Source: a virus
Lineage: Duplodnaviria; Caudoviricetes
DNA: 64,000 nucleotides
Strand: one strand, 5' to 3'
Virus record (IMG/VR): IMGVR_UViG_3300009370_001552
Coordinates: 13,341-77,340 of that record
In this document: one piece after another, positions 1 to 64,000 of the stretch
How the letters are laid out: every line of letters starts with the position of its first letter
How positions within the stretch are numbered: position 1 is the first letter of the stretch
Notes under the pieces: generated by a model
Told to the model about the DNA's origin: nothing
What the model saw: the letters and a program-made list of their open reading frames with translations, nothing else
Database searches by the model: none
Position numbers and translations under genes: made by a program

Positions 1-433
1 AAAGCTCAAATGGTGCAGTTATTTTCCAACCCCATTGTTTTATGTGTTGTTCTGTTATTCCATCAACTGTATTTACTCTTGGTATCCAAATTAAATCAGC
101 ATCATTCATTTCTAATATCGGTTTAAGTTGCTCTAATAATATTTCATTCGGGTACTCATCGGCATCCAGATGGAAAATATAATCACCGAAGCAATTAGCC
201 TTCCCATAATTCTTTAACTCTGAAAAATCTCCATCAAAATCAAAATTTACTGAGCTGAAAGCTAATGGATCTTCGTAACTATATAGATAATCCCTGACCT
301 CATCACTACCATTTTTACTATCTCTAACTATAACAATTTCATCTCCATCTCGTTTGTGTTTTAGTAGAAATGGAAGTAATTTTTGTATTTCTTCAAGTTC
401 AGTGCAAACGGTAATGCAATAACTAATTTTCAT
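1..433 (-). CDS. Glycosyltransferase family 2 (3'-truncated by window edge)
   Basis: Manual translation from ATG at 433: MKISYCITVCTELEEIQKLLPFLL...DYIFHLDADEYP (GT-A DxD motif); frame open to base 1. Confidence 0.8.
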   Translation of the reverse strand, partial: MKISYCITVCTELEEIQKLLPFLLKHKRDGDEIVIVRDSKNGSDEVRDYLYSYEDPLAFSSVNFDFDGDFSELKNYGKANCFGDYIFHLDADEYPNEILLEQLKPILEMNDADLIWIPRVNTVDGITEQHIKQWGWKITAPFEL

Positions 434-941
434 TTTCAAATAACTCTATTTGTTTTTCATACTGTTTAGACTTTTCTTTGCCACTTAATGCTGATTCAAA
501 GTCGTAGTTTAATAATTCTACTAATTTCATTTTATCAAGTTTAAATGTTTTGTATATATTTGGAAGTGTTTTCTCAAGTTTTTTTATGTTTTTGTTATAG
601 AATACCTTTGGTGCTGAATATCCACTTGGAAACTTTAATGATTGATATTCAAACTTTCCATCACTTTCATTCAATATACCTTTACTCTCCTTTATAATTT
701 TCTTTAATTCAACTGGTGGGACTTCTGCTAAATCGAGACAGTGAGCTTTTTGATCCTTCATACCACCAGCAACTGGCCATAAGTTTAATATCAAAATTAA
801 ATACCGTTCTTTAGATGCAGTTTTACTGTCATATCTGATTTCATAAACTACTCCTTGTTTTAAATCACGGGGTTTGGATTTTTTACGACCCTTATTCCCA
901 CCGATAATTTTACCTCTATGTAATCTGTAGTACTTAGCCAT
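423..941 (-). CDS. Hypothetical phage protein
   Basis: 172-aa ORF abutting both neighbours; no motif recognised. Confidence 0.6.
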   Translation of the reverse strand: MAKYYRLHRGKIIGGNKGRKKSKPRDLKQGVVYEIRYDSKTASKERYLILILNLWPVAGGMKDQKAHCLDLAEVPPVELKKIIKESKGILNESDGKFEYQSLKFPSGYSAPKVFYNKNIKKLEKTLPNIYKTFKLDKMKLVELLNYDFESALSGKEKSKQYEKQIELFENEN

Positions 942-1401
942 TTCCTATATCCTTTGCAAATCCCATGTCTTTACATGCTGTTAAAAATTCATATTGTCCA
1001 TATTCTATTGCACCGTCTACATCAAGTTTTTCTGTGTAAAACTCATCATCTTTTCCTGGAATTGGATAGGATTGTTTTTCATTTTCAGTAACCTCTACTA
1101 CAGTTGCATATTTCCATACCCAATTATCTAATGATCCCTCTGGAAATATCATACCCATTTTACCCATATTTATAACGGATGGATACCAGTATATTTGTCT
1201 TTCTTCATCAAAAAACTCTAAATCTTTAACAAGTTTAGAAGTGGTTTCTAATAGTTTTGCTCTTTCTGTGTTGTCCTCTGTATAAAAGGTATTACTGGTA
1301 AATCCGCAATTAAAACAGATGAAGCTGCTAAATGTTTCCTGTATATCTTCAAAACAAGTATCTTTATCATAACATACAGGACAATCTATTACTCTTTCCA
1401 T
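934..1401 (-). CDS. Hypothetical protein with N-terminal Cys pairs (possible Zn-binding)
   Basis: CPVC...C...CFNC motifs. Confidence 0.6.
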   Translation of the reverse strand: MERVIDCPVCYDKDTCFEDIQETFSSFICFNCGFTSNTFYTEDNTERAKLLETTSKLVKDLEFFDEERQIYWYPSVINMGKMGMIFPEGSLDNWVWKYATVVEVTENEKQSYPIPGKDDEFYTEKLDVDGAIEYGQYEFLTACKDMGFAKDIGNG

Positions 1402-1402
1402 A

Positions 1403-2746
1403 TTATTTTACTCTCTTTAATTTTGGTAGCTCTATTGAAGGTTTCTCTTTTACTTCACCCACTTTTTTTAGTTTAGGTAATTTCAACTCCACAGGTTGTG
1501 CTGGTGCCTCAAAATCAGGTAAGTATTTATCAAGTATTTTCTCAAACTTTACAGTCATTGCATCAAGTGAGAACTTTGTCTTATTCACTATACCCTGTTT
1601 CTTTGACTTTACCAAGTATTTATTATAATTATCATGAACATCTTTTAACATTTTAGATGCGTAATTATAATTTACAGTGAACCACTGCGTTCCTTTAATG
1701 TGCATTCCCTTTTGTAGTGACTCCGCCTTAACATCATTCATACTGCCCGGCAATAATACTGATTTTTCATTATTCAAAAAATCTGTATGTCCACTCCAAT
1801 TTGGTGCAATTACTGGTTTTTCACTTAAAGATGCTTCAAGTAATGGGCGACCAAATCCTTCTCCGTGAGTGAATGAAACATGGACCTTTACCTTTGGATG
1901 ATTGTATAAATCATTCATCTCATCATCTCGTAAATCACCATGAAGAACATAAACATTTGGTAGATTACCACTTACAGTTTGTTTAATTTGACTTAATTTT
2001 TCAAGTATATCTTCTCTATCTAATATACAAGGAGTTGCACCACTTGTTTTTAGAATGAGTGCTGGTTGTTTCTTCTTATTCTTAAATGTTTCCAAGAATG
2101 TTTTAATCAACATACCAAGGTCTTTTCTATCATTTCCCAAACCACCTTGTAACCAATGACCTACGAATAAGAAACAAAAATCTTCATCTATTACTGATAG
2201 TTCATCTACCAAATCCTTTGAGAACTCATTTGTAGTTTTGTATATGTTTGTATCTGCACCTTCAAATAAAACCTCTACTGGAGTTTGACATCTAACTTCA
2301 CCAATTTTTTGTTGTGTCTGTTTATCATGTTTATCAAACACCACCTTCTCTATACTTTCCTTTACAAAGTTTGCAGGAACTATATTCAAATTCATTCTAT
2401 TTAGCCCTTCTACCCATTCAGGAGGACATACAGTAGTTTCAAGTCCTGCAGTTATGCCCAATGAAAATTTACCAATAGGATTGAATTCATTAGGAACACT
2501 CATTTGAATAAGTATATCTGGTTGTCTATCCATATTTGGACCAGATAGTATTCTCTTTATAATTGGAGTATCATTTGGATTACTTTCCTCAAGTGCATTC
2601 TGGGGAGTGGACCCCCACCTCATAGGCCAAACTTTTACATCAAATTTATCCATCATTACCAGCGAACGAACTATATCTCTGGCATGACTCCCGTACCCTG
2701 ATCTTGTTCCAACCGGACCTTGAAATAATAATAAAGGCTTATACAT
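1403..2746 (-). CDS. Glycosyltransferase family 4 (GT-B)
   Basis: SGYGSHARD N-terminal motif and FTHGEGFGRPLLEA (Ex7E); start moved to ATG 2746, which has GGAGG 9 nt upstream. Confidence 0.85.
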   Translation of the reverse strand: MYKPLLLFQGPVGTRSGYGSHARDIVRSLVMMDKFDVKVWPMRWGSTPQNALEESNPNDTPIIKRILSGPNMDRQPDILIQMSVPNEFNPIGKFSLGITAGLETTVCPPEWVEGLNRMNLNIVPANFVKESIEKVVFDKHDKQTQQKIGEVRCQTPVEVLFEGADTNIYKTTNEFSKDLVDELSVIDEDFCFLFVGHWLQGGLGNDRKDLGMLIKTFLETFKNKKKQPALILKTSGATPCILDREDILEKLSQIKQTVSGNLPNVYVLHGDLRDDEMNDLYNHPKVKVHVSFTHGEGFGRPLLEASLSEKPVIAPNWSGHTDFLNNEKSVLLPGSMNDVKAESLQKGMHIKGTQWFTVNYNYASKMLKDVHDNYNKYLVKSKKQGIVNKTKFSLDAMTVKFEKILDKYLPDFEAPAQPVELKLPKLKKVGEVKEKPSIELPKLKRVK

Positions 2747-3434
2747 ATATTTCAACCTCCCCACTATATTTAATTCTAATAAATTTCGATTTCATTACAT
2801 TCATAATTTCGTTTTGCCTCTTAATATCTATTTGTTTTAATTTACCATTTTTATTGTAATGGTGTGTTTCATCATATTCCACAACCACGCTTTTCTCTTT
2901 ATCATATCCATCTACGAAATATCTCGTATCTGGTATTTGATATTCTCCACCATTTTCTGCGTGTTGAAAGTTGTAACCATTTTCTTTTCCGTATTGTTCT
3001 ATTATTTTACAGGCTTCTGGGTTATACCTATTTTTCTTCCACTTTCTTAATGTATAAATAGATGCACATTTAATTGAACAATATTTAGCGGTATTCTTTC
3101 TATTATTTTGTACATAAAATACCATTTTGCAATTCTTACATTTAATTTCATATTCATCTTTTCCCAATGAAATTCCTATTTTATTTTCATTTGCACATTT
3201 TACAGAACAACATTTATACTTACTTTGATTTTTTTGTACATAAAACTCATTTTCACAATTTTCACAAATTTTATAAAACCCAGTAAATCTCCCAGTACTG
3301 TTTATTTTATTAGAACAACTATGACTACAATAGCGTGGAGTTTTTAATTTTAACATATATGGTTTATAATATACATCATTTTCACATTCCGAATTACAAC
3401 ACTTTTTATATTTTCCTGTTTTTTTTCTTCCCAT
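2739..3434 (-). CDS. Free-standing homing-type endonuclease: Cys-rich Zn repeats plus Vsr/PD-(D/E)XK-like domain
   Basis: Repeated CxxC...CSxxC units; C-terminal YFVDGYDKEKSVVVEYDETHH; likely start MGRKK at 3434. Confidence 0.75.
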   Translation of the reverse strand: MGRKKTGKYKKCCNSECENDVYYKPYMLKLKTPRYCSHSCSNKINSTGRFTGFYKICENCENEFYVQKNQSKYKCCSVKCANENKIGISLGKDEYEIKCKNCKMVFYVQNNRKNTAKYCSIKCASIYTLRKWKKNRYNPEACKIIEQYGKENGYNFQHAENGGEYQIPDTRYFVDGYDKEKSVVVEYDETHHYNKNGKLKQIDIKRQNEIMNVMKSKFIRIKYSGEVEIYV

Positions 3435-3564
3435 CACCACTCTCCCGTTTATCAATATATTCAATAATAATATGAGAAGTCCATTCATTCATTTTCAGGA
3501 AATTCTTCTTACAATAATCCTTCAATCTGTCATGAGCTTCTTTTGTTATTTTTAATGTTTTCAT
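3406..3564 (-). CDS. Small ribbon-helix-helix-like DNA-binding protein (not in ORF track)
   Basis: Manual translation MKTLKITKEAHDRLKDYCKKNFLKMNEWTSHIIIEYID... (52 aa), a strand-helix-helix pattern. Confidence 0.6.
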   Translation of the reverse strand: MKTLKITKEAHDRLKDYCKKNFLKMNEWTSHIIIEYIDKRESGDGKKKNRKI

Positions 3565-3580
3565 ATTATCTTCCATACTA

Positions 3581-3588
3581 ATAAATAT
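3581..3588 (-). promoter_or_regulatory. Putative phage promoter motif ATATTTAT
   Basis: Intergenic, just upstream of the RHH-endonuclease cassette; recurrent motif. Confidence 0.45.
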
Positions 3589-3627
3589 AAGAAAGTAGAA
3601 AAAAGTGTAGTTTTTTCTTCATTTAAT

Positions 3628-5079
3628 TTAAACTTTATATAATGTAAATCGTTTTCTTGGTGTCCATTTTTCAAATGCTGTATCCATATCATGAACAAAT
3701 CTGTCACACATTAGTTTTGCTGACATGCCCACTTCTTCTGTTAATAGATATTCTCTACCATATCCACCAAATTCTTTTCTCTTTTCAGGTCCTTCATTAT
3801 ACCACTCCATTAGTCTATCTGCCACATCATCAAACCTACATCTATCGTCAAATATATAAGGCGTTGGAATTGAACCCTGTAAACTTCTATTTGATGGCCA
3901 TACTGGTTTTACCCAATCTCCCCAAGTTAAATCAGGATTATCTTTCCATTTTCTATCATCATGTAATGAATGTACCCAATCATAATCTTTTTCCGTTAAT
4001 AGTTTGTCCTTATAAATAAATCCACACTGATCTTGTAGTCCACCAGTTACATTTACCGTTATTGGTGTTCCTGACATTAGACTTTCTGCCGTACCAAGTC
4101 CGTAACCTTCATTACTCGCAATGTTTATAGTTACATCTGCAATATTATAGAGAAAATTGAGTTGTTCGTCATCTATCTTTTGGTGTGAAAATATAACATC
4201 ATAATCAGGACAAACAGAATCAACCACTCGTGGTAAATCTGTTCCATTTTGGTCTACTGGTTGAGTGTGCATAATCAACACACATTTATCTGCATTTTCT
4301 TTTGGTAATTGGTCACAGAATGTTTTATATGCCATAATCACATCACTTGGAACTTTTCTTCTAATGTTTCTATTGTTCCAAAATACTATAAAATCCTTTT
4401 CTGTATTATGAAGTACTGATTTTCTATATCCCTGTAGTTTGTTCCAGGCTTCCATATCTAATTCATTTATTGGAAAGAACTTATCTTCTGGAATACCATG
4501 TGGAACATATGTACAATCCCAATCTGTTCTCGGTTTCTTCACGGCAGCATCTCTAACCATTGCAACAGATTGCTTGGATATGCTCATAATCAAATCAGAG
4601 CTTTCATAGAAAAACTCGTTGTATCTTGGAGTAGGGCGGTCGTCCCAGATTGAATAGTAAAAAATTGGAATGTGTTGGCGTAATTCATGTTCCATTTGAT
4701 ATAACCACCCCCAAAAGCGAGGGTCTGTATAATGAAGTATGGCGTCTGGTTTTTCAATGTTCATCAACTGACGAAGTAATTCCTGATTTCCATAACCACT
4801 AATTGGATATATTTTAAGATAGGCATCTTCAATTCCAGTTTCTTCACGGACTGAATCATTCATATCCACCACTTTACCTTCTTCTGGATGTTTGATTGCT
4901 CCACCTGCTTGACAAAATTTATATCTATGTAACATTCCAAGTACAAAGTTTTTGGAGACTGTACCAACTCCACTACTCATTCTTAAATCATCCGATAATA
5001 ATAATATAGTTTTTCTATCTTCTATCGGAAGAACTTCAGTTCCGTTTCTTATGTCTCCAATCTTATATTTTTTCATCAT
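3628..5079 (-). CDS. Glycosyltransferase family 4 (GT-B)
   Basis: SDDLRMSSGVG, WNNRNIRRK, ASNEGYGLGTAE (Ex7E). Confidence 0.85.
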   Translation of the reverse strand: MMKKYKIGDIRNGTEVLPIEDRKTILLLSDDLRMSSGVGTVSKNFVLGMLHRYKFCQAGGAIKHPEEGKVVDMNDSVREETGIEDAYLKIYPISGYGNQELLRQLMNIEKPDAILHYTDPRFWGWLYQMEHELRQHIPIFYYSIWDDRPTPRYNEFFYESSDLIMSISKQSVAMVRDAAVKKPRTDWDCTYVPHGIPEDKFFPINELDMEAWNKLQGYRKSVLHNTEKDFIVFWNNRNIRRKVPSDVIMAYKTFCDQLPKENADKCVLIMHTQPVDQNGTDLPRVVDSVCPDYDVIFSHQKIDDEQLNFLYNIADVTINIASNEGYGLGTAESLMSGTPITVNVTGGLQDQCGFIYKDKLLTEKDYDWVHSLHDDRKWKDNPDLTWGDWVKPVWPSNRSLQGSIPTPYIFDDRCRFDDVADRLMEWYNEGPEKRKEFGGYGREYLLTEEVGMSAKLMCDRFVHDMDTAFEKWTPRKRFTLYKV

Positions 5080-5106
5080 TGTTTCATTTATAACCTCATT
5101 TTCTAT

Positions 5107-5310
5107 TTAAAAATTACTACCACTTGCTTCAAGTTCAGTATATTCCACTATAGATTTCTTATATTCTTCATCATTCAAGTATCTATTCATTGACCTATTT
5201 ACCAATTTTTGTAGAGTGAATTCTTCTCTTAATGCCACTTCCTTAAATCTCTTATATAAATCCGTTATTATTTTAACGGAAGTTAGTTTTGCATCACTTT
5301 TCATATTCAT
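5107..5310 (-). CDS. Small ribbon-helix-helix-like protein
   Basis: KLTSVKI...LYKRFK...FTLQKLVNRSM pattern. Confidence 0.55.
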   Translation of the reverse strand: MNMKSDAKLTSVKIITDLYKRFKEVALREEFTLQKLVNRSMNRYLNDEEYKKSIVEYTELEASGSNF

Positions 5311-5375
5311 CCCTTATTCTATTTATATTTTCGTTTACTAACGGATCCGAAAACTCTTTTATATTTTTTTTAAAC

Positions 5376-5693
5376 TTATACAGGCCAAAGTGCTTCACTT
5401 ACCTGTTCTATGTATGTGGTTAAAGCATAAGTCTTAATAAACTCATCGTCAGATGTTAAGAGTTCTTCCAAAATTACGAGAGATTCACCATAAAAATCTT
5501 CTGCCGTATCATCTATAGGGATATCCACCTCATCTGCCTCAATGATTTTTATTAAAGTATCATACTCAATACTACTAACTCTATCCTCGTGCACAATCCC
5601 ATAGTTCCATACTAATTTATATAATATTTCACTTAAATCGCGAAATACTTCTAAAGGTGTTCCTATAGAGTCGTAACTAAATACTTGTCCCAT
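5376..5693 (-). CDS. Hypothetical acidic protein
   Basis: 105-aa ORF in operon context. Confidence 0.55.
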   Translation of the reverse strand: MGQVFSYDSIGTPLEVFRDLSEILYKLVWNYGIVHEDRVSSIEYDTLIKIIEADEVDIPIDDTAEDFYGESLVILEELLTSDDEFIKTYALTTYIEQVSEALWPV

Positions 5694-5809
5694 TATTTTC
5701 CTCCAATTTCATTTGTCATGAATGGTTTTGCACTAACTCGGCCCAACTTTTCTCTTAAAGTTTCTAATCCCCAAATTACTACATCAATTGTTTTAATTAC
5801 ATATTTCAT
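5693..5809 (-). CDS. Small hypothetical protein (38 aa, not in ORF track)
   Basis: MKYVIKTIDVVIWGLETLREKLGRVSAKPFMTNEIGGK; GGAGA upstream; stop overlaps next start. Confidence 0.4.
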   Translation of the reverse strand: MKYVIKTIDVVIWGLETLREKLGRVSAKPFMTNEIGGK

Positions 5810-5831
5810 AAATTGTTCTCCGTATATACAT

Positions 5832-5841
5832 ATATATATCA
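5832..5841 (-). promoter_or_regulatory. Putative phage promoter motif TGATATATAT
   Basis: TGATATATATATGTATATAC, near-identical to the motif at 36011-36028. Confidence 0.45.
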
Positions 5842-5843
5842 AA

Positions 5844-6248
5844 TTAATCTAAAATTACAACTTTTTTTTCTAATTTTGTAGCGTATTCTATTGTGTTATT
5901 TGTTCCACTTGATTTATGACCCTTTGGTATGAATGCTACTATATAATCACTATATTCAGCTATTTGTTTATTTCTATCATGATAATTCCACACAGCGTAT
6001 TTCTTTCCATATTCACTTCTATCTAATATACAATGCTGATTGTACTGGTAATGTGATGGTGGAAACTCTACATATTTCATATCAAACTCAATAGCAAATT
6101 TCTTCGCATATCCATCGGCTCCATGTTTTTGACCACCACTAACTATTTCTACTTCATCACCAAACTTTTCCTTTAACCCAAATACGAACTCTCTAATCTT
6201 TCGTTTGTTTGCATATTTGCGAGATCCAACGCAACCAACTTTTACCAT
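5844..6248 (-). CDS. SLOG-family protein (DUF2493/YspA-like)
   Basis: VGSR...IVSGG..GADG...RNKQIAEYSD motifs. Confidence 0.7.
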   Translation of the reverse strand: MVKVGCVGSRKYANKRKIREFVFGLKEKFGDEVEIVSGGQKHGADGYAKKFAIEFDMKYVEFPPSHYQYNQHCILDRSEYGKKYAVWNYHDRNKQIAEYSDYIVAFIPKGHKSSGTNNTIEYATKLEKKVVILD

Positions 6249-6251
6249 AAC

Positions 6252-6701
6252 CTAATCCTCATAATCATTTCGTTTTTGTTTCCTTTTTACCTGTTGTTGT
6301 TTTGATGGTTTTGGATTGGATACAAATTCTATGGTATCTTTAAACTCACTCAATCCATCCAATATTCCCTCTACTTCTGATGTGCCTGTGAAATAATATT
6401 GAAACCTATAATTCAATTCTGGTGTTATATCTTTGACGTGTGTCATATTGAACCACGTAAAGTCACCCCTTTCTGTATAATTACCAACTTTTATAGTTGT
6501 CTTATAATGGAGTATTTTTTCATATCGTTCTAAAAACCCCTTTAAATCTTTGGATGTTATATCACCTTCATCATACCACAGTTGCAATTTAAACGGGTGG
6601 ATATCATACACTTCATTTATTTTGTCTATAACGGAATGTTCAATGTCCGTGTTTAAAAAATACGACAATTTTGTTCGCATACTAAAACTATGAATTATCA
6701 C
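6252..6701 (-). CDS. Hypothetical protein
   Basis: 149-aa ORF with coupled stop/start. Confidence 0.55.
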   Translation of the reverse strand: MIIHSFSMRTKLSYFLNTDIEHSVIDKINEVYDIHPFKLQLWYDEGDITSKDLKGFLERYEKILHYKTTIKVGNYTERGDFTWFNMTHVKDITPELNYRFQYYFTGTSEVEGILDGLSEFKDTIEFVSNPKPSKQQQVKRKQKRNDYED

Positions 6702-7579
6702 GTTGTTTCTCCAGGTTTCCTATCACACAAATCTGGTTGGTCTGCATACTCACACCATTTACAATTCTTTACTGATGGTAGTTTACTATAAATATGGTCT
6801 GTCCTATATTCTCCTTCATCTGTAAAACAATCATCTATAAAATCCTTTAATCGTCTATTTACTTTGTTTATAGATGGTGTGCCATTTGCAGGAGTAAATA
6901 TCTGTATTCTCTTTTGTGGAAAATCTGTTCCCTCATATAACTTTCGTTTTACTATAAAAAACTCTACATCAATTCTATCTAATGGAATATCAAATTGTTT
7001 AGAGAAAAACTGTTTGTATAATAATAACTGGTCTGTCTTGTTTTTATCTTTCTTTTGATATTTGTTCCAACCATATGTAGCTGTCTTAATATCAATAATT
7101 TTTATTCGTTCCAGTTTAACGTCACGAATTATCAAATCTATAAAACCCTTAAATTTAATATTTTTACTCATACCAAAATCAAGAGCGGTTTCTATTCCAA
7201 GCAATTCATATCCACGTTTACTAAAATACTGGTCTCGTTTTTTCTTAAAGAAATCTATAATTTTTAGTCCATCCTGATAAAACTCGTTCATTTCATCCTT
7301 TGTACAAATCTCTACTCCACCATTATTTTGTAAAGTTTCCACAAAATTTTCACGCATTCTATCTTCTAACATCTCATCAAGATAGAGTTCGTTTGCCTCT
7401 TTTATACTTTGAGTATACATTACTTTTAAATATTCTTGTAATACTTCATGCATACTTGCACCAAATAAGGTATGAATATTACCGTCAAATATTGATTTTT
7501 TATCTACATATGACAACTTCCACTTCCACGGACACTGCACCCACTGTGAATATTGGCTATACGATATAGTTTTAGACAT
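6698..7579 (-). CDS. PD-(D/E)XK exonuclease (RecB/Cas4-like)
   Basis: SYSQ..CP, GFIDLI, IIDIKT, QLLLY, C-terminal CKWC. Confidence 0.85.
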   Translation of the reverse strand: MSKTISYSQYSQWVQCPWKWKLSYVDKKSIFDGNIHTLFGASMHEVLQEYLKVMYTQSIKEANELYLDEMLEDRMRENFVETLQNNGGVEICTKDEMNEFYQDGLKIIDFFKKKRDQYFSKRGYELLGIETALDFGMSKNIKFKGFIDLIIRDVKLERIKIIDIKTATYGWNKYQKKDKNKTDQLLLYKQFFSKQFDIPLDRIDVEFFIVKRKLYEGTDFPQKRIQIFTPANGTPSINKVNRRLKDFIDDCFTDEGEYRTDHIYSKLPSVKNCKWCEYADQPDLCDRKPGETT

Positions 7580-7609
7580 AATTGATCTTACGAATAATTA
7601 ATGAGAAAG

Positions 7610-7855
7610 TCAAGCTAATTTTGACTTGACAGTCTCTTTACTCTGAACACCTACTAATCTTTCAACTTCCATACCATTTTCTTCTATTATAGTAGTTGGA
7701 ACTGACTTGACTCCCATTGAAGCTGCCATTGTTTGATTTTCATCTATGTCTATAAACTCTATACTATATCCCTCGCTAGACAATTCTTCCATTACTGGTT
7801 TGAATGACTTACAGGGCAGACACCAAACAGCCGTGTAGTATTTTGCTGTTTTCAT
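7610..7855 (-). CDS. Thioredoxin
   Basis: WCLPC active site and SVPT cis-Pro motif. Confidence 0.9.
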   Translation of the reverse strand: MKTAKYYTAVWCLPCKSFKPVMEELSSEGYSIEFIDIDENQTMAASMGVKSVPTTIIEENGMEVERLVGVQSKETVKSKLA

Positions 7856-7866
7856 TTTGTTTTCTC

Positions 7867-8280
7867 CTATTTACCCCATTTACCATTTTTAACTATTTGA
7901 GCAATAATACCATATACCGATATATCCTTGAAGGCATCCATTGTGGGTTCTGCCTGTCCTTCACTATTTCGTTTGATAATGAGATTGACTAATCTGTTTA
8001 CTTTGTCGTTTACTCTAACTACTAATGCCGTTAGTGATAATTTTACATCTGTTTCAGTTTTTAAATCTGTTCCCATACTGATATTGCCGGGACCATAATC
8101 GTGTTGTTTCAATGCGAATAACTCATATTGTTCTTCTTGTATTTTACGAAACTCACCCATCATTTCTGGCCAATCTCTTTCCATCAAATCTACTACACTG
8201 TCATTTGATTTAGGTTGAGTTGGTGAACCGTCATTTCCATAAATTACTTTTTTCTTACTATCTTTTATAAATTTTGTCAT
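7867..8280 (-). CDS. DUF1599 / nucleotide-modification-associated domain 1-like protein
   Basis: KQHDYG..NI, R.NDK..RL, D...Y.II pattern. Confidence 0.7.
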   Translation of the reverse strand: MTKFIKDSKKKVIYGNDGSPTQPKSNDSVVDLMERDWPEMMGEFRKIQEEQYELFALKQHDYGPGNISMGTDLKTETDVKLSLTALVVRVNDKVNRLVNLIIKRNSEGQAEPTMDAFKDISVYGIIAQIVKNGKWGK

Positions 8281-8289
8281 TACCCACTC

Positions 8290-8838
8290 CTATTTAATTT
8301 CATCGATAACACCGTATTCCAATGCTTCTTCTGCTGTTAGATATGTATCTTGTTTACTAATTCTTTCCCAAAATTCCTGGTCTTTATTTGTGACTTCACC
8401 GAGAATACGGTTGATATTACTTTGTAATTTTTTCAAATGATCTGCACCTTTTAAAACATCTGACGTTTTACCGGCCTCAAATGCTGAACCTTCGTGGACC
8501 ATCACAGTAGAATTTTTGCTCATAGAACGAACCCCTGTCCCACAGGAAAGAATAACTGCTGCCGCGGACATTGCTGCTCCAAAGCAATGAGTGTTCACTT
8601 TTACTGGTAGTGATTTGAAATAATCAATCGTTCCTAACATTGCATAAACATCACCACCATATGATGAAATAATCAAATTGATATCTTCACCTCTATTGTA
8701 ATGAATAAGGCTATCCAATCTCGTCATTGTAGAATACAAACTGTCAGTATCTATATCGTATGTAAGATACATTGTATTCTTGTTTATATCTATTCCCCAT
8801 TCAAGTTGTTTGAATAGTGTTTCTTTCGTTTCGTGCAT
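8290..8838 (-). CDS. clpP: ClpP-like protease subunit (copy 1)
   Basis: ISSYGGDV, AMSAAA (Ser), MVHE (His), DTYLTAEEALEYGVID. Confidence 0.9.
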   Translation of the reverse strand: MHETKETLFKQLEWGIDINKNTMYLTYDIDTDSLYSTMTRLDSLIHYNRGEDINLIISSYGGDVYAMLGTIDYFKSLPVKVNTHCFGAAMSAAAVILSCGTGVRSMSKNSTVMVHEGSAFEAGKTSDVLKGADHLKKLQSNINRILGEVTNKDQEFWERISKQDTYLTAEEALEYGVIDEIK

Positions 8839-8840
8839 TT

Positions 8841-8909
8841 TTACTCCTCTATTGTTATAAATTCACATCCAAGAAAATCTATTATTTCTTGTTTTCTTCG
8901 TTCATCTCG
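8841..8909 (-). pseudogene. C-terminal relic of Vsr-like endonuclease
   Basis: Translates RDERRKQEIIDFLGCEFITIEE*, nearly identical to the C-terminus of 36963-37796 (RDERRKQEIIDHLGCKFIEIKE*). Confidence 0.75.
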
Positions 8910-8917
8910 TAGTAAAG

Positions 8918-9997
8918 TCATTTTTTAAAAACAAATATTGGTTCGTACTTATAACCGGCCCCCATTACTGAAGATAATGTTAGTTCTATCACATCTTCAT
9001 AAGTAAATCCAACTTCCTTTGCAACTTTAATTGTACCTTCTTCTATAAATTTGTGTTTTGGTGTGTTCGATATATTAATCAACATATACTTTCCATCTTT
9101 TAATCCGTAATAACAATTTTCCATAGTCTGTCTCATAAACTTATTCATCCAAGCTTGTTCACTTGGAAACTTTATATAACTTTGAGTTGGTTCATCACTA
9201 TATTTTTCAGTGTCGAAATATGGTGGACTTGTGAAACATAGGTCAAGTGAATTTTTATCAGGACGATAAACTTCTGACCCACACTTATATATATCAACTT
9301 TTTTCCCTAAATACGAAAAATCTTTTTTCATTTCTAATAGACCTTCGTATGTCCTTGTAGCTGGTTCAGTTCCAATATAATGTTTAGTATTAGATGCTGC
9401 TAAAAATCCTAATAACCTGCCACCCCAACCACTTGACATATCTCTAATCACTGGACCACCATATTTTTCATAAATTAGTTTTGCTGCCGTTGGTCTGAAA
9501 TTAGATACTGATTGTGTTCCTGTATAAATCTTAATTGATTGTCGTAATCTGTTTTCGTGAAACTTATTATGGGTTCTCTCTCCTTCTCCACTCCAATGTT
9601 TAAGTTGCCACTTCCAACATTTCTTTATGGTTGACTTAAACTTATCATCATCTAAAAAAGTTTCCATTGGTGAGTTCATAGAATTTCCACATTGTATTTC
9701 CCAGAAAAACGGGAAGTAGGACCAAGCTAATCGTAAAGCATGCATAGTCTGTATAATTTTCTTATCCTCAAATATAGTGGATACATCAAATTTACGCAGT
9801 TTCCTCATATGAGAATGTTTCTCATCTTCTCGTATTTTGTAGTGAGGGAAACCGTGTCTGCGGTAATACTTGAATATGACATCTACACCATAATCAATAT
9901 CTACGGTATCTATATTATTTGTAACTCTCTCAAACTCTAAATCATCGAAATCATAATCAAAGAAATTACCGAGTGTTGAATAATCCGTTCTACTCAC
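8918..9997 (-). CDS. SAM-dependent DNA methyltransferase-like protein
   Basis: DMSSGWGGRLLG (motif I-like) and FTSPPYF (motif IV); paralog of 33075-34295. Confidence 0.75.
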   Translation of the reverse strand: MSRTDYSTLGNFFDYDFDDLEFERVTNNIDTVDIDYGVDVIFKYYRRHGFPHYKIREDEKHSHMRKLRKFDVSTIFEDKKIIQTMHALRLAWSYFPFFWEIQCGNSMNSPMETFLDDDKFKSTIKKCWKWQLKHWSGEGERTHNKFHENRLRQSIKIYTGTQSVSNFRPTAAKLIYEKYGGPVIRDMSSGWGGRLLGFLAASNTKHYIGTEPATRTYEGLLEMKKDFSYLGKKVDIYKCGSEVYRPDKNSLDLCFTSPPYFDTEKYSDEPTQSYIKFPSEQAWMNKFMRQTMENCYYGLKDGKYMLINISNTPKHKFIEEGTIKVAKEVGFTYEDVIELTLSSVMGAGYKYEPIFVFKK

Positions 9998-10437
9998 GGT
10001 AAATTTAGTTTTTTCAGTTCCTTTGGATCCACTCCATATTTCTGAAGTATCGTTTTTAGATTTGCTTTGTTCTGTTCTGTTGAATAAAACACATCTAAAT
10101 ATTCTCTTGCCTCTGATAAACTCACTTCATAATATTTAGAAATTATTTCCAATAACCATTTTTCATATTTCATTTTAGTTTTCCCCTTAACATACCGCAA
10201 CCACTGCTTACCCTTTGGTAATATGTTTGTGTATAACTTGTATAACTCTTTTGGTTTCAGATTGTATCTCTGAAATTCATTTACTACATCAACATATTCC
10301 ATCTTCATAGATAGAAACCTATGTATCATATAGTTAGACCACTGCTTCTTCTCTGTTTCGTTCAGAGAATCCCAATAACCTTTAGTTTGTTTTTGTGTAA
10401 TATGTGTAACGTGGTCGAATAGACCTTTATTTTTCAT
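9994..10437 (-). CDS. Clamp loader small subunit (T4 gp62-like)
   Basis: YMIHRFLSM...KGKQWLRYVK...ISKYYEVSLSEAREY pattern. Confidence 0.7.
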   Translation of the reverse strand: MKNKGLFDHVTHITQKQTKGYWDSLNETEKKQWSNYMIHRFLSMKMEYVDVVNEFQRYNLKPKELYKLYTNILPKGKQWLRYVKGKTKMKYEKWLLEIISKYYEVSLSEAREYLDVFYSTEQNKANLKTILQKYGVDPKELKKLNLP

Positions 10438-10473
10438 AACTATAATTATTAAACTACTTTCTCAAAATCAGTT

Positions 10474-10875
10474 TTAATAGCTTCCCCAGAACGAACTTCC
10501 ACTTTCAACCGCGGATGTGTCCAATGTGGTAGAACCCGATTGCCAGGCTAAATTATAACTTGGATATGATCCAGTCCGTGCATTTAATGCATCTGTAAGT
10601 GTAGAAGCTATACTTGAAGTAAATGAACCCCAATTATCCCCATATGAAGTCTTTATCCAACTCTCCATAGATGAAGTAGTTACATTATCCCATGCAACAA
10701 AACTTTCCGTTACAGCCGCAACAAGTTCAGTAGAATAATCTATTCTCTCATAATTTAATATACCAGCTACTGATGATGAACCACTATCCATAAATGAATA
10801 GTTAACATTTCTTACAACATCAACAAATGAACTGCTAAAATCGTATCTCCAACAATTTCTTACTTGAAAATCCAT
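10474..10875 (-). CDS. Hypothetical Ser/Thr-rich protein (possibly virion-associated)
   Basis: Composition differs from neighbours; has own AGGAG and upstream promoter motif. Confidence 0.5.
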   Translation of the reverse strand: MDFQVRNCWRYDFSSSFVDVVRNVNYSFMDSGSSSVAGILNYERIDYSTELVAAVTESFVAWDNVTTSSMESWIKTSYGDNWGSFTSSIASTLTDALNARTGSYPSYNLAWQSGSTTLDTSAVESGSSFWGSY

Positions 10876-10906
10876 TTAAATTCTCCTATACTATAATTTA
10901 CCATTA

Positions 10907-10914
10907 ATAAATAT
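10907..10914 (-). promoter_or_regulatory. Putative phage promoter motif ATATTTAT
   Basis: Intergenic TGATATTTAT upstream of 10875. Confidence 0.45.
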
Positions 10915-10919
10915 CACAA

Positions 10920-11531
10920 TTAAAAACATTCATTAAATAATAAATGAACTCTATTCTCTTTTTTATCATAAGTAGACGGGTTTACCGCTGTATGTGAATT
11001 ACTTGCTTCTATTTCATATACAAACCCATCATCTGGTATATGAAATCCAATACCGTGTGAAGATTCTAATATATCATCATTATATATATTACTCTCATTA
11101 GTTCTAACATAATAAAAACTATCTACTGGGGATATTATTGGAAGATGCCATCTTCGTTCAAAATCACGATGCATATTATAAACACTCTCTGGTTTCATTA
11201 TCATGATTCTAATTCTACCTATTGAAAATTGTAATTTCATTTCATTACAAACCTTCCAAATATAAGGACACATAGTTTCTAATTTAGGGTTTAATACAGA
11301 AAAATCTTTCTCACTATATTTCATACCTGGATTTGTTTTTTCCCAAAATAAACTACCTACATTTTGAACCCACCTTTTATCTTCTTCACAATCTTCAGTA
11401 TAGGTTAACCCTATCTGATTGAATCCACCCTGATCACTTTCTACTTCAGAATCCAATATCTTCCAATCTCGTTTTAAAGCATAACTATCAAATCTAATAT
11501 TTAATCGTTTTATAAAATCACTTGTTTTCAA
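10920..11531 (-). CDS. 2OG-Fe(II) dioxygenase, Asp/Asn beta-hydroxylase-like
   Basis: RIRIMIMKP..YNMHRD..RWHLPI...HTAVN..RVHL (HxD...H facial triad). Confidence 0.7.
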   Translation of the reverse strand: MKTSDFIKRLNIRFDSYALKRDWKILDSEVESDQGGFNQIGLTYTEDCEEDKRWVQNVGSLFWEKTNPGMKYSEKDFSVLNPKLETMCPYIWKVCNEMKLQFSIGRIRIMIMKPESVYNMHRDFERRWHLPIISPVDSFYYVRTNESNIYNDDILESSHGIGFHIPDDGFVYEIEASNSHTAVNPSTYDKKENRVHLLFNECF

Positions 11532-12027
11532 GTGTAATCTCCCTTATTCTACCATCAAAATTAATTATAAAATTAACTACTTCGAGTATTCTATCAACTT
11601 TTAATTTTTTACCGTCCCACCATTCTGTTATTCTTGGTGTATCTGTCCAGCCAGGTCTAATCAAAGAACATTTCACCCCAGTAGATTCCATAAAATATTT
11701 AAAATTTGTTTTATCTAAAAGTCTTTTACCTTCACTATAATCATGTCCTTTACCAAAATCAGGTGCATTTGAACCAATAGAAATTATCATTTTACTTGAG
11801 TCGTTTTTCCATTTGGAATAAACATACTTTAATGCATCAGATTGTGCATTAGGATTATCATCATCATAGGCGTTGTTAATAAACAAATCACATTTCTCAT
11901 CAAACCACTCTGATATTTCTGTTATAGGTTTATCATTAGACCTACTCGTACCAATTATCTTACCTTCAAGGTTTTCATAGAGATGTTTTCCTATACCAGA
12001 AGTATGACCTGTAATTATAACATACAC
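11518..12027 (-). CDS. Short-chain dehydrogenase/reductase
   Basis: ITGHTSGIG, FINNA, YSEGK (YxxxK), PGWTDT. Confidence 0.8.
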   Translation of the reverse strand: MYVIITGHTSGIGKHLYENLEGKIIGTSRSNDKPITEISEWFDEKCDLFINNAYDDDNPNAQSDALKYVYSKWKNDSSKMIISIGSNAPDFGKGHDYSEGKRLLDKTNFKYFMESTGVKCSLIRPGWTDTPRITEWWDGKKLKVDRILEVVNFIINFDGRIREITLENK

Positions 12028-12028
12028 T

Positions 12029-12367
12029 TTATAGTTGAATCAATACGGCTATAAAACATAAAAGTATTGATAGTCCAATCTTCCAAGTAATTGCCTCACC
12101 AATAAACATCCAAGTAAATAATGCAAATATTAATGTTCCCATAAAATGTGACATAATCTTGAAGAACCAAGCTTGATTTGAAAATGCAAAACTATATTTT
12201 ACAGCGTATGCAAATAATAATCCAGTAGGAATTGCTGCTAACAATGCGGGTATAGGTGGTTTTGCCCATTTCCATGCTAATTGACCAGTTTGTGTAACCC
12301 ACGCCAAACTATATGCCGTTGCCATTAAAATAACTGTTAATACAAAATCATTATTCCAAAATTTCAT
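12029..12367 (-). CDS. Small 4-TM membrane protein (DMT/SMR-like)
   Basis: Four hydrophobic segments in 112 aa. Confidence 0.55.
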   Translation of the reverse strand: MKFWNNDFVLTVILMATAYSLAWVTQTGQLAWKWAKPPIPALLAAIPTGLLFAYAVKYSFAFSNQAWFFKIMSHFMGTLIFALFTWMFIGEAITWKIGLSILLCFIAVLIQL

Positions 12368-12369
12368 AA

Positions 12370-14697
12370 TTAAAACCTATAAAATAATGAAAATGTAGAA
12401 CTTCTGGGAATACCAGTCTGAAATCCCCAACTACTCGCACTTGACCAATATTCTGTATTCAATAAATTATGAACTTGTAACTGTACATCGAGATTTTTAG
12501 ATACACCATATTTAATTGATAAATCAGTAAGGAAACTTGATGGTAATGTTGCAGAATCTTCTGTAGATACCCACTCACCATTCTCATCATTGTGTCCATC
12601 AACCGAAACTTCAGAATTATTTTCCATAATATAAATGTCATCATAATATCTCGAAGAAACTACTGCAGTTAAATCTTTCCATTTATATGAAAGATTACCA
12701 CTCAATATAGTTTGTGGAAATCCAGTTTCATACCTTGTATCACCAATGGTTGAATCTACATCAAAACCATATAGTATACTTCTACCTTCTTCTCCAAATG
12801 GTGTCCCCCAAACATTCTCAGACTTTGAATAATTTAAGTTCAATACTAATCCATATGGAAGTTCTAATGTGGTATATAACTCTATTCCACTATAATTGGC
12901 ATCACCTATTGGAATATATTTTCTTCCCTGATAATCATAATCATCAGTATTAGCCATCTCTGGATTTACAACCAACATATTTTTACCTCTAAAATCTATA
13001 TTATATATATTCAATCCACTATTCTTATATTTAACTCCAAATTCAGTATCAATTGCTTCTTCTAAGGTTATATCTTCCTTTGGTTTACCATAATTAAACA
13101 TTGCCCGTATTCGTGGTTCATTTTCTGTTTTCGATACGCTCAACCTTGTTGATAAATCGTTATTATGTGTATAGACTACTCCAAGTTTAGGTGACCAACT
13201 TGTAAATTTCTTATCCCAAGTAATAAGTTTACCAGTAGTATTATTAGTACTAATCATATTTTCTTCTACTTCATAAGTAATACTGGAACGTTGTAAATCA
13301 GCCAATACAGAAAATTTACCAATATTTTGTAAATACCTAACAAAAAAACTTGATTGTGGTTTGTATGTAGTAAAATCCCAAATCTTCCCACCTTCAGGAA
13401 ATCCAGTTGGAACTCCACCAATATTATAATAATATTCATCTCCACCAAAACCATTATTAATATATGCCTTATGGTCTGATATCCAAACTCTATTATCAAA
13501 TCCAGCATATATTTTACTATCCTTATTGAGTGTCTTTGATAAAGTAAGTACTTGACCAAATTGTTTATGGTCAACCCAACTTGTATATTGATGTAAATTA
13601 GGATACCACGGGGCACCTGCATTTACTGATTCATAACTCATTAACCCATTTTCATCTTTACTAACAAAATAAAACTTATCCAATAGTGCTAAAAATCCAT
13701 TACCCCAAGAATAATGTAAATCATTATTTAACTCAACACCATTATCAAAAGTATAACTATGGTGTAATTCTAACATTGGTTTATGATAAGCATTATTATC
13801 TAAACTTGACCTTCCACCTGCATTAATAAAACTACCAACACTATTTGATGTTCCACCTTTTGCAAACCCAACAACATCACTTAAAGTCAAATAGGATTCT
13901 GAATCTGGTACATCTAATGTGCTAACTTGAACGTTTCCACTATAATTTCTACCATACTTAGCAAAAGTAGATGGTGATTGACCATAAAATCCAAGCGTAT
14001 TAAGTGCAGGTGAACCATGAAATACCAATCTCAAATTGTGTCCTTTGTAATTAGTTCTGGCTGAAAGATAATATGCTAAAGACTCAAAATAAGAACCTAC
14101 TTTATACCCATAATCACGAAGATATGTAAATCTTGTAGTATAATTCTCAGCTGTCTTATTAACACTAAACTTTAAATTACGAGAATCTCCATTCCAAGTA
14201 GAATAACCAAAATTAGTTTCTGGTTTATCAGAATCATCAGTAATTATATGAACACTACCACCAAGATTACCAAGTCCATATAAAGATGAACTAACTCCTC
14301 GTTGAACTTGAATTTTATTTGTTGATTGAGATGTTGATCCCCAATTTGACCACCAAACCTTTTTAGAAGTTGGATCATTTATAGGAATATTGTTTATAGA
14401 TACAGAAAGTCTTTGTTCGTCAAAACCTCTTACCCATAAATTAGTTTGAGATTTAACTCCCAAATCATTTCTAATATAAACACCTGGAACATTTGACAAA
14501 TGATATGCTAAGTCTTGTCCCTCAAAAGTTTCAATCTGTTCTTTATTAATATCTGTATATGATACTGGTGTATTTGATTTTGCAATATTATAATCACCAA
14601 CTACAACAATCGTATCACCAACGAAATCACTATCCCACACTATTACTGTCTGTGAATATCCCACACTCATTAATATCGCAATCAATAACTTCTTCAT
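12370..14697 (-). CDS. TonB-dependent outer-membrane receptor
   Basis: Signal peptide; plug motifs (LSNVPGVY, VRGF, INNIPIND, IQVQRGVSSSLYG..GGSVHII); C-terminal Phe. Confidence 0.9.
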   Translation of the reverse strand: MKKLLIAILMSVGYSQTVIVWDSDFVGDTIVVVGDYNIAKSNTPVSYTDINKEQIETFEGQDLAYHLSNVPGVYIRNDLGVKSQTNLWVRGFDEQRLSVSINNIPINDPTSKKVWWSNWGSTSQSTNKIQVQRGVSSSLYGLGNLGGSVHIITDDSDKPETNFGYSTWNGDSRNLKFSVNKTAENYTTRFTYLRDYGYKVGSYFESLAYYLSARTNYKGHNLRLVFHGSPALNTLGFYGQSPSTFAKYGRNYSGNVQVSTLDVPDSESYLTLSDVVGFAKGGTSNSVGSFINAGGRSSLDNNAYHKPMLELHHSYTFDNGVELNNDLHYSWGNGFLALLDKFYFVSKDENGLMSYESVNAGAPWYPNLHQYTSWVDHKQFGQVLTLSKTLNKDSKIYAGFDNRVWISDHKAYINNGFGGDEYYYNIGGVPTGFPEGGKIWDFTTYKPQSSFFVRYLQNIGKFSVLADLQRSSITYEVEENMISTNNTTGKLITWDKKFTSWSPKLGVVYTHNNDLSTRLSVSKTENEPRIRAMFNYGKPKEDITLEEAIDTEFGVKYKNSGLNIYNIDFRGKNMLVVNPEMANTDDYDYQGRKYIPIGDANYSGIELYTTLELPYGLVLNLNYSKSENVWGTPFGEEGRSILYGFDVDSTIGDTRYETGFPQTILSGNLSYKWKDLTAVVSSRYYDDIYIMENNSEVSVDGHNDENGEWVSTEDSATLPSSFLTDLSIKYGVSKNLDVQLQVHNLLNTEYWSSASSWGFQTGIPRSSTFSLFYRF

Positions 14698-15317
14698 TAT
14701 TTCTCCTTATTTATTTTCAATAATTTTGTTGTACAACTTATACCTTCTGTTTTATGTAACATACTTAATGCTGAATGATTCCATTTTTCTGTATGCCATA
14801 ATAATTTTTTATAACCCATTTGTCCTAATAATTCTGGATGATAAGATTTTAAAAAACGAGAAAATGAATTTCCTCTATATCTCCTATCAATATAAAAATT
14901 TATACCAAAAACTTCATTATCTTCTATAAATATATCCTTAATAAATATAAATTCATTTTTTTTCCTGGGACTATAAACCAACCCATTACTTCTATTAAGA
15001 TAAACAGAAATTTTTCCTAAAACATCCCACTGCCATCCAACTATCTCATCTTGGTATTCTAAAATCCAAAATAAAAAATTACCACTCCTTAATCTCCACT
15101 TGGCTTCTTCCATATCCCACATTCCATGATATGGATATTTATCACCCTTCTCGGTTGAAAATTCTTCCAAAAAGTTATCTAATCCCTTTTGTAATTTAAT
15201 CTCAAGTTTATCATTTATTTTCTTAACTCTGTTTAACTCTAATCCATCAAAGTATTCCATATCAAGACATTTATAATTTTCTATATCTAAAATACAACTT
15301 AAAACTTTAATTTTCAT
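14697..15317 (-). CDS. GNAT-family acetyltransferase-like protein
   Basis: FYIDRRYRGNSFS (motif A-like) and N..ALSM. Confidence 0.55.
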   Translation of the reverse strand: MKIKVLSCILDIENYKCLDMEYFDGLELNRVKKINDKLEIKLQKGLDNFLEEFSTEKGDKYPYHGMWDMEEAKWRLRSGNFLFWILEYQDEIVGWQWDVLGKISVYLNRSNGLVYSPRKKNEFIFIKDIFIEDNEVFGINFYIDRRYRGNSFSRFLKSYHPELLGQMGYKKLLWHTEKWNHSALSMLHKTEGISCTTKLLKINKEK

Positions 15318-16198
15318 AAATGATTCACCACTTTGGGAACACGAGATATAAATTTATATCCCCCATCTACTCTTTCCCAAATATCTTTAGTATTGAACCA
15401 TCCACTCGTCCTCTCCTCACCTAAATATCCCAACATAAGACCTGGTCCTTTTACTAATAATTCACTTTTATAGTTCAACTTAACATCATAATCTTTATGT
15501 GGATTCATAATCAATGTATTTTTACCTGTCATTCCTGGCATTAAAACTTCCGTCATAGACCAACTACACCACCAATCACTACCACATTGTTCTTTAAACT
15601 TATCAACTTGATATTGTTCAACAAAATCCGAACCCATAGTTGTTCTTGCACCATCAAAATCTTCAGTACCATTTAACATATCATTCATCTTTGGTGTCAT
15701 TGGAATCATAGTAAATGCATGTTTGTTAATTGTAGATGGATTCCATTTCTCTATTATAAATTTTGCTCCAGATAAAAAAGATGGAATTGTTATCATTAAT
15801 AATGCTGTCGTATTAGATAACTCTGGACAATAAACAAAATCATCTTCTGTATATTCCCACTCTTTAATAGATTCTAAAACGCACCATTCAATACTACTCC
15901 ATGAATGAGTAACAAATTTACTTTTACCTGTTGTTCCAGATGTAGAATAAACTGCTGCAATGTCGTCTGTTAAATATTTAGACTTAGACTCTATCTCATC
16001 AAGATGGTGTTGTTCTATATTAGATGATACAGGAATATATGTTGTGTTAGTTTTATAACACGCAAAGAAATCAATCACATAATCCATTCTCTCTTCAGAT
16101 TTAGATATAAGGTATGTTCCATCTAACTGTTCTGCACGTTTATCTATATGATTGACTATTTCAGGATTAACATTCTGTAACATCTCATATAATATCAT
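15314..16198 (-). CDS. AMP-dependent ligase (ANL/acyl-CoA synthetase-like, shortened)
   Basis: YSTSGTTGKSK P-loop, SMTE, ELLVKGPGLMLGY, WFNTKD. Confidence 0.8.
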   Translation of the reverse strand: MILYEMLQNVNPEIVNHIDKRAEQLDGTYLISKSEERMDYVIDFFACYKTNTTYIPVSSNIEQHHLDEIESKSKYLTDDIAAVYSTSGTTGKSKFVTHSWSSIEWCVLESIKEWEYTEDDFVYCPELSNTTALLMITIPSFLSGAKFIIEKWNPSTINKHAFTMIPMTPKMNDMLNGTEDFDGARTTMGSDFVEQYQVDKFKEQCGSDWWCSWSMTEVLMPGMTGKNTLIMNPHKDYDVKLNYKSELLVKGPGLMLGYLGEERTSGWFNTKDIWERVDGGYKFISRVPKVVNHL

Positions 16199-16793
16199 AA
16201 TTTCTCTATTTTATTTTTGTTTTCATGTGGAAATTCCATATCGGGTATAGGTTTATTTAAAAATTTACATAATTTTTCCCAACCATCTCCCTCATCACAA
16301 ATATTCATATCTAAATAATCTATATTTTTCTTATTTAAAAATCTTATATTACTATCATGTTTAAATTTAGTCCTACCTTTCACCCACTCCTTCTGATGTT
16401 CTGGATAATTTCTAAACACTTCTTCATCACCGACACCTAACCAATTCCAATTATTAAACTTTCCTTGTTGTATTCTTATAATTTTACTCGTAAAACAGAA
16501 TCCACGTAGTCATCTAAATTTTTTGTTAAACTAATATACTTGGCATCTGGATATTCATCTACAATATGACTAAAGACTGTAGGTTCGTAGATAGGATAAT
16601 CCAAATAACAATCATATTTATCAATTCCATCTAATATTCCCACACCAAGTTCTAAGTTATTAGAAAATTTCATTAAGATTTCCATAAAATTATTACTTCC
16701 AGTATGTAACACACTATACCCTAAAATTTGTAATGATTGAGATAAACTTATAGTTCCAGTTTTATTATATCCCAATACAAATATTTTACTCAT
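16195..16793 (-). pseudogene. Sulfotransferase-family protein split by a 1-nt frameshift
   Basis: N half KIFVLGYNKTGT (PAPS loop); C half GDGWEKLCKFL..PIP..FPHEN; joined by adding one A to the A4 run (plus-strand T 16482-16485). Confidence 0.75.
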
Positions 16794-17395
16794 CTAACAA
16801 AACTCTCATGTAATATTAAATTTTCTATATCACTACAAAAAACTATAACTCTCATTCTATCTCCATCTTCAATTTTCTTATAATATTCTTCCCAATCACT
16901 ATTCTTCATAAAATCTTCAAAAACATAATTTCTTGCTGACATTTGATCTATCTTACTATACTCATCATAAGAATACCTTAACATAAAAATATTATCAGGA
17001 ACATCAAATTCTGGAATTGGTGATGGCCAAGCATCTATAATAAACTCATCGTACTCCACTCCATTAGATTTTAATGATTCCTTTAATTCATCTGTCCATT
17101 CCTCTGATGGATTCACTTCAGAATAAGAAATATTTCTTAATCCTAATACAAAAGTAAAATTATTTCTTTTTAAGAAATCTATAAAATCATCATATTTAAA
17201 ATTTCTACTCTCCAATTCTCCCAAATCAATATTAGTATTTATTTCAGTTATATTATCCTCGACCACATCAAATGCAACAAGAGTTCCACAATTTTTATTG
17301 GTCTCTGTTAAATAATTATTTGTAGTCCAATGGTTGGCTATTTCTAACGATATACCTTCTATTTTTTTATCGTGTCCCACTCTACCTTTTCCCAT
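16790..17395 (-). CDS. Hypothetical protein
   Basis: 201-aa ORF. Confidence 0.55.
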   Translation of the reverse strand: MGKGRVGHDKKIEGISLEIANHWTTNNYLTETNKNCGTLVAFDVVEDNITEINTNIDLGELESRNFKYDDFIDFLKRNNFTFVLGLRNISYSEVNPSEEWTDELKESLKSNGVEYDEFIIDAWPSPIPEFDVPDNIFMLRYSYDEYSKIDQMSARNYVFEDFMKNSDWEEYYKKIEDGDRMRVIVFCSDIENLILHESFVR

Positions 17396-17754
17396 TTATC
17401 ATTTGATGTTAATTTGAATGCTCCTATGAATATTTGATCCCATTGTTCAGGTTCTATTAAACTCAACCACAAATGACCTTCTTCATGTTGATATAAATAA
17501 TAAGTATGTCCTACAACAGGCTGAAAACTATACTTGGCATCATAGACAAGTTTATTCCACTCATACTCTTTCATCAATTTGATGTATTCTTCTTTTATCT
17601 CATTATATCGTGTTTCAAAATAATGATTTGTAGATACTATCCGTTCTTGTTTCCAAGAACTAATATTAGTTGGTTTTATTGCTGGAGCACCAACATTACT
17701 TCCATAAGGTAATATTGCTGGGTTATCTGCAACATTATCTGGTTTTTTACCCAC
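17359..17754 (-). CDS. DUF2452-like protein
   Basis: FQPVVGHTYYLY...LSLIEPEQW pattern. Confidence 0.7.
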   Translation of the reverse strand: MGKKPDNVADNPAILPYGSNVGAPAIKPTNISSWKQERIVSTNHYFETRYNEIKEEYIKLMKEYEWNKLVYDAKYSFQPVVGHTYYLYQHEEGHLWLSLIEPEQWDQIFIGAFKLTSNDKWEKVEWDTIKK

Positions 17755-18074
17755 TAAATACCTTTACTATCAGCCCATTCCAAATCTGGTCGAGAAAGTG
17801 CATCTTTTTTTGGTTTATTGATTTCTTCATCCAAACCAAGTCCACTACCTTCTAAAAACATCTTTGGAACTTTACCACAATCACCACAACTATAAACCTG
17901 AACTGGTACAAGTGCTTCTTGTCCTGTTGGTGACATAATTGGTGAAATTCTTTTAATTACACTTGCTGTAATAAAAAGGTAATTCCCACAATCATCACAT
18001 TTTATAGTATCTGCTTTTTTCAAATCCACTTGAACTTCTTGTTGTGGTTGTCGAGGTGCTTTTCTTTTAGCCAT
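17754..18074 (-). CDS. Zn-ribbon hypothetical protein
   Basis: CDDCG...CGDCG. Confidence 0.65.
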   Translation of the reverse strand: MAKRKAPRQPQQEVQVDLKKADTIKCDDCGNYLFITASVIKRISPIMSPTGQEALVPVQVYSCGDCGKVPKMFLEGSGLGLDEEINKPKKDALSRPDLEWADSKGI

Positions 18075-18098
18075 TTTATAACTCCTTTAATATAACTG

Positions 18099-19112
18099 TT
18101 ATTCTCTCCAAATATCTAATGTTGTACAATGAAAACTACCACCAAGTGTCCTTGAATGTCTAAGTTTCATTGGAATAACTTCTATGTTATGTTTGTATAA
18201 TTCTTTATGTAACTCCGTCTGATTTTCATCGCATAGAACCAAGTTTGAATTTAAAGATAATAAATTTATCCCAATCCAAACTGATGCATGATTAAAATCT
18301 CCATAGTATCCAATGTCTACCATCTCTGGACACCAAATCTTATCCCAAGATTTTAATAACTCTGGCATATTATCTTCATTAACTCTATCGGGATTTAATA
18401 AACACAATCCCTCTCTTAACAATGCTATAGTAGAATCTAAATGAACATAACTATACAAATTTTCTAATATATGAACTCTATATTCACTTCCAAGAAAATT
18501 CTGTAACCATTGGGCTCCTAATTTATTACCCGTATTTGATAATAAATATAAGATATCATTATTACATCGTAAAATATTTGCCGCATCAAACACAGGTTCT
18601 ACCTCTGTTAATGTTAATTCATCTAAATTTTCTCTCTGATAACTATCGTTTGTTAATCTTGGTTTTGGTGCTGATACCCACCTTGCACCCTTCTTCATAT
18701 AATCAATAAACTCATTTCTAAACGAAAATGTTTCAAAGTACCTTGACCTCAATGCCATAGGTGATTCAATTATAGTATCACCAATAACAACTACACTATC
18801 TCGTGGACAATAATTGTAATATCCATCTGAAATCCACTCTCCATTTGATAATGTCTTAAAATTATCTTGTGTTTCTGGTCTCTTAACTGTTACTCTAAAT
18901 GATTTAAGAGTAGATACTAATTCTTCTAAATCTTCTTTAGTTTCTTCTATAACTTGTTCTGGATAATAACCTTCTGTAACATCATCAATATTGTCTTTAT
19001 TGGCATAGTTAATACAATGAAGGTCTTTACCCTTTATTGGATTATTTGGATTTTCTATATTACCTACGAATACCTCTTTCAAAGTATCCCATTCATTACA
19101 ACTCTTTACCAT
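18099..19112 (-). CDS. Amidinotransferase (glycine/inosamine amidinotransferase family)
   Basis: NEWDTLKEVFVG, CPRD, FDAAN, HLDST, GGSFHCTT (catalytic D/H/C). Confidence 0.9.
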   Translation of the reverse strand: MVKSCNEWDTLKEVFVGNIENPNNPIKGKDLHCINYANKDNIDDVTEGYYPEQVIEETKEDLEELVSTLKSFRVTVKRPETQDNFKTLSNGEWISDGYYNYCPRDSVVVIGDTIIESPMALRSRYFETFSFRNEFIDYMKKGARWVSAPKPRLTNDSYQRENLDELTLTEVEPVFDAANILRCNNDILYLLSNTGNKLGAQWLQNFLGSEYRVHILENLYSYVHLDSTIALLREGLCLLNPDRVNEDNMPELLKSWDKIWCPEMVDIGYYGDFNHASVWIGINLLSLNSNLVLCDENQTELHKELYKHNIEVIPMKLRHSRTLGGSFHCTTLDIWRE

Positions 19113-19566
19113 TTTGATACTTTCTTATTTTTTCATTAATTAACCAAACACCATCTCTGTTATCTTTCTTATAATTTCCTTGTACTTTAATATTTCCATT
19201 TTTATAATACAATTTAAATAGACCTTCTTTAAAACCACCTACATAATTTATTTCACTTTGTATATTACCGTTTTCATAATACCATTTCCATTGACCACTA
19301 ATCCTTAAATTTCCTACAAAACCACCCTTTACCATTACATTGCCATTTTTCCAATAAAATACAAACCGTGACCTTTTTATCTTTAACCGATGATTCAAAA
19401 GATTATCGAACACGTCCACTGTATTATCTACTAATTTTTTTTCTAAATCAGGATTTTCATCTCTCCATTTCAGATATTCTTTATATCGTGGATCAAATGA
19501 TAACACAACTTTTCCATCAATCTCTATGGCGTTTTCATTATTTGATATTTTCTTATATTTGGGCAT
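19096..19566 (-). CDS. MORN-variant repeat protein (short paralog)
   Basis: G.WKWYYENGNI..E..Y repeats. Confidence 0.75.
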   Translation of the reverse strand: MPKYKKISNNENAIEIDGKVVLSFDPRYKEYLKWRDENPDLEKKLVDNTVDVFDNLLNHRLKIKRSRFVFYWKNGNVMVKGGFVGNLRISGQWKWYYENGNIQSEINYVGGFKEGLFKLYYKNGNIKVQGNYKKDNRDGVWLINEKIRKYQNGKEL

Positions 19567-20371
19567 CTAATTTTATAGGTAAGTTAGGTTCAACATATTT
19601 TTCAAAAAACATCTTATGTCCTTTAACATTAAAATGGCATCCATCAGGACCAAAGTATTGTTCTACTCCATCAACTTTCAATACATCCCAATTTTTATCA
19701 TAATCAAATTCTACAAATTTATTCCTATCCAACTTATTATAATAAAATTTTACAGCATCTACATCCATTTTTAATAATGGTTTCCACCATTCAATAAAAA
19801 GTATAGGAATATTTTTCATTTTACATTCATTTTGAAGTAAATACAACTCTCTTAAATATCTAACTTGTGTTTCATATACTGATGGTAAAATCTGTTCTAA
19901 ATAAAAAATATCAAACATCTCATAATACTCAGGATCATATATCAAATCATGTTCTTTGTACGGAAAATTTTCTGATAAAATATGTTTTCTATCATCAAAA
20001 TCACGTCTGTCTGGACTAAATCTATAATCTACTGAACTGTATTTTTCCCAAAAATCTGCGTTAAAAAATATATTCGTTGATTTACAACTAGCACCTTTAA
20101 AGTCTTTTCTATGTAATACTAATGATTGATGATTTATACCAAGAACTGTTCTAAACTGCTCTGTTATCTGAAATATAACTAAATCAACTTCAGTCTTATT
20201 CAACTCCCACATTAAATGATCAATAATAAAAAGATTACCTGCACCAGAAATAGTATGAGAACTTATATTACAATCATATTTCTCCTTCAACAATGAATGC
20301 CAAGTTTTTTGCTTTGTAACATAATATGGTGCTGAATGTGAACATCCACCTACTAATACTGTTTTTTTCAT
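19553..20371 (-). CDS. SGNH/GDSL-like protein
   Basis: VGGCSH, GAGN, DGCHFNVKGH. Confidence 0.6.
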   Translation of the reverse strand: MKKTVLVGGCSHSAPYYVTKQKTWHSLLKEKYDCNISSHTISGAGNLFIIDHLMWELNKTEVDLVIFQITEQFRTVLGINHQSLVLHRKDFKGASCKSTNIFFNADFWEKYSSVDYRFSPDRRDFDDRKHILSENFPYKEHDLIYDPEYYEMFDIFYLEQILPSVYETQVRYLRELYLLQNECKMKNIPILFIEWWKPLLKMDVDAVKFYYNKLDRNKFVEFDYDKNWDVLKVDGVEQYFGPDGCHFNVKGHKMFFEKYVEPNLPIKLDAQI

Positions 20372-21108
20372 AGTAACTCTTTATTATCTATAACCGAACT
20401 CACAACTTCAAACCATTTTTGATGACCTAATTTATTAGGGTGGTCATCATTTGGTGACAGTCTCACTTCATCTTTTGGAAACTGGTTTAAATATCCATCA
20501 AATGAATTATCAGGTAATATCCAATTCTCCCAATCAAAAATTTCTACTGCCGTATTCCAAAGTTGCATAGGATCAGGAAGGGCGGAGTGTAAAATACAAG
20601 TATCATGGAATACATTCCAAAATAAATATTTACAATTATTTGCTTTCAAAATACATTCTAAAGAATAAACTCGTCTAATGCTATCTTTGCACATAATATC
20701 AATATCAATAAACTTTTCAACATATTCCTTTTTAAATTCAGTAGATACATCGTATCCGTCTACCGATATCTGCGTCAAACCCATTGGATTTCCACGAATA
20801 GGTTTATTATTTAACCTTAAATAAAAATTGTGATGCCCCATCTGGATATATTCTTCTCTAAGAGTATGATATAATTCAAACCGAGTAGGTTTAGACCACC
20901 CAATTAAAAATAGTGTATCTTGTAATTCAGATTGATTATTCATAATATGATTTATACTTGTTCTATAGATTCTATAACTGCTTGCACCACCTTGCCATGC
21001 ATGATTAACTTCTAAATTATATTTATCACCCAATAATTGACCAAATGATTCACTTTTCTCTAACCCATCCCCACAAAAACTATCTCCATTATAATACAAA
21101 TATTTCAT
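20368..21108 (-). CDS. SGNH-like protein
   Basis: NGDSF, GGASSYRI, DDHPNKLGH. Confidence 0.65.
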   Translation of the reverse strand: MKYLYYNGDSFCGDGLEKSESFGQLLGDKYNLEVNHAWQGGASSYRIYRTSINHIMNNQSELQDTLFLIGWSKPTRFELYHTLREEYIQMGHHNFYLRLNNKPIRGNPMGLTQISVDGYDVSTEFKKEYVEKFIDIDIMCKDSIRRVYSLECILKANNCKYLFWNVFHDTCILHSALPDPMQLWNTAVEIFDWENWILPDNSFDGYLNQFPKDEVRLSPNDDHPNKLGHQKWFEVVSSVIDNKELL

Positions 21109-22016
21109 TTAGAATCTCCTAACATTTTTATAAACATATCTATCTTACCAATATCTGAAGTTACATTTGGTTTATTCATATATTGTCTTGCAAAAGCACT
21201 CCATGATGACACAGTGTGTGTTATTAAATAACTACAAAATGCAAGTCCAAATAAATCTACAATATCCTTTAAAGTATTTTGTTTTATAACATTATCTCTA
21301 TAATTCACAATTTTATCCCTGATACTACTATCTTTTATTTTAAATTTATATTCTTTTAAAACATCTTTATAAGTAATTATATCATAATTGTCCGATAAAA
21401 ACTTAATACTATCCAAGGGTAAATCACTACTTACATAAAATTTTTGTTTTGGATTAAATTTTAATATTTTTTCAATAAATCTAATATAAACATTATTATC
21501 AATGTTCTCATATTTACCTTCTTCACCATTAGATGCGAACGTTCCCCGTACACCGTGCGACTTTCTTATATGAATACCAACCATACCTCTAGCGGTACTT
21601 TCAATCAAATAGTTTAATTTTGCATCTTTAATTTTTATTAATTGTAACGGCCGCTTTAAATGGTATTTATCATCAAAATAATCAAGATGAAACCTATTAA
21701 ACGCCCACCCGTCAACTGGAAACCAATTTTCTGTACTATCTAACTTAAATCCACAATGTCTTATAACATTAGAATCAAAAGGATATGAATCTTTAATAAA
21801 TTCAGAATCACTTTGGTCTACACGTGAAGTTAAAGGTAAATTTAAAAATTCTAATTCTGGCCACCACATTTTTTGAACTTCAATTTTCATATTATTAATT
21901 TTAGCAATTTGATATCCAAGTTCCCAATGATAAATTCTATTACATAATCCAGTATCTTCATTCGTAATGTATCCACTACCTCGGTGTGGTTCTACCCATT
22001 TTAAAATACCATTCAT
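21105..22016 (-). CDS. Fucosyltransferase-like GT-B protein (GT11/GT23-like)
   Basis: GLCNR, GIHIR, FYVSSD, D...LAFC......SSWS. Confidence 0.65.
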   Translation of the reverse strand: MNGILKWVEPHRGSGYITNEDTGLCNRIYHWELGYQIAKINNMKIEVQKMWWPELEFLNLPLTSRVDQSDSEFIKDSYPFDSNVIRHCGFKLDSTENWFPVDGWAFNRFHLDYFDDKYHLKRPLQLIKIKDAKLNYLIESTARGMVGIHIRKSHGVRGTFASNGEEGKYENIDNNVYIRFIEKILKFNPKQKFYVSSDLPLDSIKFLSDNYDIITYKDVLKEYKFKIKDSSIRDKIVNYRDNVIKQNTLKDIVDLFGLAFCSYLITHTVSSWSAFARQYMNKPNVTSDIGKIDMFIKMLGDSK

Positions 22017-22654
22017 AACTTCTCTTTAATTAATTCTACAATTCTCTTATGTCCTAATTCATTTGGATGAGTATGATGTTCTTCAAAATATATACTTTTT
22101 TTCATTTGCATGTCTGGACCATTATTCTCTAAATCCCAAGATTCATATTCATCTTTTCCACCCAATAGTGTAGTCAAAGACTTTTTAATATTTAAAAAAT
22201 TATCAACATTAATTAAAGATTTAAATCTACTGTCTATAATAAATTCACCACCATAATTATGCATAAATAAATACTTACAACCAATACCATCTAATGCTGA
22301 TTGAATAGAATAAGTAAATAAACTTGCATGATATCTAAACCAAACTTCTGTTTTATCCCCTAACCAAGACATATATCTTTCTTTATCTGCTTCATAATAC
22401 CAACTTATGAAACTTCCCTGTTGTTGATCCATCCATCTTATATCAGGCGGAATAACTATTAATATAGTATCATCACTATTAATATCACGAACATTACCAA
22501 ATATCCGAGTTACTATTACTGAATATGAATTACCTTGAGATGAAAAATTTATAAATTTTTCTCCTAAATCCTTTGCTAAATGATAAACGAAAGGATTTTC
22601 ATTTTCATTTAATTCAGAACCATAACTCCAACTATCTCCGAAACAGTAAATCAT
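22013..22654 (-). CDS. SGNH-like protein
   Basis: FGDSWSYG, QGNS, HPNELGH. Confidence 0.65.
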   Translation of the reverse strand: MIYCFGDSWSYGSELNENENPFVYHLAKDLGEKFINFSSQGNSYSVIVTRIFGNVRDINSDDTILIVIPPDIRWMDQQQGSFISWYYEADKERYMSWLGDKTEVWFRYHASLFTYSIQSALDGIGCKYLFMHNYGGEFIIDSRFKSLINVDNFLNIKKSLTTLLGGKDEYESWDLENNGPDMQMKKSIYFEEHHTHPNELGHKRIVELIKEKL

Positions 22655-23685
22655 GTGATAATCCTTCCTAATTTATAATATAAATCTGGTAATACTGGAT
22701 TATGATATATTACCCAATTCTGATTATGTTTCCTTTTCTCTAAAATATTCTCTTGTGTAAATATTTGATTAACTTTACTCTTATTCTTATTCCACATATC
22801 AATATATCGTTTTATTTCTTTAACTACCATATTAAATCTATTATCAATATTAACTTCATCATCATAACTTTCATCAAATAATTCTGGATAAGTTTCAAAT
22901 CCCATACCTCTAAGTACTTCTAATGTTCCCGAATTTGACAAACTAATAAATGGTTGTCCGTGAAGTAATGGTTTTACATTCTTTTCACATAAAAATATTC
23001 TACCATCTATCTCATCTATATCACAATTACAAAATGTTTCAAAATATGTATTTTCATAATATTTACTTAATTCATATTTTTTTTGTTCATTCCAACCTCC
23101 ACCTGATTTAAAGTGTTCCTCATCATCTAAATATATTCCATAATCAATAGCCGAATAAATAGAAACATCTAATCCCCCAATACTTTTAATCTTGTTAAAA
23201 AACTTCTCTTTATATGGCCACATTTTTCTGGTAAGAAAAAGGAATAACTTATCTCTTTCATTAGTTACCAAAATATTTTTTAATAAAATTTCTCTATGAT
23301 TTTTCTCCCTCTTAACCAAATGCATAACATCAGGAAAAAATCCCGCAATTCCAATTACATTAATAGGAACATCATCCTTAAATTTACTCTTTAATTTCCA
23401 ATTATTATAATTTTTTTCTATCTTTAAATCACTGGTTAAAAATATTATTTTATTTGCAGGATATTTATGTTTTCTTATTTCTTCATGTAATAATTTCATA
23501 GAAAGTTCTGGAAAATAACCTTCAACCGTTCTCTCCAATACAACATAATTGTTATTCCAATCTACACTTTCCAAAAAATCTATCCATTCTAAATTAAACT
23601 TATCTGGTTCTTCAAACCCAAAATCTAAAGAATAAACTATATTATCAAACTGTTCAATAATATATTCTTGAACTATATCTATCAT
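22651..23685 (-). CDS. Putative glycosyltransferase (GT10-like C-terminus)
   Basis: CEK..KPLLHGQPFI...GFETYPELFDESYD. Confidence 0.5.
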   Translation of the reverse strand: MIDIVQEYIIEQFDNIVYSLDFGFEEPDKFNLEWIDFLESVDWNNNYVVLERTVEGYFPELSMKLLHEEIRKHKYPANKIIFLTSDLKIEKNYNNWKLKSKFKDDVPINVIGIAGFFPDVMHLVKREKNHREILLKNILVTNERDKLFLFLTRKMWPYKEKFFNKIKSIGGLDVSIYSAIDYGIYLDDEEHFKSGGGWNEQKKYELSKYYENTYFETFCNCDIDEIDGRIFLCEKNVKPLLHGQPFISLSNSGTLEVLRGMGFETYPELFDESYDDEVNIDNRFNMVVKEIKRYIDMWNKNKSKVNQIFTQENILEKRKHNQNWVIYHNPVLPDLYYKLGRIIT

Positions 23686-23686
23686 T

Positions 23687-24298
23687 TTAAACTATCTCAT
23701 CTATTAATCCTAAAGATTTACACGTTTCTGCATCCCACATCAAGTCATGTTTTAATATTTCATCAAGTGTATCTTCAGGAACTTTTGTATATTCCTTATA
23801 CACCCTTTTAATCGTTTCCATCATCAAATCAAGATTCTGTTTCTCATCTTCAAACTCAGAATACTTTCCCCAAAAATTTGTAGATAATTGATGTATCAAC
23901 ATATAAGAATTTCTACTCATAAATCTTTTCTCACCTACTACTGATAAAAATGTGGCTGCACTTGCACAGAACCCATCTACATAAGTATGTACTGGAACTT
24001 TTGTTCTCAATATTGTATCCATAGACGAAATACCAGCAGTGATTGAACCACCACCTGAATTTATCAATACTTTAAGTGTAGGTGGGTCTATATCTAAAGT
24101 ATTTGCCAATGTCAAACTCTTAGATTCTATCTCACCTATCTTTTTATTTAATTCTACTGCACTTTCTCTGTTTACATTAGAATAATAATAAATCTTATTC
24201 TCGTGAACCGATATATGTTTTTCTGGTTTAACACCATTAGGTTGTGCGCCTTTTTTAACAGGTGGTTTCTTTTCACCCCAATATTTTTCTACCATCAT
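23687..24298 (-). CDS. clpP: ClpP-like protease subunit (copy 2)
   Basis: INSGGGSI, CASAAT (Ser), LIHQ (His), HDLMWDAE..LGLID. Confidence 0.85.
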   Translation of the reverse strand: MMVEKYWGEKKPPVKKGAQPNGVKPEKHISVHENKIYYYSNVNRESAVELNKKIGEIESKSLTLANTLDIDPPTLKVLINSGGGSITAGISSMDTILRTKVPVHTYVDGFCASAATFLSVVGEKRFMSRNSYMLIHQLSTNFWGKYSEFEDEKQNLDLMMETIKRVYKEYTKVPEDTLDEILKHDLMWDAETCKSLGLIDEIV

Positions 24299-24501
24299 TC
24301 TACCACATCTACTATTTTTGATTGCTTTGCAATTATGGTTTCAAAAACAAAAGGTGAATCTTTTAACCATTCATTTACTTTTGCTTCTGCAACACTTACT
24401 GAATCACATTCCACCAAGTAAGTCTTACGAACTTTCTTTTCTTTTACTCCGTTTTTTGTCTGTATTTCCTCTATGAAAATAACCGTCGCCTCATAATACA
24501 T
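24295..24501 (-). CDS. DUF4494-like small protein
   Basis: KKVRKTYLV...SVSVAEAKV pattern. Confidence 0.6.
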   Translation of the reverse strand: MYYEATVIFIEEIQTKNGVKEKKVRKTYLVECDSVSVAEAKVNEWLKDSPFVFETIIAKQSKIVDVVE

Positions 24502-24510
24502 TCTAACTCC

Positions 24511-25431
24511 TTATTTTATAACTTGTAGTATTTCTATTATCATTGCCATCGCGTTGATTTCTTTATCAACCACTTGGGCATCACTTAATTCATATTTTGC
24601 TATTATCAAGATACATTCTGCAATATGTCCTTTACCATAACTATCAACTTCATCATATAGAAGTCTAAACAAATCTGCAAAATCTGTAACCTTTGCGTCT
24701 GCCATCAACTGACGAACATTATTGAATGCACTCTTTTTATCTTGTTTCTCTAATATCTCCAACAACTTTAACTTATAATCGTTCTCTACAATACTCTGTT
24801 TATCAATAACCAACTTACCATCTACTGATTGTCTTTGTGCACCATTGATAACTCGTCTTATATCGGGATAACCACTATTGACTAATATTGCCAAATCTTC
24901 TCTATCATAATCCACACTCTCTTGACTTAAAATGTTATGTAGATGTTTTGCTACATCATTTTTATTTGGTGGTATGACCTGAAATGTTTGACACCGAGAT
25001 TGTATCGGGTCAATAATTCTCTCAACAAAATTACAAGTCAAGATGAACCTACAATGTTTACTAAATGTTTCCATTAGATTACGAAGTGCGGCTTGGGCGT
25101 TTGGTGTGATGTAATCACACTCGTCCAAGATTATAATCTTGTAATCCTTGAAGCCCATAGTGGATGCAAAGTTCTTAACCTTACTCCTTACGGTTTCTAC
25201 ATTGTTCTCGTCTGACGCGTTAATGTATAGATAATCACATTCTATATTATTAACAAGTAGTTTTGCGAGAGTGGTCTTACCTGTACCAGCCTTTCCGAAC
25301 AGTAAAAGATGTGGTAAGTCGCCACTCTCCAAATAAACCTTGACTTTACCTTTTAATTGGTCATTACCAATGTAAGTGTCAAGATTAGAGGGCCGATATT
25401 TTTCTACCCAAAGGGTATGTTCATTTTGCAT
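24511..25431 (-). CDS. Clamp loader AAA+ subunit (gp44/RFC-like)
   Basis: WVEKYRP, GKAGTGKTT, ILDECD, SRC. Confidence 0.95.
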   Translation of the reverse strand: MQNEHTLWVEKYRPSNLDTYIGNDQLKGKVKVYLESGDLPHLLLFGKAGTGKTTLAKLLVNNIECDYLYINASDENNVETVRSKVKNFASTMGFKDYKIIILDECDYITPNAQAALRNLMETFSKHCRFILTCNFVERIIDPIQSRCQTFQVIPPNKNDVAKHLHNILSQESVDYDREDLAILVNSGYPDIRRVINGAQRQSVDGKLVIDKQSIVENDYKLKLLEILEKQDKKSAFNNVRQLMADAKVTDFADLFRLLYDEVDSYGKGHIAECILIIAKYELSDAQVVDKEINAMAMIIEILQVIK

Positions 25432-26338
25432 TTTTTAATTCCTGTAAATATTTATTAAATTCTTCTTCAAAATCTTCTGATGACATTTTATTTTCAGAAA
25501 ACCCACCTTTAAGATGAGTAAGAAATGGTTTATCCTTATAGTAATATGTATGTAATGTATCGTTTGTTTCCCAATTTGGATTATCATAATAAGGACCTAA
25601 ATGAAGATACTTTAAATCATTCTCAAGACAATATATGGTTGCACCATGATTGGTATCACCGTAATACCAGTCTATATTATAATTATCAAAGAACTTTCTC
25701 TTACACATAAAAAAATACGCATCTGCAAATCCAAGTTTTTGAGTTTTTACATATCCACCAAAGTTGGGTGACATTGTAATTGGTTCAAATGAATATTCTC
25801 TAAGATACTTATCTAATATCTCTTTATGTAAAATATAAGTAGAAATCCATATTTTTTTATTATCAACTGAAATATATTCAAGTTCTTCTTCTTCCATTTG
25901 TTGTATCATTTCATCAATACAATCTTGAAGATAAAGAGTATCATTGTGTTGTAATACAATATAATCACCTTTTGCTTCTTGTATCCCACAATGAAAAGCC
26001 ATAGATACCCACATAGTTAAATTACCTATATTTTCTAAGGACAAATCTATATCATTATGATTCATAAATTCAGGAATCTTTTTGAGCTCTTCAAGTGGTA
26101 ATGCTTGCCAACCCTTAATTGCCCTAAGATTTGGTAAATTTACATCTGGCCAAGTATGACTATTATCAACTAAAATAATTTCCTTTTCACATTCAAGTGA
26201 ATTTATCTTCTTAATTGTTTTTATGGTAGAATACATTATATTTGAAAAATTATTTTCTTCCCACAAATCTTCTTTTTCATTTAAGTTTAAAAATTTATCC
26301 TTTTCTATTGTAGAAAAAGGTACTATAAAACTAATCAC
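25421..26338 (-). CDS. Glycosyltransferase family 2-like
   Basis: ISFIVP, IILVDN, GIQEAKGDYIVLQHND. Confidence 0.7.
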   Translation of the reverse strand: MISFIVPFSTIEKDKFLNLNEKEDLWEENNFSNIMYSTIKTIKKINSLECEKEIILVDNSHTWPDVNLPNLRAIKGWQALPLEELKKIPEFMNHNDIDLSLENIGNLTMWVSMAFHCGIQEAKGDYIVLQHNDTLYLQDCIDEMIQQMEEEELEYISVDNKKIWISTYILHKEILDKYLREYSFEPITMSPNFGGYVKTQKLGFADAYFFMCKRKFFDNYNIDWYYGDTNHGATIYCLENDLKYLHLGPYYDNPNWETNDTLHTYYYKDKPFLTHLKGGFSENKMSSEDFEEEFNKYLQELKNAK

Positions 26339-27395
26339 AATCTATCTCCCGAACTAATTCTCCACTATCGTGATATATTTTGGCTATATCTATTGGCATT
26401 CCAAAATCAAAATTACATTCCATTTCCTTTTTCCCGTTATGAAAATAAAATAACCATTTACCATCCATTTCACCACCTAATATCTGACCTTCTGATCTCA
26501 TTTTACCATTTCTATAATAATTAACATATTTTCCTTTAAGATTTCCTTCCACATAAGTTTCTTCTTTTTCTTTTTGTCCATTATTATACCACCATCTCCA
26601 TGTTCCATCGGCCTCTCCTTCTTCATAAATTCCTTCTGAAAATTTATTTCCGTTTTTATGCCAATAAGTCCATTTACCAATTTTTACTTCTATTCTTCTT
26701 TGCTGGATCTCACCGCCAACAGAAGCTTCTGCTATCATTTCGTCCTCAAATTGTCCTTCTCCCCATTTTTCTCCACTTTCATGCCACCAAATCCATTTAC
26801 CGAACTTAACTCCATTTTTATATTTCCCTGTTGAACCCTGTTGTCCATTTTCATACCACCAAACCTGTTCCGTTACTAACCCACTTTCATCAAATATTAT
26901 TTCTCTTTCTTTTACTCCACTTGGGTGCCATCTATCTAATTTTCCAACTGGCTTTCCATTCTTATAAGTTGCATATTCTGTTACCTCTCCATTTTCATAC
27001 CATTCAGTCCATTTACCATCTTTTTTACCATTCAGAACGTTTCCTTCAGATTCCTTCTGTCCATTATCATACCAAGAAATATATTCACCGTCCACTTTCC
27101 ATTCAGAATCTTCTGGGTTCTCTTTATTTGTAGATATCTTAGACTCTAATACTAACTGACCACTTTCATTATACCATTTCCATTTATCAGAACTCTTGTG
27201 TGGTGCACCGAGCTTATACAATCTTTTATTTTCTATTTCTTGTCCTATCTCATTTAACAGCTCCTGTTCCAACCCTGGATTCTCATCTTTCCATTTTAGA
27301 TATTCTTTATACTTTGGATCAAATGATAGCACTACTTTTCCATCAACCTCTATTGCATTTTCATTATTTGGAACTTTTTTATACCTAATCTTCAT
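26331..27395 (-). CDS. MORN-variant repeat protein (long paralog)
   Basis: About ten G.W..WY.NG..K.E..Y repeats. Confidence 0.8.
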   Translation of the reverse strand: MKIRYKKVPNNENAIEVDGKVVLSFDPKYKEYLKWKDENPGLEQELLNEIGQEIENKRLYKLGAPHKSSDKWKWYNESGQLVLESKISTNKENPEDSEWKVDGEYISWYDNGQKESEGNVLNGKKDGKWTEWYENGEVTEYATYKNGKPVGKLDRWHPSGVKEREIIFDESGLVTEQVWWYENGQQGSTGKYKNGVKFGKWIWWHESGEKWGEGQFEDEMIAEASVGGEIQQRRIEVKIGKWTYWHKNGNKFSEGIYEEGEADGTWRWWYNNGQKEKEETYVEGNLKGKYVNYYRNGKMRSEGQILGGEMDGKWLFYFHNGKKEMECNFDFGMPIDIAKIYHDSGELVREIDCD

Positions 27396-27948
27396 ACATC
27401 TCTCTGTAAATAAAACTTACCATTACATCTTCTATTGACAGTCTTTTTGTGAATATTTTTGATATTCCTCTTTGTTGTCCTATAAAATAACTAAAATCTT
27501 TTGATACAGTATAACATTTTCCATCATAAAAATAACCATTAGCAATATCACTTAAACTCTTATCAAGTTCTCCCAATCCTTTATTTTTATACCACTCAAT
27601 ATAAAAATCATCATAATTAAATACTCGTTTTTTAATACCACAATAATCCCCATGATGTATAAAAATATTCACATTATCATATACAAAATCAACCTTTAAA
27701 TCTTCTCTCATAAATGTAGTATCATCACACTTAACTAAATAATCATATTCTTTATTTTCACTACACCACTTCATCATCTCTTGAGTTTTAACAGGTAAAT
27801 CTCTGTAATCTGTATGAAAATCTGTACCCCATTCTATAACCTCGATGGTCGGGTCATCACAAATCTGTTTATAAAACTTTTCCTTCTTAAACTGTTCTAA
27901 ATATTTTTGGTATTCAGAATCAGTATAAATTACAAATAGATATTTCAT
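27385..27948 (-). CDS. Galactosyltransferase-like (GT31-like) protein
   Basis: YLVKCDDTTF, GKCYTVS, EDVMV. Confidence 0.6.
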   Translation of the reverse strand: MKYLFVIYTDSEYQKYLEQFKKEKFYKQICDDPTIEVIEWGTDFHTDYRDLPVKTQEMMKWCSENKEYDYLVKCDDTTFMREDLKVDFVYDNVNIFIHHGDYCGIKKRVFNYDDFYIEWYKNKGLGELDKSLSDIANGYFYDGKCYTVSKDFSYFIGQQRGISKIFTKRLSIEDVMVSFIYREMYED

Positions 27949-28727
27949 AATATATTTATACTATCTATTTTTTCTCTGACCACTTGATACCAAATCCTAT
28001 GACCTAATTCATTTGGATGATCATCACCCTTACTTCTTCTAACTGAATGATCTGAATATTTCGTTAAATGGTCATCGAATGAACTACGAGGTAATATCCA
28101 ATTATCCCAATCAAAAAGTACATTAGCATTATTCCAAATATAATTATCACTCTTTTTTGGTATTACCAATTTATTATTAATACCCATAACGACCTTACGA
28201 ATCACCCCTCTGCGGTAAGTATCATTAAAAATATTATAAAATAAATATTTGCAATTATTTGCCTTCAAAACACATTCTAAATAATAAACTCTTCTTATAT
28301 GTTCTTCTAACATATTATCAAAATCAACAAATTTTGTGATATATTCCTTTTTAAATTCATCAGATAGTTTTAAATCTTTTTCCCACGATGGTGGATTAGT
28401 TCCAGGTGGAAATTGTATATCCTCACCTCTCATCATTCTATAAAAATTAGTATGCCCCATTGGAATATATCTCTGATGTATAGTATCATACATTTCAAAC
28501 CGAGTAGGTTTAGTCCAACCTATTAAAAATAATGTATCTTGTAACTTAGACTGATTATTCATAATATGATTTACAGTAGTTCTATGTATTCTATGGTTAC
28601 TTGCACCACCTTGCCATGCATGATTAACTTTCAAATTATACTTTTGCCCTAATAAATCTCCAAATCTTCTACCTTCCTTTATTTGGTCACCACAAAAACT
28701 ATCTCCATTATAATACAGATACTTCAT
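27945..28727 (-). CDS. SGNH-like protein (paralog of 20368-21108)
   Basis: MKYLYYNGDSFCG...LQDTLFLIGW.KPTRFE...DDHPNELGH. Confidence 0.65.
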   Translation of the reverse strand: MKYLYYNGDSFCGDQIKEGRRFGDLLGQKYNLKVNHAWQGGASNHRIHRTTVNHIMNNQSKLQDTLFLIGWTKPTRFEMYDTIHQRYIPMGHTNFYRMMRGEDIQFPPGTNPPSWEKDLKLSDEFKKEYITKFVDFDNMLEEHIRRVYYLECVLKANNCKYLFYNIFNDTYRRGVIRKVVMGINNKLVIPKKSDNYIWNNANVLFDWDNWILPRSSFDDHLTKYSDHSVRRSKGDDHPNELGHRIWYQVVREKIDSINIL

Positions 28728-29713
28728 TATATAATACCTAAATGTTTTAATACTGAATTTGGTTGTTTATATGCAAAATCATTAACAGACACCACTTTTT
28801 CTTCAAAGGATTTGGTATTCATGTCAAAATACATATATTTATAAGTTTCTGGTAATAACTCGCCATACATATAAGTAAATTCAATAACTTTTTTATCTAT
28901 AATATCAAATTTTAGATTTGGTGAATTAAGTTCAGTTTTAATATCCATAATGGTGTCTAATAACTCAAACTCACTCTCATTTAAAGATTCAACCATATTC
29001 CCTTTACGATTTCCCCAATGCTCATCACCATAATTAAACGGAAAATGATTTGGATACTCCCAACCAACATCCAATTTCTGTTTAATTCCATAAATTTCAT
29101 CATTAGTTATCACTATCTTTTTTTCATACTCAGTACTGATATACTCTTGGACTTGACAAGGAAAGAAATTTTCACTATTATAACAATGTGAAATGTATTC
29201 TTCAATATTATCTAAATGTTCTTTTTCCCATACATAAAAAGTACTCTCTGAGCCAGCACCATAAGTAGACTTAATAACCGTTCCAACAGTAACATTTTTT
29301 AATAATTCATCTAAATCATTACAAGTAACACTTGAAACATGAATACCATACTTCTTTAAAAGTTCATATTGTCTAACTTTATCATCATAGTAATAATATG
29401 ACTTTTTATTAGGCCACATTTTTTCACCATAATGATTAAATAATTTATCAAAATATTTAGAATGTAATTCTTTATCGGGGAGTGCATGTGCAAAACGACC
29501 TACAAAATAGTCACTATTTGTATAATTATAATATACTCTGTAATCATCTATTCTATCGTCATAATCTCCATAATCCGTTATAATATATGATATATCATTA
29601 GACTTTAATAATTTTTCGAATTTAGAATGATAAAATTCACTTAATATTTTTTTATGAAATGGAACACTCTCGTCAAAACTATAAACTCCGTGATCCTTAT
29701 GAACTGTAACCAT
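28727..29713 (-). CDS. ATP-grasp fold ligase (RimK-like)
   Basis: DDKVRQ, VIKSTYGAGS, VQEYI, KFDI...VIEF. Confidence 0.65.
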   Translation of the reverse strand: MVTVHKDHGVYSFDESVPFHKKILSEFYHSKFEKLLKSNDISYIITDYGDYDDRIDDYRVYYNYTNSDYFVGRFAHALPDKELHSKYFDKLFNHYGEKMWPNKKSYYYYDDKVRQYELLKKYGIHVSSVTCNDLDELLKNVTVGTVIKSTYGAGSESTFYVWEKEHLDNIEEYISHCYNSENFFPCQVQEYISTEYEKKIVITNDEIYGIKQKLDVGWEYPNHFPFNYGDEHWGNRKGNMVESLNESEFELLDTIMDIKTELNSPNLKFDIIDKKVIEFTYMYGELLPETYKYMYFDMNTKSFEEKVVSVNDFAYKQPNSVLKHLGII

Positions 29714-30118
29714 TTAATCGTGTAATAAAATTCTATTTACAAAATAATATCCATTAGATGATAATGGATGATAAACAACCTGTTTATCAGTCATACCTTC
29801 CTCAATGGAAATAACTTTCTGTAATATTATTGATAATTCATCTTCATTTATTACAATGAGCTCGTCACCAACCTCAACTGTACCAGAATTATCTATAATC
29901 AATTCTCCATCACGGTAATAAGGTAAAATATGAAAAATAGTTAAGTTTATACTAAAATCATCAGTAAATATGGCAAACGTTTCTTTACCATCTGAATAAA
30001 ATTCTTCAACTCTATCAATAATTTCTGCCTCTACTATTTTTTCTTCATTAATATCATAGGATAAGATTACATCCCCGATTGTTAAATCTGTAACCGATGT
30101 CCTTTCGTGCCAAGACAT
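29714..30118 (-). CDS. Free-standing Hint (intein-like) domain lacking N-terminal Cys block
   Basis: DLTIGDVILSYD, LTIFH (TxxH), VEVGDEL, VY...YFVNRILLHD. Confidence 0.7.
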   Translation of the reverse strand: MSWHERTSVTDLTIGDVILSYDINEEKIVEAEIIDRVEEFYSDGKETFAIFTDDFSINLTIFHILPYYRDGELIIDNSGTVEVGDELIVINEDELSIILQKVISIEEGMTDKQVVYHPLSSNGYYFVNRILLHD

Positions 30119-30133
30119 TATAACCTCACTTTT

Positions 30134-30319
30134 TTATTTTTTCTTTTTACTTTTACTACCCGTTTTTTTCAATTGAACAATATTTTTAGCTTTCATTGTA
30201 GGAATTTCAGTTCCCTTTTTTCGTCTAAGTAAATAAGTAGAATCTTCTACTGCCACAACTATCGATGAATGCAGTTCTGCTTTAATACGAATGTTAGATT
30301 TCCAAATTACTTTTTTCAT
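30134..30319 (-). CDS. Small basic hypothetical protein
   Basis: 61-aa ORF with GGAGA upstream. Confidence 0.45.
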   Translation of the reverse strand: MKKVIWKSNIRIKAELHSSIVVAVEDSTYLLRRKKGTEIPTMKAKNIVQLKKTGSKSKKKK

Positions 30320-30329
30320 AATTAATCTC

Positions 30330-30956
30330 CTATCTACTTATAAATATCCCATTATTAAATATATTGTCTAATACTGTGAATCTGTTTTTCGTCTTATATT
30401 CAATATACTCTAACTTAATCTCTGCAAATAAACTTTCTTCAATATAATTTCTAGCGGTCGGACCTGAAACATAAGTATCTCCACCAAGTTGATTAACAAC
30501 TTGTATAATTTTTTCAGTTGGATTACCACTTAATTTAAAATTTTCTGAATAATAAAATTCTGTATCTATGCCTAATGTTCTTGATATTTTTTCAATAGTA
30601 TATCTATTCAATTTATAAAGGTATTCCCAATCTAATAAATAAAAATCTAACAAATGTTTATACTGACTAAAATATTTAGATTTAGAGTAATATTGATAAA
30701 AACTTTTATAGTGTTTCCTCTTCCAATTTATTTCATTACAAATTTTTATATCAATAATATTTGTTTTAAGTTTTTGTCTTTGTATTGGAACAGACAACCA
30801 TAGATTATCATTATCAGTTTTAATTTTATTTCTTGTTCTCCAATCCTGTTTTGTAAACTGTACATTATCATAAAACACAAACTTATCAACCGAATCGATT
30901 AATTCAAATACCCCCGTCCAAGGTAAATAATTACTCTGTAATATTGCTATTTTCAT
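30330..30956 (-). CDS. WbqC-like protein
   Basis: ILQSNYLPW.G.F, DNVQFTKQDWRTRNKI, YVSGP; start moved to MKIAIL. Confidence 0.9.
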   Translation of the reverse strand: MKIAILQSNYLPWTGVFELIDSVDKFVFYDNVQFTKQDWRTRNKIKTDNDNLWLSVPIQRQKLKTNIIDIKICNEINWKRKHYKSFYQYYSKSKYFSQYKHLLDFYLLDWEYLYKLNRYTIEKISRTLGIDTEFYYSENFKLSGNPTEKIIQVVNQLGGDTYVSGPTARNYIEESLFAEIKLEYIEYKTKNRFTVLDNIFNNGIFISR

Positions 30957-31792
30957 CTCCAATACTCTTCGTGTAACCAATCATCAGACTGATGAAAATA
31001 ATCCTTTACTTTTTCTGATACCCCATTTTGTATAGTTCCAATTTTTTTAGATTCCTCATCTACCAATCTTAACAAATCATCATCAGACTTATAATGTAAG
31101 AAGTTTGGTGCACCTTCAGTATTAATAGTAATTGTATTTCTACCCATCACTCCCAATTTCCAAGAAGTTACTGTTCCTCTTATTTTATGTTGTTTGATAT
31201 TAACAAAACTTTGATTAAAATATGGTAATATATGATATGTCGGTATCCATTGAAAACGTTGAAGTTGTAGATCCAACTTCTTTGGAAAACAAAACATATC
31301 TTCACCAAATAATTTCATTAATTTTTCATACTGAAACATATTCTCGAAATTTTTACCCCATTCACCATCTTTTTCTCTCAATGGTATATGAGAATAAATC
31401 TTATCACCAAGTTTTGTCGGTAAATATCTATCAAAATCAAAATATGGTACTTTTAAATGTTTATAAGGTAATTTTAATGCCTTACATGCATCAACTTCCC
31501 AATCATCTACTGCTACCAAATTTAAACTTTCTTTATCTATTCTATTAAACTGACCACCACTATATTCTGCTGCCCCACACAATAAAACTTTAAATCCTTT
31601 ATGATTATTATAAGTTTCTGTATCAACAGAACTCTTTTTAGGCCGTTTTTTATTACCGTCCCAATCAAAATATAAACCATAAAAAACTGCAGGTTCTTCT
31701 GGATTATCATATTTTCTCAAATTCCAACAGTCTAAAAATTCATGTCTGAATTGTGATAATGATGGTGAAACATATGCCTGTTCTATTCTCAT
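30953..31792 (-). CDS. Hypothetical protein, probable glycosyltransferase-fold
   Basis: Cluster context; KLGVMGRNTI resembles a GT-B C-terminal element. Confidence 0.45.
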   Translation of the reverse strand: MRIEQAYVSPSLSQFRHEFLDCWNLRKYDNPEEPAVFYGLYFDWDGNKKRPKKSSVDTETYNNHKGFKVLLCGAAEYSGGQFNRIDKESLNLVAVDDWEVDACKALKLPYKHLKVPYFDFDRYLPTKLGDKIYSHIPLREKDGEWGKNFENMFQYEKLMKLFGEDMFCFPKKLDLQLQRFQWIPTYHILPYFNQSFVNIKQHKIRGTVTSWKLGVMGRNTITINTEGAPNFLHYKSDDDLLRLVDEESKKIGTIQNGVSEKVKDYFHQSDDWLHEEYWR

Positions 31793-33096
31793 TTTAATTT
31801 GTCTATATTTTTATAATCCTCATCATCCCATATACTACTATACAAATGAATTCCATAAGAATCTAATTTATATTCAAATATATCTTTATATAACTCCCAA
31901 TCAACTGGACAATAACATTTCTTTGGTAAAACATACTCTTTTAATTCATATTCTATAACTAACTTAGTAAACAAATCTGGTCCCAATCCACCATGTGAAA
32001 CAGAAGTTGACTTTAAAGAATCTATCCAATCAATCCAATCCTCAAATATTTGTTCTTCTTTATCCTGAACATATATTAAACAAGTACCAACATGATAATC
32101 AGATAATTTATGACCCTGTTCTGTAAATACAAATCTCTCAGTAAAATTTTGTGGTTGTATACATAAAACATCTAAATCAACATACAATCCACTCAACTTA
32201 TAAAGTAAGTGTGCTCTAAATAAATTTGAAAAAGCTACAGGAGTATTTTTTGTATGTCCTTTTGTATAAGTAAAATATTGGTCAAGTGAAACTATATCAT
32301 TTGCATTCTTTACAACTACACCGTTGGGAACTTCTATATCATCATATAACCAAAGATGAAATTCATATCCATTCTTTATCCACGAATTAATACATAACTT
32401 TTCAAGATCACCTAACTCTGAACCATACCAAAATCCGTTAGCTTTTGGTCGTCTAAAGTGTGCAAAATAAGGACGACTTCTTTTGTGTCTATATGGCAAA
32501 GGTTCATCAGGTATATCTATCCCTAAAAATGGACACAATTTATCATATCCATCTCCACCACAAATATCTAAAACTAAAAGTTCATCTGGTTTATCCTTGA
32601 AAAAATCTAATACTCTTTTTGTATGTTTCCGATGATAATCTCTCTCTGACTTTTCATCAAAATCTTCCCAATTACCCTCTTTTCTCGTTTCTTCAGATAA
32701 TTGAGATCTATGTCGTTTATTACTTTCTACCCAATCATCTTCATTTCTTGTATTAAATATAAACTTTGCATTTGGATAATTTTTATAAAGTGTTTCAAAA
32801 TTATCAGATATCCAATTAGTGTCTAAATACACAACCCACTGGTTTAATAACTTATCACCAAGTCTGTCAAATTCTTCTGATAAATCCTTTGTTTGGTCTG
32901 TTATTCCCATTAAATCATAATTTTGTCTTTCTCTGGTTGCACCGCCACCGTGAATAACTTTGCCTTCATATCCTAAGATATCCCAAAATAGATGTAATAA
33001 AGAAACTGTTCCAGTTTTGTTAAATCCTATGAAAAATATCTTAAAAGATTTTCTTCTTGCAAGAGTAATTTTATCTAAAGTTTCTTCCATATCCAA
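31789..33096 (-). CDS. Sulfotransferase - GT32 (DxD) glycosyltransferase fusion
   Basis: N: IFFIGFNKTGT, GDGYDKLCPFLG; C: FWYGS.L, SNLFR..LLY..GLYVDLDV, GLGP. Confidence 0.85.
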   Translation of the reverse strand: MDMEETLDKITLARRKSFKIFFIGFNKTGTVSLLHLFWDILGYEGKVIHGGGATRERQNYDLMGITDQTKDLSEEFDRLGDKLLNQWVVYLDTNWISDNFETLYKNYPNAKFIFNTRNEDDWVESNKRHRSQLSEETRKEGNWEDFDEKSERDYHRKHTKRVLDFFKDKPDELLVLDICGGDGYDKLCPFLGIDIPDEPLPYRHKRSRPYFAHFRRPKANGFWYGSELGDLEKLCINSWIKNGYEFHLWLYDDIEVPNGVVVKNANDIVSLDQYFTYTKGHTKNTPVAFSNLFRAHLLYKLSGLYVDLDVLCIQPQNFTERFVFTEQGHKLSDYHVGTCLIYVQDKEEQIFEDWIDWIDSLKSTSVSHGGLGPDLFTKLVIEYELKEYVLPKKCYCPVDWELYKDIFEYKLDSYGIHLYSSIWDDEDYKNIDKLK

Positions 33097-34295
33097 ATCG
33101 GTTCTCCAAATTTTTTATCATCTTTATTTTCAAGAGATTTTTCTGTCCATACAGAACCTTCATAAGTTTTTGCCGTTCCTGCCCCACCACTATTTGGTCG
33201 TTTAGCCATTTCCATTCCAATACAACCTTGATACTCTCCTAACTTAGATAGATAGTCATTCATTGGATTACAAATCTCTAACCAACCCCTATCGGTTGAC
33301 CATTTAGAATTTGTATAAACATCACTAATATTTACCAATAAATATCCACCACTCTTAATACTGCCCCATAAGTTACCCAAGGTCGTCTGTAAGAAATCTT
33401 TGTTCCAATCGTTTATATCTTTGTATCTAACCCAACTCTGTGTGTCGTCATAACTATAACGCTCTACGCTAAAGTATGGTGGACTTGTAAATACTACATC
33501 AAAGTAATTTTCATAGTTAGAATAATCAAAATCTTCTGCTGGCTCACAATAAAAATCACACTTTCTTTCATGTTCAAAAAATCCCAAGTGTTTCTCGTAA
33601 AACTCTGATTGTTCTTTGTATATTGGATGATTTTCTTTTCTTGGGTCTAAACCTACATAATGTTTTCCATATTCACTTGCATAAAATCCTGCTAATCTAT
33701 CTCCCCAACCAGCACTAAAATCAAGTATGGTTTCTGCCTTTAACATATCATAAATTGCCTTTGCAACATTTGGTTTGAACTGGGAACAGATATATTTTCG
33801 TAATGCCAACATCACCCGTAAAGTTGATTTATCTATCTTTGGAACTTTGAGTGAATATGCACTTCCCATTAGTGAAGTCATGAACTTTAAACTTCCCCAA
33901 GTTCGTTTTGGACCAGGTGATACTGAACCATCTACCGACCATCTGTTTTCTATTTGAAAATAATTACTACAAGTGTTTCCTACATTTAATCGTTTAAACA
34001 TTAACTGTTTTCCATCATAATTCAAATTATAACTATACTTTGTGCCTTCTCTTGCATACCACTCATCTTCTACAAGTATTTCATTCCATTTAGTTGCTTT
34101 TAATTTTTGAAAGTCTCTCCAAGCACCCTTTTCTGTTAAGTCTGGGTATGGTAGTTCATAGGTCATTGCGACGGTTGCAAGACTTTCCTTTACATCATCT
34201 TTTTCAAACGTTTCCTTTATGTAAGTCCAATCCTTTTCTTCTATGAATAGGTATGGATCCATATTGTAAAACTTATCAAAATAATCTAAATACAT
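33075..34295 (-). CDS. SAM-dependent DNA methyltransferase-like protein
   Basis: LDFSAGWGDRLAG and FTSPPYF; paralog of 8918-9997. Confidence 0.75.
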   Translation of the reverse strand: MYLDYFDKFYNMDPYLFIEEKDWTYIKETFEKDDVKESLATVAMTYELPYPDLTEKGAWRDFQKLKATKWNEILVEDEWYAREGTKYSYNLNYDGKQLMFKRLNVGNTCSNYFQIENRWSVDGSVSPGPKRTWGSLKFMTSLMGSAYSLKVPKIDKSTLRVMLALRKYICSQFKPNVAKAIYDMLKAETILDFSAGWGDRLAGFYASEYGKHYVGLDPRKENHPIYKEQSEFYEKHLGFFEHERKCDFYCEPAEDFDYSNYENYFDVVFTSPPYFSVERYSYDDTQSWVRYKDINDWNKDFLQTTLGNLWGSIKSGGYLLVNISDVYTNSKWSTDRGWLEICNPMNDYLSKLGEYQGCIGMEMAKRPNSGGAGTAKTYEGSVWTEKSLENKDDKKFGEPIWIWKKL

Positions 34296-34298
34296 AAT

Positions 34299-35276
34299 CT
34301 AAAAAAATCCATGTTTAACTGTTTCTGTTTTTCTTCTCATTTCCCTATCAAGTATTTTTTCATATTCACTTTTATGCCATTTGATTGGTTCTATATAACT
34401 TAAATCATATTCTTTTATACCAACGTCCCAAAATAAAACCTTTTCGGATGGTTCTATATTCTTTATCATCCAATCCCATGCCTTTGCTTCATAAGTTTGG
34501 TCAAGTGGTAATGTGTAATCAAGTTTAAGTTTATGTTGGTATGGATATTCACTTGGAACTATATTTAATTTTCCATCAAACTGTTCTTCTGGTAAAAACT
34601 TATCATACCACATCTTTTTATTCTTATTTATATAATCACTTAATGCTACAGCGTAAATATTCTTTACGTTATTATTAAATAATTTACACCCTACCGCCAC
34701 TCCAAGTGCAGATAATCCACTTCCGGCAATAACCACAATCGTTTCTACATTATCTGGTACATTGTTAACTTGATTTGAAACTGTCCGTATAACATTACGA
34801 CCATTCATTCCAAACTTTATTTGAAAATATCCAGTCTCTTCTACAAGTCGTTTAGCATCCATTTCTGGTCCAGATATGTTAGGGTTTCCTACACCATATA
34901 CTTTAGCTCCAAATTTTTGAGCTAACGATACATTTACTCTATAACTATCTTTAATATGGCCTGGATAATATGGTACTGTCACCAAACATTTTAATCCAAA
35001 ATACTTAGCAACGGCAGATGTAATAGCACTTTGAGGTGACGGAATACCAGCTGCCGTAAGTATTCCGCCATTGCAATTCTCTCTTATATGATCTAAATTA
35101 TCATAGACAAGTTTAGAACATTGGCGAACTTTTCCACCTGAAACTTCTCCAAGATTGAAATAATCATCCCGTTTAACTTTGTATCCGTGGTGATATTCAA
35201 TCGGCGTTAAATCAGATTGCCAAGTCCTAAAATGGTTTTCTGTAAAAGTTGGGAAATTGTCAAGTCTAATTGACAT
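34299..35276 (-). CDS. PLP-dependent fold-type II enzyme (ACC deaminase/D-cysteine desulfhydrase-like)
   Basis: LTPI...VKRDD...GGKVR (PLP Lys), AGSGLS; start moved to MSIRL. Confidence 0.75.
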   Translation of the reverse strand: MSIRLDNFPTFTENHFRTWQSDLTPIEYHHGYKVKRDDYFNLGEVSGGKVRQCSKLVYDNLDHIRENCNGGILTAAGIPSPQSAITSAVAKYFGLKCLVTVPYYPGHIKDSYRVNVSLAQKFGAKVYGVGNPNISGPEMDAKRLVEETGYFQIKFGMNGRNVIRTVSNQVNNVPDNVETIVVIAGSGLSALGVAVGCKLFNNNVKNIYAVALSDYINKNKKMWYDKFLPEEQFDGKLNIVPSEYPYQHKLKLDYTLPLDQTYEAKAWDWMIKNIEPSEKVLFWDVGIKEYDLSYIEPIKWHKSEYEKILDREMRRKTETVKHGFF

Positions 35277-35985
35277 CCTGAACTGCCACGAGGTAATACG
35301 TAGCATCGTATTCGTCTACTTTAAAATTGATCCGTGATAATCCTTGTTCACTTACTTCAAGCGTAGCACTTTCACATTCCTTATTTGCAGTCAATACATC
35401 CTTAAACAGAGTAGCATTAAATGAAACTTTATCAATATCTTCATATTCTTCAGTTTCTACTGGAATTGTAACTCTGTTTGTATTAATTGACGAATAACCT
35501 ATAACCAATTTTGTATCACCATTATCAGTAATTACAGTAAAAGTATCCGTATCTGGTAATGCTGATTTACCATTGATAAACCTAACAATAAAGTTAGTAT
35601 CCACTTTAATCTTCAACTGAAACTCTGGAAGTTTTTTCAATGCTGGTGGTTGGTTAATTACTGATTTATCCGACAACATAAAATTGACTTTAGAATGTTT
35701 ATCCGACACTTCTAATGCAATTGCTTTATCACCGGCTTGAGTTAAATTAAGTGTTACATCATCATCTAAAACTCCCAATAATCTACTAAATTGTTCTGTA
35801 TCATATACTCCCAACTCTGCATCTTGAAAAGTCCAACTATTCATTGATAATTCACCAAGCATTGCTTTATCTCCAGTAATAAAACGGGTACTTAATGTAT
35901 CATCGTTACTGTTTATAACTACCGCATTTACATTACCACCCAAATGGTATTTGTCTATAAAACGGGTTAATTTGTGTTTATTCAT
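35266..35985 (-). CDS. DNA polymerase sliding clamp (gp45-like)
   Basis: Size, two-lobed beta pattern, GLSRINF...YYLV C-terminus; adjacent to PolB. Confidence 0.7.
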   Translation of the reverse strand: MNKHKLTRFIDKYHLGGNVNAVVINSNDDTLSTRFITGDKAMLGELSMNSWTFQDAELGVYDTEQFSRLLGVLDDDVTLNLTQAGDKAIALEVSDKHSKVNFMLSDKSVINQPPALKKLPEFQLKIKVDTNFIVRFINGKSALPDTDTFTVITDNGDTKLVIGYSSINTNRVTIPVETEEYEDIDKVSFNATLFKDVLTANKECESATLEVSEQGLSRINFKVDEYDATYYLVAVQDVN

Positions 35986-36018
35986 TTACTATTCTCCTAT
36001 TGTTTAATCTGTATATAC

Positions 36019-36028
36019 ATATATATCA
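36019..36028 (-). promoter_or_regulatory. Putative phage promoter motif TGATATATAT
   Basis: Upstream of clamp gene; TGATATATATGTATATAC. Confidence 0.45.
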
Positions 36029-36044
36029 GTTTTATTATTCAAAA

Positions 36045-36961
36045 TTAAAAAAATCTTTCCAGACTTTGCTCTTCATCTACCGGTGATCCCCAGTCTAAAC
36101 ACTCATAAAATAAATTGAGTTTTTTAGTGAGTGCCCTATCATATATCTTGTCGTAATCCATATTTTCCTTAATAAACTGCATAATTTCTGGTGGATCTTC
36201 ATAACCTTTATATGCCACTACTGTTAATCCAAGTGGATTATTCTTTAGATACACCCATCGTATTTTATCTCCATTACTAATAAACCCATATTTTTTATCT
36301 CGTTTATAGTATCGTAGTAAATCATTATAACTTACTGATGCTCTTACATGAACTGGAATACCTTTCTTTAATACTGTAAATACTGATGAGTTTTTATTGT
36401 CCTTTTTAATATATTTCCACATTCCCTTTACACCAGTTGGAGACGATATTTCATCCAAATCTTTTAATCTCATATTTTTCTTAAATCTGGTTATTCTATG
36501 GTCTATTTTATCTCGTGGAACACTTGCCAAAATATCTTCCAATACATCACTTAATAACTGTCTAAATGCTGGTGCGAAATTACTACGCACCGTATCCAAT
36601 CCCTTTACCATAGTCTTGTTTACCTGAACTCCATTATCACTAATGATTTTCATACCATATCGTTTCTTGGTAATAAATAAACCGGACTTTGCTATAATTT
36701 CCTGTTTAATCTCAAATCTGTGTTTATCTAAATTACAAAACTTCTTTGCAAAATAATCATATGAATTATTTAAATATTCTTGAACTTCGGTTGCTATTTC
36801 ATTTATTCGTTGTGCCATCATTACATCACTCATTTCCTTACCCTTAAATCTATGGTTAATGAGTTTTAGTGCTGATACGAAAATGGAGTCAGTCAGGTGT
36901 CAATATAGATCACATGATCCATATTGACATTAGGCAGCCTCCTTATTTTTTTTATTTTCAT
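36045..36961 (-). CDS. polB: Family B DNA polymerase, C-terminal subunit with 5-nt coding gap in motif C
   Basis: ATG 36961 (AAGGA upstream) gives MKIKKIRRLPNVNMDHVIYIDT then TGA; shifted frame resumes TDSIFVSA... in frame with ORF 36045-36833 (KKRY, KGLDTVR, VRWVYL-like thumb motifs). Confidence 0.8.
36898..36929 (-). promoter_or_regulatory. 14-bp mRNA stem-loop immediately 5' of the coding gap
   Basis: UGUCAAUAUGGAUC-AUGU-GAUCUAUAUUGACA, one G-U pair. Confidence 0.7.
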
Positions 36962-36962
36962 T

Positions 36963-37796
36963 CTATTCCTTAATTTCTATAAATTTACAACCAAGATGGT
37001 CTATTATTTCTTGTTTTCTTCTTTCATCTCGTTCTACTTGTTTTTTATGGAATGGTTCATAATACTCTATAACCACGTTTTTTTCTTTATCATAACCATC
37101 TACAAAATATCCCAATTCTTTAATGTGATATTCACCACCGTTTTCAGCGTGTTGGAAATTGTATCCGTTTTCTTTTCCGTATTGTTCTATTAGTTTACAG
37201 GCTTCTGGGTTATATCCAGGCATCATTTGTCCACCATTAAAAACATTTCTCTCAATTCTCTTAATTGCAGATTTTCTCATTCTCCGCAATTCCTCCGTTC
37301 TCTTCGGGCGTTTATAGTTTCCACTATCTTCACCAGTCCGGATTTTTAATTTACTTACCTCTTTATTCATTTCATCTGCAATTTCAACACCAAACTTATC
37401 TACCCATACCTGGTAATAACTGCTACCATAATTTCCATTCCGTTCTCCACTCGCACCACGAGATTTGTTAAACTCATCAAATTGTTCTTTAGTCCAACCA
37501 TACTTCTTTTTCTTATATTCAAATGAGTTGGAATGTGCTTGTTTTTCTCTATATTCATCCCATTTGATTTTTCCATCTATTTCACCGTGTTTTTTAATCA
37601 TATTCTCTAAAGTATTAACTCGTTTACTTTGATATTTAATTTTAGCAACTTTAGCTTCATCTAAATCCATTCCCTTAAATATAGTAAAGTATTCTATTGT
37701 TCCAGGTACTCTACTCAATCTCATTTTTTCAGCTTCTTCTTTTTCATAACCTTTGCCTAACCAATGTTGTAGTGTTCTAGCACTTCCTCTACTCAT
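36963..37796 (-). CDS. Free-standing Vsr-like homing endonuclease between polB halves
   Basis: YFVDGYDKEKNVVIEYYEPFH core, shared with 2739-3434. Confidence 0.8.
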   Translation of the reverse strand: MSRGSARTLQHWLGKGYEKEEAEKMRLSRVPGTIEYFTIFKGMDLDEAKVAKIKYQSKRVNTLENMIKKHGEIDGKIKWDEYREKQAHSNSFEYKKKKYGWTKEQFDEFNKSRGASGERNGNYGSSYYQVWVDKFGVEIADEMNKEVSKLKIRTGEDSGNYKRPKRTEELRRMRKSAIKRIERNVFNGGQMMPGYNPEACKLIEQYGKENGYNFQHAENGGEYHIKELGYFVDGYDKEKNVVIEYYEPFHKKQVERDERRKQEIIDHLGCKFIEIKE

Positions 37797-37816
37797 AATT
37801 TTTCTCCGTTAAGTTT

Positions 37817-37842
37817 TATATAGACACATCTGTATCTATATA
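37817..37842 (-). promoter_or_regulatory. Hairpin/operator-like copy of the polB YIDTD-coding site
   Basis: TAT ATA GAT ACA GAT out of frame after the polB-N stop; folds as an 11-bp stem with AGAU loop. Confidence 0.5.
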
Positions 37843-37849
37843 TAAATAT
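37842..37849 (-). promoter_or_regulatory. Putative phage promoter motif ATATTTAT
   Basis: TGATATTTAT upstream of the polB endonuclease. Confidence 0.45.
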
Positions 37850-37852
37850 CAC

Positions 37853-39610
37853 TTAACCCAAAAAATCATCTGTTTCCAGTAAATCTTTTACTTTTATTTC
37901 CATTTTTCTACCGTTTCGTATTACATCAATTCTATTATTTTCGTGTAATTTTCTAACTTCACCATTTTCCAATTCAACTTCAACGGGAGGTCCCAATTCA
38001 CTATTATACTTATGATTTGCTATTTTTGCAGTGAACTTAATTAAATCCTGTCCTACTGTCGTCACAGAAGCCGCATTATCCAAATCATAAAATCTCCATC
38101 CCTGAAGTCCAAGTACGCCGTAAAGTGAATTAAGTAAAACCTTCTGGATATATTGCCGTCTATTAAAATACTCGTATCGTTCATCATTTCCTTCATCTGC
38201 AAATTTCCTTGCTAATTTTCTAAATTCCTTTCGTGTATCAAACCACTTGGATAGAATAGTTGAAATTAAACCTGCCTTATCCGTTTTATATAATATACCT
38301 TCACTTGAAATTGATACTTCATTATCATTAAAAAATGTCTCTAATTCTGTATTAGTTAATTGTCCTTTCCTTTTCCCATTTAATATAATAGAATGTGTCT
38401 TTTTCTTCTTTCCTATAAAATCTTGAGCGTTCCACCCAACTACTTTTCCAAATTTTGTTTCTGGACTTATATTTAAGCTCATAATTATAGAAGGATACAT
38501 ACTTGTAATATCCAAATCATATACCCAGTCATGTTTACCCCGTTGTGGGCGTTTTACATATGCACCTACAAACTTGTTATCTGTAAACTCACCCTTTTCT
38601 GGTTTATTAGGGGCAACGATATTCAATTTCTTCAAGTGAGTTAAAATTGCTCCTTCTAAATATCTACTACTGAAATATATATCTTCATATGGAACATGAC
38701 CAATATGACAAATACCTCGTGCAATGTCAATAAAATCTAATTTATCATCCAATTGTTTTACTATTCTAACATCATGAATATTATATTCCACAAACTTTCT
38801 CAAATCATTTTCATATAAATCATTCAATGTTCCATCATAACTTATTTTAGTTGAACCAACCTCTGTTTGACCTATATCATCCAATCTATATGATGGTCTT
38901 GATCCAAATGTAAAATCTTTATAGAGTAATAGATAATCTAATACACTTACCCCTGCTATTTTATATCGTTTAGTGTATTTACTATACATCACTTTTGATA
39001 TCGGTGATAAATTGTCTGCAACACTTTGACCGAGAACTCTAATTGTTCTATTATATAAATATGGAATATCGAAACCATCTACATTCCAACCAGTAATTAT
39101 AGTAGGTCGTAATTCTAAATATTTTTGGTAAAACCTCTGTAACAATTCATATTCCGTCTGACAACTTTCTACTACACTCTTGCCAAATCCTGTTGTATCT
39201 AATGTCTTACGTTCATCTAATACTAAACAAGTGTAAACATTTCTGATATTATCCCACATAGCAATTGAAGTTATTTTATTCGGTGCCTTCATTGGGTCTG
39301 GAAATCCCTCTGTAACTTCACACTCAATATCAAATATGAATATCTTATGTCCAGTGGACGGTTCTTCACTTTTCCCATACATATCAATCAAAGTTCTCAT
39401 TTCAGGATTTACATCACTTTCCCACAATCCCTGTGCAGTCTTATCCCATCTATATACTTTCTTTAATTTATCACCATATAAAGATGCAAACGTTCCATAA
39501 TTATCTTTAATATAAGCATACTTTTTATATTGCGTTGTTATATGTCCGTTACGATCATCCCAAATGTGGACAACCCCCTTGAATGGTTCTACATAGATAT
39601 TTTGATAAAT
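37853..39610 (-). CDS. polB: Family B DNA polymerase, N-terminal subunit (exonuclease, motifs A and B)
   Basis: FDIEC (ExoI), GWNVDGFDIPY, YNIHDV, DITSMYPS (A), KVLLNSLYG (B); frame extends upstream of TTG 39427 to an ATT at 39610 with GAGG RBS. Confidence 0.9.
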   Translation of the reverse strand: MYQNIYVEPFKGVVHIWDDRNGHITTQYKKYAYIKDNYGTFASLYGDKLKKVYRWDKTAQGLWESDVNPEMRTLIDMYGKSEEPSTGHKIFIFDIECEVTEGFPDPMKAPNKITSIAMWDNIRNVYTCLVLDERKTLDTTGFGKSVVESCQTEYELLQRFYQKYLELRPTIITGWNVDGFDIPYLYNRTIRVLGQSVADNLSPISKVMYSKYTKRYKIAGVSVLDYLLLYKDFTFGSRPSYRLDDIGQTEVGSTKISYDGTLNDLYENDLRKFVEYNIHDVRIVKQLDDKLDFIDIARGICHIGHVPYEDIYFSSRYLEGAILTHLKKLNIVAPNKPEKGEFTDNKFVGAYVKRPQRGKHDWVYDLDITSMYPSIIMSLNISPETKFGKVVGWNAQDFIGKKKKTHSIILNGKRKGQLTNTELETFFNDNEVSISSEGILYKTDKAGLISTILSKWFDTRKEFRKLARKFADEGNDERYEYFNRRQYIQKVLLNSLYGVLGLQGWRFYDLDNAASVTTVGQDLIKFTAKIANHKYNSELGPPVEVELENGEVRKLHENNRIDVIRNGRKMEIKVKDLLETDDFLG

Positions 39611-39674
39611 AATATAACCTCTTTTGTTTATTTATGAGTATTCTTAGTCGTCATTATCATCAATTGTGTATTAT

Positions 39675-41309
39675 TTATGTGACGCATGTATCAGAATTAC
39701 AGAATTTTTCTACAATCGCTTCATTGCCTTTGACTTGTCTAAATGATAAATGTTTTAATTTCTTCAATAATTTATTATATGTCTTTTCATCAATTTCTTC
39801 ATATGGCATTTGTTTGTATGCTCCGAGTTCGTGTCGTGGTAAGAAAGAAACTGACTTTAATTTATATTGGTAAAAATCTAATGCTGACTTAATTTGATCA
39901 CCTTCTGTTTCTGGGTCAAATGTAATGGTAACTGAAACAGCATTGTCTGCCCAATGTTCGGCCATAAATGCTGCCAACTCTAATTGTTCCCATATTGAAA
40001 CTGACTTTAATGTTTTTATTCCGTCACCCACATCAACTGGAACTTCAACTACTACCGTTGAATCTTCTTGACCTACTGCTGGTTCTATATGATACCCAGC
40101 ACTCTTTAACGCTTTTATCAATGGACTATCGTTACCTAATCTAATTCGTCGTATGTAAAAACGAGATTCTGGATAATGTATTCCAGGAGTTGCTCCAGCT
40201 AAAAGGCTGATTGAACCTGATGGTTTATTTGTAGAAAGTCTAATACTCCTTGGGATAGCAAACCAATCCGAATATATTTTATCATATTCTTTTAATGAAT
40301 TGTATCCAGACCTTAACCAATCTTTCAATATAGATAATGAATTATTAGTTAAAAACTGTGTAACTCCACTTACAGAAGTTCCCACTCGTCTGTTTCGTAA
40401 CATTACTCTGTTAGTTTCTGGCCAATGGGTGTCTAATAAAGTTACTGTCTTTGAATAAAGGTATGCATATTTTAATGACTTAATGAAATCTTCTTTACTT
40501 TCGTGTCTATCTGGAAATACTTCTACAAGATTGCATTTCTCGCCAGATTCTAACACGATTTCGCCACAGGGATTGGTCCCCATCGTTCTATTATCACTTA
40601 CACCATTAGTCCCATCTCCCATTCTTTTATTATTATGAGCATTTTCTAACCAAATTAGTCCAGGTTCACCATTATTTTTAATTCGTTCTGCTATATCAGT
40701 ATAATCCATACCAAGTTCTGCTAATACTGAATTGTTTGAAGCCCAACCGAAGTCAGCTCTTTCTGGATTCTTTTTATAATCTTTTAAGTCCAAAAATTGT
40801 TCAGTATTGTCTCCTGCTGCTAGCAATGCGCTGCGTCGCACATTTCCAGCCACGACAGCCTTTCCAATTAAATTAAATATATCAACTATATTTCGTTCAC
40901 TAATTGGACTACCAATACTTTCTGTTAAAATCTCTGTTACTTTATCGTGTAATGCCTTTAACGGCTTATACCCAGATGAAGTTCCACCAAATGTTTTTAT
41001 AATGGCACCTTCCGGTCTGATTTTAGAATAATCAAATACTGGTCGTTGAGAGTTACCAAAGAAAGAATCTATAACATATCCTAAACTTTCTACCCATCCC
41101 TCTCTACTGTCTGGAACAGTAAAATTAAATTCGTTATGAGATGGTGATTTAATTGTTATTTGGTCTGCACCTTTTGTATCAAATCCCACACCAACTCCAC
41201 AATTATGAACAACATTACCATTTCCCAAAACATATGTGTTATTTCCTGGTATGGTTAAATCATAAAATAGTTCATCGTTTGGTATATAGTTTTTATTAAT
41301 AATTTTCAC
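39675..41309 (-). CDS. nrdJ: Class II (B12) ribonucleotide reductase, C-part fused to split-intein C fragment
   Basis: 36-aa Int-C ending VVHN|C; GNVRRSA, TNPCGEI, TNKPSGS, C-terminal CNSDTC. Confidence 0.93.
   Translation of the reverse strand: MKIINKNYIPNDELFYDLTIPGNNTYVLGNGNVVHNCGVGVGFDTKGADQITIKSPSHNEFNFTVPDSREGWVESLGYVIDSFFGNSQRPVFDYSKIRPEGAIIKTFGGTSSGYKPLKALHDKVTEILTESIGSPISERNIVDIFNLIGKAVVAGNVRRSALLAAGDNTEQFLDLKDYKKNPERADFGWASNNSVLAELGMDYTDIAERIKNNGEPGLIWLENAHNNKRMGDGTNGVSDNRTMGTNPCGEIVLESGEKCNLVEVFPDRHESKEDFIKSLKYAYLYSKTVTLLDTHWPETNRVMLRNRRVGTSVSGVTQFLTNNSLSILKDWLRSGYNSLKEYDKIYSDWFAIPRSIRLSTNKPSGSISLLAGATPGIHYPESRFYIRRIRLGNDSPLIKALKSAGYHIEPAVGQEDSTVVVEVPVDVGDGIKTLKSVSIWEQLELAAFMAEHWADNAVSVTITFDPETEGDQIKSALDFYQYKLKSVSFLPRHELGAYKQMPYEEIDEKTYNKLLKKLKHLSFRQVKGNEAIVEKFCNSDTCVT
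41202..41309 (-). mobile_element. Split intein C fragment (36 aa)
   Basis: MKIINK...FYDLTI..NNTYVLGNGNVVHN followed by Cys+1. Confidence 0.92.
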
Positions 41310-42775
41310 AATATTTTCCTCTCGTCTATCAATTTCAAAACTTTATTAAAATCTTGTTTTACATCATTTTCCCAAATAACTAAAACATTATATCCCATAT
41401 TTTCTAATTCATTTATTCTATTTCTATCAGTTAAATGAACAGATGAAAATGAAATATTATCAGCAATGCTATCTGATTCGGTATATATTTCTGGATTCAT
41501 ATGCCAATAATCACCGAAAAACTCAACAATTAAATTTAACTCTGGTATATAAAAATCACAACAATATGTACAATCTTTACCATGTACAAAATATTGATGA
41601 ATTGTTTTTAGATATTCATTTGATATTACAGAATACACCTTATATTCCATTTTTGAAACTTTATTCATATTTTTCAAATTAATAAGTGATGCTCGTCTGC
41701 TATTATCACTTATTATTTTTTTAGCATCATTTATATTATATCCACGGTTTATCCAAAATTCCTTACTAAATGAACTTGTTTTAATCGCAAATTCATATGC
41801 TAACTTTTTAGATTCACTCATCGAATATCCAATATTTAGCCAATAATATATGCATTTACGTTGTTTACGTGCTCGTTTAGATTGGTTTTTATGAATTATA
41901 TAAATACTTTCTTCGTCAGAAAATCCTAATCTGTTCCAATATTTTATATTGTTATAACTACTATCAGATAATTTTTTTGACTTTTCTTCATATAATTCAC
42001 TCCCACGTTTATTACCATATTTATTTACATAGTATTTTTTAGATGAAAAATCTTGATTTCCACTTATTATTTTTTTAGCCACACTTTCATCATATCCAAG
42101 TTTTATCCAATATTCTACACATCGAACATTATTACTTCGTTTAATATAATCGGCTTCATTATTAGTGATGCCCCTTGCTTTAAAATACTGTGTAGTTGGA
42201 TATCTATTAGCTTTAGATACCCTATCTACTGATTTATATTTTTTATATTCTTCAACGGACCCCAACCTGGTAATTAAATTTTCTCGTGTTAATGAACACC
42301 TCGATTTTGCTTTAGTTGCCAATTTCTTCGCACTCAATATTGATTCACCGCGAATCTCCCAATATTCAGGATATTTATTACTGGTTGTGCGTTTTATATA
42401 ACTAGAATACGTTATAGCGTCATCGTTTGAAAATCCATTTTCTATCCAAAATTTTGTAGTTTTAACAAGCGTATTAGTAATAGCTTTATGTTTAATTTTA
42501 TTAAAAACATCACTTAAATTTCTAATTTTCCAAAATATAGGATTTTTACTATCAGATAGAATCCTATCCTTTCGTAATCGAAGTTTATTGTTAATTTCAT
42601 CTTCCGAATGTCCTTTTATTTTCCACTGGTTTATCCAATACCCCTCACTACCTCTACTATCTGATGTAGCACATTTTTTACATACCGTCTCGTTAAAAAT
42701 TGAATTCTCCAACTGATATTTAGTAGAATATATTTGAGTTGCCCCACAATTATTACAGTTTTTTTTATGTTTCAT
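41306..42775 (-). CDS. Free-standing Vsr-like homing endonuclease with repeat-rich N-terminus
   Basis: C-terminal CDFYIPELNLIVEFFGDYWH...D..R...GYNVLVIWEND. Confidence 0.85.
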   Translation of the reverse strand: MKHKKNCNNCGATQIYSTKYQLENSIFNETVCKKCATSDSRGSEGYWINQWKIKGHSEDEINNKLRLRKDRILSDSKNPIFWKIRNLSDVFNKIKHKAITNTLVKTTKFWIENGFSNDDAITYSSYIKRTTSNKYPEYWEIRGESILSAKKLATKAKSRCSLTRENLITRLGSVEEYKKYKSVDRVSKANRYPTTQYFKARGITNNEADYIKRSNNVRCVEYWIKLGYDESVAKKIISGNQDFSSKKYYVNKYGNKRGSELYEEKSKKLSDSSYNNIKYWNRLGFSDEESIYIIHKNQSKRARKQRKCIYYWLNIGYSMSESKKLAYEFAIKTSSFSKEFWINRGYNINDAKKIISDNSRRASLINLKNMNKVSKMEYKVYSVISNEYLKTIHQYFVHGKDCTYCCDFYIPELNLIVEFFGDYWHMNPEIYTESDSIADNISFSSVHLTDRNRINELENMGYNVLVIWENDVKQDFNKVLKLIDERKIL

Positions 42776-42811
42776 TTTATTTTCCTAATTTATATACTTA
42801 TGTCGTTATTA

Positions 42812-42819
42812 ATAAATAT
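42812..42819 (-). promoter_or_regulatory. Putative phage promoter motif ATATTTAT
   Basis: Upstream of the nrdJ endonuclease. Confidence 0.45.
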
Positions 42820-42827
42820 ACGAAATT

Positions 42828-43133
42828 TTAATTTTCATTAGAAATATAAAAATTCTCTATGTTATCATTACCATTAATATCTTTAGCTTCTACCCACCCC
42901 CTGTTTATAGTTAAAAATAAATGGTCTTCTGTACATCTAACAGTACTACCATCTTCAAATTCCAACTCAATTATTTTCTTATCCGACACCTCATTTTTTA
43001 ATACTTTGTCTGGATATATAAAAGAATATCTTTTAGTTTCTTCATTAAACGATAGTACTTTGTCATCAACTGTTATATCTTTAATTTTTTTATTTCCACC
43101 ATCAGTTAAAATTAAAGTGTCTGGATGAAAACA
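42828..43133 (-). mobile_element. Split intein N fragment (101 aa)
   Basis: Block A CFHPDTLILT and block B VRCTEDHLF. Confidence 0.92.
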
Positions 43134-43568
43134 CATCAACATATCCATAGCAAATACAAATGGAAATGATAGACTATCTTTTATATTTTCTGTACTAATA
43201 AAATTACAATTGAATAGTGCGGGAGTGAGTTTCTTCTTTGTAATAATATCTGTACCCATTGCCCACAAACCACGTCCGGGAGGAAGTAATTTCATATTAA
43301 ACATTCTATCATACATTTCTTGTGCACTTCGTTGAGCTTGCCATGGATTCCAACCCAATCTATGTTTTTCAATCCACTCTTTCTGAATTGTATATGTGCC
43401 CTCTACAACTCTACGAACTGTTTCCCACCATTGTTCATTTTTTCCATCTTCCTTTATACGAGAATAGGTTCTCATATATACTAAATGTCCCAAACCATTA
43501 AATCCAAATGGTTCTTTTTTTCTTTTATAATTTTCTATAAAATTTTTACTTAAAACGAATTTTTCCAT
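42828..43568 (-). CDS. nrdJ: Class II RNR, N-part fused to split-intein N fragment
   Basis: RTYSR, PPGRGLWAMG, LFNC; then CFHPDTLI...CTEDH. Confidence 0.93.
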   Translation of the reverse strand: MEKFVLSKNFIENYKRKKEPFGFNGLGHLVYMRTYSRIKEDGKNEQWWETVRRVVEGTYTIQKEWIEKHRLGWNPWQAQRSAQEMYDRMFNMKLLPPGRGLWAMGTDIITKKKLTPALFNCNFISTENIKDSLSFPFVFAMDMLMCFHPDTLILTDGGNKKIKDITVDDKVLSFNEETKRYSFIYPDKVLKNEVSDKKIIELEFEDGSTVRCTEDHLFLTINRGWVEAKDINGNDNIENFYISNEN

Positions 43569-43620
43569 ATAAACTTTTACTCCTTATATCCATTTTCTAT
43601 AACTTCCGCATCTCACTAAT

Positions 43621-43628
43621 ATAAATAT
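43621..43628 (-). promoter_or_regulatory. Putative phage promoter motif ATATTTAT
   Basis: Between helicase stop and nrdJ start. Confidence 0.45.
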
Positions 43629-43633
43629 AACAC

Positions 43634-44998
43634 TTATTCAAATCCACCCATATCTTTATCATTATTATACTTATTTGATAACTGTTTTCTTAAATATTCT
43701 TCACTATTATCCATTTTCTTTTGAGTAACCTGACCGTCTTGTGTATTTGCTTCGTAAATCTGAATACTACCGTTGTTTGTGTTTATACTCGCTGGAAATG
43801 TAATACCATCAACTCCAAATCTATTTTTAATCACATGGAAACGACCAGTATTTGCTATTTTATCTTCTACTTTTCTACTCATAGATACAACAAAATCTGC
43901 AATCATTACCTTTGCATATGATTCTGCTACTTTACTGGCATCAATTACATCTTCCTCTAATGATGACCGGTTGGCCTGACTGGCAGTCCATATTGGCATT
44001 TCATATTCACCTGCAAGTCCTCTTAAATCTTCATAAATACTTTCTAATACGTGTCGTTTTTCACTACCAACTCCACGGAGAATATCTGCATAATCTACCA
44101 AAATTAAATCTATATTTGTTCCCTGTAATTCTATCTGTTTTAGATGTGATGATAGAGTTTGAACTGTTGCACCTTTAGTTGGAAAATATTTGATCAACAG
44201 AGTCCCCTTTAATTCTGCAATTTTCTTCTTTACATCATCTTTATAGTATTTTATATTTGCTGTAGTCACTCCACTAAATACAGTATCAAATCGTAATCCT
44301 ACATAATTTTGGTTTAACTCTAATGTATAATACACTACATTTAATCCATTTTTTACTGCATTTGCACCCAGTATTTGCAAAAACCATGATTTTCCAATTC
44401 CAGCTGGGGCGACTACCACTCCCAATTCACCTGCTCCTAACCCACCATCCATTATTTCATCTATTGGATCCCAACCAGTTTTTACGGTGTCTCTGGCCGA
44501 GTTTGCAAGTCGTTCTTCTATTCCACTAATATACTCATGTCCTAATTCTCTATCACCACCAGCTTTCATTGCTTCGTCTATTAGATTTTTAATCTCATCA
44601 TATTTACCAATTTCTAATAAATCAACACTATCCATGATTGCAGCTTTAATGACTTGATTTTTACAGAACTCTAATATCTGTTCTTGTATAAATGGTAAAT
44701 CAGTAGACTCTATGTATCTCCAACTTTCTTTTAGATTTTCTACTACTGCCATCTTTAGAATATCATTATCTAAATCATCTATTTTTACTTTTAATACTTC
44801 TAATGTCGGGGCTGTTTTATACTCAAAGAAATAATCTCGTATGGTTCTGGATAGAAATCGGTTTGCGTCACTCTCAAAATATGATGGTTCTAATATATCA
44901 CTTATAGTTTGTAGGAACTTTTTATCACCGAGTAATGATGATATAATTTTACATTGGAATGTTTTTCCAAAAATTTGTAAAGTAGATTTATCATTCAT
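43634..44998 (-). CDS. Replicative DnaB/gp41-like helicase
   Basis: APAGIGKS, TLEL, LVDYAD, WTASQANR, KNRFG. Confidence 0.93.
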   Translation of the reverse strand: MNDKSTLQIFGKTFQCKIISSLLGDKKFLQTISDILEPSYFESDANRFLSRTIRDYFFEYKTAPTLEVLKVKIDDLDNDILKMAVVENLKESWRYIESTDLPFIQEQILEFCKNQVIKAAIMDSVDLLEIGKYDEIKNLIDEAMKAGGDRELGHEYISGIEERLANSARDTVKTGWDPIDEIMDGGLGAGELGVVVAPAGIGKSWFLQILGANAVKNGLNVVYYTLELNQNYVGLRFDTVFSGVTTANIKYYKDDVKKKIAELKGTLLIKYFPTKGATVQTLSSHLKQIELQGTNIDLILVDYADILRGVGSEKRHVLESIYEDLRGLAGEYEMPIWTASQANRSSLEEDVIDASKVAESYAKVMIADFVVSMSRKVEDKIANTGRFHVIKNRFGVDGITFPASINTNNGSIQIYEANTQDGQVTQKKMDNSEEYLRKQLSNKYNNDKDMGGFE

Positions 44999-45143
44999 TT
45001 ATTTTTTTCTCTATAATTGCTATGGTGCAATGTTGTGCTCCTCCGTGACTGGAATGTATATCTCCTTAAATTAGTGGAAATGTAAGTTTGTTTCATAACA
45101 ACCTTTCTATAAATAGTAATCACAATTCCTAAAACCAATTATT

Positions 45144-46100
45144 TTATTGCCAGAAATCGTGTTCCACCAGTCCTGCTGGGTTCTTTGCCTTCTCTATTCT
45201 TGCTTCCATTATTTCAAAATACTCTTTTTCTCGTTCTATCATAATGTAATTTCGTTCACCCATTACTGCTGCAATTCCTGTTGTTCCGCTTCCTGCGAAT
45301 GGGTCTAATACTATATCACCTTTTCTACTCCCCAAAACCAATAAATATGAGAATAAGGTTAGTGGTTTGCAAGTTGGATGTATATTTTTTCCATCTTTAA
45401 TACCATCACTCTTTTCTCGTTTTGAAGCTTTCGGCACAATTAAAAACGGAAATGTCTTTTGGACTTCTTCTGGTAATTCATTAAAATATCGTTTCCACCA
45501 TTCGTCTAAACTGAAGTATCTACTGAAGTCTCCTTCATCTCCGTATCCTGGATCCTCTGCAAATCCTTCGTCTTTATGTGCCCAACCACCACTATACATA
45601 TCGTTTGTATTCTGGTATGAACGACCACCACTTGATTTTGTGGTTTTACCTTGATCAAGTATTCTATCACTCACTAATAAGTTTGCTGCAAACCTACCCA
45701 TCGGTGATGCATCTGCAGTGTCGTTTTCTTCACTCTTAAATCCACTTGTCTTGAATACATTATCTTCTGAACGTGGTTGTCTTTTAGTGGTTTTTCTCAT
45801 AGGTGGTTCATCCACTTCAACTATTTTAGTTGCCTTCTTTCCCCATAGATTTCTACCATCACTCATTGGTTGGGTTTCACCTGGTTTACCATATCGAATA
45901 TCCATTCTGCCATAACCACCTTGTGGAGTATCATTCATTCCTGTGAATGGAATACGGCAGTCGTCGAGCCACGTACAAGAACGTCCCTGTGTTGTAAATT
46001 GTGCTAAATTAGGTTTCTTAAATTTACCACTCGGTAATCTTTCTATTTTTAGTTCTATACCTTTATAGTTTATTTTATATGTTCGGTCTTTTTCCCGCAT
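45144..46100 (-). CDS. DNA N6/N4-methyltransferase, C-terminal part of fractured gene
   Basis: WLDDCRIP, GRFAANL, HPTCKP, VLDPFAGSGTT (motif I); lacks motif IV. Confidence 0.85.
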   Translation of the reverse strand: MREKDRTYKINYKGIELKIERLPSGKFKKPNLAQFTTQGRSCTWLDDCRIPFTGMNDTPQGGYGRMDIRYGKPGETQPMSDGRNLWGKKATKIVEVDEPPMRKTTKRQPRSEDNVFKTSGFKSEENDTADASPMGRFAANLLVSDRILDQGKTTKSSGGRSYQNTNDMYSGGWAHKDEGFAEDPGYGDEGDFSRYFSLDEWWKRYFNELPEEVQKTFPFLIVPKASKREKSDGIKDGKNIHPTCKPLTLFSYLLVLGSRKGDIVLDPFAGSGTTGIAAVMGERNYIMIEREKEYFEIMEARIEKAKNPAGLVEHDFWQ

Positions 46101-46201
46101 GTATTTCGTGCTCCCATAATCTTATTATTTCATAACCGTTATTCGGGGAAATAAAAATTTGTATTGCAATTCTTACACTTCACTTTTATTTTTTTCTTCA
46201 T
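46075..46201 (-). pseudogene. Internally deleted Zn-finger/Vsr-like endonuclease relic
   Basis: MKKKIKVKCKNCNTNFYFP directly joined (different frame) to NNGYEIIRLWEHEI...*. Confidence 0.65.
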
Positions 46202-46322
46202 AGTATTTCTCCATACGCTTTTTCCTTATCTTTTCTGCGTTTTTGAGATAATATTTACGAGACTTTATTCTATTGGCCTCTTTTCGTTCTTCTTCTGTTT
46301 TATATTTTAACTTTCTTCCCAT
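46173..46322 (-). CDS. Small basic helical protein (49 aa, not in ORF track)
   Basis: MGRKLKYKTEEERKEANRIKSRKYYLKNAEKIRKKRMEKYY; paralog of 48062-48244. Confidence 0.6.
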   Translation of the reverse strand: MGRKLKYKTEEERKEANRIKSRKYYLKNAEKIRKKRMEKYYEEKNKSEV

Positions 46323-46336
46323 ATTATCTCTCTACT

Positions 46337-46344
46337 ATAAATAT
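46337..46344 (-). promoter_or_regulatory. Putative phage promoter motif ATATTTAT
   Basis: Upstream of the insert between the MTase halves. Confidence 0.45.
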
Positions 46345-46372
46345 AAGTAATTACAAAAAAGTAATAACATTT

Positions 46373-47359
46373 TTACTCATTTTCCCAAATAATTTCATCT
46401 AAATCATATTGAGATTTTAACTCATCTGTTATTTCAAATAATGCTGTATCTTCTTCCACAAATCGGGATCTTATTTGTTCTACATAACCACCCTTTTCTA
46501 ATGGTTTCATAGCAACTATGACGCTCTCCCAGGCTGGCTTTACCTGGTAACCAGCATACGCACCTTCCGCTCTTCGTGCCATTTCTGTTGCTGGTAATGT
46601 AATATCCACTTCACCACTTGCTTGATTATTTGTTGGTGAAAATGCAAAGTCTTTACCTGTTCCTAATCCAGATGACCTTTTACCGATTACTTCACGTTCT
46701 GCTCCCATAAATAATTTCTCAAGATTTTTAGCAATATGTTTCTTTTCTAAATCATCTTTTATATCATCTTCGTCATAACCAATAACTTTCTTTATCACTT
46801 CCCACTTTTCTAATGTGGGTATTGCAATTCCCCAACTATCATCTGTTCTAATTTCTTTTCGTAAATAACCACAAGCATTAAACCCACATTCTTTATTTAT
46901 CTGTGCTTTAGTTTTACCACTTTCTTTATATAGTTCTGCAAGTTTATCTTTAATCTCTATAAGTGAAGTTCTTTGACGACCTGCATGTTTGTCGAAATGT
47001 TTGCCCACGTTCATTGCTTTCGGGAAACCAGTGGCATAACTCCAGGCAATAGGAGTAAAACTTATATTAAATCCAGCATCTTCTAATAATATACACATTC
47101 TACTGTGAACATCAGAACGAGGTGCCGACATTACAAATGCTAATCCACCTGGTTTTAGAACACGTACACATTCCTTAAATATCTCTATATCTGGGAGGGC
47201 TTTATCCCAATCTTTGCCCATGAAGGAAATCGAATACGGGGGATCACACGCCATAAGATCGACACTATTATCTGAAAGTTCTTTTAATTTCTCTTTACTA
47301 TCCCCAAGTATCAACTGACTTTTAACTAATCCACCAATTTCTCCTTGTGTTTTTTTCAT
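46373..47359 (-). CDS. DNA N6/N4-methyltransferase, N-terminal part of fractured gene
   Basis: LILGDS, CDPPY (motif IV), RVLKPGG, YATGFPKA, KPAWE..IVAMKP; lacks motif I. Confidence 0.85.
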   Translation of the reverse strand: MKKTQGEIGGLVKSQLILGDSKEKLKELSDNSVDLMACDPPYSISFMGKDWDKALPDIEIFKECVRVLKPGGLAFVMSAPRSDVHSRMCILLEDAGFNISFTPIAWSYATGFPKAMNVGKHFDKHAGRQRTSLIEIKDKLAELYKESGKTKAQINKECGFNACGYLRKEIRTDDSWGIAIPTLEKWEVIKKVIGYDEDDIKDDLEKKHIAKNLEKLFMGAEREVIGKRSSGLGTGKDFAFSPTNNQASGEVDITLPATEMARRAEGAYAGYQVKPAWESVIVAMKPLEKGGYVEQIRSRFVEEDTALFEITDELKSQYDLDEIIWENE

Positions 47360-48075
47360 ACAAATTTCCTTATTGAACTTGTTTTATTTATTCTATTCTG
47401 TGCAGTCTCAAAATGTTTCGGGTTTATTTCCATACCAATAAAATCTAACCCTTCTTTTTTACAAACTACTCCAGTTGTTCCACTGCCCATAAAATTATCT
47501 AATACTATATCACCTTCTTTTGATGCTACTGCTAATATTCTCTCCACCAACCCTTCTGTCATTTGTGTTGGATGTACTCTTTCTTTTTTTGGAATAGCGT
47601 GTGGAATATGCCATACTGAACTTAACGGATCGTGTATTCCACAATCTTCATTTAAATATATATCTGGTCCTTTTGACAAATGATAAACTATTTCGTAATC
47701 TAAATGAAATCGTTTTTTGGTAGAATCGAAAGAACCTGAATACTTCCAAATAATAAATGACTTAAAATCTAATAACTGAAATCCACTTGTAAACTCTAAC
47801 CAATGTGCAGTTTTTAATAATTTATTATGTGTCTTACTTTTAACATTAAAGAATAGTTGTCCCCCATCTTTTAATACTCTTGCATATTCCTTAAATACTC
47901 CATCCATAAAGTCTGAATATAACTTTAAAAATAATACATCTTTAGTTTGTGCTGCATACCCCGCTCCACTTACATCTTCATATGGAGGTGAAGTAATAAT
48001 TAAATCAATACTATTATTATCCAATTTTTTTAATTCTTCTAAACAATCACCGAGTATAAGTTTACTGGTCTCCAT
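47356..48075 (-). CDS. DNA methyltransferase (beta class, SPPY)
   Basis: ITSPPY, HPTQM, LDNFMGSGTT. Confidence 0.9.
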   Translation of the reverse strand: METSKLILGDCLEELKKLDNNSIDLIITSPPYEDVSGAGYAAQTKDVLFLKLYSDFMDGVFKEYARVLKDGGQLFFNVKSKTHNKLLKTAHWLEFTSGFQLLDFKSFIIWKYSGSFDSTKKRFHLDYEIVYHLSKGPDIYLNEDCGIHDPLSSVWHIPHAIPKKERVHPTQMTEGLVERILAVASKEGDIVLDNFMGSGTTGVVCKKEGLDFIGMEINPKHFETAQNRINKTSSIRKFV

Positions 48076-48244
48076 ATAACCGTCTCCGTTTATTTTCTCT
48101 TTGTTTTTGTCGTTTTTTCTTTAAGTAGCGTTCTTTTGCCTGTCGCAATATCTTCTCTTTATTGCGTTGGTAGTGTTCCATCTGCCACTTCTTTTGAGCA
48201 TCTTTCAACTCATCTTTTGTTTTATATATTTTTTTTCTGCCCAT
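48062..48244 (-). CDS. Small basic helical protein
   Basis: MGRKKIYKTKDELKDAQ...YQRNKEKIL. Confidence 0.6.
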   Translation of the reverse strand: MGRKKIYKTKDELKDAQKKWQMEHYQRNKEKILRQAKERYLKKKRQKQRENKRRRLYGDQ

Positions 48245-49292
48245 TATTCAATTTTGCAAATCTGTTTAATTTAGACCAAGTTTGCATTAACCAACTTTCA
48301 AGGTTCGGAAGTGCACCAAACATTCTATCAGAAATAAACATACTCTGAAACTTTGGTCGTATCATTTCTGGCATTTTACCATTCACTATTTTGTTTATTT
48401 TTAGTTTTGCCTGTCCACTAATATCCACTTCATCTAACTGCATCAATTTATAATTTAATCTTAATTTAGCTTCACTATCTGAAACATTATCGTATATCTT
48501 TAATCCTTTATTTTCACTTGCAGTTTTCAGTAAATCATCAATACTTACATCTACATTTTCATCTAATAATTGTGGAAATCTCTTTATTGCTGTTTTTAAC
48601 CCAACTCCCATTACTCCTGGTATATTATCCGATTTATCCCCTTCTAATAATCTGTAAGTGAGGAAGTTATTTGCACTAATCTCATATTCTTCTTTTAGAT
48701 TATCAGGTTTATAGAGTTTCTTTTTAGTTGGACTCCACACCGATATTTTATCATTCACAAGTTGCAAGAAATCTTTGTCTGTGCTCATAATGATAGAATT
48801 ACTTTCAGGAAGGAGTTGTTTTATGGTATAAGCAATAACATCATCTGCCTCCACATTATCTATAGATAAAATAGAAACTGGAAGTGTTTCTAAATACTCT
48901 ACACAACGGGATAATTGCATGAGCATAGAATGTCGTTCATCGTCTATATTCTCAAAATCATTTACCCGGTTGAGCCTGATTTTAGTTGTTCGTTTTGCCT
49001 TATATTCTGGATAAAGTTTACGGCGACGATTTGAACCACCTTTTCCATCAAATACTATAATGGTTCTGGTAGGTCCTAACATTTTAACAGCATAACCAAG
49101 TGATTTTAAGAATCCAGAAATTCCTCCGATATGGATACCATCGTCATTTGTAGTCGGGATAACTGAAAAAACCCTAATAAATAAATTAAGTCCGTCAACT
49201 ACCAGCACCTTTTCATTTGGATCACTACTTTCTACTTCACCACCATGCTTCTTTATCTCATCTAATATAGATAAATATCTACCATTACTCAT
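48222..49292 (-). CDS. 5'-3' exonuclease / RNase H (FEN/T4 Rnh-like)
   Basis: VDGLN, VFDG, YKAKR, EADD, STDKDFLQL, GDKSDNIPGV.GVG.KT. Confidence 0.93.
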   Translation of the reverse strand: MSNGRYLSILDEIKKHGGEVESSDPNEKVLVVDGLNLFIRVFSVIPTTNDDGIHIGGISGFLKSLGYAVKMLGPTRTIIVFDGKGGSNRRRKLYPEYKAKRTTKIRLNRVNDFENIDDERHSMLMQLSRCVEYLETLPVSILSIDNVEADDVIAYTIKQLLPESNSIIMSTDKDFLQLVNDKISVWSPTKKKLYKPDNLKEEYEISANNFLTYRLLEGDKSDNIPGVMGVGLKTAIKRFPQLLDENVDVSIDDLLKTASENKGLKIYDNVSDSEAKLRLNYKLMQLDEVDISGQAKLKINKIVNGKMPEMIRPKFQSMFISDRMFGALPNLESWLMQTWSKLNRFAKLNNGQKKNI

Positions 49293-49325
49293 TTATTTTC
49301 TCATCTATAGTTAAAACAGGAAAGT

Positions 49326-49456
49326 GGGTATATATCTATTTATATTTTGAACTCGTCGTATAATTCATCATCACATAACCAAAATAGTCATACACCCATT
49401 TTTCTCCTGCTACCCCAAGTAGATTTTATGACTTAATAGTCTCTACTTGAACAGGT
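49326..49456 (-). other. Intergenic multi-stem RNA structure candidate
   Basis: CAAGUAGA/UCUACUUG and GGGUGUAU/AUAUACCC stems with internal hairpins. Confidence 0.4.
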
Positions 49457-49459
49457 AAA

Positions 49460-50569
49460 TTATTCTACACCATCCAATTCTTCAGTATATTCCACATCAT
49501 CTATACCAAGTTCTGTAGTTTGGTATTTTAATATAGATACATCACATATTTGATTGTATAAATACTTTTCGAGTCCATCAATTTCATCTAATTTTGTTTC
49601 AAAATCCTTAGATTGAAATTTAATTTTTTCACCATTATATTCTATTGTATACCAAGCACCACCCTGTTTAACAAGTTTGTGATCCTTGAGAACTTGAAGC
49701 CAACTACCTTTATCATCTATTCCAGAATCAAAATATAAGTTAAAGTCAGCGTGACGAAGTGGAGGTCCTAAACGATTTTTTATTATCTGTGCCCTACATT
49801 TCATGCCTATTACATCATTCTTTGTTCCAACTTTAATTTGTCCCATATTCTTTAACCGAATACGAGTTGAAGAATGAAACGGAAGCGCTTTGCCACCTGA
49901 AGTGGTCCACGGATCACCAAACATCACACCAAGTTTTTGTCTCAGCTGATTTGTGAATACGAGAGCAATTCGTTCTCGTCCTATCATTTGAGTAATCTTT
50001 CTCATTGCCTTTGAAACAATGATTGCCTTACTTGTTGCCCAGCCGTCTTTTTCAAAATCAGCTTCCATTTCTACTTTTGTGGATGCTCCCGCTAAACTAT
50101 CTACGAGAATAGTAACCAACCTATCTCTATCTGATTCCCGTATTTTAGCTATAATATTATCAATACACTCAAATATATCTTCTACCGTTTCTACATGAAG
50201 ATATAATAAGTCCTGAACATTTACACCAATAGTTTCTAACCATTCTCTACTAACTGAAGTTTCTGTATCTATGTAAACTGCAATTCCACCCTTTTTCTGG
50301 GTTTCTGAAAGAATGTGAGTTCCTATAAGTGATTTACCACTACTTTCTAATCCGTTAATTTCTGTAATTCTACCTACAGCAATTCCGCCGTTTGGACGGT
50401 TTGAGATTGCTAAATCCAAGATAGAGGATCCAGTAGAAACGAACTCTTTAATATCCGTTGGAGTTGCGTTTGATCCATCGAGAAAATACGCAACTTTTGT
50501 ATCTTTGAACTGTTTGTTTAGACTATCAGCAAGAACTTGTGCTAATTCGTCTTTAACTGCTACAGACAT
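49460..50569 (-). CDS. recA: RecA/UvsX-like recombinase
   Basis: GRITEINGLESSGKS, IDTE, LVDS, FTNQLR, GGKALPF. Confidence 0.93.
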   Translation of the reverse strand: MSVAVKDELAQVLADSLNKQFKDTKVAYFLDGSNATPTDIKEFVSTGSSILDLAISNRPNGGIAVGRITEINGLESSGKSLIGTHILSETQKKGGIAVYIDTETSVSREWLETIGVNVQDLLYLHVETVEDIFECIDNIIAKIRESDRDRLVTILVDSLAGASTKVEMEADFEKDGWATSKAIIVSKAMRKITQMIGRERIALVFTNQLRQKLGVMFGDPWTTSGGKALPFHSSTRIRLKNMGQIKVGTKNDVIGMKCRAQIIKNRLGPPLRHADFNLYFDSGIDDKGSWLQVLKDHKLVKQGGAWYTIEYNGEKIKFQSKDFETKLDEIDGLEKYLYNQICDVSILKYQTTELGIDDVEYTEELDGVE

Positions 50570-50588
50570 ATAATTCTCCTAAAATTAT

Positions 50589-50667
50589 ATGGTGGTTGTA
50601 TCCGGCTTTATAAACGTTACGTCGCACACAATCGGTTTTATTAGTTGTTGGCTTCAACAACCACCAC
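50589..50667 (-). other. Structured RNA candidate in recA leader
   Basis: 11-bp GUGGUGGUUGU/ACAACCACCAU stem competing with a GUUGUUG-AAGC-CAACAAC hairpin. Confidence 0.5.
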
Positions 50668-50675
50668 AAGTTTAC

Positions 50676-51443
50676 CTACTTATTGAATAAATCGTCAAAT
50701 GCGTCACTCACATCAGAAGTGCTACTAACTGCACTTTCAATTGTAGAAGATACCGGCTGTGAAGTTTCTCCTGATCCTTCTTCATCATCTTCATCTTTTG
50801 GATTTAACCAATCTTGTAATGCCTCTGTAAGTTCGTCATAACTTAATTCGTTATATACTTCACGAATATCTTTTTGATCTTCAAGTAAATTAGTTAAAAC
50901 TGCCTTATCTTCTGTGATTGCTGTTTGATTTGGTTTTACTCGAATGGATGTTTTTGGAAACGAAGCTCCAGTTTCTTCAGCTGTCTTGAACTCTACTACA
51001 ACATCACGACCATTTACAGGATCACTAATATCACCGTAATCTGGGTCTGCTATAATTGAAAGAAGTTCTTGATATACTGTTTTACCAAAACCCCAGAACT
51101 TTGAACCTTGTCCCTCTTCACCACGAACTACTACTGGAGCGAAAGTTCTTAACTTTGCTTCCAATTTCTTACCAAGTTTCCAATCTTCACGATTTCCACT
51201 TGATTTTAGTTTATCTGCAAATTCTTCAATCGGGTCTGGACGACCAAATGATGTTGGAGACAAAAATGATTTGCCACCTAAATCATAGTGAAAGAATAAT
51301 TCAATAAATGGTGTTTCTGAATTTAGTTTATATGGAAGAATTCTAATTTGAGTTTTTCCTGGTTGAGGTTTCCACAAGTTTGTAGTCCTTGTGTTTGAGG
51401 TTTGTAACTGATTTAATCGTTTACGTATTGCATCAATATCCAT
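50676..51443 (-). CDS. Single-stranded DNA-binding protein (gp32-like)
   Basis: WKP..G...IRILP, FFHY, WGFGKTVY, DP..GRD; acidic tail ending DDLFN. Confidence 0.88.
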   Translation of the reverse strand: MDIDAIRKRLNQLQTSNTRTTNLWKPQPGKTQIRILPYKLNSETPFIELFFHYDLGGKSFLSPTSFGRPDPIEEFADKLKSSGNREDWKLGKKLEAKLRTFAPVVVRGEEGQGSKFWGFGKTVYQELLSIIADPDYGDISDPVNGRDVVVEFKTAEETGASFPKTSIRVKPNQTAITEDKAVLTNLLEDQKDIREVYNELSYDELTEALQDWLNPKDEDDEEGSGETSQPVSSTIESAVSSTSDVSDAFDDLFNK

Positions 51444-51480
51444 TTGTTTTCTCCTATTATATTATTTGTTATTTGTTATT

Positions 51481-51507
51481 TAGTAATGGTCGTAACCATT
51501 CATACTA
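51481..51507 (-). promoter_or_regulatory. UACG-loop hairpin in ssb leader followed by AAAUAAC repeats
   Basis: AAUGGU-UACG-ACCAUU plus outer UAGU/ACUA pairs. Confidence 0.45.
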
Positions 51508-51517
51508 ATATATATCA
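51508..51517 (-). promoter_or_regulatory. Putative phage promoter motif TGATATATAT
   Basis: Upstream of ssb. Confidence 0.45.
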
Positions 51518-51552
51518 AGTTTTTTTATAAAAACTCAATATATTTTTGTTAT

Positions 51553-51765
51553 TTACTCTGTTGTTGTAACATTTTTTGCTACTTCACCCTTTTGTCCTTC
51601 ACCGACTTCAAACGATACTTTTTGACCTTCTTCTAAGGTTCTAAAACCATCAGTTTTAATTTCGGAAAAATGGACAAAATAATCTTTGGTGTCGGTTGTT
51701 GCCGTATCGGATATAAAACCATATCCTTTTTTAGGATCAAACCACTTGACTGTTCCTGTATTCAT
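51553..51765 (-). CDS. cspA: Cold-shock domain protein
   Basis: GTVKWF, KGYGFI (RNP1), YFVHFSEI (RNP2). Confidence 0.93.
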
Positions 51766-51799
51766 TTTGTGTTTCCTATTGTTTATTATTAAAAAAATT

Positions 51800-51931
51800 C
51801 TATTTAAGTTCTATAAATTCGCATCCAAGAAAATCTATAATTTCTTCTTTCCGTCTTTCATCTCGTTCTTTTTGATTTTTATGGGATTTTTCATAGTATT
51901 CTATTACTACATTTTTATCTTCATCATACCC
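51800..51931 (-). pseudogene. C-terminal relic of Vsr-like endonuclease
   Basis: [43 protein letters not shown], matching the C-terminus of 36963-37796. Confidence 0.8.
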
Positions 51932-51934
51932 ATT

Positions 51935-51944
51935 ATATATATCA
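51935..51944 (-). promoter_or_regulatory. Putative phage promoter motif TGATATATAT
   Basis: Directly abuts the relic, upstream of csp. Confidence 0.4.
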
Positions 51945-51972
51945 AGTAAATTCGCCAAAATCGATTTTATTT

Positions 51973-52809
51973 TTATTTTTTATTATGAATTAAATCCAAT
52001 GCTAACGAATGTGAAAATCTACCTGCTTTTGGACCACCATTCACTTTACCATCACTTTCACCTGGAACTTTTACCCACAAGAATGCATCCACCAATTCAT
52101 TTCCAGTATTCGTAGTTGGAAATTCACCTATTGACCGTCCATATGGATTGAAGTGATCCCGTGTTGCACCGTTTCCATTACGTGATGTATCTATAATGAA
52201 ATGTTTATTCTTTAATCCTTTACTTATAGACTTTCCATATTTAAGACAGGTTGAAGTTGCGTAATAATTACTGACGTTTATACTGAATCCTCTTATCTTA
52301 TTTATATCACACATTCTTAAATATGAACTTGCCTTTGAAACTGATAGCCAACCTGGATTTCCTATGTCTAAATATACTATTGCGTTTGTCTTACTCAATA
52401 ACTCTACTGACTTTTTAACTAATTTTAATCTCTGTAATCCATCGTGTAATCCTAAATCTTCCATGTGTGGAATACAATCAGGTTCATATATTACTATTGG
52501 TTCGTTATCACCAAGTGCGTCACAGAACTCACGTATGAACTTTAAGTATTCTTTATCACTTTCTGCACCACCTTTTGAATGGTGTCCTAAATCTCTATTT
52601 GGTATTGAGTATATTACTAATACTGGTAAGTATGGATTTACCCTCTCCAACAACCGTATGATTGAACTTTTCGTTTTTCGTATGGTTCTTTTTGGACCCA
52701 CCCCGAACCAAAAGGCTGTCGGTTCTCGTGTTATTTCTTTTATCTGTGGGTGTTCTTTACAAACTTCTTTTCGATTATTCCAATCTGGATAATAAAACCT
52801 ATAATTCAT
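51973..52809 (-). CDS. Glycoside hydrolase family 6 (cellulase-like)
   Basis: IYSIPNRD, IYEPD, YLDIG, GFSINVSNY, IIDTSRNG, DAFLWVKVPGESDG. Confidence 0.88.
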   Translation of the reverse strand: MNYRFYYPDWNNRKEVCKEHPQIKEITREPTAFWFGVGPKRTIRKTKSSIIRLLERVNPYLPVLVIYSIPNRDLGHHSKGGAESDKEYLKFIREFCDALGDNEPIVIYEPDCIPHMEDLGLHDGLQRLKLVKKSVELLSKTNAIVYLDIGNPGWLSVSKASSYLRMCDINKIRGFSINVSNYYATSTCLKYGKSISKGLKNKHFIIDTSRNGNGATRDHFNPYGRSIGEFPTTNTGNELVDAFLWVKVPGESDGKVNGGPKAGRFSHSLALDLIHNKK

Positions 52810-52812
52810 TTT

Positions 52813-53232
52813 TTAATTTTTAAGATCATTCTCCCAAGTATCGACATTTACGATAGTATAAATTCTTGTATGAATTTTATTTAATCCTTCATCATTTACT
52901 AATAATAACTGATTTTGGTATTCTTCCCAAGGAACAGGAAATGTTTTGTCTAAAATACCATTATTCTTTTCTCTTATAATCTCATTTAATGAATTAATAG
53001 TATAAAGTGTATTGGTTTGTTTCTTTCGGTGTAATGCTATCGTGTCGATACCTTCTATAAAATTGTCTTGGTTTTGTGGTATGTTATAAGTACAAATCAA
53101 CTGATGATGATCATCCTCGTTTGCAAATACATAAATTTTATTGAAAACTATATCATGGCATTCTATGATTAGACTTAATGTATAGTCTAATGTATCTCGT
53201 TTAGTGAAAGTGCAGAGTAGTTGGGTCCGCAT
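52813..53232 (-). CDS. Hypothetical phage protein
   Basis: 139-aa ORF in operon context. Confidence 0.6.
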   Translation of the reverse strand: MRTQLLCTFTKRDTLDYTLSLIIECHDIVFNKIYVFANEDDHHQLICTYNIPQNQDNFIEGIDTIALHRKKQTNTLYTINSLNEIIREKNNGILDKTFPVPWEEYQNQLLLVNDEGLNKIHTRIYTIVNVDTWENDLKN

Positions 53233-53235
53233 TAT

Positions 53236-54918
53236 TTATTTTTCCAATCCATATACTAGTTCATGTGCTATTCTCAATTGCTTTGCAAATTCTTTATTCA
53301 TTTGCATTTCAAATTTTATTGAGCTACCACCATATCCAACACCATCTTGTCGAATTTTAATGGTAGCAATATTAAACATTCTATCGTCTATTTCTGATTT
53401 ATATGCTAAACTTGGAGGATCAGTTTCTTCATTTACTATTAAATGTTCTTTTATTTCTTCAAAGTTCGACGTACCAAAAAGTTTTTTCATTGTATTTTTA
53501 TCTAAACTCAAATCTCCTATAGCCATTGATTCTTCACCTTCACCTACCGCTTTTAACGGAAATTCTTGTCTAATACTTTTTAACATTCCTGATTTTAATT
53601 TTGAATTTTTAACTATAGCTCGTGTTGAATTTGCAGTATATTCACGTATTTGATCAATATGTGTTTTAATCCACAATTCTTCTTTAGTAGGTGGATCACT
53701 TAAAGTCACCTTACCTGTACTTAAATTATAAACAGTTGGTGATTTATCTAACATGGCATTCCAAACAACTTTTGATGATTTTCTACTCGTAGGTTCTGGT
53801 AAATCTAACCCAAATTCTTTAATTGCATTAATAAGATGCTGTCGTTCTTTTTTAGAATGAGTTCGAGGATCTATATCACCATCAACTGTAGAAGGATCCC
53901 AGTCTCTAAATCGTCCAGTTTGTGAATTTAAAAAATTAATATGTTCATCTTTTTTTAATGATACTTCATCCATTATTTCATCACCATCAGATGTTTTTAT
54001 TTTTACATATATATCGGTTGAAAATCCCTTTTGTTCTGAATAATTGTCCCATCCCATAGCAGAAACATCTTGTTCCGTATCCCATCCAGTATTGATTATT
54101 TCAGCACCTTCTCCGTATTGTTTTTCGACTCTATTGCGAATTGCTTTCCTACTTTTACCGGCAGCTATAATCCAACTTTTATTAATAATTCGCTTACCTG
54201 GTGACTTTAACTCTAAATTATTTTTTATTATATCAGCTTCGTGGTCCATTAACGAAATCTGTAATTCATTCCATTCATCATCAGTCATTGACGTTGACAT
54301 TAACGTCAACACTTCACCAGCCTGAGCTGATATTGCTCCAGCACCCCCATCAGATATAAATGTTGATATTTCAGGTTTAGTTCCCTGTCGTTTACTATTC
54401 ATCATCCGCTCAATAAGTTTTAAATATTTTTTAGGAAACTTCCCTGTATTTAATATGTCGGGCATTTTATATTCTGGTGGTGGTTCTTTTATTTTTAATG
54501 GATTATTAAATTCGGCATCTGTCGGTTTTATTTCTTCAGTATAGACTTTTGAATTTGTTGTATCTGTCATTTTTAGTGTTTTATCTTTCGGGCCGGTATA
54601 GCCATTTAATTGTGCTTTTGGTTTTTCTTTAGTTTCTCCATCACCACCATCTAAATCATCTTCTGTAGCATTCTTCTTTATAACTTTGTGCTTTTCCTTA
54701 TTAACATTTTTAACAAGATATTTATTTCCGGTTTCAATGTTTTTTACTAATGTTTTTTCTCTTAAAACTCCAATAAACTCATTCGTGGTATTCTCATCCC
54801 AACCGAACTTAATTAATGATTCTCGTAATAAAGCAAGATGACGTGGATTGGTCATGTCTGGTGCACCACCTTTACACTTACATGCAAAATCGTCTAATAT
54901 TTTATCCCAATCGTTCAT
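53236..54918 (-). CDS. Hypothetical protein, possible restriction-endonuclease-like fold
   Basis: AGE...STDIYVK...EVSLKK pattern. Confidence 0.45.
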   Translation of the reverse strand: MNDWDKILDDFACKCKGGAPDMTNPRHLALLRESLIKFGWDENTTNEFIGVLREKTLVKNIETGNKYLVKNVNKEKHKVIKKNATEDDLDGGDGETKEKPKAQLNGYTGPKDKTLKMTDTTNSKVYTEEIKPTDAEFNNPLKIKEPPPEYKMPDILNTGKFPKKYLKLIERMMNSKRQGTKPEISTFISDGGAGAISAQAGEVLTLMSTSMTDDEWNELQISLMDHEADIIKNNLELKSPGKRIINKSWIIAAGKSRKAIRNRVEKQYGEGAEIINTGWDTEQDVSAMGWDNYSEQKGFSTDIYVKIKTSDGDEIMDEVSLKKDEHINFLNSQTGRFRDWDPSTVDGDIDPRTHSKKERQHLINAIKEFGLDLPEPTSRKSSKVVWNAMLDKSPTVYNLSTGKVTLSDPPTKEELWIKTHIDQIREYTANSTRAIVKNSKLKSGMLKSIRQEFPLKAVGEGEESMAIGDLSLDKNTMKKLFGTSNFEEIKEHLIVNEETDPPSLAYKSEIDDRMFNIATIKIRQDGVGYGGSSIKFEMQMNKEFAKQLRIAHELVYGLEK

Positions 54919-56258
54919 TTTATTTTTATACTTCCAATAGGTTTGGCATCTATCGCTACCATAATATCATATATATTCGCACCTTTAAGTACATTTAATT
55001 TATTGATTATCTTTTTTACCACGCTCATAACATACTCTTTTATTGAATTAAATACATTTTTTATCTTTTCATAAAATCCTTTAATCATTTGTTTAAATTC
55101 AAATTCTAAAAGAAGATTTCCATCTTTTCCATAATACAATTCAGTAATATTGGAAAGTTTTTTAAGTTCTGCCTCTAATTTTTTAATTCGTACATCTATT
55201 TTCATACCAAGAACCATTCCATTTATATCATTAAGTACATCAGTAATATCAACTTTTTCACCCCCTACAATTTGTTTTATATATGGTCTTAGGGCTGCTG
55301 TTTTACCAGTTCTCATTCTTCCTTGTGGTAGACCACCAATTCTAAGACTGGATACCGAAGCACATGCTTTTACATAAGATTGAGAAGGACTTGAAATGTT
55401 ATATAAACCTTTTGGAGATAATACCCAAGGGGCATATGGAATTTGAAAATTATACTTTAAAGATGAAGATAGTGCCTCCCAAGTAACATACTGTTTTAAT
55501 TCCAAATTATTATTTAATGAATCGTTTATATTCTTTTGTATTCCTTTTTGAATCTTATCTATTATTACTTTATATTTATCTTCATGTTTTTTTTGGTCGT
55601 TCTTTATTTCCGTTACTAACTTATCATAAAATGCTTTTGCTTTTTTAACATCCCCTGGTTTCACTTTCCATTTATTAAGAAAGTCTTGAGATTTAACGTG
55701 CCTTTTCTCAATTTCACCAATATAATTTTTAGCGGCCAATTTAATTTTATTTTCCAATTCCTTTATTACATTATCCATATTTGTACTTATTTTTCCCCTA
55801 TCCTTCTGATAATAATCAAAAGCTGAAATAAAAATTCCACTAAATTCTTTTTTATCTTGTGCCGATGCTATTACAAAATCTGTATCTAACTTAACAGATA
55901 TTGGAAATTTATTATTATTTAAAACAATATCTGATTTAGCGGATTTTTTACCATAAGTCGGACTTCCTTTTGATGCGGTATTAGAATTTTTTCCTTCCGT
56001 CCATTTTCTTCCCCATTTAGAATTTAATTTTTCTACTGATAATATTATTTTATTTTTCTTTCCACTTGTAAAAGAATCACTATTATTATCATAAATAACA
56101 GTAAGATTTTTTTCCTTTTTATTTTTAGTAGAAAGTATTGCTAAAGTTATTATATCATCTTCAAACTTTTTTGCAGCACCACCAGTGTGTCCTTTGGCCT
56201 CATCTAACAAATCCATTAATTTAATCATCAAGTTTCTCTGTGATATCTTCCATTTCAT
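54915..56258 (-). CDS. Hypothetical protein, possible restriction-endonuclease-like fold
   Basis: KFE...KSDIV...ISVK pattern; start may be MIKL at 56228. Confidence 0.45.
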   Translation of the reverse strand: MKWKISQRNLMIKLMDLLDEAKGHTGGAAKKFEDDIITLAILSTKNKKEKNLTVIYDNNSDSFTSGKKNKIILSVEKLNSKWGRKWTEGKNSNTASKGSPTYGKKSAKSDIVLNNNKFPISVKLDTDFVIASAQDKKEFSGIFISAFDYYQKDRGKISTNMDNVIKELENKIKLAAKNYIGEIEKRHVKSQDFLNKWKVKPGDVKKAKAFYDKLVTEIKNDQKKHEDKYKVIIDKIQKGIQKNINDSLNNNLELKQYVTWEALSSSLKYNFQIPYAPWVLSPKGLYNISSPSQSYVKACASVSSLRIGGLPQGRMRTGKTAALRPYIKQIVGGEKVDITDVLNDINGMVLGMKIDVRIKKLEAELKKLSNITELYYGKDGNLLLEFEFKQMIKGFYEKIKNVFNSIKEYVMSVVKKIINKLNVLKGANIYDIMVAIDAKPIGSIKIK

Positions 56259-56280
56259 TATAGTTTAATCCCTTATACCT

Positions 56281-56288
56281 ATAAATAT
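56281..56288 (-). promoter_or_regulatory. Putative phage promoter motif ATATTTAT
   Basis: TGATATTTAT upstream of 56258. Confidence 0.45.
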
Positions 56289-56432
56289 CATTTATACTAT
56301 TTTTCATTATAATATGGTCTAACAACATTTGTAATTAACCAACCTTTATTCTTACGGTTTAATATTAAATTATGAGGACTAATTTTAAGTGATCCACGTA
56401 AATTATTATCAATATTATATTCATTGAAAAAA

Positions 56433-57695
56433 TCAATTTTTTTTAAAATCAATCATATCATTATAATTTATACCATATTTTATTTTCACATCAAATTTAT
56501 CATTTTCTAATATATTCTTAATGTCTAAAATAAATTCCTTCCCATCGGATAAATTCACATCAAATAAAAATGCATCATATGTATATAATATGAATTTACT
56601 ATTATAATTTTTCATTATATTTCTCAACTCACTCATAACAATAGATCCATATTCAAATTCAGAGGATTGTAAAAAATAATTAAATAATTTATTCCTATTC
56701 ATATCACGTAAATTTTTTCTGTAAAACTTCCTATTAAAAATTACAGTATTAATATAACCATGTAACTTATACTCTTTCCACATATCATTTATAAAATCAA
56801 TAACTAACTTAAAAAATGGATTTGATTCTATAACCTCTATTGGTGTGTGTCCATATAAGTATTGAAAAGTTAAAGTTTTACTTTCTTCTCTATCAACTCC
56901 ATAGTATTTTCCTAAGTGTTCATATACATCACCACTAAATTTATACCCAACTATATCTGCAATTATTGACGGGTGGTATGCTGAATAATCATACTCTACT
57001 AATATACCATTTTGGAATCTACTGGTAAATGGTTCTCTTGATCCATCCGACTTATTTAGTGCTGCAAAGTTAATCCCACCAAATCTATTAGATGGACGAC
57101 CAGTAGAAGTGTAAGGATTATATTCACTATAAACAATTTCATTATTATAATTAAGTCCTGATGATTCTATAAATGTAAGATTATCTATAAGATCATTATT
57201 ATAATTTTTGTTTATTACATTTTCCTTATATGATTCCAACTTGTTTACTAACTCTCTGTTATACCCCAAATGCTGAAGAATAGGGATAATCCTGTTGATG
57301 TTTTTATGTTTATAGTATTTTCTGTGAAAGTAGTCGTGGGAAGGTGTAGTAATTTCAGTAATATCTAAAGGGATATTATGATCCATATAATAATTCATAT
57401 TTAAGTCTATCACATTTTTTAAGGGCAAAACATGGTTCAACTCTTTCTTATTATATGTGTATTTTACTGTATCTGTGTTTAATTGAGTAAGTAAAGATTT
57501 ATTAAGATTGACTGCCTCACTATGATTGAATGGAAGAATGTAATCTTCATCTTCAATTTTTACATATAAGAGACATAATGAATTATCAAGTGGATGATTA
57601 TTTACATCATCTAATACAGGTATTATTATACAACTTGACTTCTCATATTTTTCTATAAATCTACTAAACTCATTCTGAGTCTCTATTATAACCAT
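56433..57695 (-). CDS. Short family A DNA polymerase-like protein
   Basis: TSTGRPS, EYDYSAYHP (A), R..SK..TFQYLYG (B), NYFLQS, LYTYDAFLFD (C). Confidence 0.8.
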   Translation of the reverse strand: MVIIETQNEFSRFIEKYEKSSCIIIPVLDDVNNHPLDNSLCLLYVKIEDEDYILPFNHSEAVNLNKSLLTQLNTDTVKYTYNKKELNHVLPLKNVIDLNMNYYMDHNIPLDITEITTPSHDYFHRKYYKHKNINRIIPILQHLGYNRELVNKLESYKENVINKNYNNDLIDNLTFIESSGLNYNNEIVYSEYNPYTSTGRPSNRFGGINFAALNKSDGSREPFTSRFQNGILVEYDYSAYHPSIIADIVGYKFSGDVYEHLGKYYGVDREESKTLTFQYLYGHTPIEVIESNPFFKLVIDFINDMWKEYKLHGYINTVIFNRKFYRKNLRDMNRNKLFNYFLQSSEFEYGSIVMSELRNIMKNYNSKFILYTYDAFLFDVNLSDGKEFILDIKNILENDKFDVKIKYGINYNDMIDFKKN

Positions 57696-57888
57696 TTTTT
57701 CTTATTCTTCGTCTAACTATTCTATGTCGCCAATAACCAAGTGTCCACCCAATAAGTAGTAAAACTGCTATTGAAAATCCAATAAAATTAAATTGTTCTG
57801 CTTCTAATACTTTCCACATGAATAATATAGCAGTAGCAAATTGAATGCAAAACTGTGCCATATTTATTCGTTTTAATTTATTTTTCAT
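57670..57888 (-). CDS. Small 2-TM membrane protein
   Basis: Two hydrophobic segments and a basic C-tail. Confidence 0.55.
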   Translation of the reverse strand: MKNKLKRINMAQFCIQFATAILFMWKVLEAEQFNFIGFSIAVLLLIGWTLGYWRHRIVRRRIRKNGYNRDSE

Positions 57889-58576
57889 TCCAATATACCT
57901 CTGACCAGATTTTCATTGTTTCGGGGTAAATGTCCATCATTAAGTCTTTCATTACTATTGCATATTCTCTAATTTCCCATTGAGCATGATCGTGGTCTCG
58001 TAATTCTATGAAATTTGTAATAGACTGGAACGACATGGTCCAATACACCTCCGTATATTGTGAGAGTGGCATTATTATTCGTGCCTGTTCTCTTGCCATT
58101 CCTGTAGCTAACATTGAATCATAAGTCCGTTCTACATTACTTAAAAATTCTCTATATAACTGATCCATCCTACTTTGCTGTAAGTCATCTAATACACCAT
58201 CACTTGCTTGTTTATTATCATCTGATTGTGCTCTCCACACTTCTGGAATATAAAATTCCGTAACCTTTGTATATCTACCAGATATTTCATTGAATGGCAT
58301 ATCTTTGGTTGCATAATGTGATGTGGATTCTATTCCAACTAAATGTTTAAAGAGTTGGCGGAGAACTACCTCCGGGGCCTTAATGTGGAATTGAACTTGT
58401 AAATGTCTGAATGGACTAAAGTGTTTATTCTTTGCCAAATATCTAACAAGTCTTTCATCATTCTTGTCCCATTTATCTTTTCTATTACCGAATGATACTC
58501 TTGCAGAATTTGCAACAGTTAAATCATTTCCTAATGTATCTATAACCTCTATAAAACCTTTATCTAATACTTTCAT
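57878..58576 (-). CDS. thyX: FAD-dependent thymidylate synthase
   Basis: ANSARVSF, HFSPFRH, RQLFKH, NEISGRY, AREQAR..P, ELR...HAQWEIR. Confidence 0.93.
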   Translation of the reverse strand: MKVLDKGFIEVIDTLGNDLTVANSARVSFGNRKDKWDKNDERLVRYLAKNKHFSPFRHLQVQFHIKAPEVVLRQLFKHLVGIESTSHYATKDMPFNEISGRYTKVTEFYIPEVWRAQSDDNKQASDGVLDDLQQSRMDQLYREFLSNVERTYDSMLATGMAREQARIIMPLSQYTEVYWTMSFQSITNFIELRDHDHAQWEIREYAIVMKDLMMDIYPETMKIWSEVYWNEK

Positions 58577-58599
58577 AAATTTATAACCTTTGTTTAATT

Positions 58600-58609
58600 A
58601 TATATATCA
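58600..58609 (-). promoter_or_regulatory. Putative phage promoter motif TGATATATAT
   Basis: Upstream of thyX. Confidence 0.45.
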
Positions 58610-58614
58610 AATAA

Positions 58615-59190
58615 TTATTTTAAATTACTTAATTTTTTTTGTTGTTCTTCTTCTGGTGCTAATTTTGGACCTTCATAAAACTCTAATGGATCTACATAAT
58701 TTATAATACCACGTAATGTTTTATCTGCTTCTTCTAATGCTTTATTGTTCTTCAATAATATATTTTCTTTTGATCCTTGTAATTGCCATTCTATTGAAAC
58801 TTTATCATAAAAATTTGTTTCAAGACCGAAACTTGATTTAGATATTTCAAATATTTCACCACTCGTATCTAATTTGTATTGTGCAAAGTATCTGGTAATG
58901 AATTGTTTCTTTTTCATTACTTTGGTTAGTGTTATTTGATGTGGTTTTAGGTAGTGTTCTCTGATAAGTGATCCTTTTGAGTTTTTATATCTACTAAACA
59001 ATGTTGGATTTTTAACTCTAAATAATCCATTTCCTCTCATATCTGTATAAATTTCAGTTTTATCAGTAGTATAGTAAATTTTATATGACTTGCCATCTTT
59101 AAATGGTATAAAATTTTCACCATCTATATAATAAAATTCAAATTTCTCTGATATTTGTGTTATATACTTACTAACTCTTTCTATTAACAT
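58615..59190 (-). CDS. Hypothetical phage protein
   Basis: Start moved to ATG 59190 (MLIERV), with AGGA upstream. Confidence 0.55.
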   Translation of the reverse strand: MLIERVSKYITQISEKFEFYYIDGENFIPFKDGKSYKIYYTTDKTEIYTDMRGNGLFRVKNPTLFSRYKNSKGSLIREHYLKPHQITLTKVMKKKQFITRYFAQYKLDTSGEIFEISKSSFGLETNFYDKVSIEWQLQGSKENILLKNNKALEEADKTLRGIINYVDPLEFYEGPKLAPEEEQQKKLSNLK

Positions 59191-59201
59191 GATAATCTTT
59201 C

Positions 59202-62200
59202 CTATCTTGGAAATGTCCAACCAGCTTGAACTTTTTTTGGATCACCATTCCAATTATATCTTGACTTTAAATTATCTTCTATAACAGATTTATCTACTCC
59301 TAATGCAGATGCCATTCCAGATATAGTACCATAATAATTAGTTCCGGGCTCTCCATATCCAAATTTTGCTGGGATCATATCTTTTAATCCAGATGATGCA
59401 AGTGTTTCATCAGATATATTAGATATAGAGGGCTGCAATAGTGGTCCAATAAAATCAGTTTCATGTTGATTATTATCCAATACTAAATCATCATTTGGTG
59501 CCAGTACTGTGCCATATCCGACTTGATTTTCTTTGATTTCGTCACCATTCATAATAGCACCCACAGGGTCACCATACACAAGTTTATTCATTTCTTTTTC
59601 TTGTTTAATTTTTTCATTATGTAATTTTCCCTGTTCCGTTTTATCAAAAGCCTCTTTAGTAAGTACCCCAATTCCTTCTGGTTGAACATCTCCACCTTTT
59701 TCTTTATTATCATCATTTACCGATTTTGCTCGTATCTGTCCTTTGATTGAAGTAGTCCAACCACTACTATCTATTTTATGTCCAACCCCTACCATTTGAA
59801 ATAGTGCTTCTTCTTTATATCGTTGTGATAAATATGAACTATGAAATGAATTTCCTGGAAACATTCCACCAGTTCCATCTATTTCCAATTCAAATTCTAT
59901 TGGGATTAATGGTTGGATTTTTTTACTTATACCATCACCATCACCACGCATAAATGATTGTAATATCAATAATACAGGTTTTTCTATTATAATACTTTGA
60001 AGTCGACTTGTCCCATCACTTTTGTACATATATAAAAATTTATAATTTCCATTTATTTCTTTTTTCTCAAATAAATCAATCATTTTTTTACCGTAACCTT
60101 CATTTAACATTTTTATATCATCTACACTCTTTACTTCTTCAGTTTCACGTTCTATCAATTTAATTTTGGATTGAAGCTCTTTTTTTGCCTTCTCTTTCAT
60201 AATATCCATAATACTATCGTTAATAACAATACCATCCCCTGATATAGGTTGTGATTGTTTAGGACCATGTTGTTTCGGTAGAAGTGATGATATTATATTA
60301 CCAACATATATTTGTTTATTAATATCAGCATCCAATCTACCAAAGTTACGATTTCCAGTTCCTGGAGGTTCATATCCACCAGATAATATATCTTCAAATC
60401 GTCTTTTATCTCTTTCTTCTTTAGTCATTTCCTTTTCTTCTTTGGTCATTGACTTAACAACACGACCCCACGCTTTTGCTGCAATTATATCATAATTATC
60501 AGATGATTTTTCATTATCACTTTCTTCCTTTGGATTTGATCCATACATTGCAGCAATTTGCATTCTATCAGGAAGTTTTGCATTTATAGTTTGAGATTTT
60601 ACTATTGACCCGTCTTCCCATACTGGAAATTTATATGGTTCTAAATTTTGTTCTTGTTCTCCTTTAACCTTGTCAATAGTATATCCTTCTTCCTTAACAA
60701 TCAGTCTACTATTAGTATCATCATAGTCTAACTTAAATTTATAAACTCCACCATACTCAAATGAAAAATCATTCCATATTGTATGTACTATATCTTGAAT
60801 ATCTATTTTATCTTTTAATTTATCTTGTAAATATTTAATATTAAAATATATTTTTCTAATTTCTACACCACTATCGCCTATCATAATATTATTTATATTA
60901 TTTTTTATTTCTTCATGCATCGGGTGGTTATTTCCATCCACCATTCCCCACTTTTTTATTCCATGTGTAAATACAGGATCAGTATTCTTTGGTATTAACC
61001 ATTTATTAGTATTAGTGGTTATTAAATATATACTATCAGTAAACTTCGAGTGTACTTTTTTAATTATACTTTTACCTTCAACTATTTCTACAATAGTTTC
61101 AATGCTTCTAATTTCATTAAAAGTTTTACCTTTAGAAACGTTTGAAAAAAATCTTGTCAATACATTATCCTCAAACCAACCCCATGTAACAAAATATGGG
61201 TAGTTATCCAATTCAAAATATAATGATTCGTCATATCCACGATTTACTTCACTTACTTTATTTTCACTAATAAACAATCCCATATTTGGAATATTTCCTT
61301 TATATGCAGTAATAATTTGATTTTTTGTTTTTTTCTCGTCTATATTAATTATTTGTGATCTAAAATCGGCCATATAATCTTTAAATGTAATATAATCAGA
61401 AATAAATTCAATATCATTAATTAATTCAAATTTGTCTTCAGTAAATATTCCACCATCTTTAGTTTTCTTGGCAACAGATGAAATTGTTGAGTTCTGGAGC
61501 GATCTAAATTCATCCTGTGCATTTTGTAATAATGAAATTCCAGGTGAAAGTATAGTAGTATTACAATCAAATCCACCATTTTCATTTACAGACCAATCAA
61601 AATTTTGAATTAAACCTAACATTGCATCATAATGACCATTTTGATCAATTATGTGTTGTAAAAGTTTTTCATTTAAATCTTTAACTTCTTCCATATTATA
61701 ATTTAATGTACCATCTTCAAATAATGGGTAAGCTTGATCATTTTTTAAATCACCTATTCCAGACCAACCCCATTCTAATAAAACGGTTTTACCATGATGT
61801 AAAAAATGAGGAGTTAATCTATCTAACTGTTCCCAATCCCAACACATCCAATTTATTTCACCGGTTCGTGTTGCCCCTAATTTCATTCCACCACCTTTAT
61901 ATTCTATAGATATGTCCTTTACCCCTGCAATTGGTCTGTACGGAATACTACCTTCTTTGTAATATAGTCCTTCATAATTTATTTTATTATCACCCGTTTT
62001 CATTTCATTTGGAGCATCCACCACTCTATCACTAAACCCACTTTTCATTCTACCAACTGAATGTTCATCATCCTTATTGCCTTTATTCCAAATTCCACCA
62101 CCAAGTTCACCACCCATTAAAACTACAGCAGTATTTACCGTTCCTTGTGCTGGAGTAAATGATGTCATCTTCAACCACGGAGTTCTTGCAAACATATAGT

Positions 62201-62372
62201 TTTCTGCTGCCTTATTGGTATCACCTGTACTAATAGGAGTTCCTATTGCAAGATTTCCATCAGTCCATTCACCATCCACTTTAACTATTTGACTACCACC
62301 AGTTTTCAACATAGCAATTTTCTTATTTAAAGTATTTTGAATATTTTTACTAATCGGTGATAAAGTAATCAT
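59202..62372 (-). CDS. Large baseplate hub/tail-associated structural protein
   Basis: LLEWGWS, YDAMLGLIQNFDWS..ENGGFDC.T, IDGTGG...FQ..GV.HKIDSSGWTTSI (hub-like C-terminus); sits in tail module. Confidence 0.65.
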   Translation of the reverse strand: MITLSPISKNIQNTLNKKIAMLKTGGSQIVKVDGEWTDGNLAIGTPISTGDTNKAAENYMFARTPWLKMTSFTPAQGTVNTAVVLMGGELGGGIWNKGNKDDEHSVGRMKSGFSDRVVDAPNEMKTGDNKINYEGLYYKEGSIPYRPIAGVKDISIEYKGGGMKLGATRTGEINWMCWDWEQLDRLTPHFLHHGKTVLLEWGWSGIGDLKNDQAYPLFEDGTLNYNMEEVKDLNEKLLQHIIDQNGHYDAMLGLIQNFDWSVNENGGFDCNTTILSPGISLLQNAQDEFRSLQNSTISSVAKKTKDGGIFTEDKFELINDIEFISDYITFKDYMADFRSQIINIDEKKTKNQIITAYKGNIPNMGLFISENKVSEVNRGYDESLYFELDNYPYFVTWGWFEDNVLTRFFSNVSKGKTFNEIRSIETIVEIVEGKSIIKKVHSKFTDSIYLITTNTNKWLIPKNTDPVFTHGIKKWGMVDGNNHPMHEEIKNNINNIMIGDSGVEIRKIYFNIKYLQDKLKDKIDIQDIVHTIWNDFSFEYGGVYKFKLDYDDTNSRLIVKEEGYTIDKVKGEQEQNLEPYKFPVWEDGSIVKSQTINAKLPDRMQIAAMYGSNPKEESDNEKSSDNYDIIAAKAWGRVVKSMTKEEKEMTKEERDKRRFEDILSGGYEPPGTGNRNFGRLDADINKQIYVGNIISSLLPKQHGPKQSQPISGDGIVINDSIMDIMKEKAKKELQSKIKLIERETEEVKSVDDIKMLNEGYGKKMIDLFEKKEINGNYKFLYMYKSDGTSRLQSIIIEKPVLLILQSFMRGDGDGISKKIQPLIPIEFELEIDGTGGMFPGNSFHSSYLSQRYKEEALFQMVGVGHKIDSSGWTTSIKGQIRAKSVNDDNKEKGGDVQPEGIGVLTKEAFDKTEQGKLHNEKIKQEKEMNKLVYGDPVGAIMNGDEIKENQVGYGTVLAPNDDLVLDNNQHETDFIGPLLQPSISNISDETLASSGLKDMIPAKFGYGEPGTNYYGTISGMASALGVDKSVIEDNLKSRYNWNGDPKKVQAGWTFPR

Positions 62373-62376
62373 AACC

Positions 62377-62676
62377 TTAAAATGCCATATCTTTTAACTT
62401 ATTAAGTATTGGATCTATATCTATCGGTATTCTAAGCTGTTTATCTACATCAAAACCTATTTCTGCCCTATCTAATCCGTTTGCTTTAGCAATTATCCAC
62501 CATAACGAAACGTCTTTATAGTATTTATATGCAAGAGTATCTAATCTATCTCCAAATTTTGGATAAATGAATATATCACTATCTTTAATTGGTATAGTTG
62601 GATAAATGGTAGGTTTAAATACTCGTTTACCTTCCTTATTTATTTTTGTTTTTGTGTTATTATATCTACTTGGCAT
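62377..62676 (-). CDS. LysM-like baseplate wedge protein (gp53-like)
   Basis: GDRLDTLAYKYY.D.SLWWIIAKAN. Confidence 0.8.
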   Translation of the reverse strand: MPSRYNNTKTKINKEGKRVFKPTIYPTIPIKDSDIFIYPKFGDRLDTLAYKYYKDVSLWWIIAKANGLDRAEIGFDVDKQLRIPIDIDPILNKLKDMAF

Positions 62677-62686
62677 AATTTATTCC

Positions 62687-64000
62687 TTAATCTGAAAGTG
62701 CTGTGTTTACGCTGGTGGTGAGACCGTCAAATAGAGTTGCCATATCACCAGTTCTTGTTGGTTCTTGATTATCACTCTCAAATGTTCCCCTTGTAAGTGC
62801 ATTACCTTTTTTATCCGAAGTCCATCCCTTATCATCTAACCAATCCAATTCATAATGTTTTCCAAGTGATGATGGTAAATACTTACCAATATATGTGAAT
62901 GAACATTGACAAGTAATATGTTTTGGAAATTGTAGTCCTTCATCCATTTCCCAAGTTGAATTATCATTCACTTCTACACTTAAACTATCAAGAAACCCAG
63001 GTGTATCATTAAACATATCACCAAGTGTTAATTGTATAAAAGGTGCTATCATTCTATTTTGTGCAGTATATGTTGGATAACACAATCCGACAAGATAATT
63101 CATTTTTTCAAGTAATACTGGAAATTCTTGTTTAGTTTTCGGATATATCTCAAATGAAAAACTTATTTTTCTTTCTGTTCCTGAATACACATAAACTTGG
63201 TCTGGACGACCTATATATCTTGTTCCACTCCATTCAGGTGTAATACTATCTGATATACCACTTAATATTGCTCTAAATACAATGAATTTATTATTTACTA
63301 AATCCTTAAATTTAAATTTTATAAAATCACTAATTCCTTCTTCTTTAATATCTTTTCCATATGGATGTATATTAATTTTATCTGTTGCTATTGATTTATA
63401 GGCATTTCCTGGTGTTCCAGTTTGACCATGATTCTTTTTTATTATTCCAAGTCCTGCCCCTTCTTCTCCACCAAGGTCTGTTACTGAAGTTAATCCAGTT
63501 TGTTTTCCTGGGTCTCCTATTTGATGGGATATTTTCCCCATTTTTATTATTTCTTCTTTATATTTTTTTACTGCCTTATCTAATTCTCCTATTTCAAGTC
63601 TATCTCCTTCAAACAGCTGAAGATTTGCTTTAAGGTCTGCTACAAGACCATCAAATGTATCGCTATCATTGAAAGGATCCAAACCTTCTGTCATTTCCAT
63701 AAATGCATCAACCATTGCATCTGCATCATATTCATTTTTTCTACCATGACTTGGTAACGGTGAACTATGTGGTAAATATTTTCCACCAAGTTCTCCGTAT
63801 GACAGGGCCTTATATTTATGTATTGGATTTCCTAAAGAAGATTCACCACCTTGTGTATGAATAGGACCCATACCATGTGCCCCTCTTTGACTAAAAGTAG
63901 TTTGAGTTGGTATTTTTGGTGGTCGTCCAAATGGTGTAGATGTATTTCGCAAAGCAGTTAAACTTATATCTCCCAATCCTCCAAGATTTATAGTACTATC
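62687..64000 (-). CDS. Baseplate/tail-tube initiator-like protein (5'-truncated by window edge)
   Basis: FRA.LSGISDS..PEW....YIGR...YVYSGTERKISFSF...PF..LTLGD; frame open to the window end. Confidence 0.7.
   Translation of the reverse strand, partial: DSTINLGGLGDISLTALRNTSTPFGRPPKIPTQTTFSQRGAHGMGPIHTQGGESSLGNPIHKYKALSYGELGGKYLPHSSPLPSHGRKNEYDADAMVDAFMEMTEGLDPFNDSDTFDGLVADLKANLQLFEGDRLEIGELDKAVKKYKEEIIKMGKISHQIGDPGKQTGLTSVTDLGGEEGAGLGIIKKNHGQTGTPGNAYKSIATDKINIHPYGKDIKEEGISDFIKFKFKDLVNNKFIVFRAILSGISDSITPEWSGTRYIGRPDQVYVYSGTERKISFSFEIYPKTKQEFPVLLEKMNYLVGLCYPTYTAQNRMIAPFIQLTLGDMFNDTPGFLDSLSVEVNDNSTWEMDEGLQFPKHITCQCSFTYIGKYLPSSLGKHYELDWLDDKGWTSDKKGNALTRGTFESDNQEPTRTGDMATLFDGLTTSVNTALSD

Follow-up and report, generated by a model that had tools for sequence, protein, structure and literature searches.

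To our knowledge, programmed translational bypassing in phages has so far been confined to one case, gene 60 of phage T4 and its homologues, which all concern a single topoisomerase gene. The gene 60/mobA bypass cassette was reportedly also described by Bonocora et al. in 2011. A 2022 survey by Manning & Atkins, in which the gene 60 cassette was still called unique, gives the layout of the MobA element as a C-terminal extension (CTE), the endonuclease, an N-terminal extension (NTE), a homologous region and the bypass (bioRxiv 10.1101/2022.08.31.505936). The gap of gene 60 opens with a stop, adjoins invariant metal-binding residues and lies between take-off and landing triplets readable by a single tRNA.

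Several other systems bear on short or mobile interruptions of coding sequence. Weiss et al. are said to have demonstrated in 1987 that ribosomes make +5 and +6 hops between matched codons flanking a stop in synthetic E. coli constructs. The mitochondrial byp elements of Magnusiomyces capitatus, reportedly described by Lang et al. in 2014, are inserts that the ribosome skips. Petrov and Karam, for their part, reportedly described split gp43 of T4-like phages. Fractured genes of T4-like phages have also been documented (Dassa et al. 2009; PMC2677866). A 2016 review covers the +5/+6 stop-hops in E. coli constructs and the proposal that the gene 60 5' stem-loop acts as a 'motor' pulling the mRNA, and according to it no natural in-frame stop-hop is known (PMC5009743).

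The locus considered here lies on the minus strand of a window of 64,000 nucleotides, the whole stretch of DNA from a marine T4-like phage (Caudoviricetes) that was analysed (IMG/VR record IMGVR_UViG_3300009370_001552), and consists of a DNA polymerase gene in two parts with a free-standing ORF between them (Table 1). After the ATG at 36961-36959 the minus strand reads AAA ATA AAA AAA ATA AGG AGG CTG CCT AAT GTC AAT ATG and, directly on, GAT CAT GTG ATC TAT ATT GAC ACC (36898-36896) TGA (36895-36893) CT GAC (36890-36888) TCC ATT TTC. Translation in the frame of this ATG gives MKIKKIRRLPNVNMDHVIYIDT and then a stop, and the frame of GAC TCC, open from 36899 to a stop at 36045, matches Pfam DNA_pol_B. 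YIDT and DSIF, on the two sides of the 5 nt, align without any gap to the intact PolB of relatives, two ORFs in different frames making up one conserved protein. Since the motif runs continuously as ..Y[IV]DTDS[VI]F.. in the nearest cultured phage (Mel-JY01) and in about 120-150 uncultured relatives, exactly 5 nt are extra in the window. An earlier sequence-only reading had claimed such a gap inside YIDTDS and an endonuclease ORF at this position; the reading frames and the intact relatives bear out the former, and the ORF does lie between the two polymerase parts. Near-identical DNA was not found among cultured phages. The window contains no tRNA genes and hence does not encode a phage tRNA(Thr) whose anticodon loop might be unusual. 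A short GACT GACT repeat is present in the sequence around the window's gap.

Table 1. Features of the divided polymerase gene and its surroundings, in window coordinates
Feature	Position	Strand	Description
PolB N-part (exonuclease, motif A/B region)	37853..39610	-	Pfam DNA_pol_B, DNA_pol_B_exo1; ORF limits; aligns to Mel-JY01 PolB; C-terminal end ..KIANHKYNSELG plus tail
PolB N-part start	39610		likely ATT; SD AAAGAGG (39624-39618) in front
PolB-N C-terminal extension	37853..37990	-	45 aa (PPVEVELENG...KDLLETDDFLG) and stop
Free-standing ORF	36963..37796	-	277 aa; phrog_22677, E 5.7e-10
Shine-Dalgarno AAGGA	36967..36971	-	5 nt ahead of ATG 36961; read from sequence
PolB-C ORF1	36896..36961	-	leader MKIKKIRRLPNVNM (N-terminal extension) and DHVIYIDT; ends at take-off codon
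Internal SD-like AAGGAGG	36938..36944	-	codons ATA AGG AGG; 8 nt 5' of hairpin
14-bp hairpin	36898..36929	-	UGUCAAUAUGGAUC-AUGU-GAUCUAUAUUGACA; -20 kcal/mol, z = -5.05 vs shuffles
Take-off codon ACC (Thr22)	36896..36898	-
5-nt coding gap TGACT	36891..36895	-	stop TGA (36895-36893) overlaps landing triplet ACT (36893-36891)
PolB-C ORF2	36045..36890	-	from GAC TCC (DSIFVSALK...), 281 codons and stop; rest of palm and thumb; Pfam DNA_pol_B

The anatomy, as observed, extends well beyond the gap. In order, the cassette comprises the PolB-N tail, a probable Vsr-like endonuclease (often decayed or lost), the MKIK leader, the hairpin and the gap. The 45-residue tail is kept in gapped and split relatives and absent from intact polymerases, and the leader, with the pattern M[KR]I[KT].I.., is conserved across all gapped, split alleles; the DHVIYIDT that follows it in ORF1 is the first half of motif C. 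The free-standing ORF is probably a Vsr-like (PD-(D/E)XK) homing endonuclease. The C-domain of its AlphaFold model has as best match the catalytic domain of I-Bth0305I (3r3p; probability 0.97, TM 0.56, rmsd 2.8 A over 80 residues), but at an E of only 0.29, and Vsr (1vsr) is also among the structure matches. The match to DUF559 remained below the cut-off (E 0.086), and a profile and sequence search with the endonuclease family against the PDB gave no meaningful match. Homologues with 50-58% identity occupy the same place in other gapped alleles.

This arrangement parallels that of gene 60/mobA in many respects. In both, a gene essential for replication is divided by a free-standing ORF for a homing endonuclease, a probable one in the case of PolB. 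The upstream part carries a C-terminal extension, and the downstream part carries an N-terminal extension, then a short segment of homology to the parental gene and a non-coding gap. The stop that opens the gap, the take-off and landing triplets readable by one tRNA and the adjoining invariant metal-binding residues are likewise shared, as is the frequent decay or loss of the endonuclease while the gap stays, a Vsr-like nuclease replacing the original in some relatives. The two cassettes nevertheless have no sequence homology. The gap interrupts motif C of PolB rather than the Toprim domain of a topoisomerase large subunit, the tRNA is that for Thr and not Gly/Asp, and the nuclease is probably Vsr-like/PD-(D/E)XK, unlike the HNH enzyme MobA. 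With 5-7 nt, as against 20-50 nt in gene 60, the gap has no room inside for a take-off stem-loop or a mini-SD. The best-conserved RNA element at the polymerase locus is instead the 5' hairpin abutting the P-site codon, whereas the 5' stem-loop of gene 60 is reported not to be conserved between clades. By analogy, the gap probably disrupts the target of the endonuclease, in the best-conserved DNA of the polymerase gene; the ensuing self-immunity is an inference for which there are no cleavage data.

Fractured genes and split gp43 resemble the locus in that a free-standing endonuclease, Vsr-like in some cases, interrupts PolB or another replication gene and the halves are expressed separately. 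No case among them has a frame-breaking gap in the downstream half. Unlike fractured genes whose products are rejoined by split inteins, the PolB tails are without Cys1 and without a terminal HN plus nucleophile. A functional split intein was rejected at this locus on the absence of Cys1, HN and nucleophile residues; the tail begins PPVEVE.. after ..SELG, and a family search identified no Hint or intein family on it. A group I intron was also rejected because the break measures only 5 nt and has one half of the motif directly on either side.

The gap is not peculiar to the window. TGACT is found identically in five contigs, each from a different further metagenome, with 90% identity at the protein level and synonymous differences on both sides. 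Pattern scans brought the number of distinct gapped alleles to 22, of which 20 have 5 nt and two have 7 nt, and either length rebuilds exactly Y[IV]DT joined to DS. Judged from these comparisons, the gap is real and old. The scan patterns fixed ACN at take-off, TRR next, a gap length of 5 or 7 nt and GAYTC at resumption, leaving the landing triplet free; arrangements of other kinds would have been missed. A stop follows the take-off Thr codon in 22/22 alleles (TGA 12, TAA 8, TAG 2), a regularity partly imposed by the TRR requirement, although TGG was also permitted at that position and every TGG match proved to be chance. The alleles are related, so the counts do not represent independent events. 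Exact-pattern matches L084, L085 and L090 were rejected as chance, and a recurrent metagenome match (NLHIYLDT/TGAAT/DSILVGQ, 14 contigs) is the other frame of an unrelated, riboflavin-deaminase-like gene. A variable-gap scan of 185,579 prokaryote genomes returned chance matches only.

On the PolB-C tree, gapped alleles are interspersed with intact ones, and the tails, the leader and the endonuclease family recur. The claim of a cassette made up of a split gene, a free-standing endonuclease and a gap is supported by this pattern, and sequence comparison likewise supports the view that the gap would be part of a mobile cassette spread among marine T4-like phages. In one allele (L372) PolB is unsplit, and both the hairpin and a 7-nt gap are retained; hairpin and gap are therefore a unit independent of the gene split. 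The split PolB-C proteins include P0034, P0057 and P0078, the last being a split form without the gap, and an IMG/VR search with P0078 did not recover its contig. Purifying selection downstream of the gap is observed as well, with dN/dS of 0.06-0.07 for ORF2 against the nearest gapped alleles and of 0.04-0.13 for the part of PolB-C downstream of the gap; dS between the window and its nearest gapped relatives is 0.65-0.9.

The 14-bp stem-loop that had been pointed out from the window's letters is real and is directly joined to the take-off codon, its 3' arm consisting of the codons ..ATC TAT ATT GAC A, whose last base is the first of that codon. The mean MFE is -20.9 kcal/mol in gapped alleles versus -6.4 kcal/mol in intact ones. 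Of the 14 nt that precede the Thr codon, 10 or more are base-paired in 20/20 gapped alleles versus 18/121 intact alleles, and compensatory pair changes are observed at seven hairpin positions (-13, -12, -10, -7, -6, -4 and -1). A search for a 3' take-off stem-loop found none that is convincing, the downstream folds being weak, with inconsistent CUGA/UCAG pairings. In most TGA-type alleles an SD-like element precedes the hairpin by 7-10 nt, and most TAA-type alleles lack it; the role of the window's AAGGAGG is accessory or unexplained.

The codons around the gap are also constrained. Among 20 alleles, take-off is from ACT in eight, ACG in seven and ACC in five. ACA, which occupies this position in 49/121 intact alleles and would create ATG when followed by TGA, occurs in 0/20 gapped ones. 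The landing triplet is ACN in 16/20 five-nt alleles; its last base is free (T, G, A or C) and does not track the take-off codon. The remaining four have ATG (twice), ATT and GCT, and the two 7-nt gaps have GCG. All these non-ACN triplets are one base off ACN and can be paired with a Thr anticodon NGU if G.U pairs are allowed. In the window the pair is ACC and ACU, both readable by one peptidyl-tRNA.

We interpret the 5 nt as a putative programmed translational bypass of minimal form, a 'stop-hop', and assign this reading a probability of roughly 75%; no RNA, ribosome-profiling or peptide data exist. The signs of a stop-hop first named for the window alone, namely the stop after Thr, the Thr landing triplet and the hairpin, all agree across the comparison, and two gap lengths with one product motif fit the model as well. 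A ribosome starting at ATG 36961 would translate the leader and DHVIYIDT and then pause, its P site holding peptidyl-tRNA(Thr) on ACC and its A site UGA. Immediately 5' of the P site, 13-14 nt would constitute the 3' arm of the hairpin, the 5' arm and loop being already outside the ribosome, and zippering of the hairpin would pull the mRNA 5'-wards. The anticodon would release ACC and re-pair on ACU 5 nt downstream, and decoding would restart at GAC. The predicted product is a single PolB-C chain with an intact YIDTDS that may assemble with PolB-N, and the predicted hop peptide is LPNVNMDHVIYIDTDSIFVSALK. The hop itself and the pulling role of the hairpin are inferred, as is the immunity function. 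Unstimulated short hops in E. coli constructs occur at roughly the 1% level, and such low levels count against a hop here, as a replicative polymerase requires a reasonable yield. Other points against it are the four five-nt landing triplets that do not encode Thr, the landing third base that varies independently of the take-off codon, the want of a convincing 3' take-off stem-loop, and the 11 alleles whose stop overlaps a possible start codon. With slightly less assurance, we also think it likely that this is a widespread, independently evolved bypass cassette of marine T4-like phages, in which a 5/7-nt hop over a stop in the catalytic motif of the replicative polymerase would be driven mainly by the hairpin.

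A hop of this kind would resemble the synthetic stop-hops in that peptidyl-tRNA detaches from a codon adjacent to a stop and pairs again with a matching triplet a few bases downstream, ACC UGA CU in the window corresponding to the +5 case. Those hops are low-level events in reporters, whereas in the window an essential enzyme would depend on the hop, which is accompanied by a dedicated, covarying hairpin. The byp elements are similar as short mobile inserts, numerous in conserved genes and skipped by the ribosome, with matched or near-matched take-off and landing codons and a tolerance of deviations. Unlike the PolB gaps, they are mitochondrial, 27-55 nt long, not linked to an endonuclease and located at many sites instead of one.

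Termination followed by reinitiation is an unlikely explanation, though it survives best among the alternatives. A 22-aa peptide, MKIK..YIDT, would be released at UGA, and translation would restart at a codon that shares bases with the stop (CUG in the window; elsewhere UUG, GUG or AUG) to yield (M)TDSIF... and a three-piece polymerase, whose motif C hairpin would come from two chains. Such an overlap exists in 11 of the 21 alleles (NTGA with TTG or GTG, and UGAUG/UAAUG types in L171 and L196), and proteins beginning MTDSIF... have already been annotated by gene callers. Split polymerases are known to work (PMC2677866). The SD-like AAGGAGG, brought near the restart codon by the folded hairpin, possibly helps in those TGA-type alleles that have it, but most TAA-type alleles do without. 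No ATG, GTG or TTG is observed in the downstream frame before GAY in the other 10/21 alleles, the window, L172 and L173 having CUG as the only candidate, and reinitiation consequently cannot be the general mechanism. It would also have to contend with the absence of the AUG-creating ACA from the take-off position, and leaves unexplained both the Thr triplet with a free third base before GAY and the GCG end of the 7-nt gaps. A nick together with a duplicated Thr or an added fMet between two catalytic aspartates is, moreover, structurally implausible.

Ordinary frameshifting, -1 on 5-nt gaps and +1 on 7-nt gaps, would place two extra residues in motif C (YIDT-LT-DS in the window). Either gap length would indeed contribute two codons and no more, [LV][TAMI] in the 5-nt and S-A or E-A in the 7-nt gaps, and frameshifting is known to be modulated both by a stop in the A site and by a hairpin on the 5' side (PMC5009743). 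Yet there is no slippery sequence, ACC being unable to re-pair at CAC (-1) or CCU (+1), and sister cassettes would need shifts in opposite directions. The inserted residues would vary (LT, LI, VM, LA, SA, EA), and a motif that is otherwise invariant is unlikely to accommodate two residues inserted between its catalytic aspartates. We regard frameshifting as highly improbable overall; for the window's own allele, a -1 shift and reinitiation are disfavoured and not excluded.

Even less credence can be given to a loss of the 5 nt at the nucleic acid level, be it hairpin-stimulated transcriptional realignment or RNA processing, or to defective genomes sustained by intact helper phages. A nascent-RNA hairpin immediately behind the RNA-DNA hybrid can stimulate forward transcriptional slippage, as in a Roseiflexus IS element (PMC5009743). 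AC does recur at a 5-nt spacing, but re-pairing could involve no more than 2-3 nt and a homopolymer run is absent. We know of no process that excises 5 nt, and defective genomes are hard to reconcile with the strong purifying selection seen on PolB-C over deep divergence. An artefact of sequencing or assembly, or else a recent mutation that inactivates the gene, for which nothing speaks beyond its prior probability and the GACT GACT repeat near the gap, is excluded by comparison, the same gap being present in independent assemblies from many metagenomes, with synonymous flank changes around TGACT, and in 22 diverged alleles with covarying flanks.

Gapped genes are currently annotated as truncated or as TTG-started (MTDSIF...), which means that gene callers and polymerase-based phage phylogenies mis-read them. 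If the bypass is true, the polymerase cassettes would be the second natural family of programmed translational bypassing beside T4 gene 60 and the first natural stop-hop, over a gap that is as short as a gap can be. They would provide a minimal, sequence-diverse test system for the 'mRNA-pulling motor' model: the 22 natural variants differ in stop, take-off and landing codons, in hairpin size and in the presence of the SD-like element, and amount to a ready mutant series for ribosome release and landing. The associated nuclease would be the second example of a homing endonuclease accompanied by a recoding element that protects the enzyme's own target. Another cassette, unrelated to the first and in a different essential gene, would show that the pairing of endonuclease and bypass is a recurrent strategy of mobile DNA.

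The family-B DNA polymerase of the window would probably be completed (a probability of about 0.75, judged from sequence comparison) by a programmed +5 hop of peptidyl-tRNA(Thr) over a short gap in its catalytic motif. The nearest cultured relative, Microcystis phage Mel-JY01 (41% identity), encodes an unsplit PolB that reads ..NEKYNTELGTIGKDYIQYIDTDSVFVSS.. continuously. Measured against this enzyme, the window polymerase is split after ..ELG into an upstream part (PolB-N) and a downstream part (PolB-C), with exactly five extra bases between the threonine and the second aspartate of motif C, YIDTDS. The PolB-N frame has no ATG, GTG or TTG in its first 68 codons, though it is homologous to the N-termini of intact polymerases; the alignment of (M)YQNIYV with MYKNIYV of Mel-JY01 and an AAAGAGG 7 nt upstream point to a putative start at ATT 39610.

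Features of the split polymerase locus and of related loci (window coordinates unless a locus is named)
Feature	Position	Strand	Remarks
PolB-C, first ORF	ATG 36961 to TGA 36895-36893	minus	product MKIKKIRRLPNVNMDHVIYIDT
AAGGA	five bases upstream of ATG 36961	minus	
PolB-C, second ORF	two bases past TGA to stop 36045	minus	GAC TCC ATT TTC, DSIFVSALK..., 281 codons; Pfam DNA_pol_B match
Stem-loop	36929-36898	minus	14 bp; -20 kcal/mol, z = -5.05
SD-like element	36938-36944	minus	equivalents in L003, L202, L211, L232, L176, L171 and others
277-aa ORF	36963-37796	minus	between the polymerase parts, upstream of PolB-C
PolB-N, T4-type family-B	37853-39610	minus	ends ..KIANHKYNSELG plus 45-aa tail
PolB-N tail, ~45 aa	37853-37990	minus	conserved [VI]E[LM]E[ND]G ... 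R.G ... [DE]L.E.DD[FIL]; also ends PolB-N of L003, L171, L188, L193, L202, L205, L220, L232
PolB-N start region	39604-39631	minus	
Gap in unsplit PolB	L372, ~5025-5054		
Endonuclease end/leader overlap	L171, 3337-3444; L300, upstream of 3501		
PolB intein	L002, 3890-4010		ends ..GSIVVHN/TDSVF

The gap, first noticed in the window alone, is confirmed by its recurrence. A PolB-C search of IMG/VR gave 80 loci, 75 of which (<=78% identity) encode an unsplit polymerase with a continuous Y[IV]DTDS. Five loci, each from a different metagenome, are closest (90% identity) and read GAC ACT TGA CT GAT TCT ATA TTT; the TGACT is identical in all, while the take-off codon and the four post-gap codons differ synonymously from the window. 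Pattern scans of IMG/VR and the JGI metagenome collection, which left the last two gap bases (the last four in the 7-nt scan) and wobble positions unconstrained, together with protein-guided fetches, brought the tally of distinct gapped alleles to 22. The gap is 5 nt long in 20 of them (TGACT, TGACG, TGACA, TGATT, TGATG, TAACT, TAACA, TAACC, TAATG or TAGCT) and 7 nt in two (TAGTGCG in locus L300, TGAAGCG in locus L372). Among gapped alleles, strong purifying selection acts on PolB-C downstream of the gap (dN/dS 0.04-0.13); dS separating the window from the gapped alleles closest to it is 0.65-0.9. Two public 283-aa proteins beginning MTDSIF (P0002, P0004) are recorded as hypothetical and assigned to 'Candidatus Woesearchaeota archaeon' MAGs; probable mis-binning of phage contigs would account for this, together with a gene start called at the TTG overlapping the stop.

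A stop lies directly 3' of the Thr take-off codon in 22 of 22 gapped alleles. The scans demanded TRR at this place, which restricted possible hits to stops and TGG, and every TGG match in IMG/VR and the JGI metagenomes was a chance one. The search left the triplet preceding the resume codon GAY unfixed; among the 20 five-nt alleles, 16 have ACN there (ACT 11, ACG 2, ACA 2, ACC 1). The fourth gap base in these 20 is C in 17, T in three and never A or G, and the fifth takes all four values, which is how a Thr codon would be expected to vary. Triplets that depart from ACN are ATG twice (take-off ACG in both), ATT (take-off ACC), GCT (take-off ACT) and, in both 7-nt gaps, GCG (take-off ACG); each is one change from a Thr codon, and G.U pairing with an NGU anticodon remains possible. 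Plain skipping of either gap length restores exactly Y[IV]DT/DS.

The stem-loop, also first seen in the window alone, has a counterpart in every gapped allele with enough upstream sequence (28-53 nt, -10 to -26 kcal/mol). The codons ..ATC TAY NTN GAY A make up its 3' arm, which ends no more than two bases from the first base of the take-off codon; its 5' arm lies within the leader and encodes V-D-V-D-like peptides, the reverse complement of I-Y-I-D. Mean MFE of the 60 nt upstream of the Thr codon is -20.9 kcal/mol in gapped (n=20) versus -6.4 kcal/mol in intact alleles (n=121), and pairing involves 10 or more of the 14 nt 5' of this codon in 20/20 versus 18/121. Where third-codon positions of the 3' arm vary, the 5' arm carries compensating changes, pair by pair: A-U (6) or G-C (15) at pair -7, A-U (4), G-C (15) or C-G (2) at -4, U-A (15) or C-G (4) at -6, G-C (14) or A-U (3) at -1, with further exchanges at -10, -12 and -13. 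No consistent 3' stem-loop was found downstream of the take-off codon in gapped alleles. The ribosome encloses roughly 13 nt of mRNA 5' of the P site, and the basal 3' arm is also ~13 nt; on this match, the 5' arm and loop would just have emerged with ACN in the P site, and each added base pair would then need the mRNA to move 5'-ward, the same 'motor' function that has been suggested for the gene 60 5' stem-loop. Most TGA-type alleles carry an SD-like AAGGAGG or UAGGAGG (Arg codons AGG AGG) 7-10 nt 5' of the hairpin, where most TAA-type alleles have AAA-rich Lys codons. Once the hairpin folds, the element would stand ~9 nt from the stop/landing region.

Stops, landing triplets and hairpin covariation thus support the stop-hop proposed in the sequence-only reading about as far as sequence data allow, and a peptidyl-tRNA(Thr) hop is the only reading compatible with all alleles. 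Its main rival, termination at the stop and reinitiation at an overlapping codon to yield a three-piece enzyme, is unlikely. The codon overlapping ACN TGA is automatically NTG, and 11 alleles could reinitiate at TTG or GTG or through a textbook UGAUG/UAAUG overlap; in ATG/TTG/GTG alleles reinitiation may even coexist with the hop. However, in 10 of 21 tabulated alleles the open stretch of the downstream frame contains neither ATG nor GTG nor TTG, the window's only candidate is CTG, and take-off ACA, which would yield ATG in TGA-type alleles, occurs in 0/20 gapped versus 49/121 intact alleles although these genes use it more than any other Thr codon. Less likely still is a frameshift (-1 or +1) that inserts two residues: the inserted pair, variable between alleles, would separate the catalytic aspartates, a slippery site is lacking, and 5-nt and 7-nt gaps demand opposite directions; that -1 breaks the motif had already been argued from the window. 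Removal at the nucleic-acid level, or dependence on a helper phage, is about as improbable. An artefact can hardly be entertained, as recurrence in 22 alleles and purifying selection exclude assembly error and recent inactivation (raw reads were not part of this evidence).

The proposal that gap and endonuclease form one cassette is supported by nuclease homologues at the same position and by a shared tail and leader, arranged as in T4 mobA/gene 60. The 277-aa ORF matches phrog_22677 and, below threshold, DUF559. In its AlphaFold model, the C-terminal alpha-beta-beta-beta-alpha-beta domain is closest to the catalytic domain of I-Bth0305I, a PD-(D/E)XK homing endonuclease (3r3p: probability 0.97, TM 0.56, 2.8 A over 80 residues, but E only 0.29), with Vsr further down the list; this predicted fold lends modest support to a Vsr-like homing endonuclease. 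The nuclease gene is in different states among gapped alleles: a near-full-length homologue (50-58% identity) persists in six alleles (L211, L300, L232, L214, L176, L205), a truncated remnant in seven (L003, L188, L238, L206, L196, L226, L220) and nothing in three (L202, L173, L171). Whatever the state of the nuclease, all split alleles keep hairpin, gap, PolB-N tail and a leader of the form M[KR]I[KT].I[RK][RK]. The tail resembles intein N-fragment strands, without Cys1, and the two subunits may be docked by a clasp formed of this tail and the basic MKIK leader.

One unsplit PolB (L372, IMGVR_UViG_3300009374_000591), whose N-part is continuous through ..NKELRGGSSVDVIHNQEDYVLYIDT, retains the hairpin and 7-nt gap (ACG/TGAAGCG/GAT) and is probably a secondary fusion following endonuclease loss. 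The opposite state is found in P0078, from a large protein database and visible at the protein level only, which is split, with an MKIKKIKK leader, yet has a continuous YGDTDS. On a quick FastTree of PolB-C from 131 sequences, nine or more changes of the gapped state are seen, and an intact, unsplit relative shares 84% identity with L300; the cassette thus travels, or disappears, separately from its host gene.

The mobA/gene 60 element shares the order of C-terminal extension, endonuclease, N-terminal extension, short homologous region and gap, as well as gradual nuclease loss and nuclease replacement in some relatives. In L171 (a 35-aa remnant) and L300, the endonuclease ORF or remnant ends ..YEN-stop, and its TAT GAA AAT TAA overlaps the leader ATG AAA ATT AAA out of frame, an overlap also described for MobA and the gene 60 N-terminal extension. 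The polymerase system would work like gene 60 and synthetic stop-hops, but the two cassettes are not homologous: the in-gap signals of gene 60 are absent from the polymerase gap, which has a conserved 5' hairpin instead. The gene 60 5' stem-loop, a proposed 'motor' moving mRNA (PMC5009743), is reported as unconserved between clades. Manning and Atkins found the mobA/gene 60 element in topoisomerase genes only and called the bypass cassette unique (bioRxiv 10.1101/2022.08.31.505936); no description of bypass in a polymerase gene was found in the literature. By analogy with mobA/gene 60, it is inferred that the gap may shield the gene from its own nuclease. A 484-kb uncultured phage (L002, LR756508.1) carries its PolB intein between D and T of the same motif, one codon off the gap site, and motif C DNA thus seems to draw in mobile elements of different kinds.

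What the first reader, a model, noticed from the sequence alone, without database searches (positions are those of the whole stretch)
36045..39610. Fractured DNA polymerase B with degenerate, apparently non-splicing intein-like docking tails
Seen: PolB is split between motif B and motif C. The N subunit ends with a 45-aa extension (37853-37990, PVEVELENGEVRKLHENNRIDVIRNGRKMEIKVKDLLETDDFLG) that resembles the last strands of an Int-N; compare this window's NrdJ Int-N, IELEFEDGSTVRCTEDH...EAKDINGND. It has no Cys1 block and no TxxH. The C subunit starts MKIKKIRRL, like an Int-C first strand, but has no HN-C/S/T. Established: fractured phage genes with split inteins and an intervening Vsr-like endonuclease are known, and T4-like gp43A/B splits occur in the fingers domain. 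Inference: an eroded split intein persists as a beta-strand clasp holding a two-chain polymerase together, at a split point different from gp43A/B.
Basis: partly seen in the sequence, partly recalled or inferred. Interest (0 to 1): 0.8.

Follow-up and report, generated by a model that had tools for sequence, protein, structure and literature searches.

The report
Split phage polymerase with dead-intein tails
A marine T4-like phage encodes its DNA polymerase as two chains around a homing-endonuclease gene. The extra tail on the first chain is a catalytically dead leftover of a split intein, and the second chain can only be made if the ribosome hops over 5 non-coding bases inside the catalytic motif.

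Summary
PolB (minus strand) is split between motifs B and C into an N piece (39610-37853) and a C piece (from ATG 36961). A 277-aa homing-endonuclease gene lies between them.

About 148 unsplit relatives have neither the 45-aa tail nor the roughly 11-aa head. Five other split lineages have both.

The tail is homologous to positions 56-94 of the 102-residue N half of split inteins. The profile-profile comparison gave 96% probability, P 4e-9 and score 43.5, against 9.6 +/- 2.1 for 200 column shuffles. An AlphaFold model of the tail matches only Hint-fold structures, though weakly. Cys1, TxxH, the terminal HN and more than half of the fold are missing, so splicing is excluded. The head matches the first strand of an intein C half only weakly.

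The tail is under purifying selection (dN/dS 0.13-0.30) and survives loss of the endonuclease. The docking role is inferred, not shown.

This finding left out that motif C (YIDT|DS) is interrupted by a conserved coding gap. The gap is 5 nt here and 7 nt in a distant lineage. It has matched Thr take-off and landing codons, a stop codon right after take-off, and a cassette-specific upstream hairpin.

The whole element parallels the T4 mobA/gene 39-60 cassette. It is a new variant of a known kind.

The parts
37853..39610 (-). PolB N piece: exonuclease domain, motifs A and B, plus the tail. Probable ATT start at 39610.
   Evidence: Pfam DNA_pol_B_exo1 and DNA_pol_B positions 15-213. Translation and ribosome-binding site. 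45-90% identical relatives.
37856..37990 (-). 45-aa C-terminal tail: a catalytically dead remnant of split-intein Int-N positions ~56-94 (block B strand to the end).
   Evidence: hhalign Prob 96%, P 4.2e-9, score 43.5 against shuffles of 9.6 +/- 2.1, max 20.8. AF2 predicts four beta strands with pLDDT 73-79. All 17 listed structural matches (Z 2.5-5.1) are Hint folds. dN/dS is 0.13-0.30.
37808..37857 (-). Hairpin with a late-promoter-like TATA-rich element upstream of the endonuclease gene.
   Evidence: RNAfold -16.4 kcal/mol, z -4.5, 0 of 200 shuffles as stable. The same feature is described for fractured-gene endonucleases (PMC2677866).
36963..37796 (-). 277-aa homing-endonuclease gene. N-terminal W-x3-G helical repeats; C-terminal nuclease with weak Vsr/DUF559 likeness.
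   Evidence: Pfam DUF559 E 0.086. phrog_22677, shared with the NrdJ endonuclease. BLASTP to the NrdJ endonuclease repeats, E 0.001. 58% identical homologue in L156. Paralogous nuclease domains elsewhere in the window.
36929..36961 (-). About 11-aa basic N-terminal head of the C piece (MKIKKIRR...); possibly the first strand of Int-C.
   Evidence: Conserved in all split lineages. Net charge +3 to +5. hhalign to Int-C positions 2-8 scores 10.9 against 6.5 +/- 1.7; 4 of 150 shuffles score as high.
36896..36928 (-). Cassette-borne copy of the 11 native codons that lead into motif C (...DHVIYIDT). It contains a 9-10 bp RNA hairpin (about 36925-36902) that ends just before the GAC ACC take-off.
   Evidence: Folding energy of the upstream 36 nt is -6.2 to -9.5 kcal/mol in all four split lineages, against -2.0 +/- 1.6 (minimum -5.5) in 84 unsplit segments. 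Compensatory pairs are seen.
36891..36898 (-). Coding gap in motif C: take-off ACC (36898-36896), stop TGA (36895-36893), landing ACT (36893-36891). Decoding resumes at GAC 36890.
   Evidence: The same gap occurs in the L004 group and L132, with only synonymous changes on both sides. L156 has ACG TAG T ACG, a 7-nt version. All 148 unsplit relatives read GAY ACN GAY TCN.
36045..36890 (-). PolB C body: second Asp of motif C, the KKRY motif and the thumb.
   Evidence: Pfam DNA_pol_B positions 259-444. dN/dS 0.04-0.07. 42% identity to the unsplit Mel-JY01 PolB.

Best explanation
A mobile homing-endonuclease cassette sits in the polymerase gene between the codons for ...ELG and the strand that leads into motif C.

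The cassette carries, in order:
- a 45-aa tail fused to the N piece;
- a hairpin and promoter;
- the endonuclease gene;
- a new start codon with a basic head of about 11 aa;
- its own copy of the 11 replaced codons;
- a 5-nt coding gap.

The tail descends from the C-terminal 40% of a split-intein N half, of the same family as the intact NrdJ split intein 2 kb upstream. It has lost every catalytic residue, so the two chains are never ligated (shown by sequence).

The polymerase therefore works as a two-chain enzyme. The mostly acidic tail and the basic head most likely pair as the two strands that flank the canonical intein split site. This is the N2 lobe plus the start of Int-C, which drive the electrostatic 'capture' step in real split inteins. 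That pairing would hold the palm domain together (inferred).

To make the C chain, peptidyl-tRNA(Thr) leaves ACC when the stop codon enters the A site and re-pairs with ACT 5 nt downstream. This restores YIDTDS (inferred from comparative sequence data).

By analogy with T4 mobA/gene 60, the gap probably destroys the endonuclease's target in the highly conserved motif-C DNA (speculative).
For: Split, tail and head:
- Seen in the window and in five further lineages.
- Absent from 148 unsplit relatives.

Intein origin of the tail:
- hhalign gave 96% probability and P 4e-9. Every lineage alone aligns in the same register. Shuffled and reversed controls stay at or below 20.8.
- The pairwise profile comparison with the window's own NrdJ Int-N gave P 2.5e-4.
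- The ESM Atlas top cluster carries Intein_splicing, at score 0.86; this is a lead only.
- The AF2 model and VIA-align returned only Hint folds. The best is 5bkh: Z 5.1, 2.2 A over 49 residues, chain residues 71-119.

Functional constraint:
- Tail dN/dS is 0.13-0.30.
- Tail and head are kept where the endonuclease is deleted (L132), truncated (L004), has a premature TGA (L156) or is replaced by 4 kb of other genes (LR756508).
- Tails have net charge -3, -3, -3, +1 and -10. Heads have +3 to +5.

Patchy phylogeny: at least two gains or losses on the PolB tree, plus LR756508 far outside it.

Hop:
- The gap is conserved in assemblies from at least seven metagenomic datasets.
- Take-off and landing codons co-vary as matched Thr codons: ACC or ACT to ACT, and ACG to ACG.
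- The stop codon follows the take-off codon in both gap types.
- The gap lengths (5 and 7 nt) need opposite frame shifts.
- Both flanks are under purifying selection.
- The upstream hairpin is specific to the cassette.

Literature:
- Capture by the N2 lobe and Int-C: PMC11923092.
- The mobA cassette with about 44-aa extensions, a copy of the replaced codons, and a bypass that protects against nicking: bioRxiv 10.1101/2022.08.31.505936.
- Fractured genes: PMC2677866.
Against: - Pfam (E up to 10) and a PDB sequence-profile search found no Hint match for the tails. The structural Z scores are low (5.1 at most), and the model rests on a 4-sequence alignment with mean pLDDT 64.
- The similarity of the head to Int-C is weak.
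- The L156 tail is not acidic.
- No homologue with a full intein at this site was found among the 120 best hits.
- For the mobE-split NrdA, the tails were reported as not needed for association, only for activity (cited in the 2022 preprint). Docking may therefore not be their role.
- No complex could be modelled here, and there is no protein or ribosome data.
- A -1 shift in this lineage and a +1 shift in L156 would also join the frames. Each would add two residues inside the motif.
Confidence: 0.65

Rival explanations
1. The tail and head are adaptor extensions brought by the endonuclease cassette, as in mobA/gene 39-60 and mobE/nrdA. Their role is not docking. The head and the copied codons would serve the recoding, as nascent-peptide and hairpin signals. 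The tail would repair local palm structure or partner binding.
For: - The cassette architecture matches the mobA element point for point.
- The basic head lies 14-20 residues before the take-off codon.
- The hairpin is specific to the cassette.
- The NrdA tails were reported as dispensable for association.
Against: - LR756508 keeps a similar head and tail but has an intein, not a gap, in motif C. The head is therefore not tied to hopping.
- The intein ancestry of the tail points to the strand pairing that split inteins already use.
- This rival is not exclusive with the main explanation.
Confidence: 0.25
2. The tail is a neutral relic, a read-through of decayed intein DNA with no present function. 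The two chains associate through the native polymerase interfaces alone.
For: - Other split PolBs and split enzymes work without inteins (PMC2677866 introduction).
- The tail evolves faster than the core: 39% against 56% identity in L156.
Against: - dN/dS is 0.13-0.30.
- The length is fixed at 44-45 aa, with 8 invariant columns across lineages whose PolB is only 37-56% identical.
- The tail is retained after every kind of endonuclease loss.
Confidence: 0.1
3. The gene is a pseudogene or carries an assembly error. The phage would use another polymerase, or the break is an artefact.
For: There is an in-frame stop inside the catalytic motif. No whole genome is held in which to look for a second polymerase.
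Against: - The same break occurs in independent assemblies from at least seven metagenomic datasets and in a MAG contig.
- Differences on each side are synonymous in the proper frame.
- dN/dS is 0.04-0.07 on both pieces.
- A differently built gap sits at the same codon in L156.
Confidence: 0.03
4. The two halves are still ligated by protein trans-splicing through a non-canonical intein.
For: There is homology to Int-N, and an intact split intein of the same family lies next door.
Against: - Only about 56 of the 125 or more residues of a Hint fold remain.
- There is no residue-1 nucleophile, no TxxH and no terminal Asn.
- There is no +1 nucleophile in three of four lineages.
Confidence: 0.01

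Closest known systems
Fractured genes: split intein plus free-standing Vsr-like or GIY-YIG endonuclease (Dassa et al. 2009, PMC2677866)
   Same: - An essential replication or nucleotide-metabolism gene is broken in two, with a free-standing endonuclease between the halves.
- There is a hairpin with a late-promoter-like element upstream of the endonuclease.
- Endonuclease loss is seen in some loci.
- The tail is homologous to the Int-N of this very family, and a canonical example (NrdJ) lies 2 kb upstream in the window.
   Different: - The intein halves are truncated to about 45 and 11 residues, with all catalytic blocks lost, so no trans-splicing is possible.
- The product is a two-chain enzyme.
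- An extra coding gap lies downstream.
T4 mobA / gene 39-gene 60 cassette (Bonocora et al. 2011; bioRxiv 10.1101/2022.08.31.505936)
   Same: - The endonuclease splits an enzyme at a metal-binding catalytic region.
- It adds a C-terminal extension of about 44 aa and an N-terminal extension.
[quoted passage not shown]
- The tails persist after endonuclease decay.
   Different: - The endonuclease is Vsr-like with helical repeats, not HNH.
- The host gene is PolB, not topoisomerase.
- The gap is 5 or 7 nt, not 50 (20 in one clade).
- The N-terminal extension is 11 aa, not 44.
- The intein ancestry of the extension is demonstrated here but not described there.
mobE-split NrdA of Aeromonas phage Aeh1 (as summarised in the 2022 preprint and in PMC2677866)
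   Same: An endonuclease insertion creates a genes-in-pieces enzyme with added tails that is still active.
   Different: There is no intein likeness and no recoding reported. The tails were reported as needed for activity rather than for association.
Aes123 PolB1 split intein of T4-like Aeromonas phages (PMC11923092; PDB 9hth)
   Same: A T4-like PolB encoded in two pieces, with intein halves at the junction. The site lies in or next to motif C.
   Different: That intein is complete and splices (Ser1, terminal Asn). It sits at DTD|S, which is 11-12 codons downstream of the split described here.
Short translational hops: stop-hops of Weiss et al. 1987 and the likely bypass in the Streptomyces phage Hau3 terminase (review PMC5009743)
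   Same: P-site tRNA re-pairs to a matched, non-overlapping codon a few nucleotides downstream while a stop codon is in the A site.
   Different: Here the hop lies inside the catalytic motif of an essential polymerase. It is conserved across lineages in two gap lengths and is physically linked to an endonuclease cassette.

Membership tests
Functional split intein (class 1) | Cys/Ser/Thr as first intein residue at the N-extein junction | tested here: not met
   The tail starts with P/T/K/E-P directly after ...ELG in all lineages.
Functional split intein (class 1) | Block B TxxH | tested here: not met
   The aligned positions read L-H-E-N, V-Y-E-N or I-D-F-N.
Functional split intein (class 1) | Int-C ending in (H)N followed by a Cys/Ser/Thr +1 | tested here: not met
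   The head is about 11 aa and runs straight into the polymerase sequence with no HN. Only L156 has a Thr near the junction.
Functional split intein (class 1) | Complete Hint fold (about 125 residues or more over both halves) | tested here: not met
   45 + 11 residues. hhalign covers only Int-N positions 56-94 of 102.
Hint/intein superfamily (homology only) | Significant sequence-profile or structural similarity to Int-N | tested here: met
   hhalign 96% probability, P 4e-9, with shuffle z of about 16. Only Hint folds appear among the structural matches, but Z is 5.1 at most. Pfam and PDB sequence searches were negative.
Fractured-gene arrangement (Dassa 2009) | Host gene halves flank a free-standing Vsr-like or GIY-YIG endonuclease with an upstream hairpin | tested here: met
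   ORF layout. Hairpin z -4.5. The endonuclease shares phrog_22677 and repeat modules with the NrdJ Vsr-like endonuclease. The DUF559 match of its nuclease is weak, E 0.086.
Fractured-gene arrangement (Dassa 2009) | Halves carry a working split intein that restores the one-chain product | tested here: not met
   See the split-intein rows above.
mobA-type split-and-bypass cassette | Endonuclease between the halves, with a C-terminal extension on ORF1 and an N-terminal extension on ORF2 | tested here: met
   Compared with the description.
mobA-type split-and-bypass cassette | [quoted passage not shown] | tested here: met
   ACC TGA CT (window), ACT TGA CT (L004, L132), ACG TAG T ACG (L156). No product was observed.
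mobA-type split-and-bypass cassette | HNH (MobA) endonuclease and topoisomerase host gene | tested here: not met
   The host gene is PolB. The endonuclease has no HNH match.
mobA-type split-and-bypass cassette | The gap protects the cassette-bearing allele from its own endonuclease | not testable with these tools
   This needs a cleavage assay.
Programmed translational bypass | A single polypeptide that spans the gap | not testable with these tools
   Only comparative sequence evidence is available.
T4-like gp43A/gp43B split polymerases | Same split point | not tested
   No gp43A/B locus was fetched, and the literature search on the names gave nothing useful. The Aes123 PolB1 site (DTD|S) differs.

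The most novel reading that the evidence does not exclude
The extension tails that homing-endonuclease cassettes add to the genes they split may in general be half-Hint remnants of split inteins. This would mark an evolutionary route from trans-splicing 'fractured genes' to non-covalent two-chain enzymes.

In support, the C-terminal extension of T4 gp39 and six relatives (the mobA cassette) aligns to the same Int-N region, positions 52-88. hhalign gave 63% probability, P 7e-5 and score 25.0, against 10.4 +/- 2.4 (max 19.0) for 200 shuffles.

Coupled to this, the PolB cassette would carry a second natural, conserved, endonuclease-linked translational bypass in phages. It is a 5- or 7-nt hop inside motif C that shields the conserved motif-C DNA from the cassette's nuclease.
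Probability: 0.3. Interest if true: 0.9.

Novelty: new variant of a known kind. Interest (0 to 1): 0.75.

Why it matters
- It links two ways in which mobile endonucleases live inside essential genes without killing the host: split inteins, and split-plus-tails cassettes. It suggests that the second can evolve from the first.
- A 45 + 11 residue half-Hint pair that associates without splicing would be a compact natural heterodimerisation module. It would also be a direct test of the 'capture' step of split-intein assembly.
- The linked 5- or 7-nt gap would add a rare natural case of efficient ribosome hopping, in the catalytic motif of a replicative polymerase. Two natural variants are available for mechanistic comparison with T4 gene 60.

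Tried and rejected
- **Group I intron.** An Rfam scan at E up to 1 over 35500-44500 found nothing.
- **Pfam and PDB sequence profiles.** Pfam on the N piece and on the five tails at E up to 10, and a PDB sequence-profile search, gave no Hint hit. 9hth, the Aes123 PolB1 intein, appeared only at E 1.3.
- **Head against Int-C.** The score was only marginal. The T4 gp60 N-terminal extension against Int-C gave nothing, and the gp39 extension against the PolB tails gave nothing.
- **Intermediates with a full intein at this site.** None was found among the 150 Int-N relatives or the 120 best PolB homologues.
- **More tail-bearing loci.** The tail-pattern scan of metagenome contigs found nothing. The word search on the tail found one cluster. 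The L156-type gap pattern in IMG/VR gave none. Genome contigs gave only an unsplit relative and a distant one.
- **Recent transfer of the endonuclease.** Identity between the window and L156 endonucleases (58%) is no higher than for the host gene, so there is no sign of recent transfer. The lower synonymous divergence of the tail (0.26-0.38 against 0.65-1.03) is only suggestive.
- **Phage tRNA(Thr).** No tRNA gene lies in the window.
- **gp43A/gp43B literature.** The search gave nothing useful.
- **Complex of the two chains.** The prediction tool takes single chains only, so no complex could be folded.


Full report
**Anatomy**

All genes in the region lie on the minus strand. Reading 5' to 3', the layout is:

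- A canonical fractured NrdJ: an N half with a 101-aa Int-N (43568-42828), a 489-aa Vsr/DUF559-like endonuclease (42775-41306), and Int-C plus the C half (41309-39675). Pfam supports each part.
- The PolB N piece, 39610-37853.
- A 277-aa endonuclease ORF, 37796-36963.
- The PolB C piece, from ATG 36961.
- A sliding-clamp gene, 35985-35266 (phrog_223).

The N piece has the exonuclease domain and motifs A and B. Its frame has no ATG, GTG or TTG before codon 62. A ribosome-binding site precedes ATT 39610, and relative P0002 has Met at that position.

After ...SELG the N piece continues for 45 residues (37990-37856) and then stops.

**What this finding did not mention**

The C-piece frame ends after 22 codons (...YIDT, then TGA). 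The rest of the polymerase, DSIF... to 36045, is in another frame. The DNA reads ATT GAC ACC TGA CT GAC TCC. Skipping 5 nt restores the universal YIDTDS. I found this before looking at earlier notes. The same reader had filed it as a separate finding.

**Is the tail a real feature?**

Scans of IMG/VR, metagenome contigs and phage genomes gave about 165 related loci.

In 148 of them (84 distinct junctions) the gene is continuous and reads ...ELG-TxKDY-CIYIDTDS. These have no tail, no head and no gap.

The split form occurs in:

- the window;
- one genotype, 90% identical, seen in assemblies from at least seven metagenomic datasets (L004-L007, L011, L089-L091);
- L132/P0002, 89% identical;
- L156 and P0155, 56% identical;
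- the 484-kb phage LR756508, 37% identical.

All have a 44-45-aa tail with 8 invariant columns and a basic MK(I/T)K-type head.

That test does not refute the finding.

**Is the tail intein-derived?**

Direct searches fail:

- Pfam at E up to 10 and a PDB sequence-profile search gave no Hint hit.
- BLASTP of the tail against the window's NrdJ Int-N gave only E 0.027.

I then collected Int-N relatives of the NrdJ intein. I extracted the 52 that end at the protein's C terminus, which marks them as split inteins, and ran hhalign against the five tails. Results:

- Probability 96%, P 4.2e-9, score 43.5. Tail positions 3-44 align to Int-N positions 56-94 of 102.
- Two hundred column shuffles gave 9.6 +/- 2.1 (max 20.8), and the reversed tails gave 11.9.
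- Each lineage alone aligns in the same register, with scores of 20.7-34.2.

Further lines of evidence:

- The ESM Atlas feature search put a viral Intein_splicing cluster first, at score 0.86. This is a lead only.
- An AlphaFold2 model of the last 65 residues used a 4-sequence alignment. It predicts four beta strands in the tail, with pLDDT 73-79 there and a mean of 64.
- Foldseek found nothing significant, but 9 of its first 31 rows are inteins, several superposing about 40 residues at 1.5-1.7 A.
- All 17 entries listed by VIA-align (Z 2.5-5.1) are inteins or Hedgehog autoprocessing domains. The best is 5bkh: Z 5.1, 2.2 A, 49 residues, chain residues 71-119. These Z values are low, so they count as consistency rather than proof.

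The head aligns to Int-C positions 2-8 with score 10.9, against 6.5 +/- 1.7 for shuffles. Four of 150 shuffles reach it. This is weak.

**Can it splice?**

No. The following are all missing:

- the first 55 or so Int-N positions, including residue 1;
- TxxH;
- about 25 Int-C residues, including the terminal Asn;
- the +1 nucleophile, in three of four lineages.

**Is the tail functional?**

- Among the three close lineages the tail has dN/dS 0.13-0.30. The polymerase core has 0.04-0.07.
- Tail and head survive every state of the endonuclease: intact (window), a TGG-to-TGA change at codon 79 (L156), reduced to a nuclease-only fragment of a different subtype (L004), deleted to a 9-codon stub (L132), or replaced by 4 kb of unrelated genes (LR756508).
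- Tail net charges are -3, -3, -3, +1 and -10. Head net charges are +3 to +5.
- In real split inteins, association starts by electrostatic capture between the disordered C-terminal lobe of Int-N (N2) and Int-C (PMC11923092). The retained pieces correspond to N2 and the start of Int-C.

That they dock the two polymerase chains is an inference. For the mobE-split NrdA the tails were reported as needed for activity, not for association.

**The coding gap**

- L004 and L132 have ACT TGA CT GAT in place of the window's ACC TGA CT GAC. Every difference is synonymous in the upstream frame before the gap and in the downstream frame after it.
- L156 has ACG TAG T ACG GAT at the same codon. It has a different stop and a 7-nt displacement, and again the take-off and landing codons are identical.
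- A simple frameshift would have to be -1 in one lineage and +1 in the other. It would lack slippery sites and would insert two residues between the catalytic Asp residues. A hop of peptidyl-tRNA(Thr) gives YIDTDS in both.
- The 24 nt just upstream form a 9-10 bp hairpin in all four split lineages (-6.2 to -9.5 kcal/mol), with compensatory changes. The 84 unsplit segments average -2.0 +/- 1.6 kcal/mol and never go below -5.5.
- Upstream mRNA pairing and a stop in the A site are known stimulators of gene 60 bypassing (PMC5009743).
- No product was observed, so the hop remains inferred.

**A mobile cassette**

On a FastTree of 96 distinct PolB sequences, the window clade (support 100) is nested among unsplit sequences. 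L156 sits elsewhere with unsplit neighbours (support 96). This requires at least two gains or losses, and LR756508 lies far outside the tree. FastTree support values are local only, and L156 has a long branch.

The layout is: tail, hairpin/promoter, endonuclease, head, a copy of the replaced codons, gap. This matches the mobA element of T4 gene 39/60 point for point. That element adds extensions of about 44 aa and a bypass that protects against MobA nicking. Its tails also outlive the endonuclease (bioRxiv 10.1101/2022.08.31.505936).

Motif C is a hot spot for such elements:

- LR756508 carries a full intein at YTD|TDS.
- The Aes123 PolB1 split intein sits at DTD|S.

That the gap protects against the cassette's own nuclease is an analogy only.

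**A wider lead**

The C-terminal extension of T4 gp39 and six relatives aligns to the same Int-N region, positions 52-88. hhalign gave 63% probability, P 7e-5 and score 25.0, against 10.4 +/- 2.4 (max 19.0) for shuffles. If this holds, intein ancestry of such tails may be general.

**Limits**

- No complex could be modelled.
- No whole genome is held for the window.
- The Vsr assignment of the PolB endonuclease is weak: DUF559 E 0.086. It does share repeat modules and phrog_22677 with the NrdJ endonuclease.
- The gp43A/B split points were not examined.

**Verdict**

The element is a new variant of known endonuclease-split gene cassettes. Within this scan, the hop had already been noted on the same window.

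Noticed in passing
window 36888-36961 (-): A 5-nt coding gap lies inside PolB motif C. It has matched Thr codons, a TGA after take-off, and a cassette-specific upstream hairpin. It is conserved in the L004 and L132 lineages, and a 7-nt version (ACG TAG T ACG) occurs in L156.
   Followed up: yes
window 39605-39634 (-): PolB appears to start at ATT 39610, behind an AAAGAGG ribosome-binding site. The first canonical start codon is 61 codons further in. Relative P0002 has Met at this position.
   Followed up: partly
L171 (T4 NC_000866) 3778-3945 and L177-L182: The C-terminal extension of T4 gp39 (mobA cassette) and six relatives aligns to split-intein Int-N positions 52-88. hhalign score 25.0, against a shuffle maximum of 19.0.
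   Followed up: partly
L003 (LR756508) 1-417 and 3423-5288; L001 4001-7054: A 484-kb uncultured phage has the same PolB split, tail and head. In addition it has full inteins in motif B and in motif C (YTD|TDS; Ser1, Thr+1). About 4 kb of unrelated genes, including two paralogous ORFs of about 260 aa, lie between the halves.
   Followed up: partly
window 2739-3488 (-), 51800-51958 (-), 8844-8930 (-): There are further copies of the PolB endonuclease's nuclease domain. One is a 249-aa free-standing paralogue with Cys-rich zinc-finger-like repeats in place of the W-x3-G repeats (64% identity over 88 aa). The others are a 52-aa relic ORF (75%) and a 29-aa fragment (69%).
   Followed up: no
L156 6648-7487: The endonuclease homologue (58% identical) has TGA where the window has a Trp codon, at codon 79. 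This is either a pseudogene or a sequencing error. The tail, head and gap are nevertheless intact.
   Followed up: partly
window 36938-36946 (-): A perfect Shine-Dalgarno-like AAGGAGG (tandem AGG Arg codons) lies inside head codons 6-8. It is conserved in L004 and L132 and is weaker (AAGGAAA) in L156. It sits about 40 nt upstream of the take-off codon. Its role is unknown.
   Followed up: no
PolB tree: Both split lineages sit on long branches: the window clade stem is 0.23 and L156 is 0.65, against a median tip length of 0.018. This suggests faster polymerase evolution after the split.
   Followed up: no
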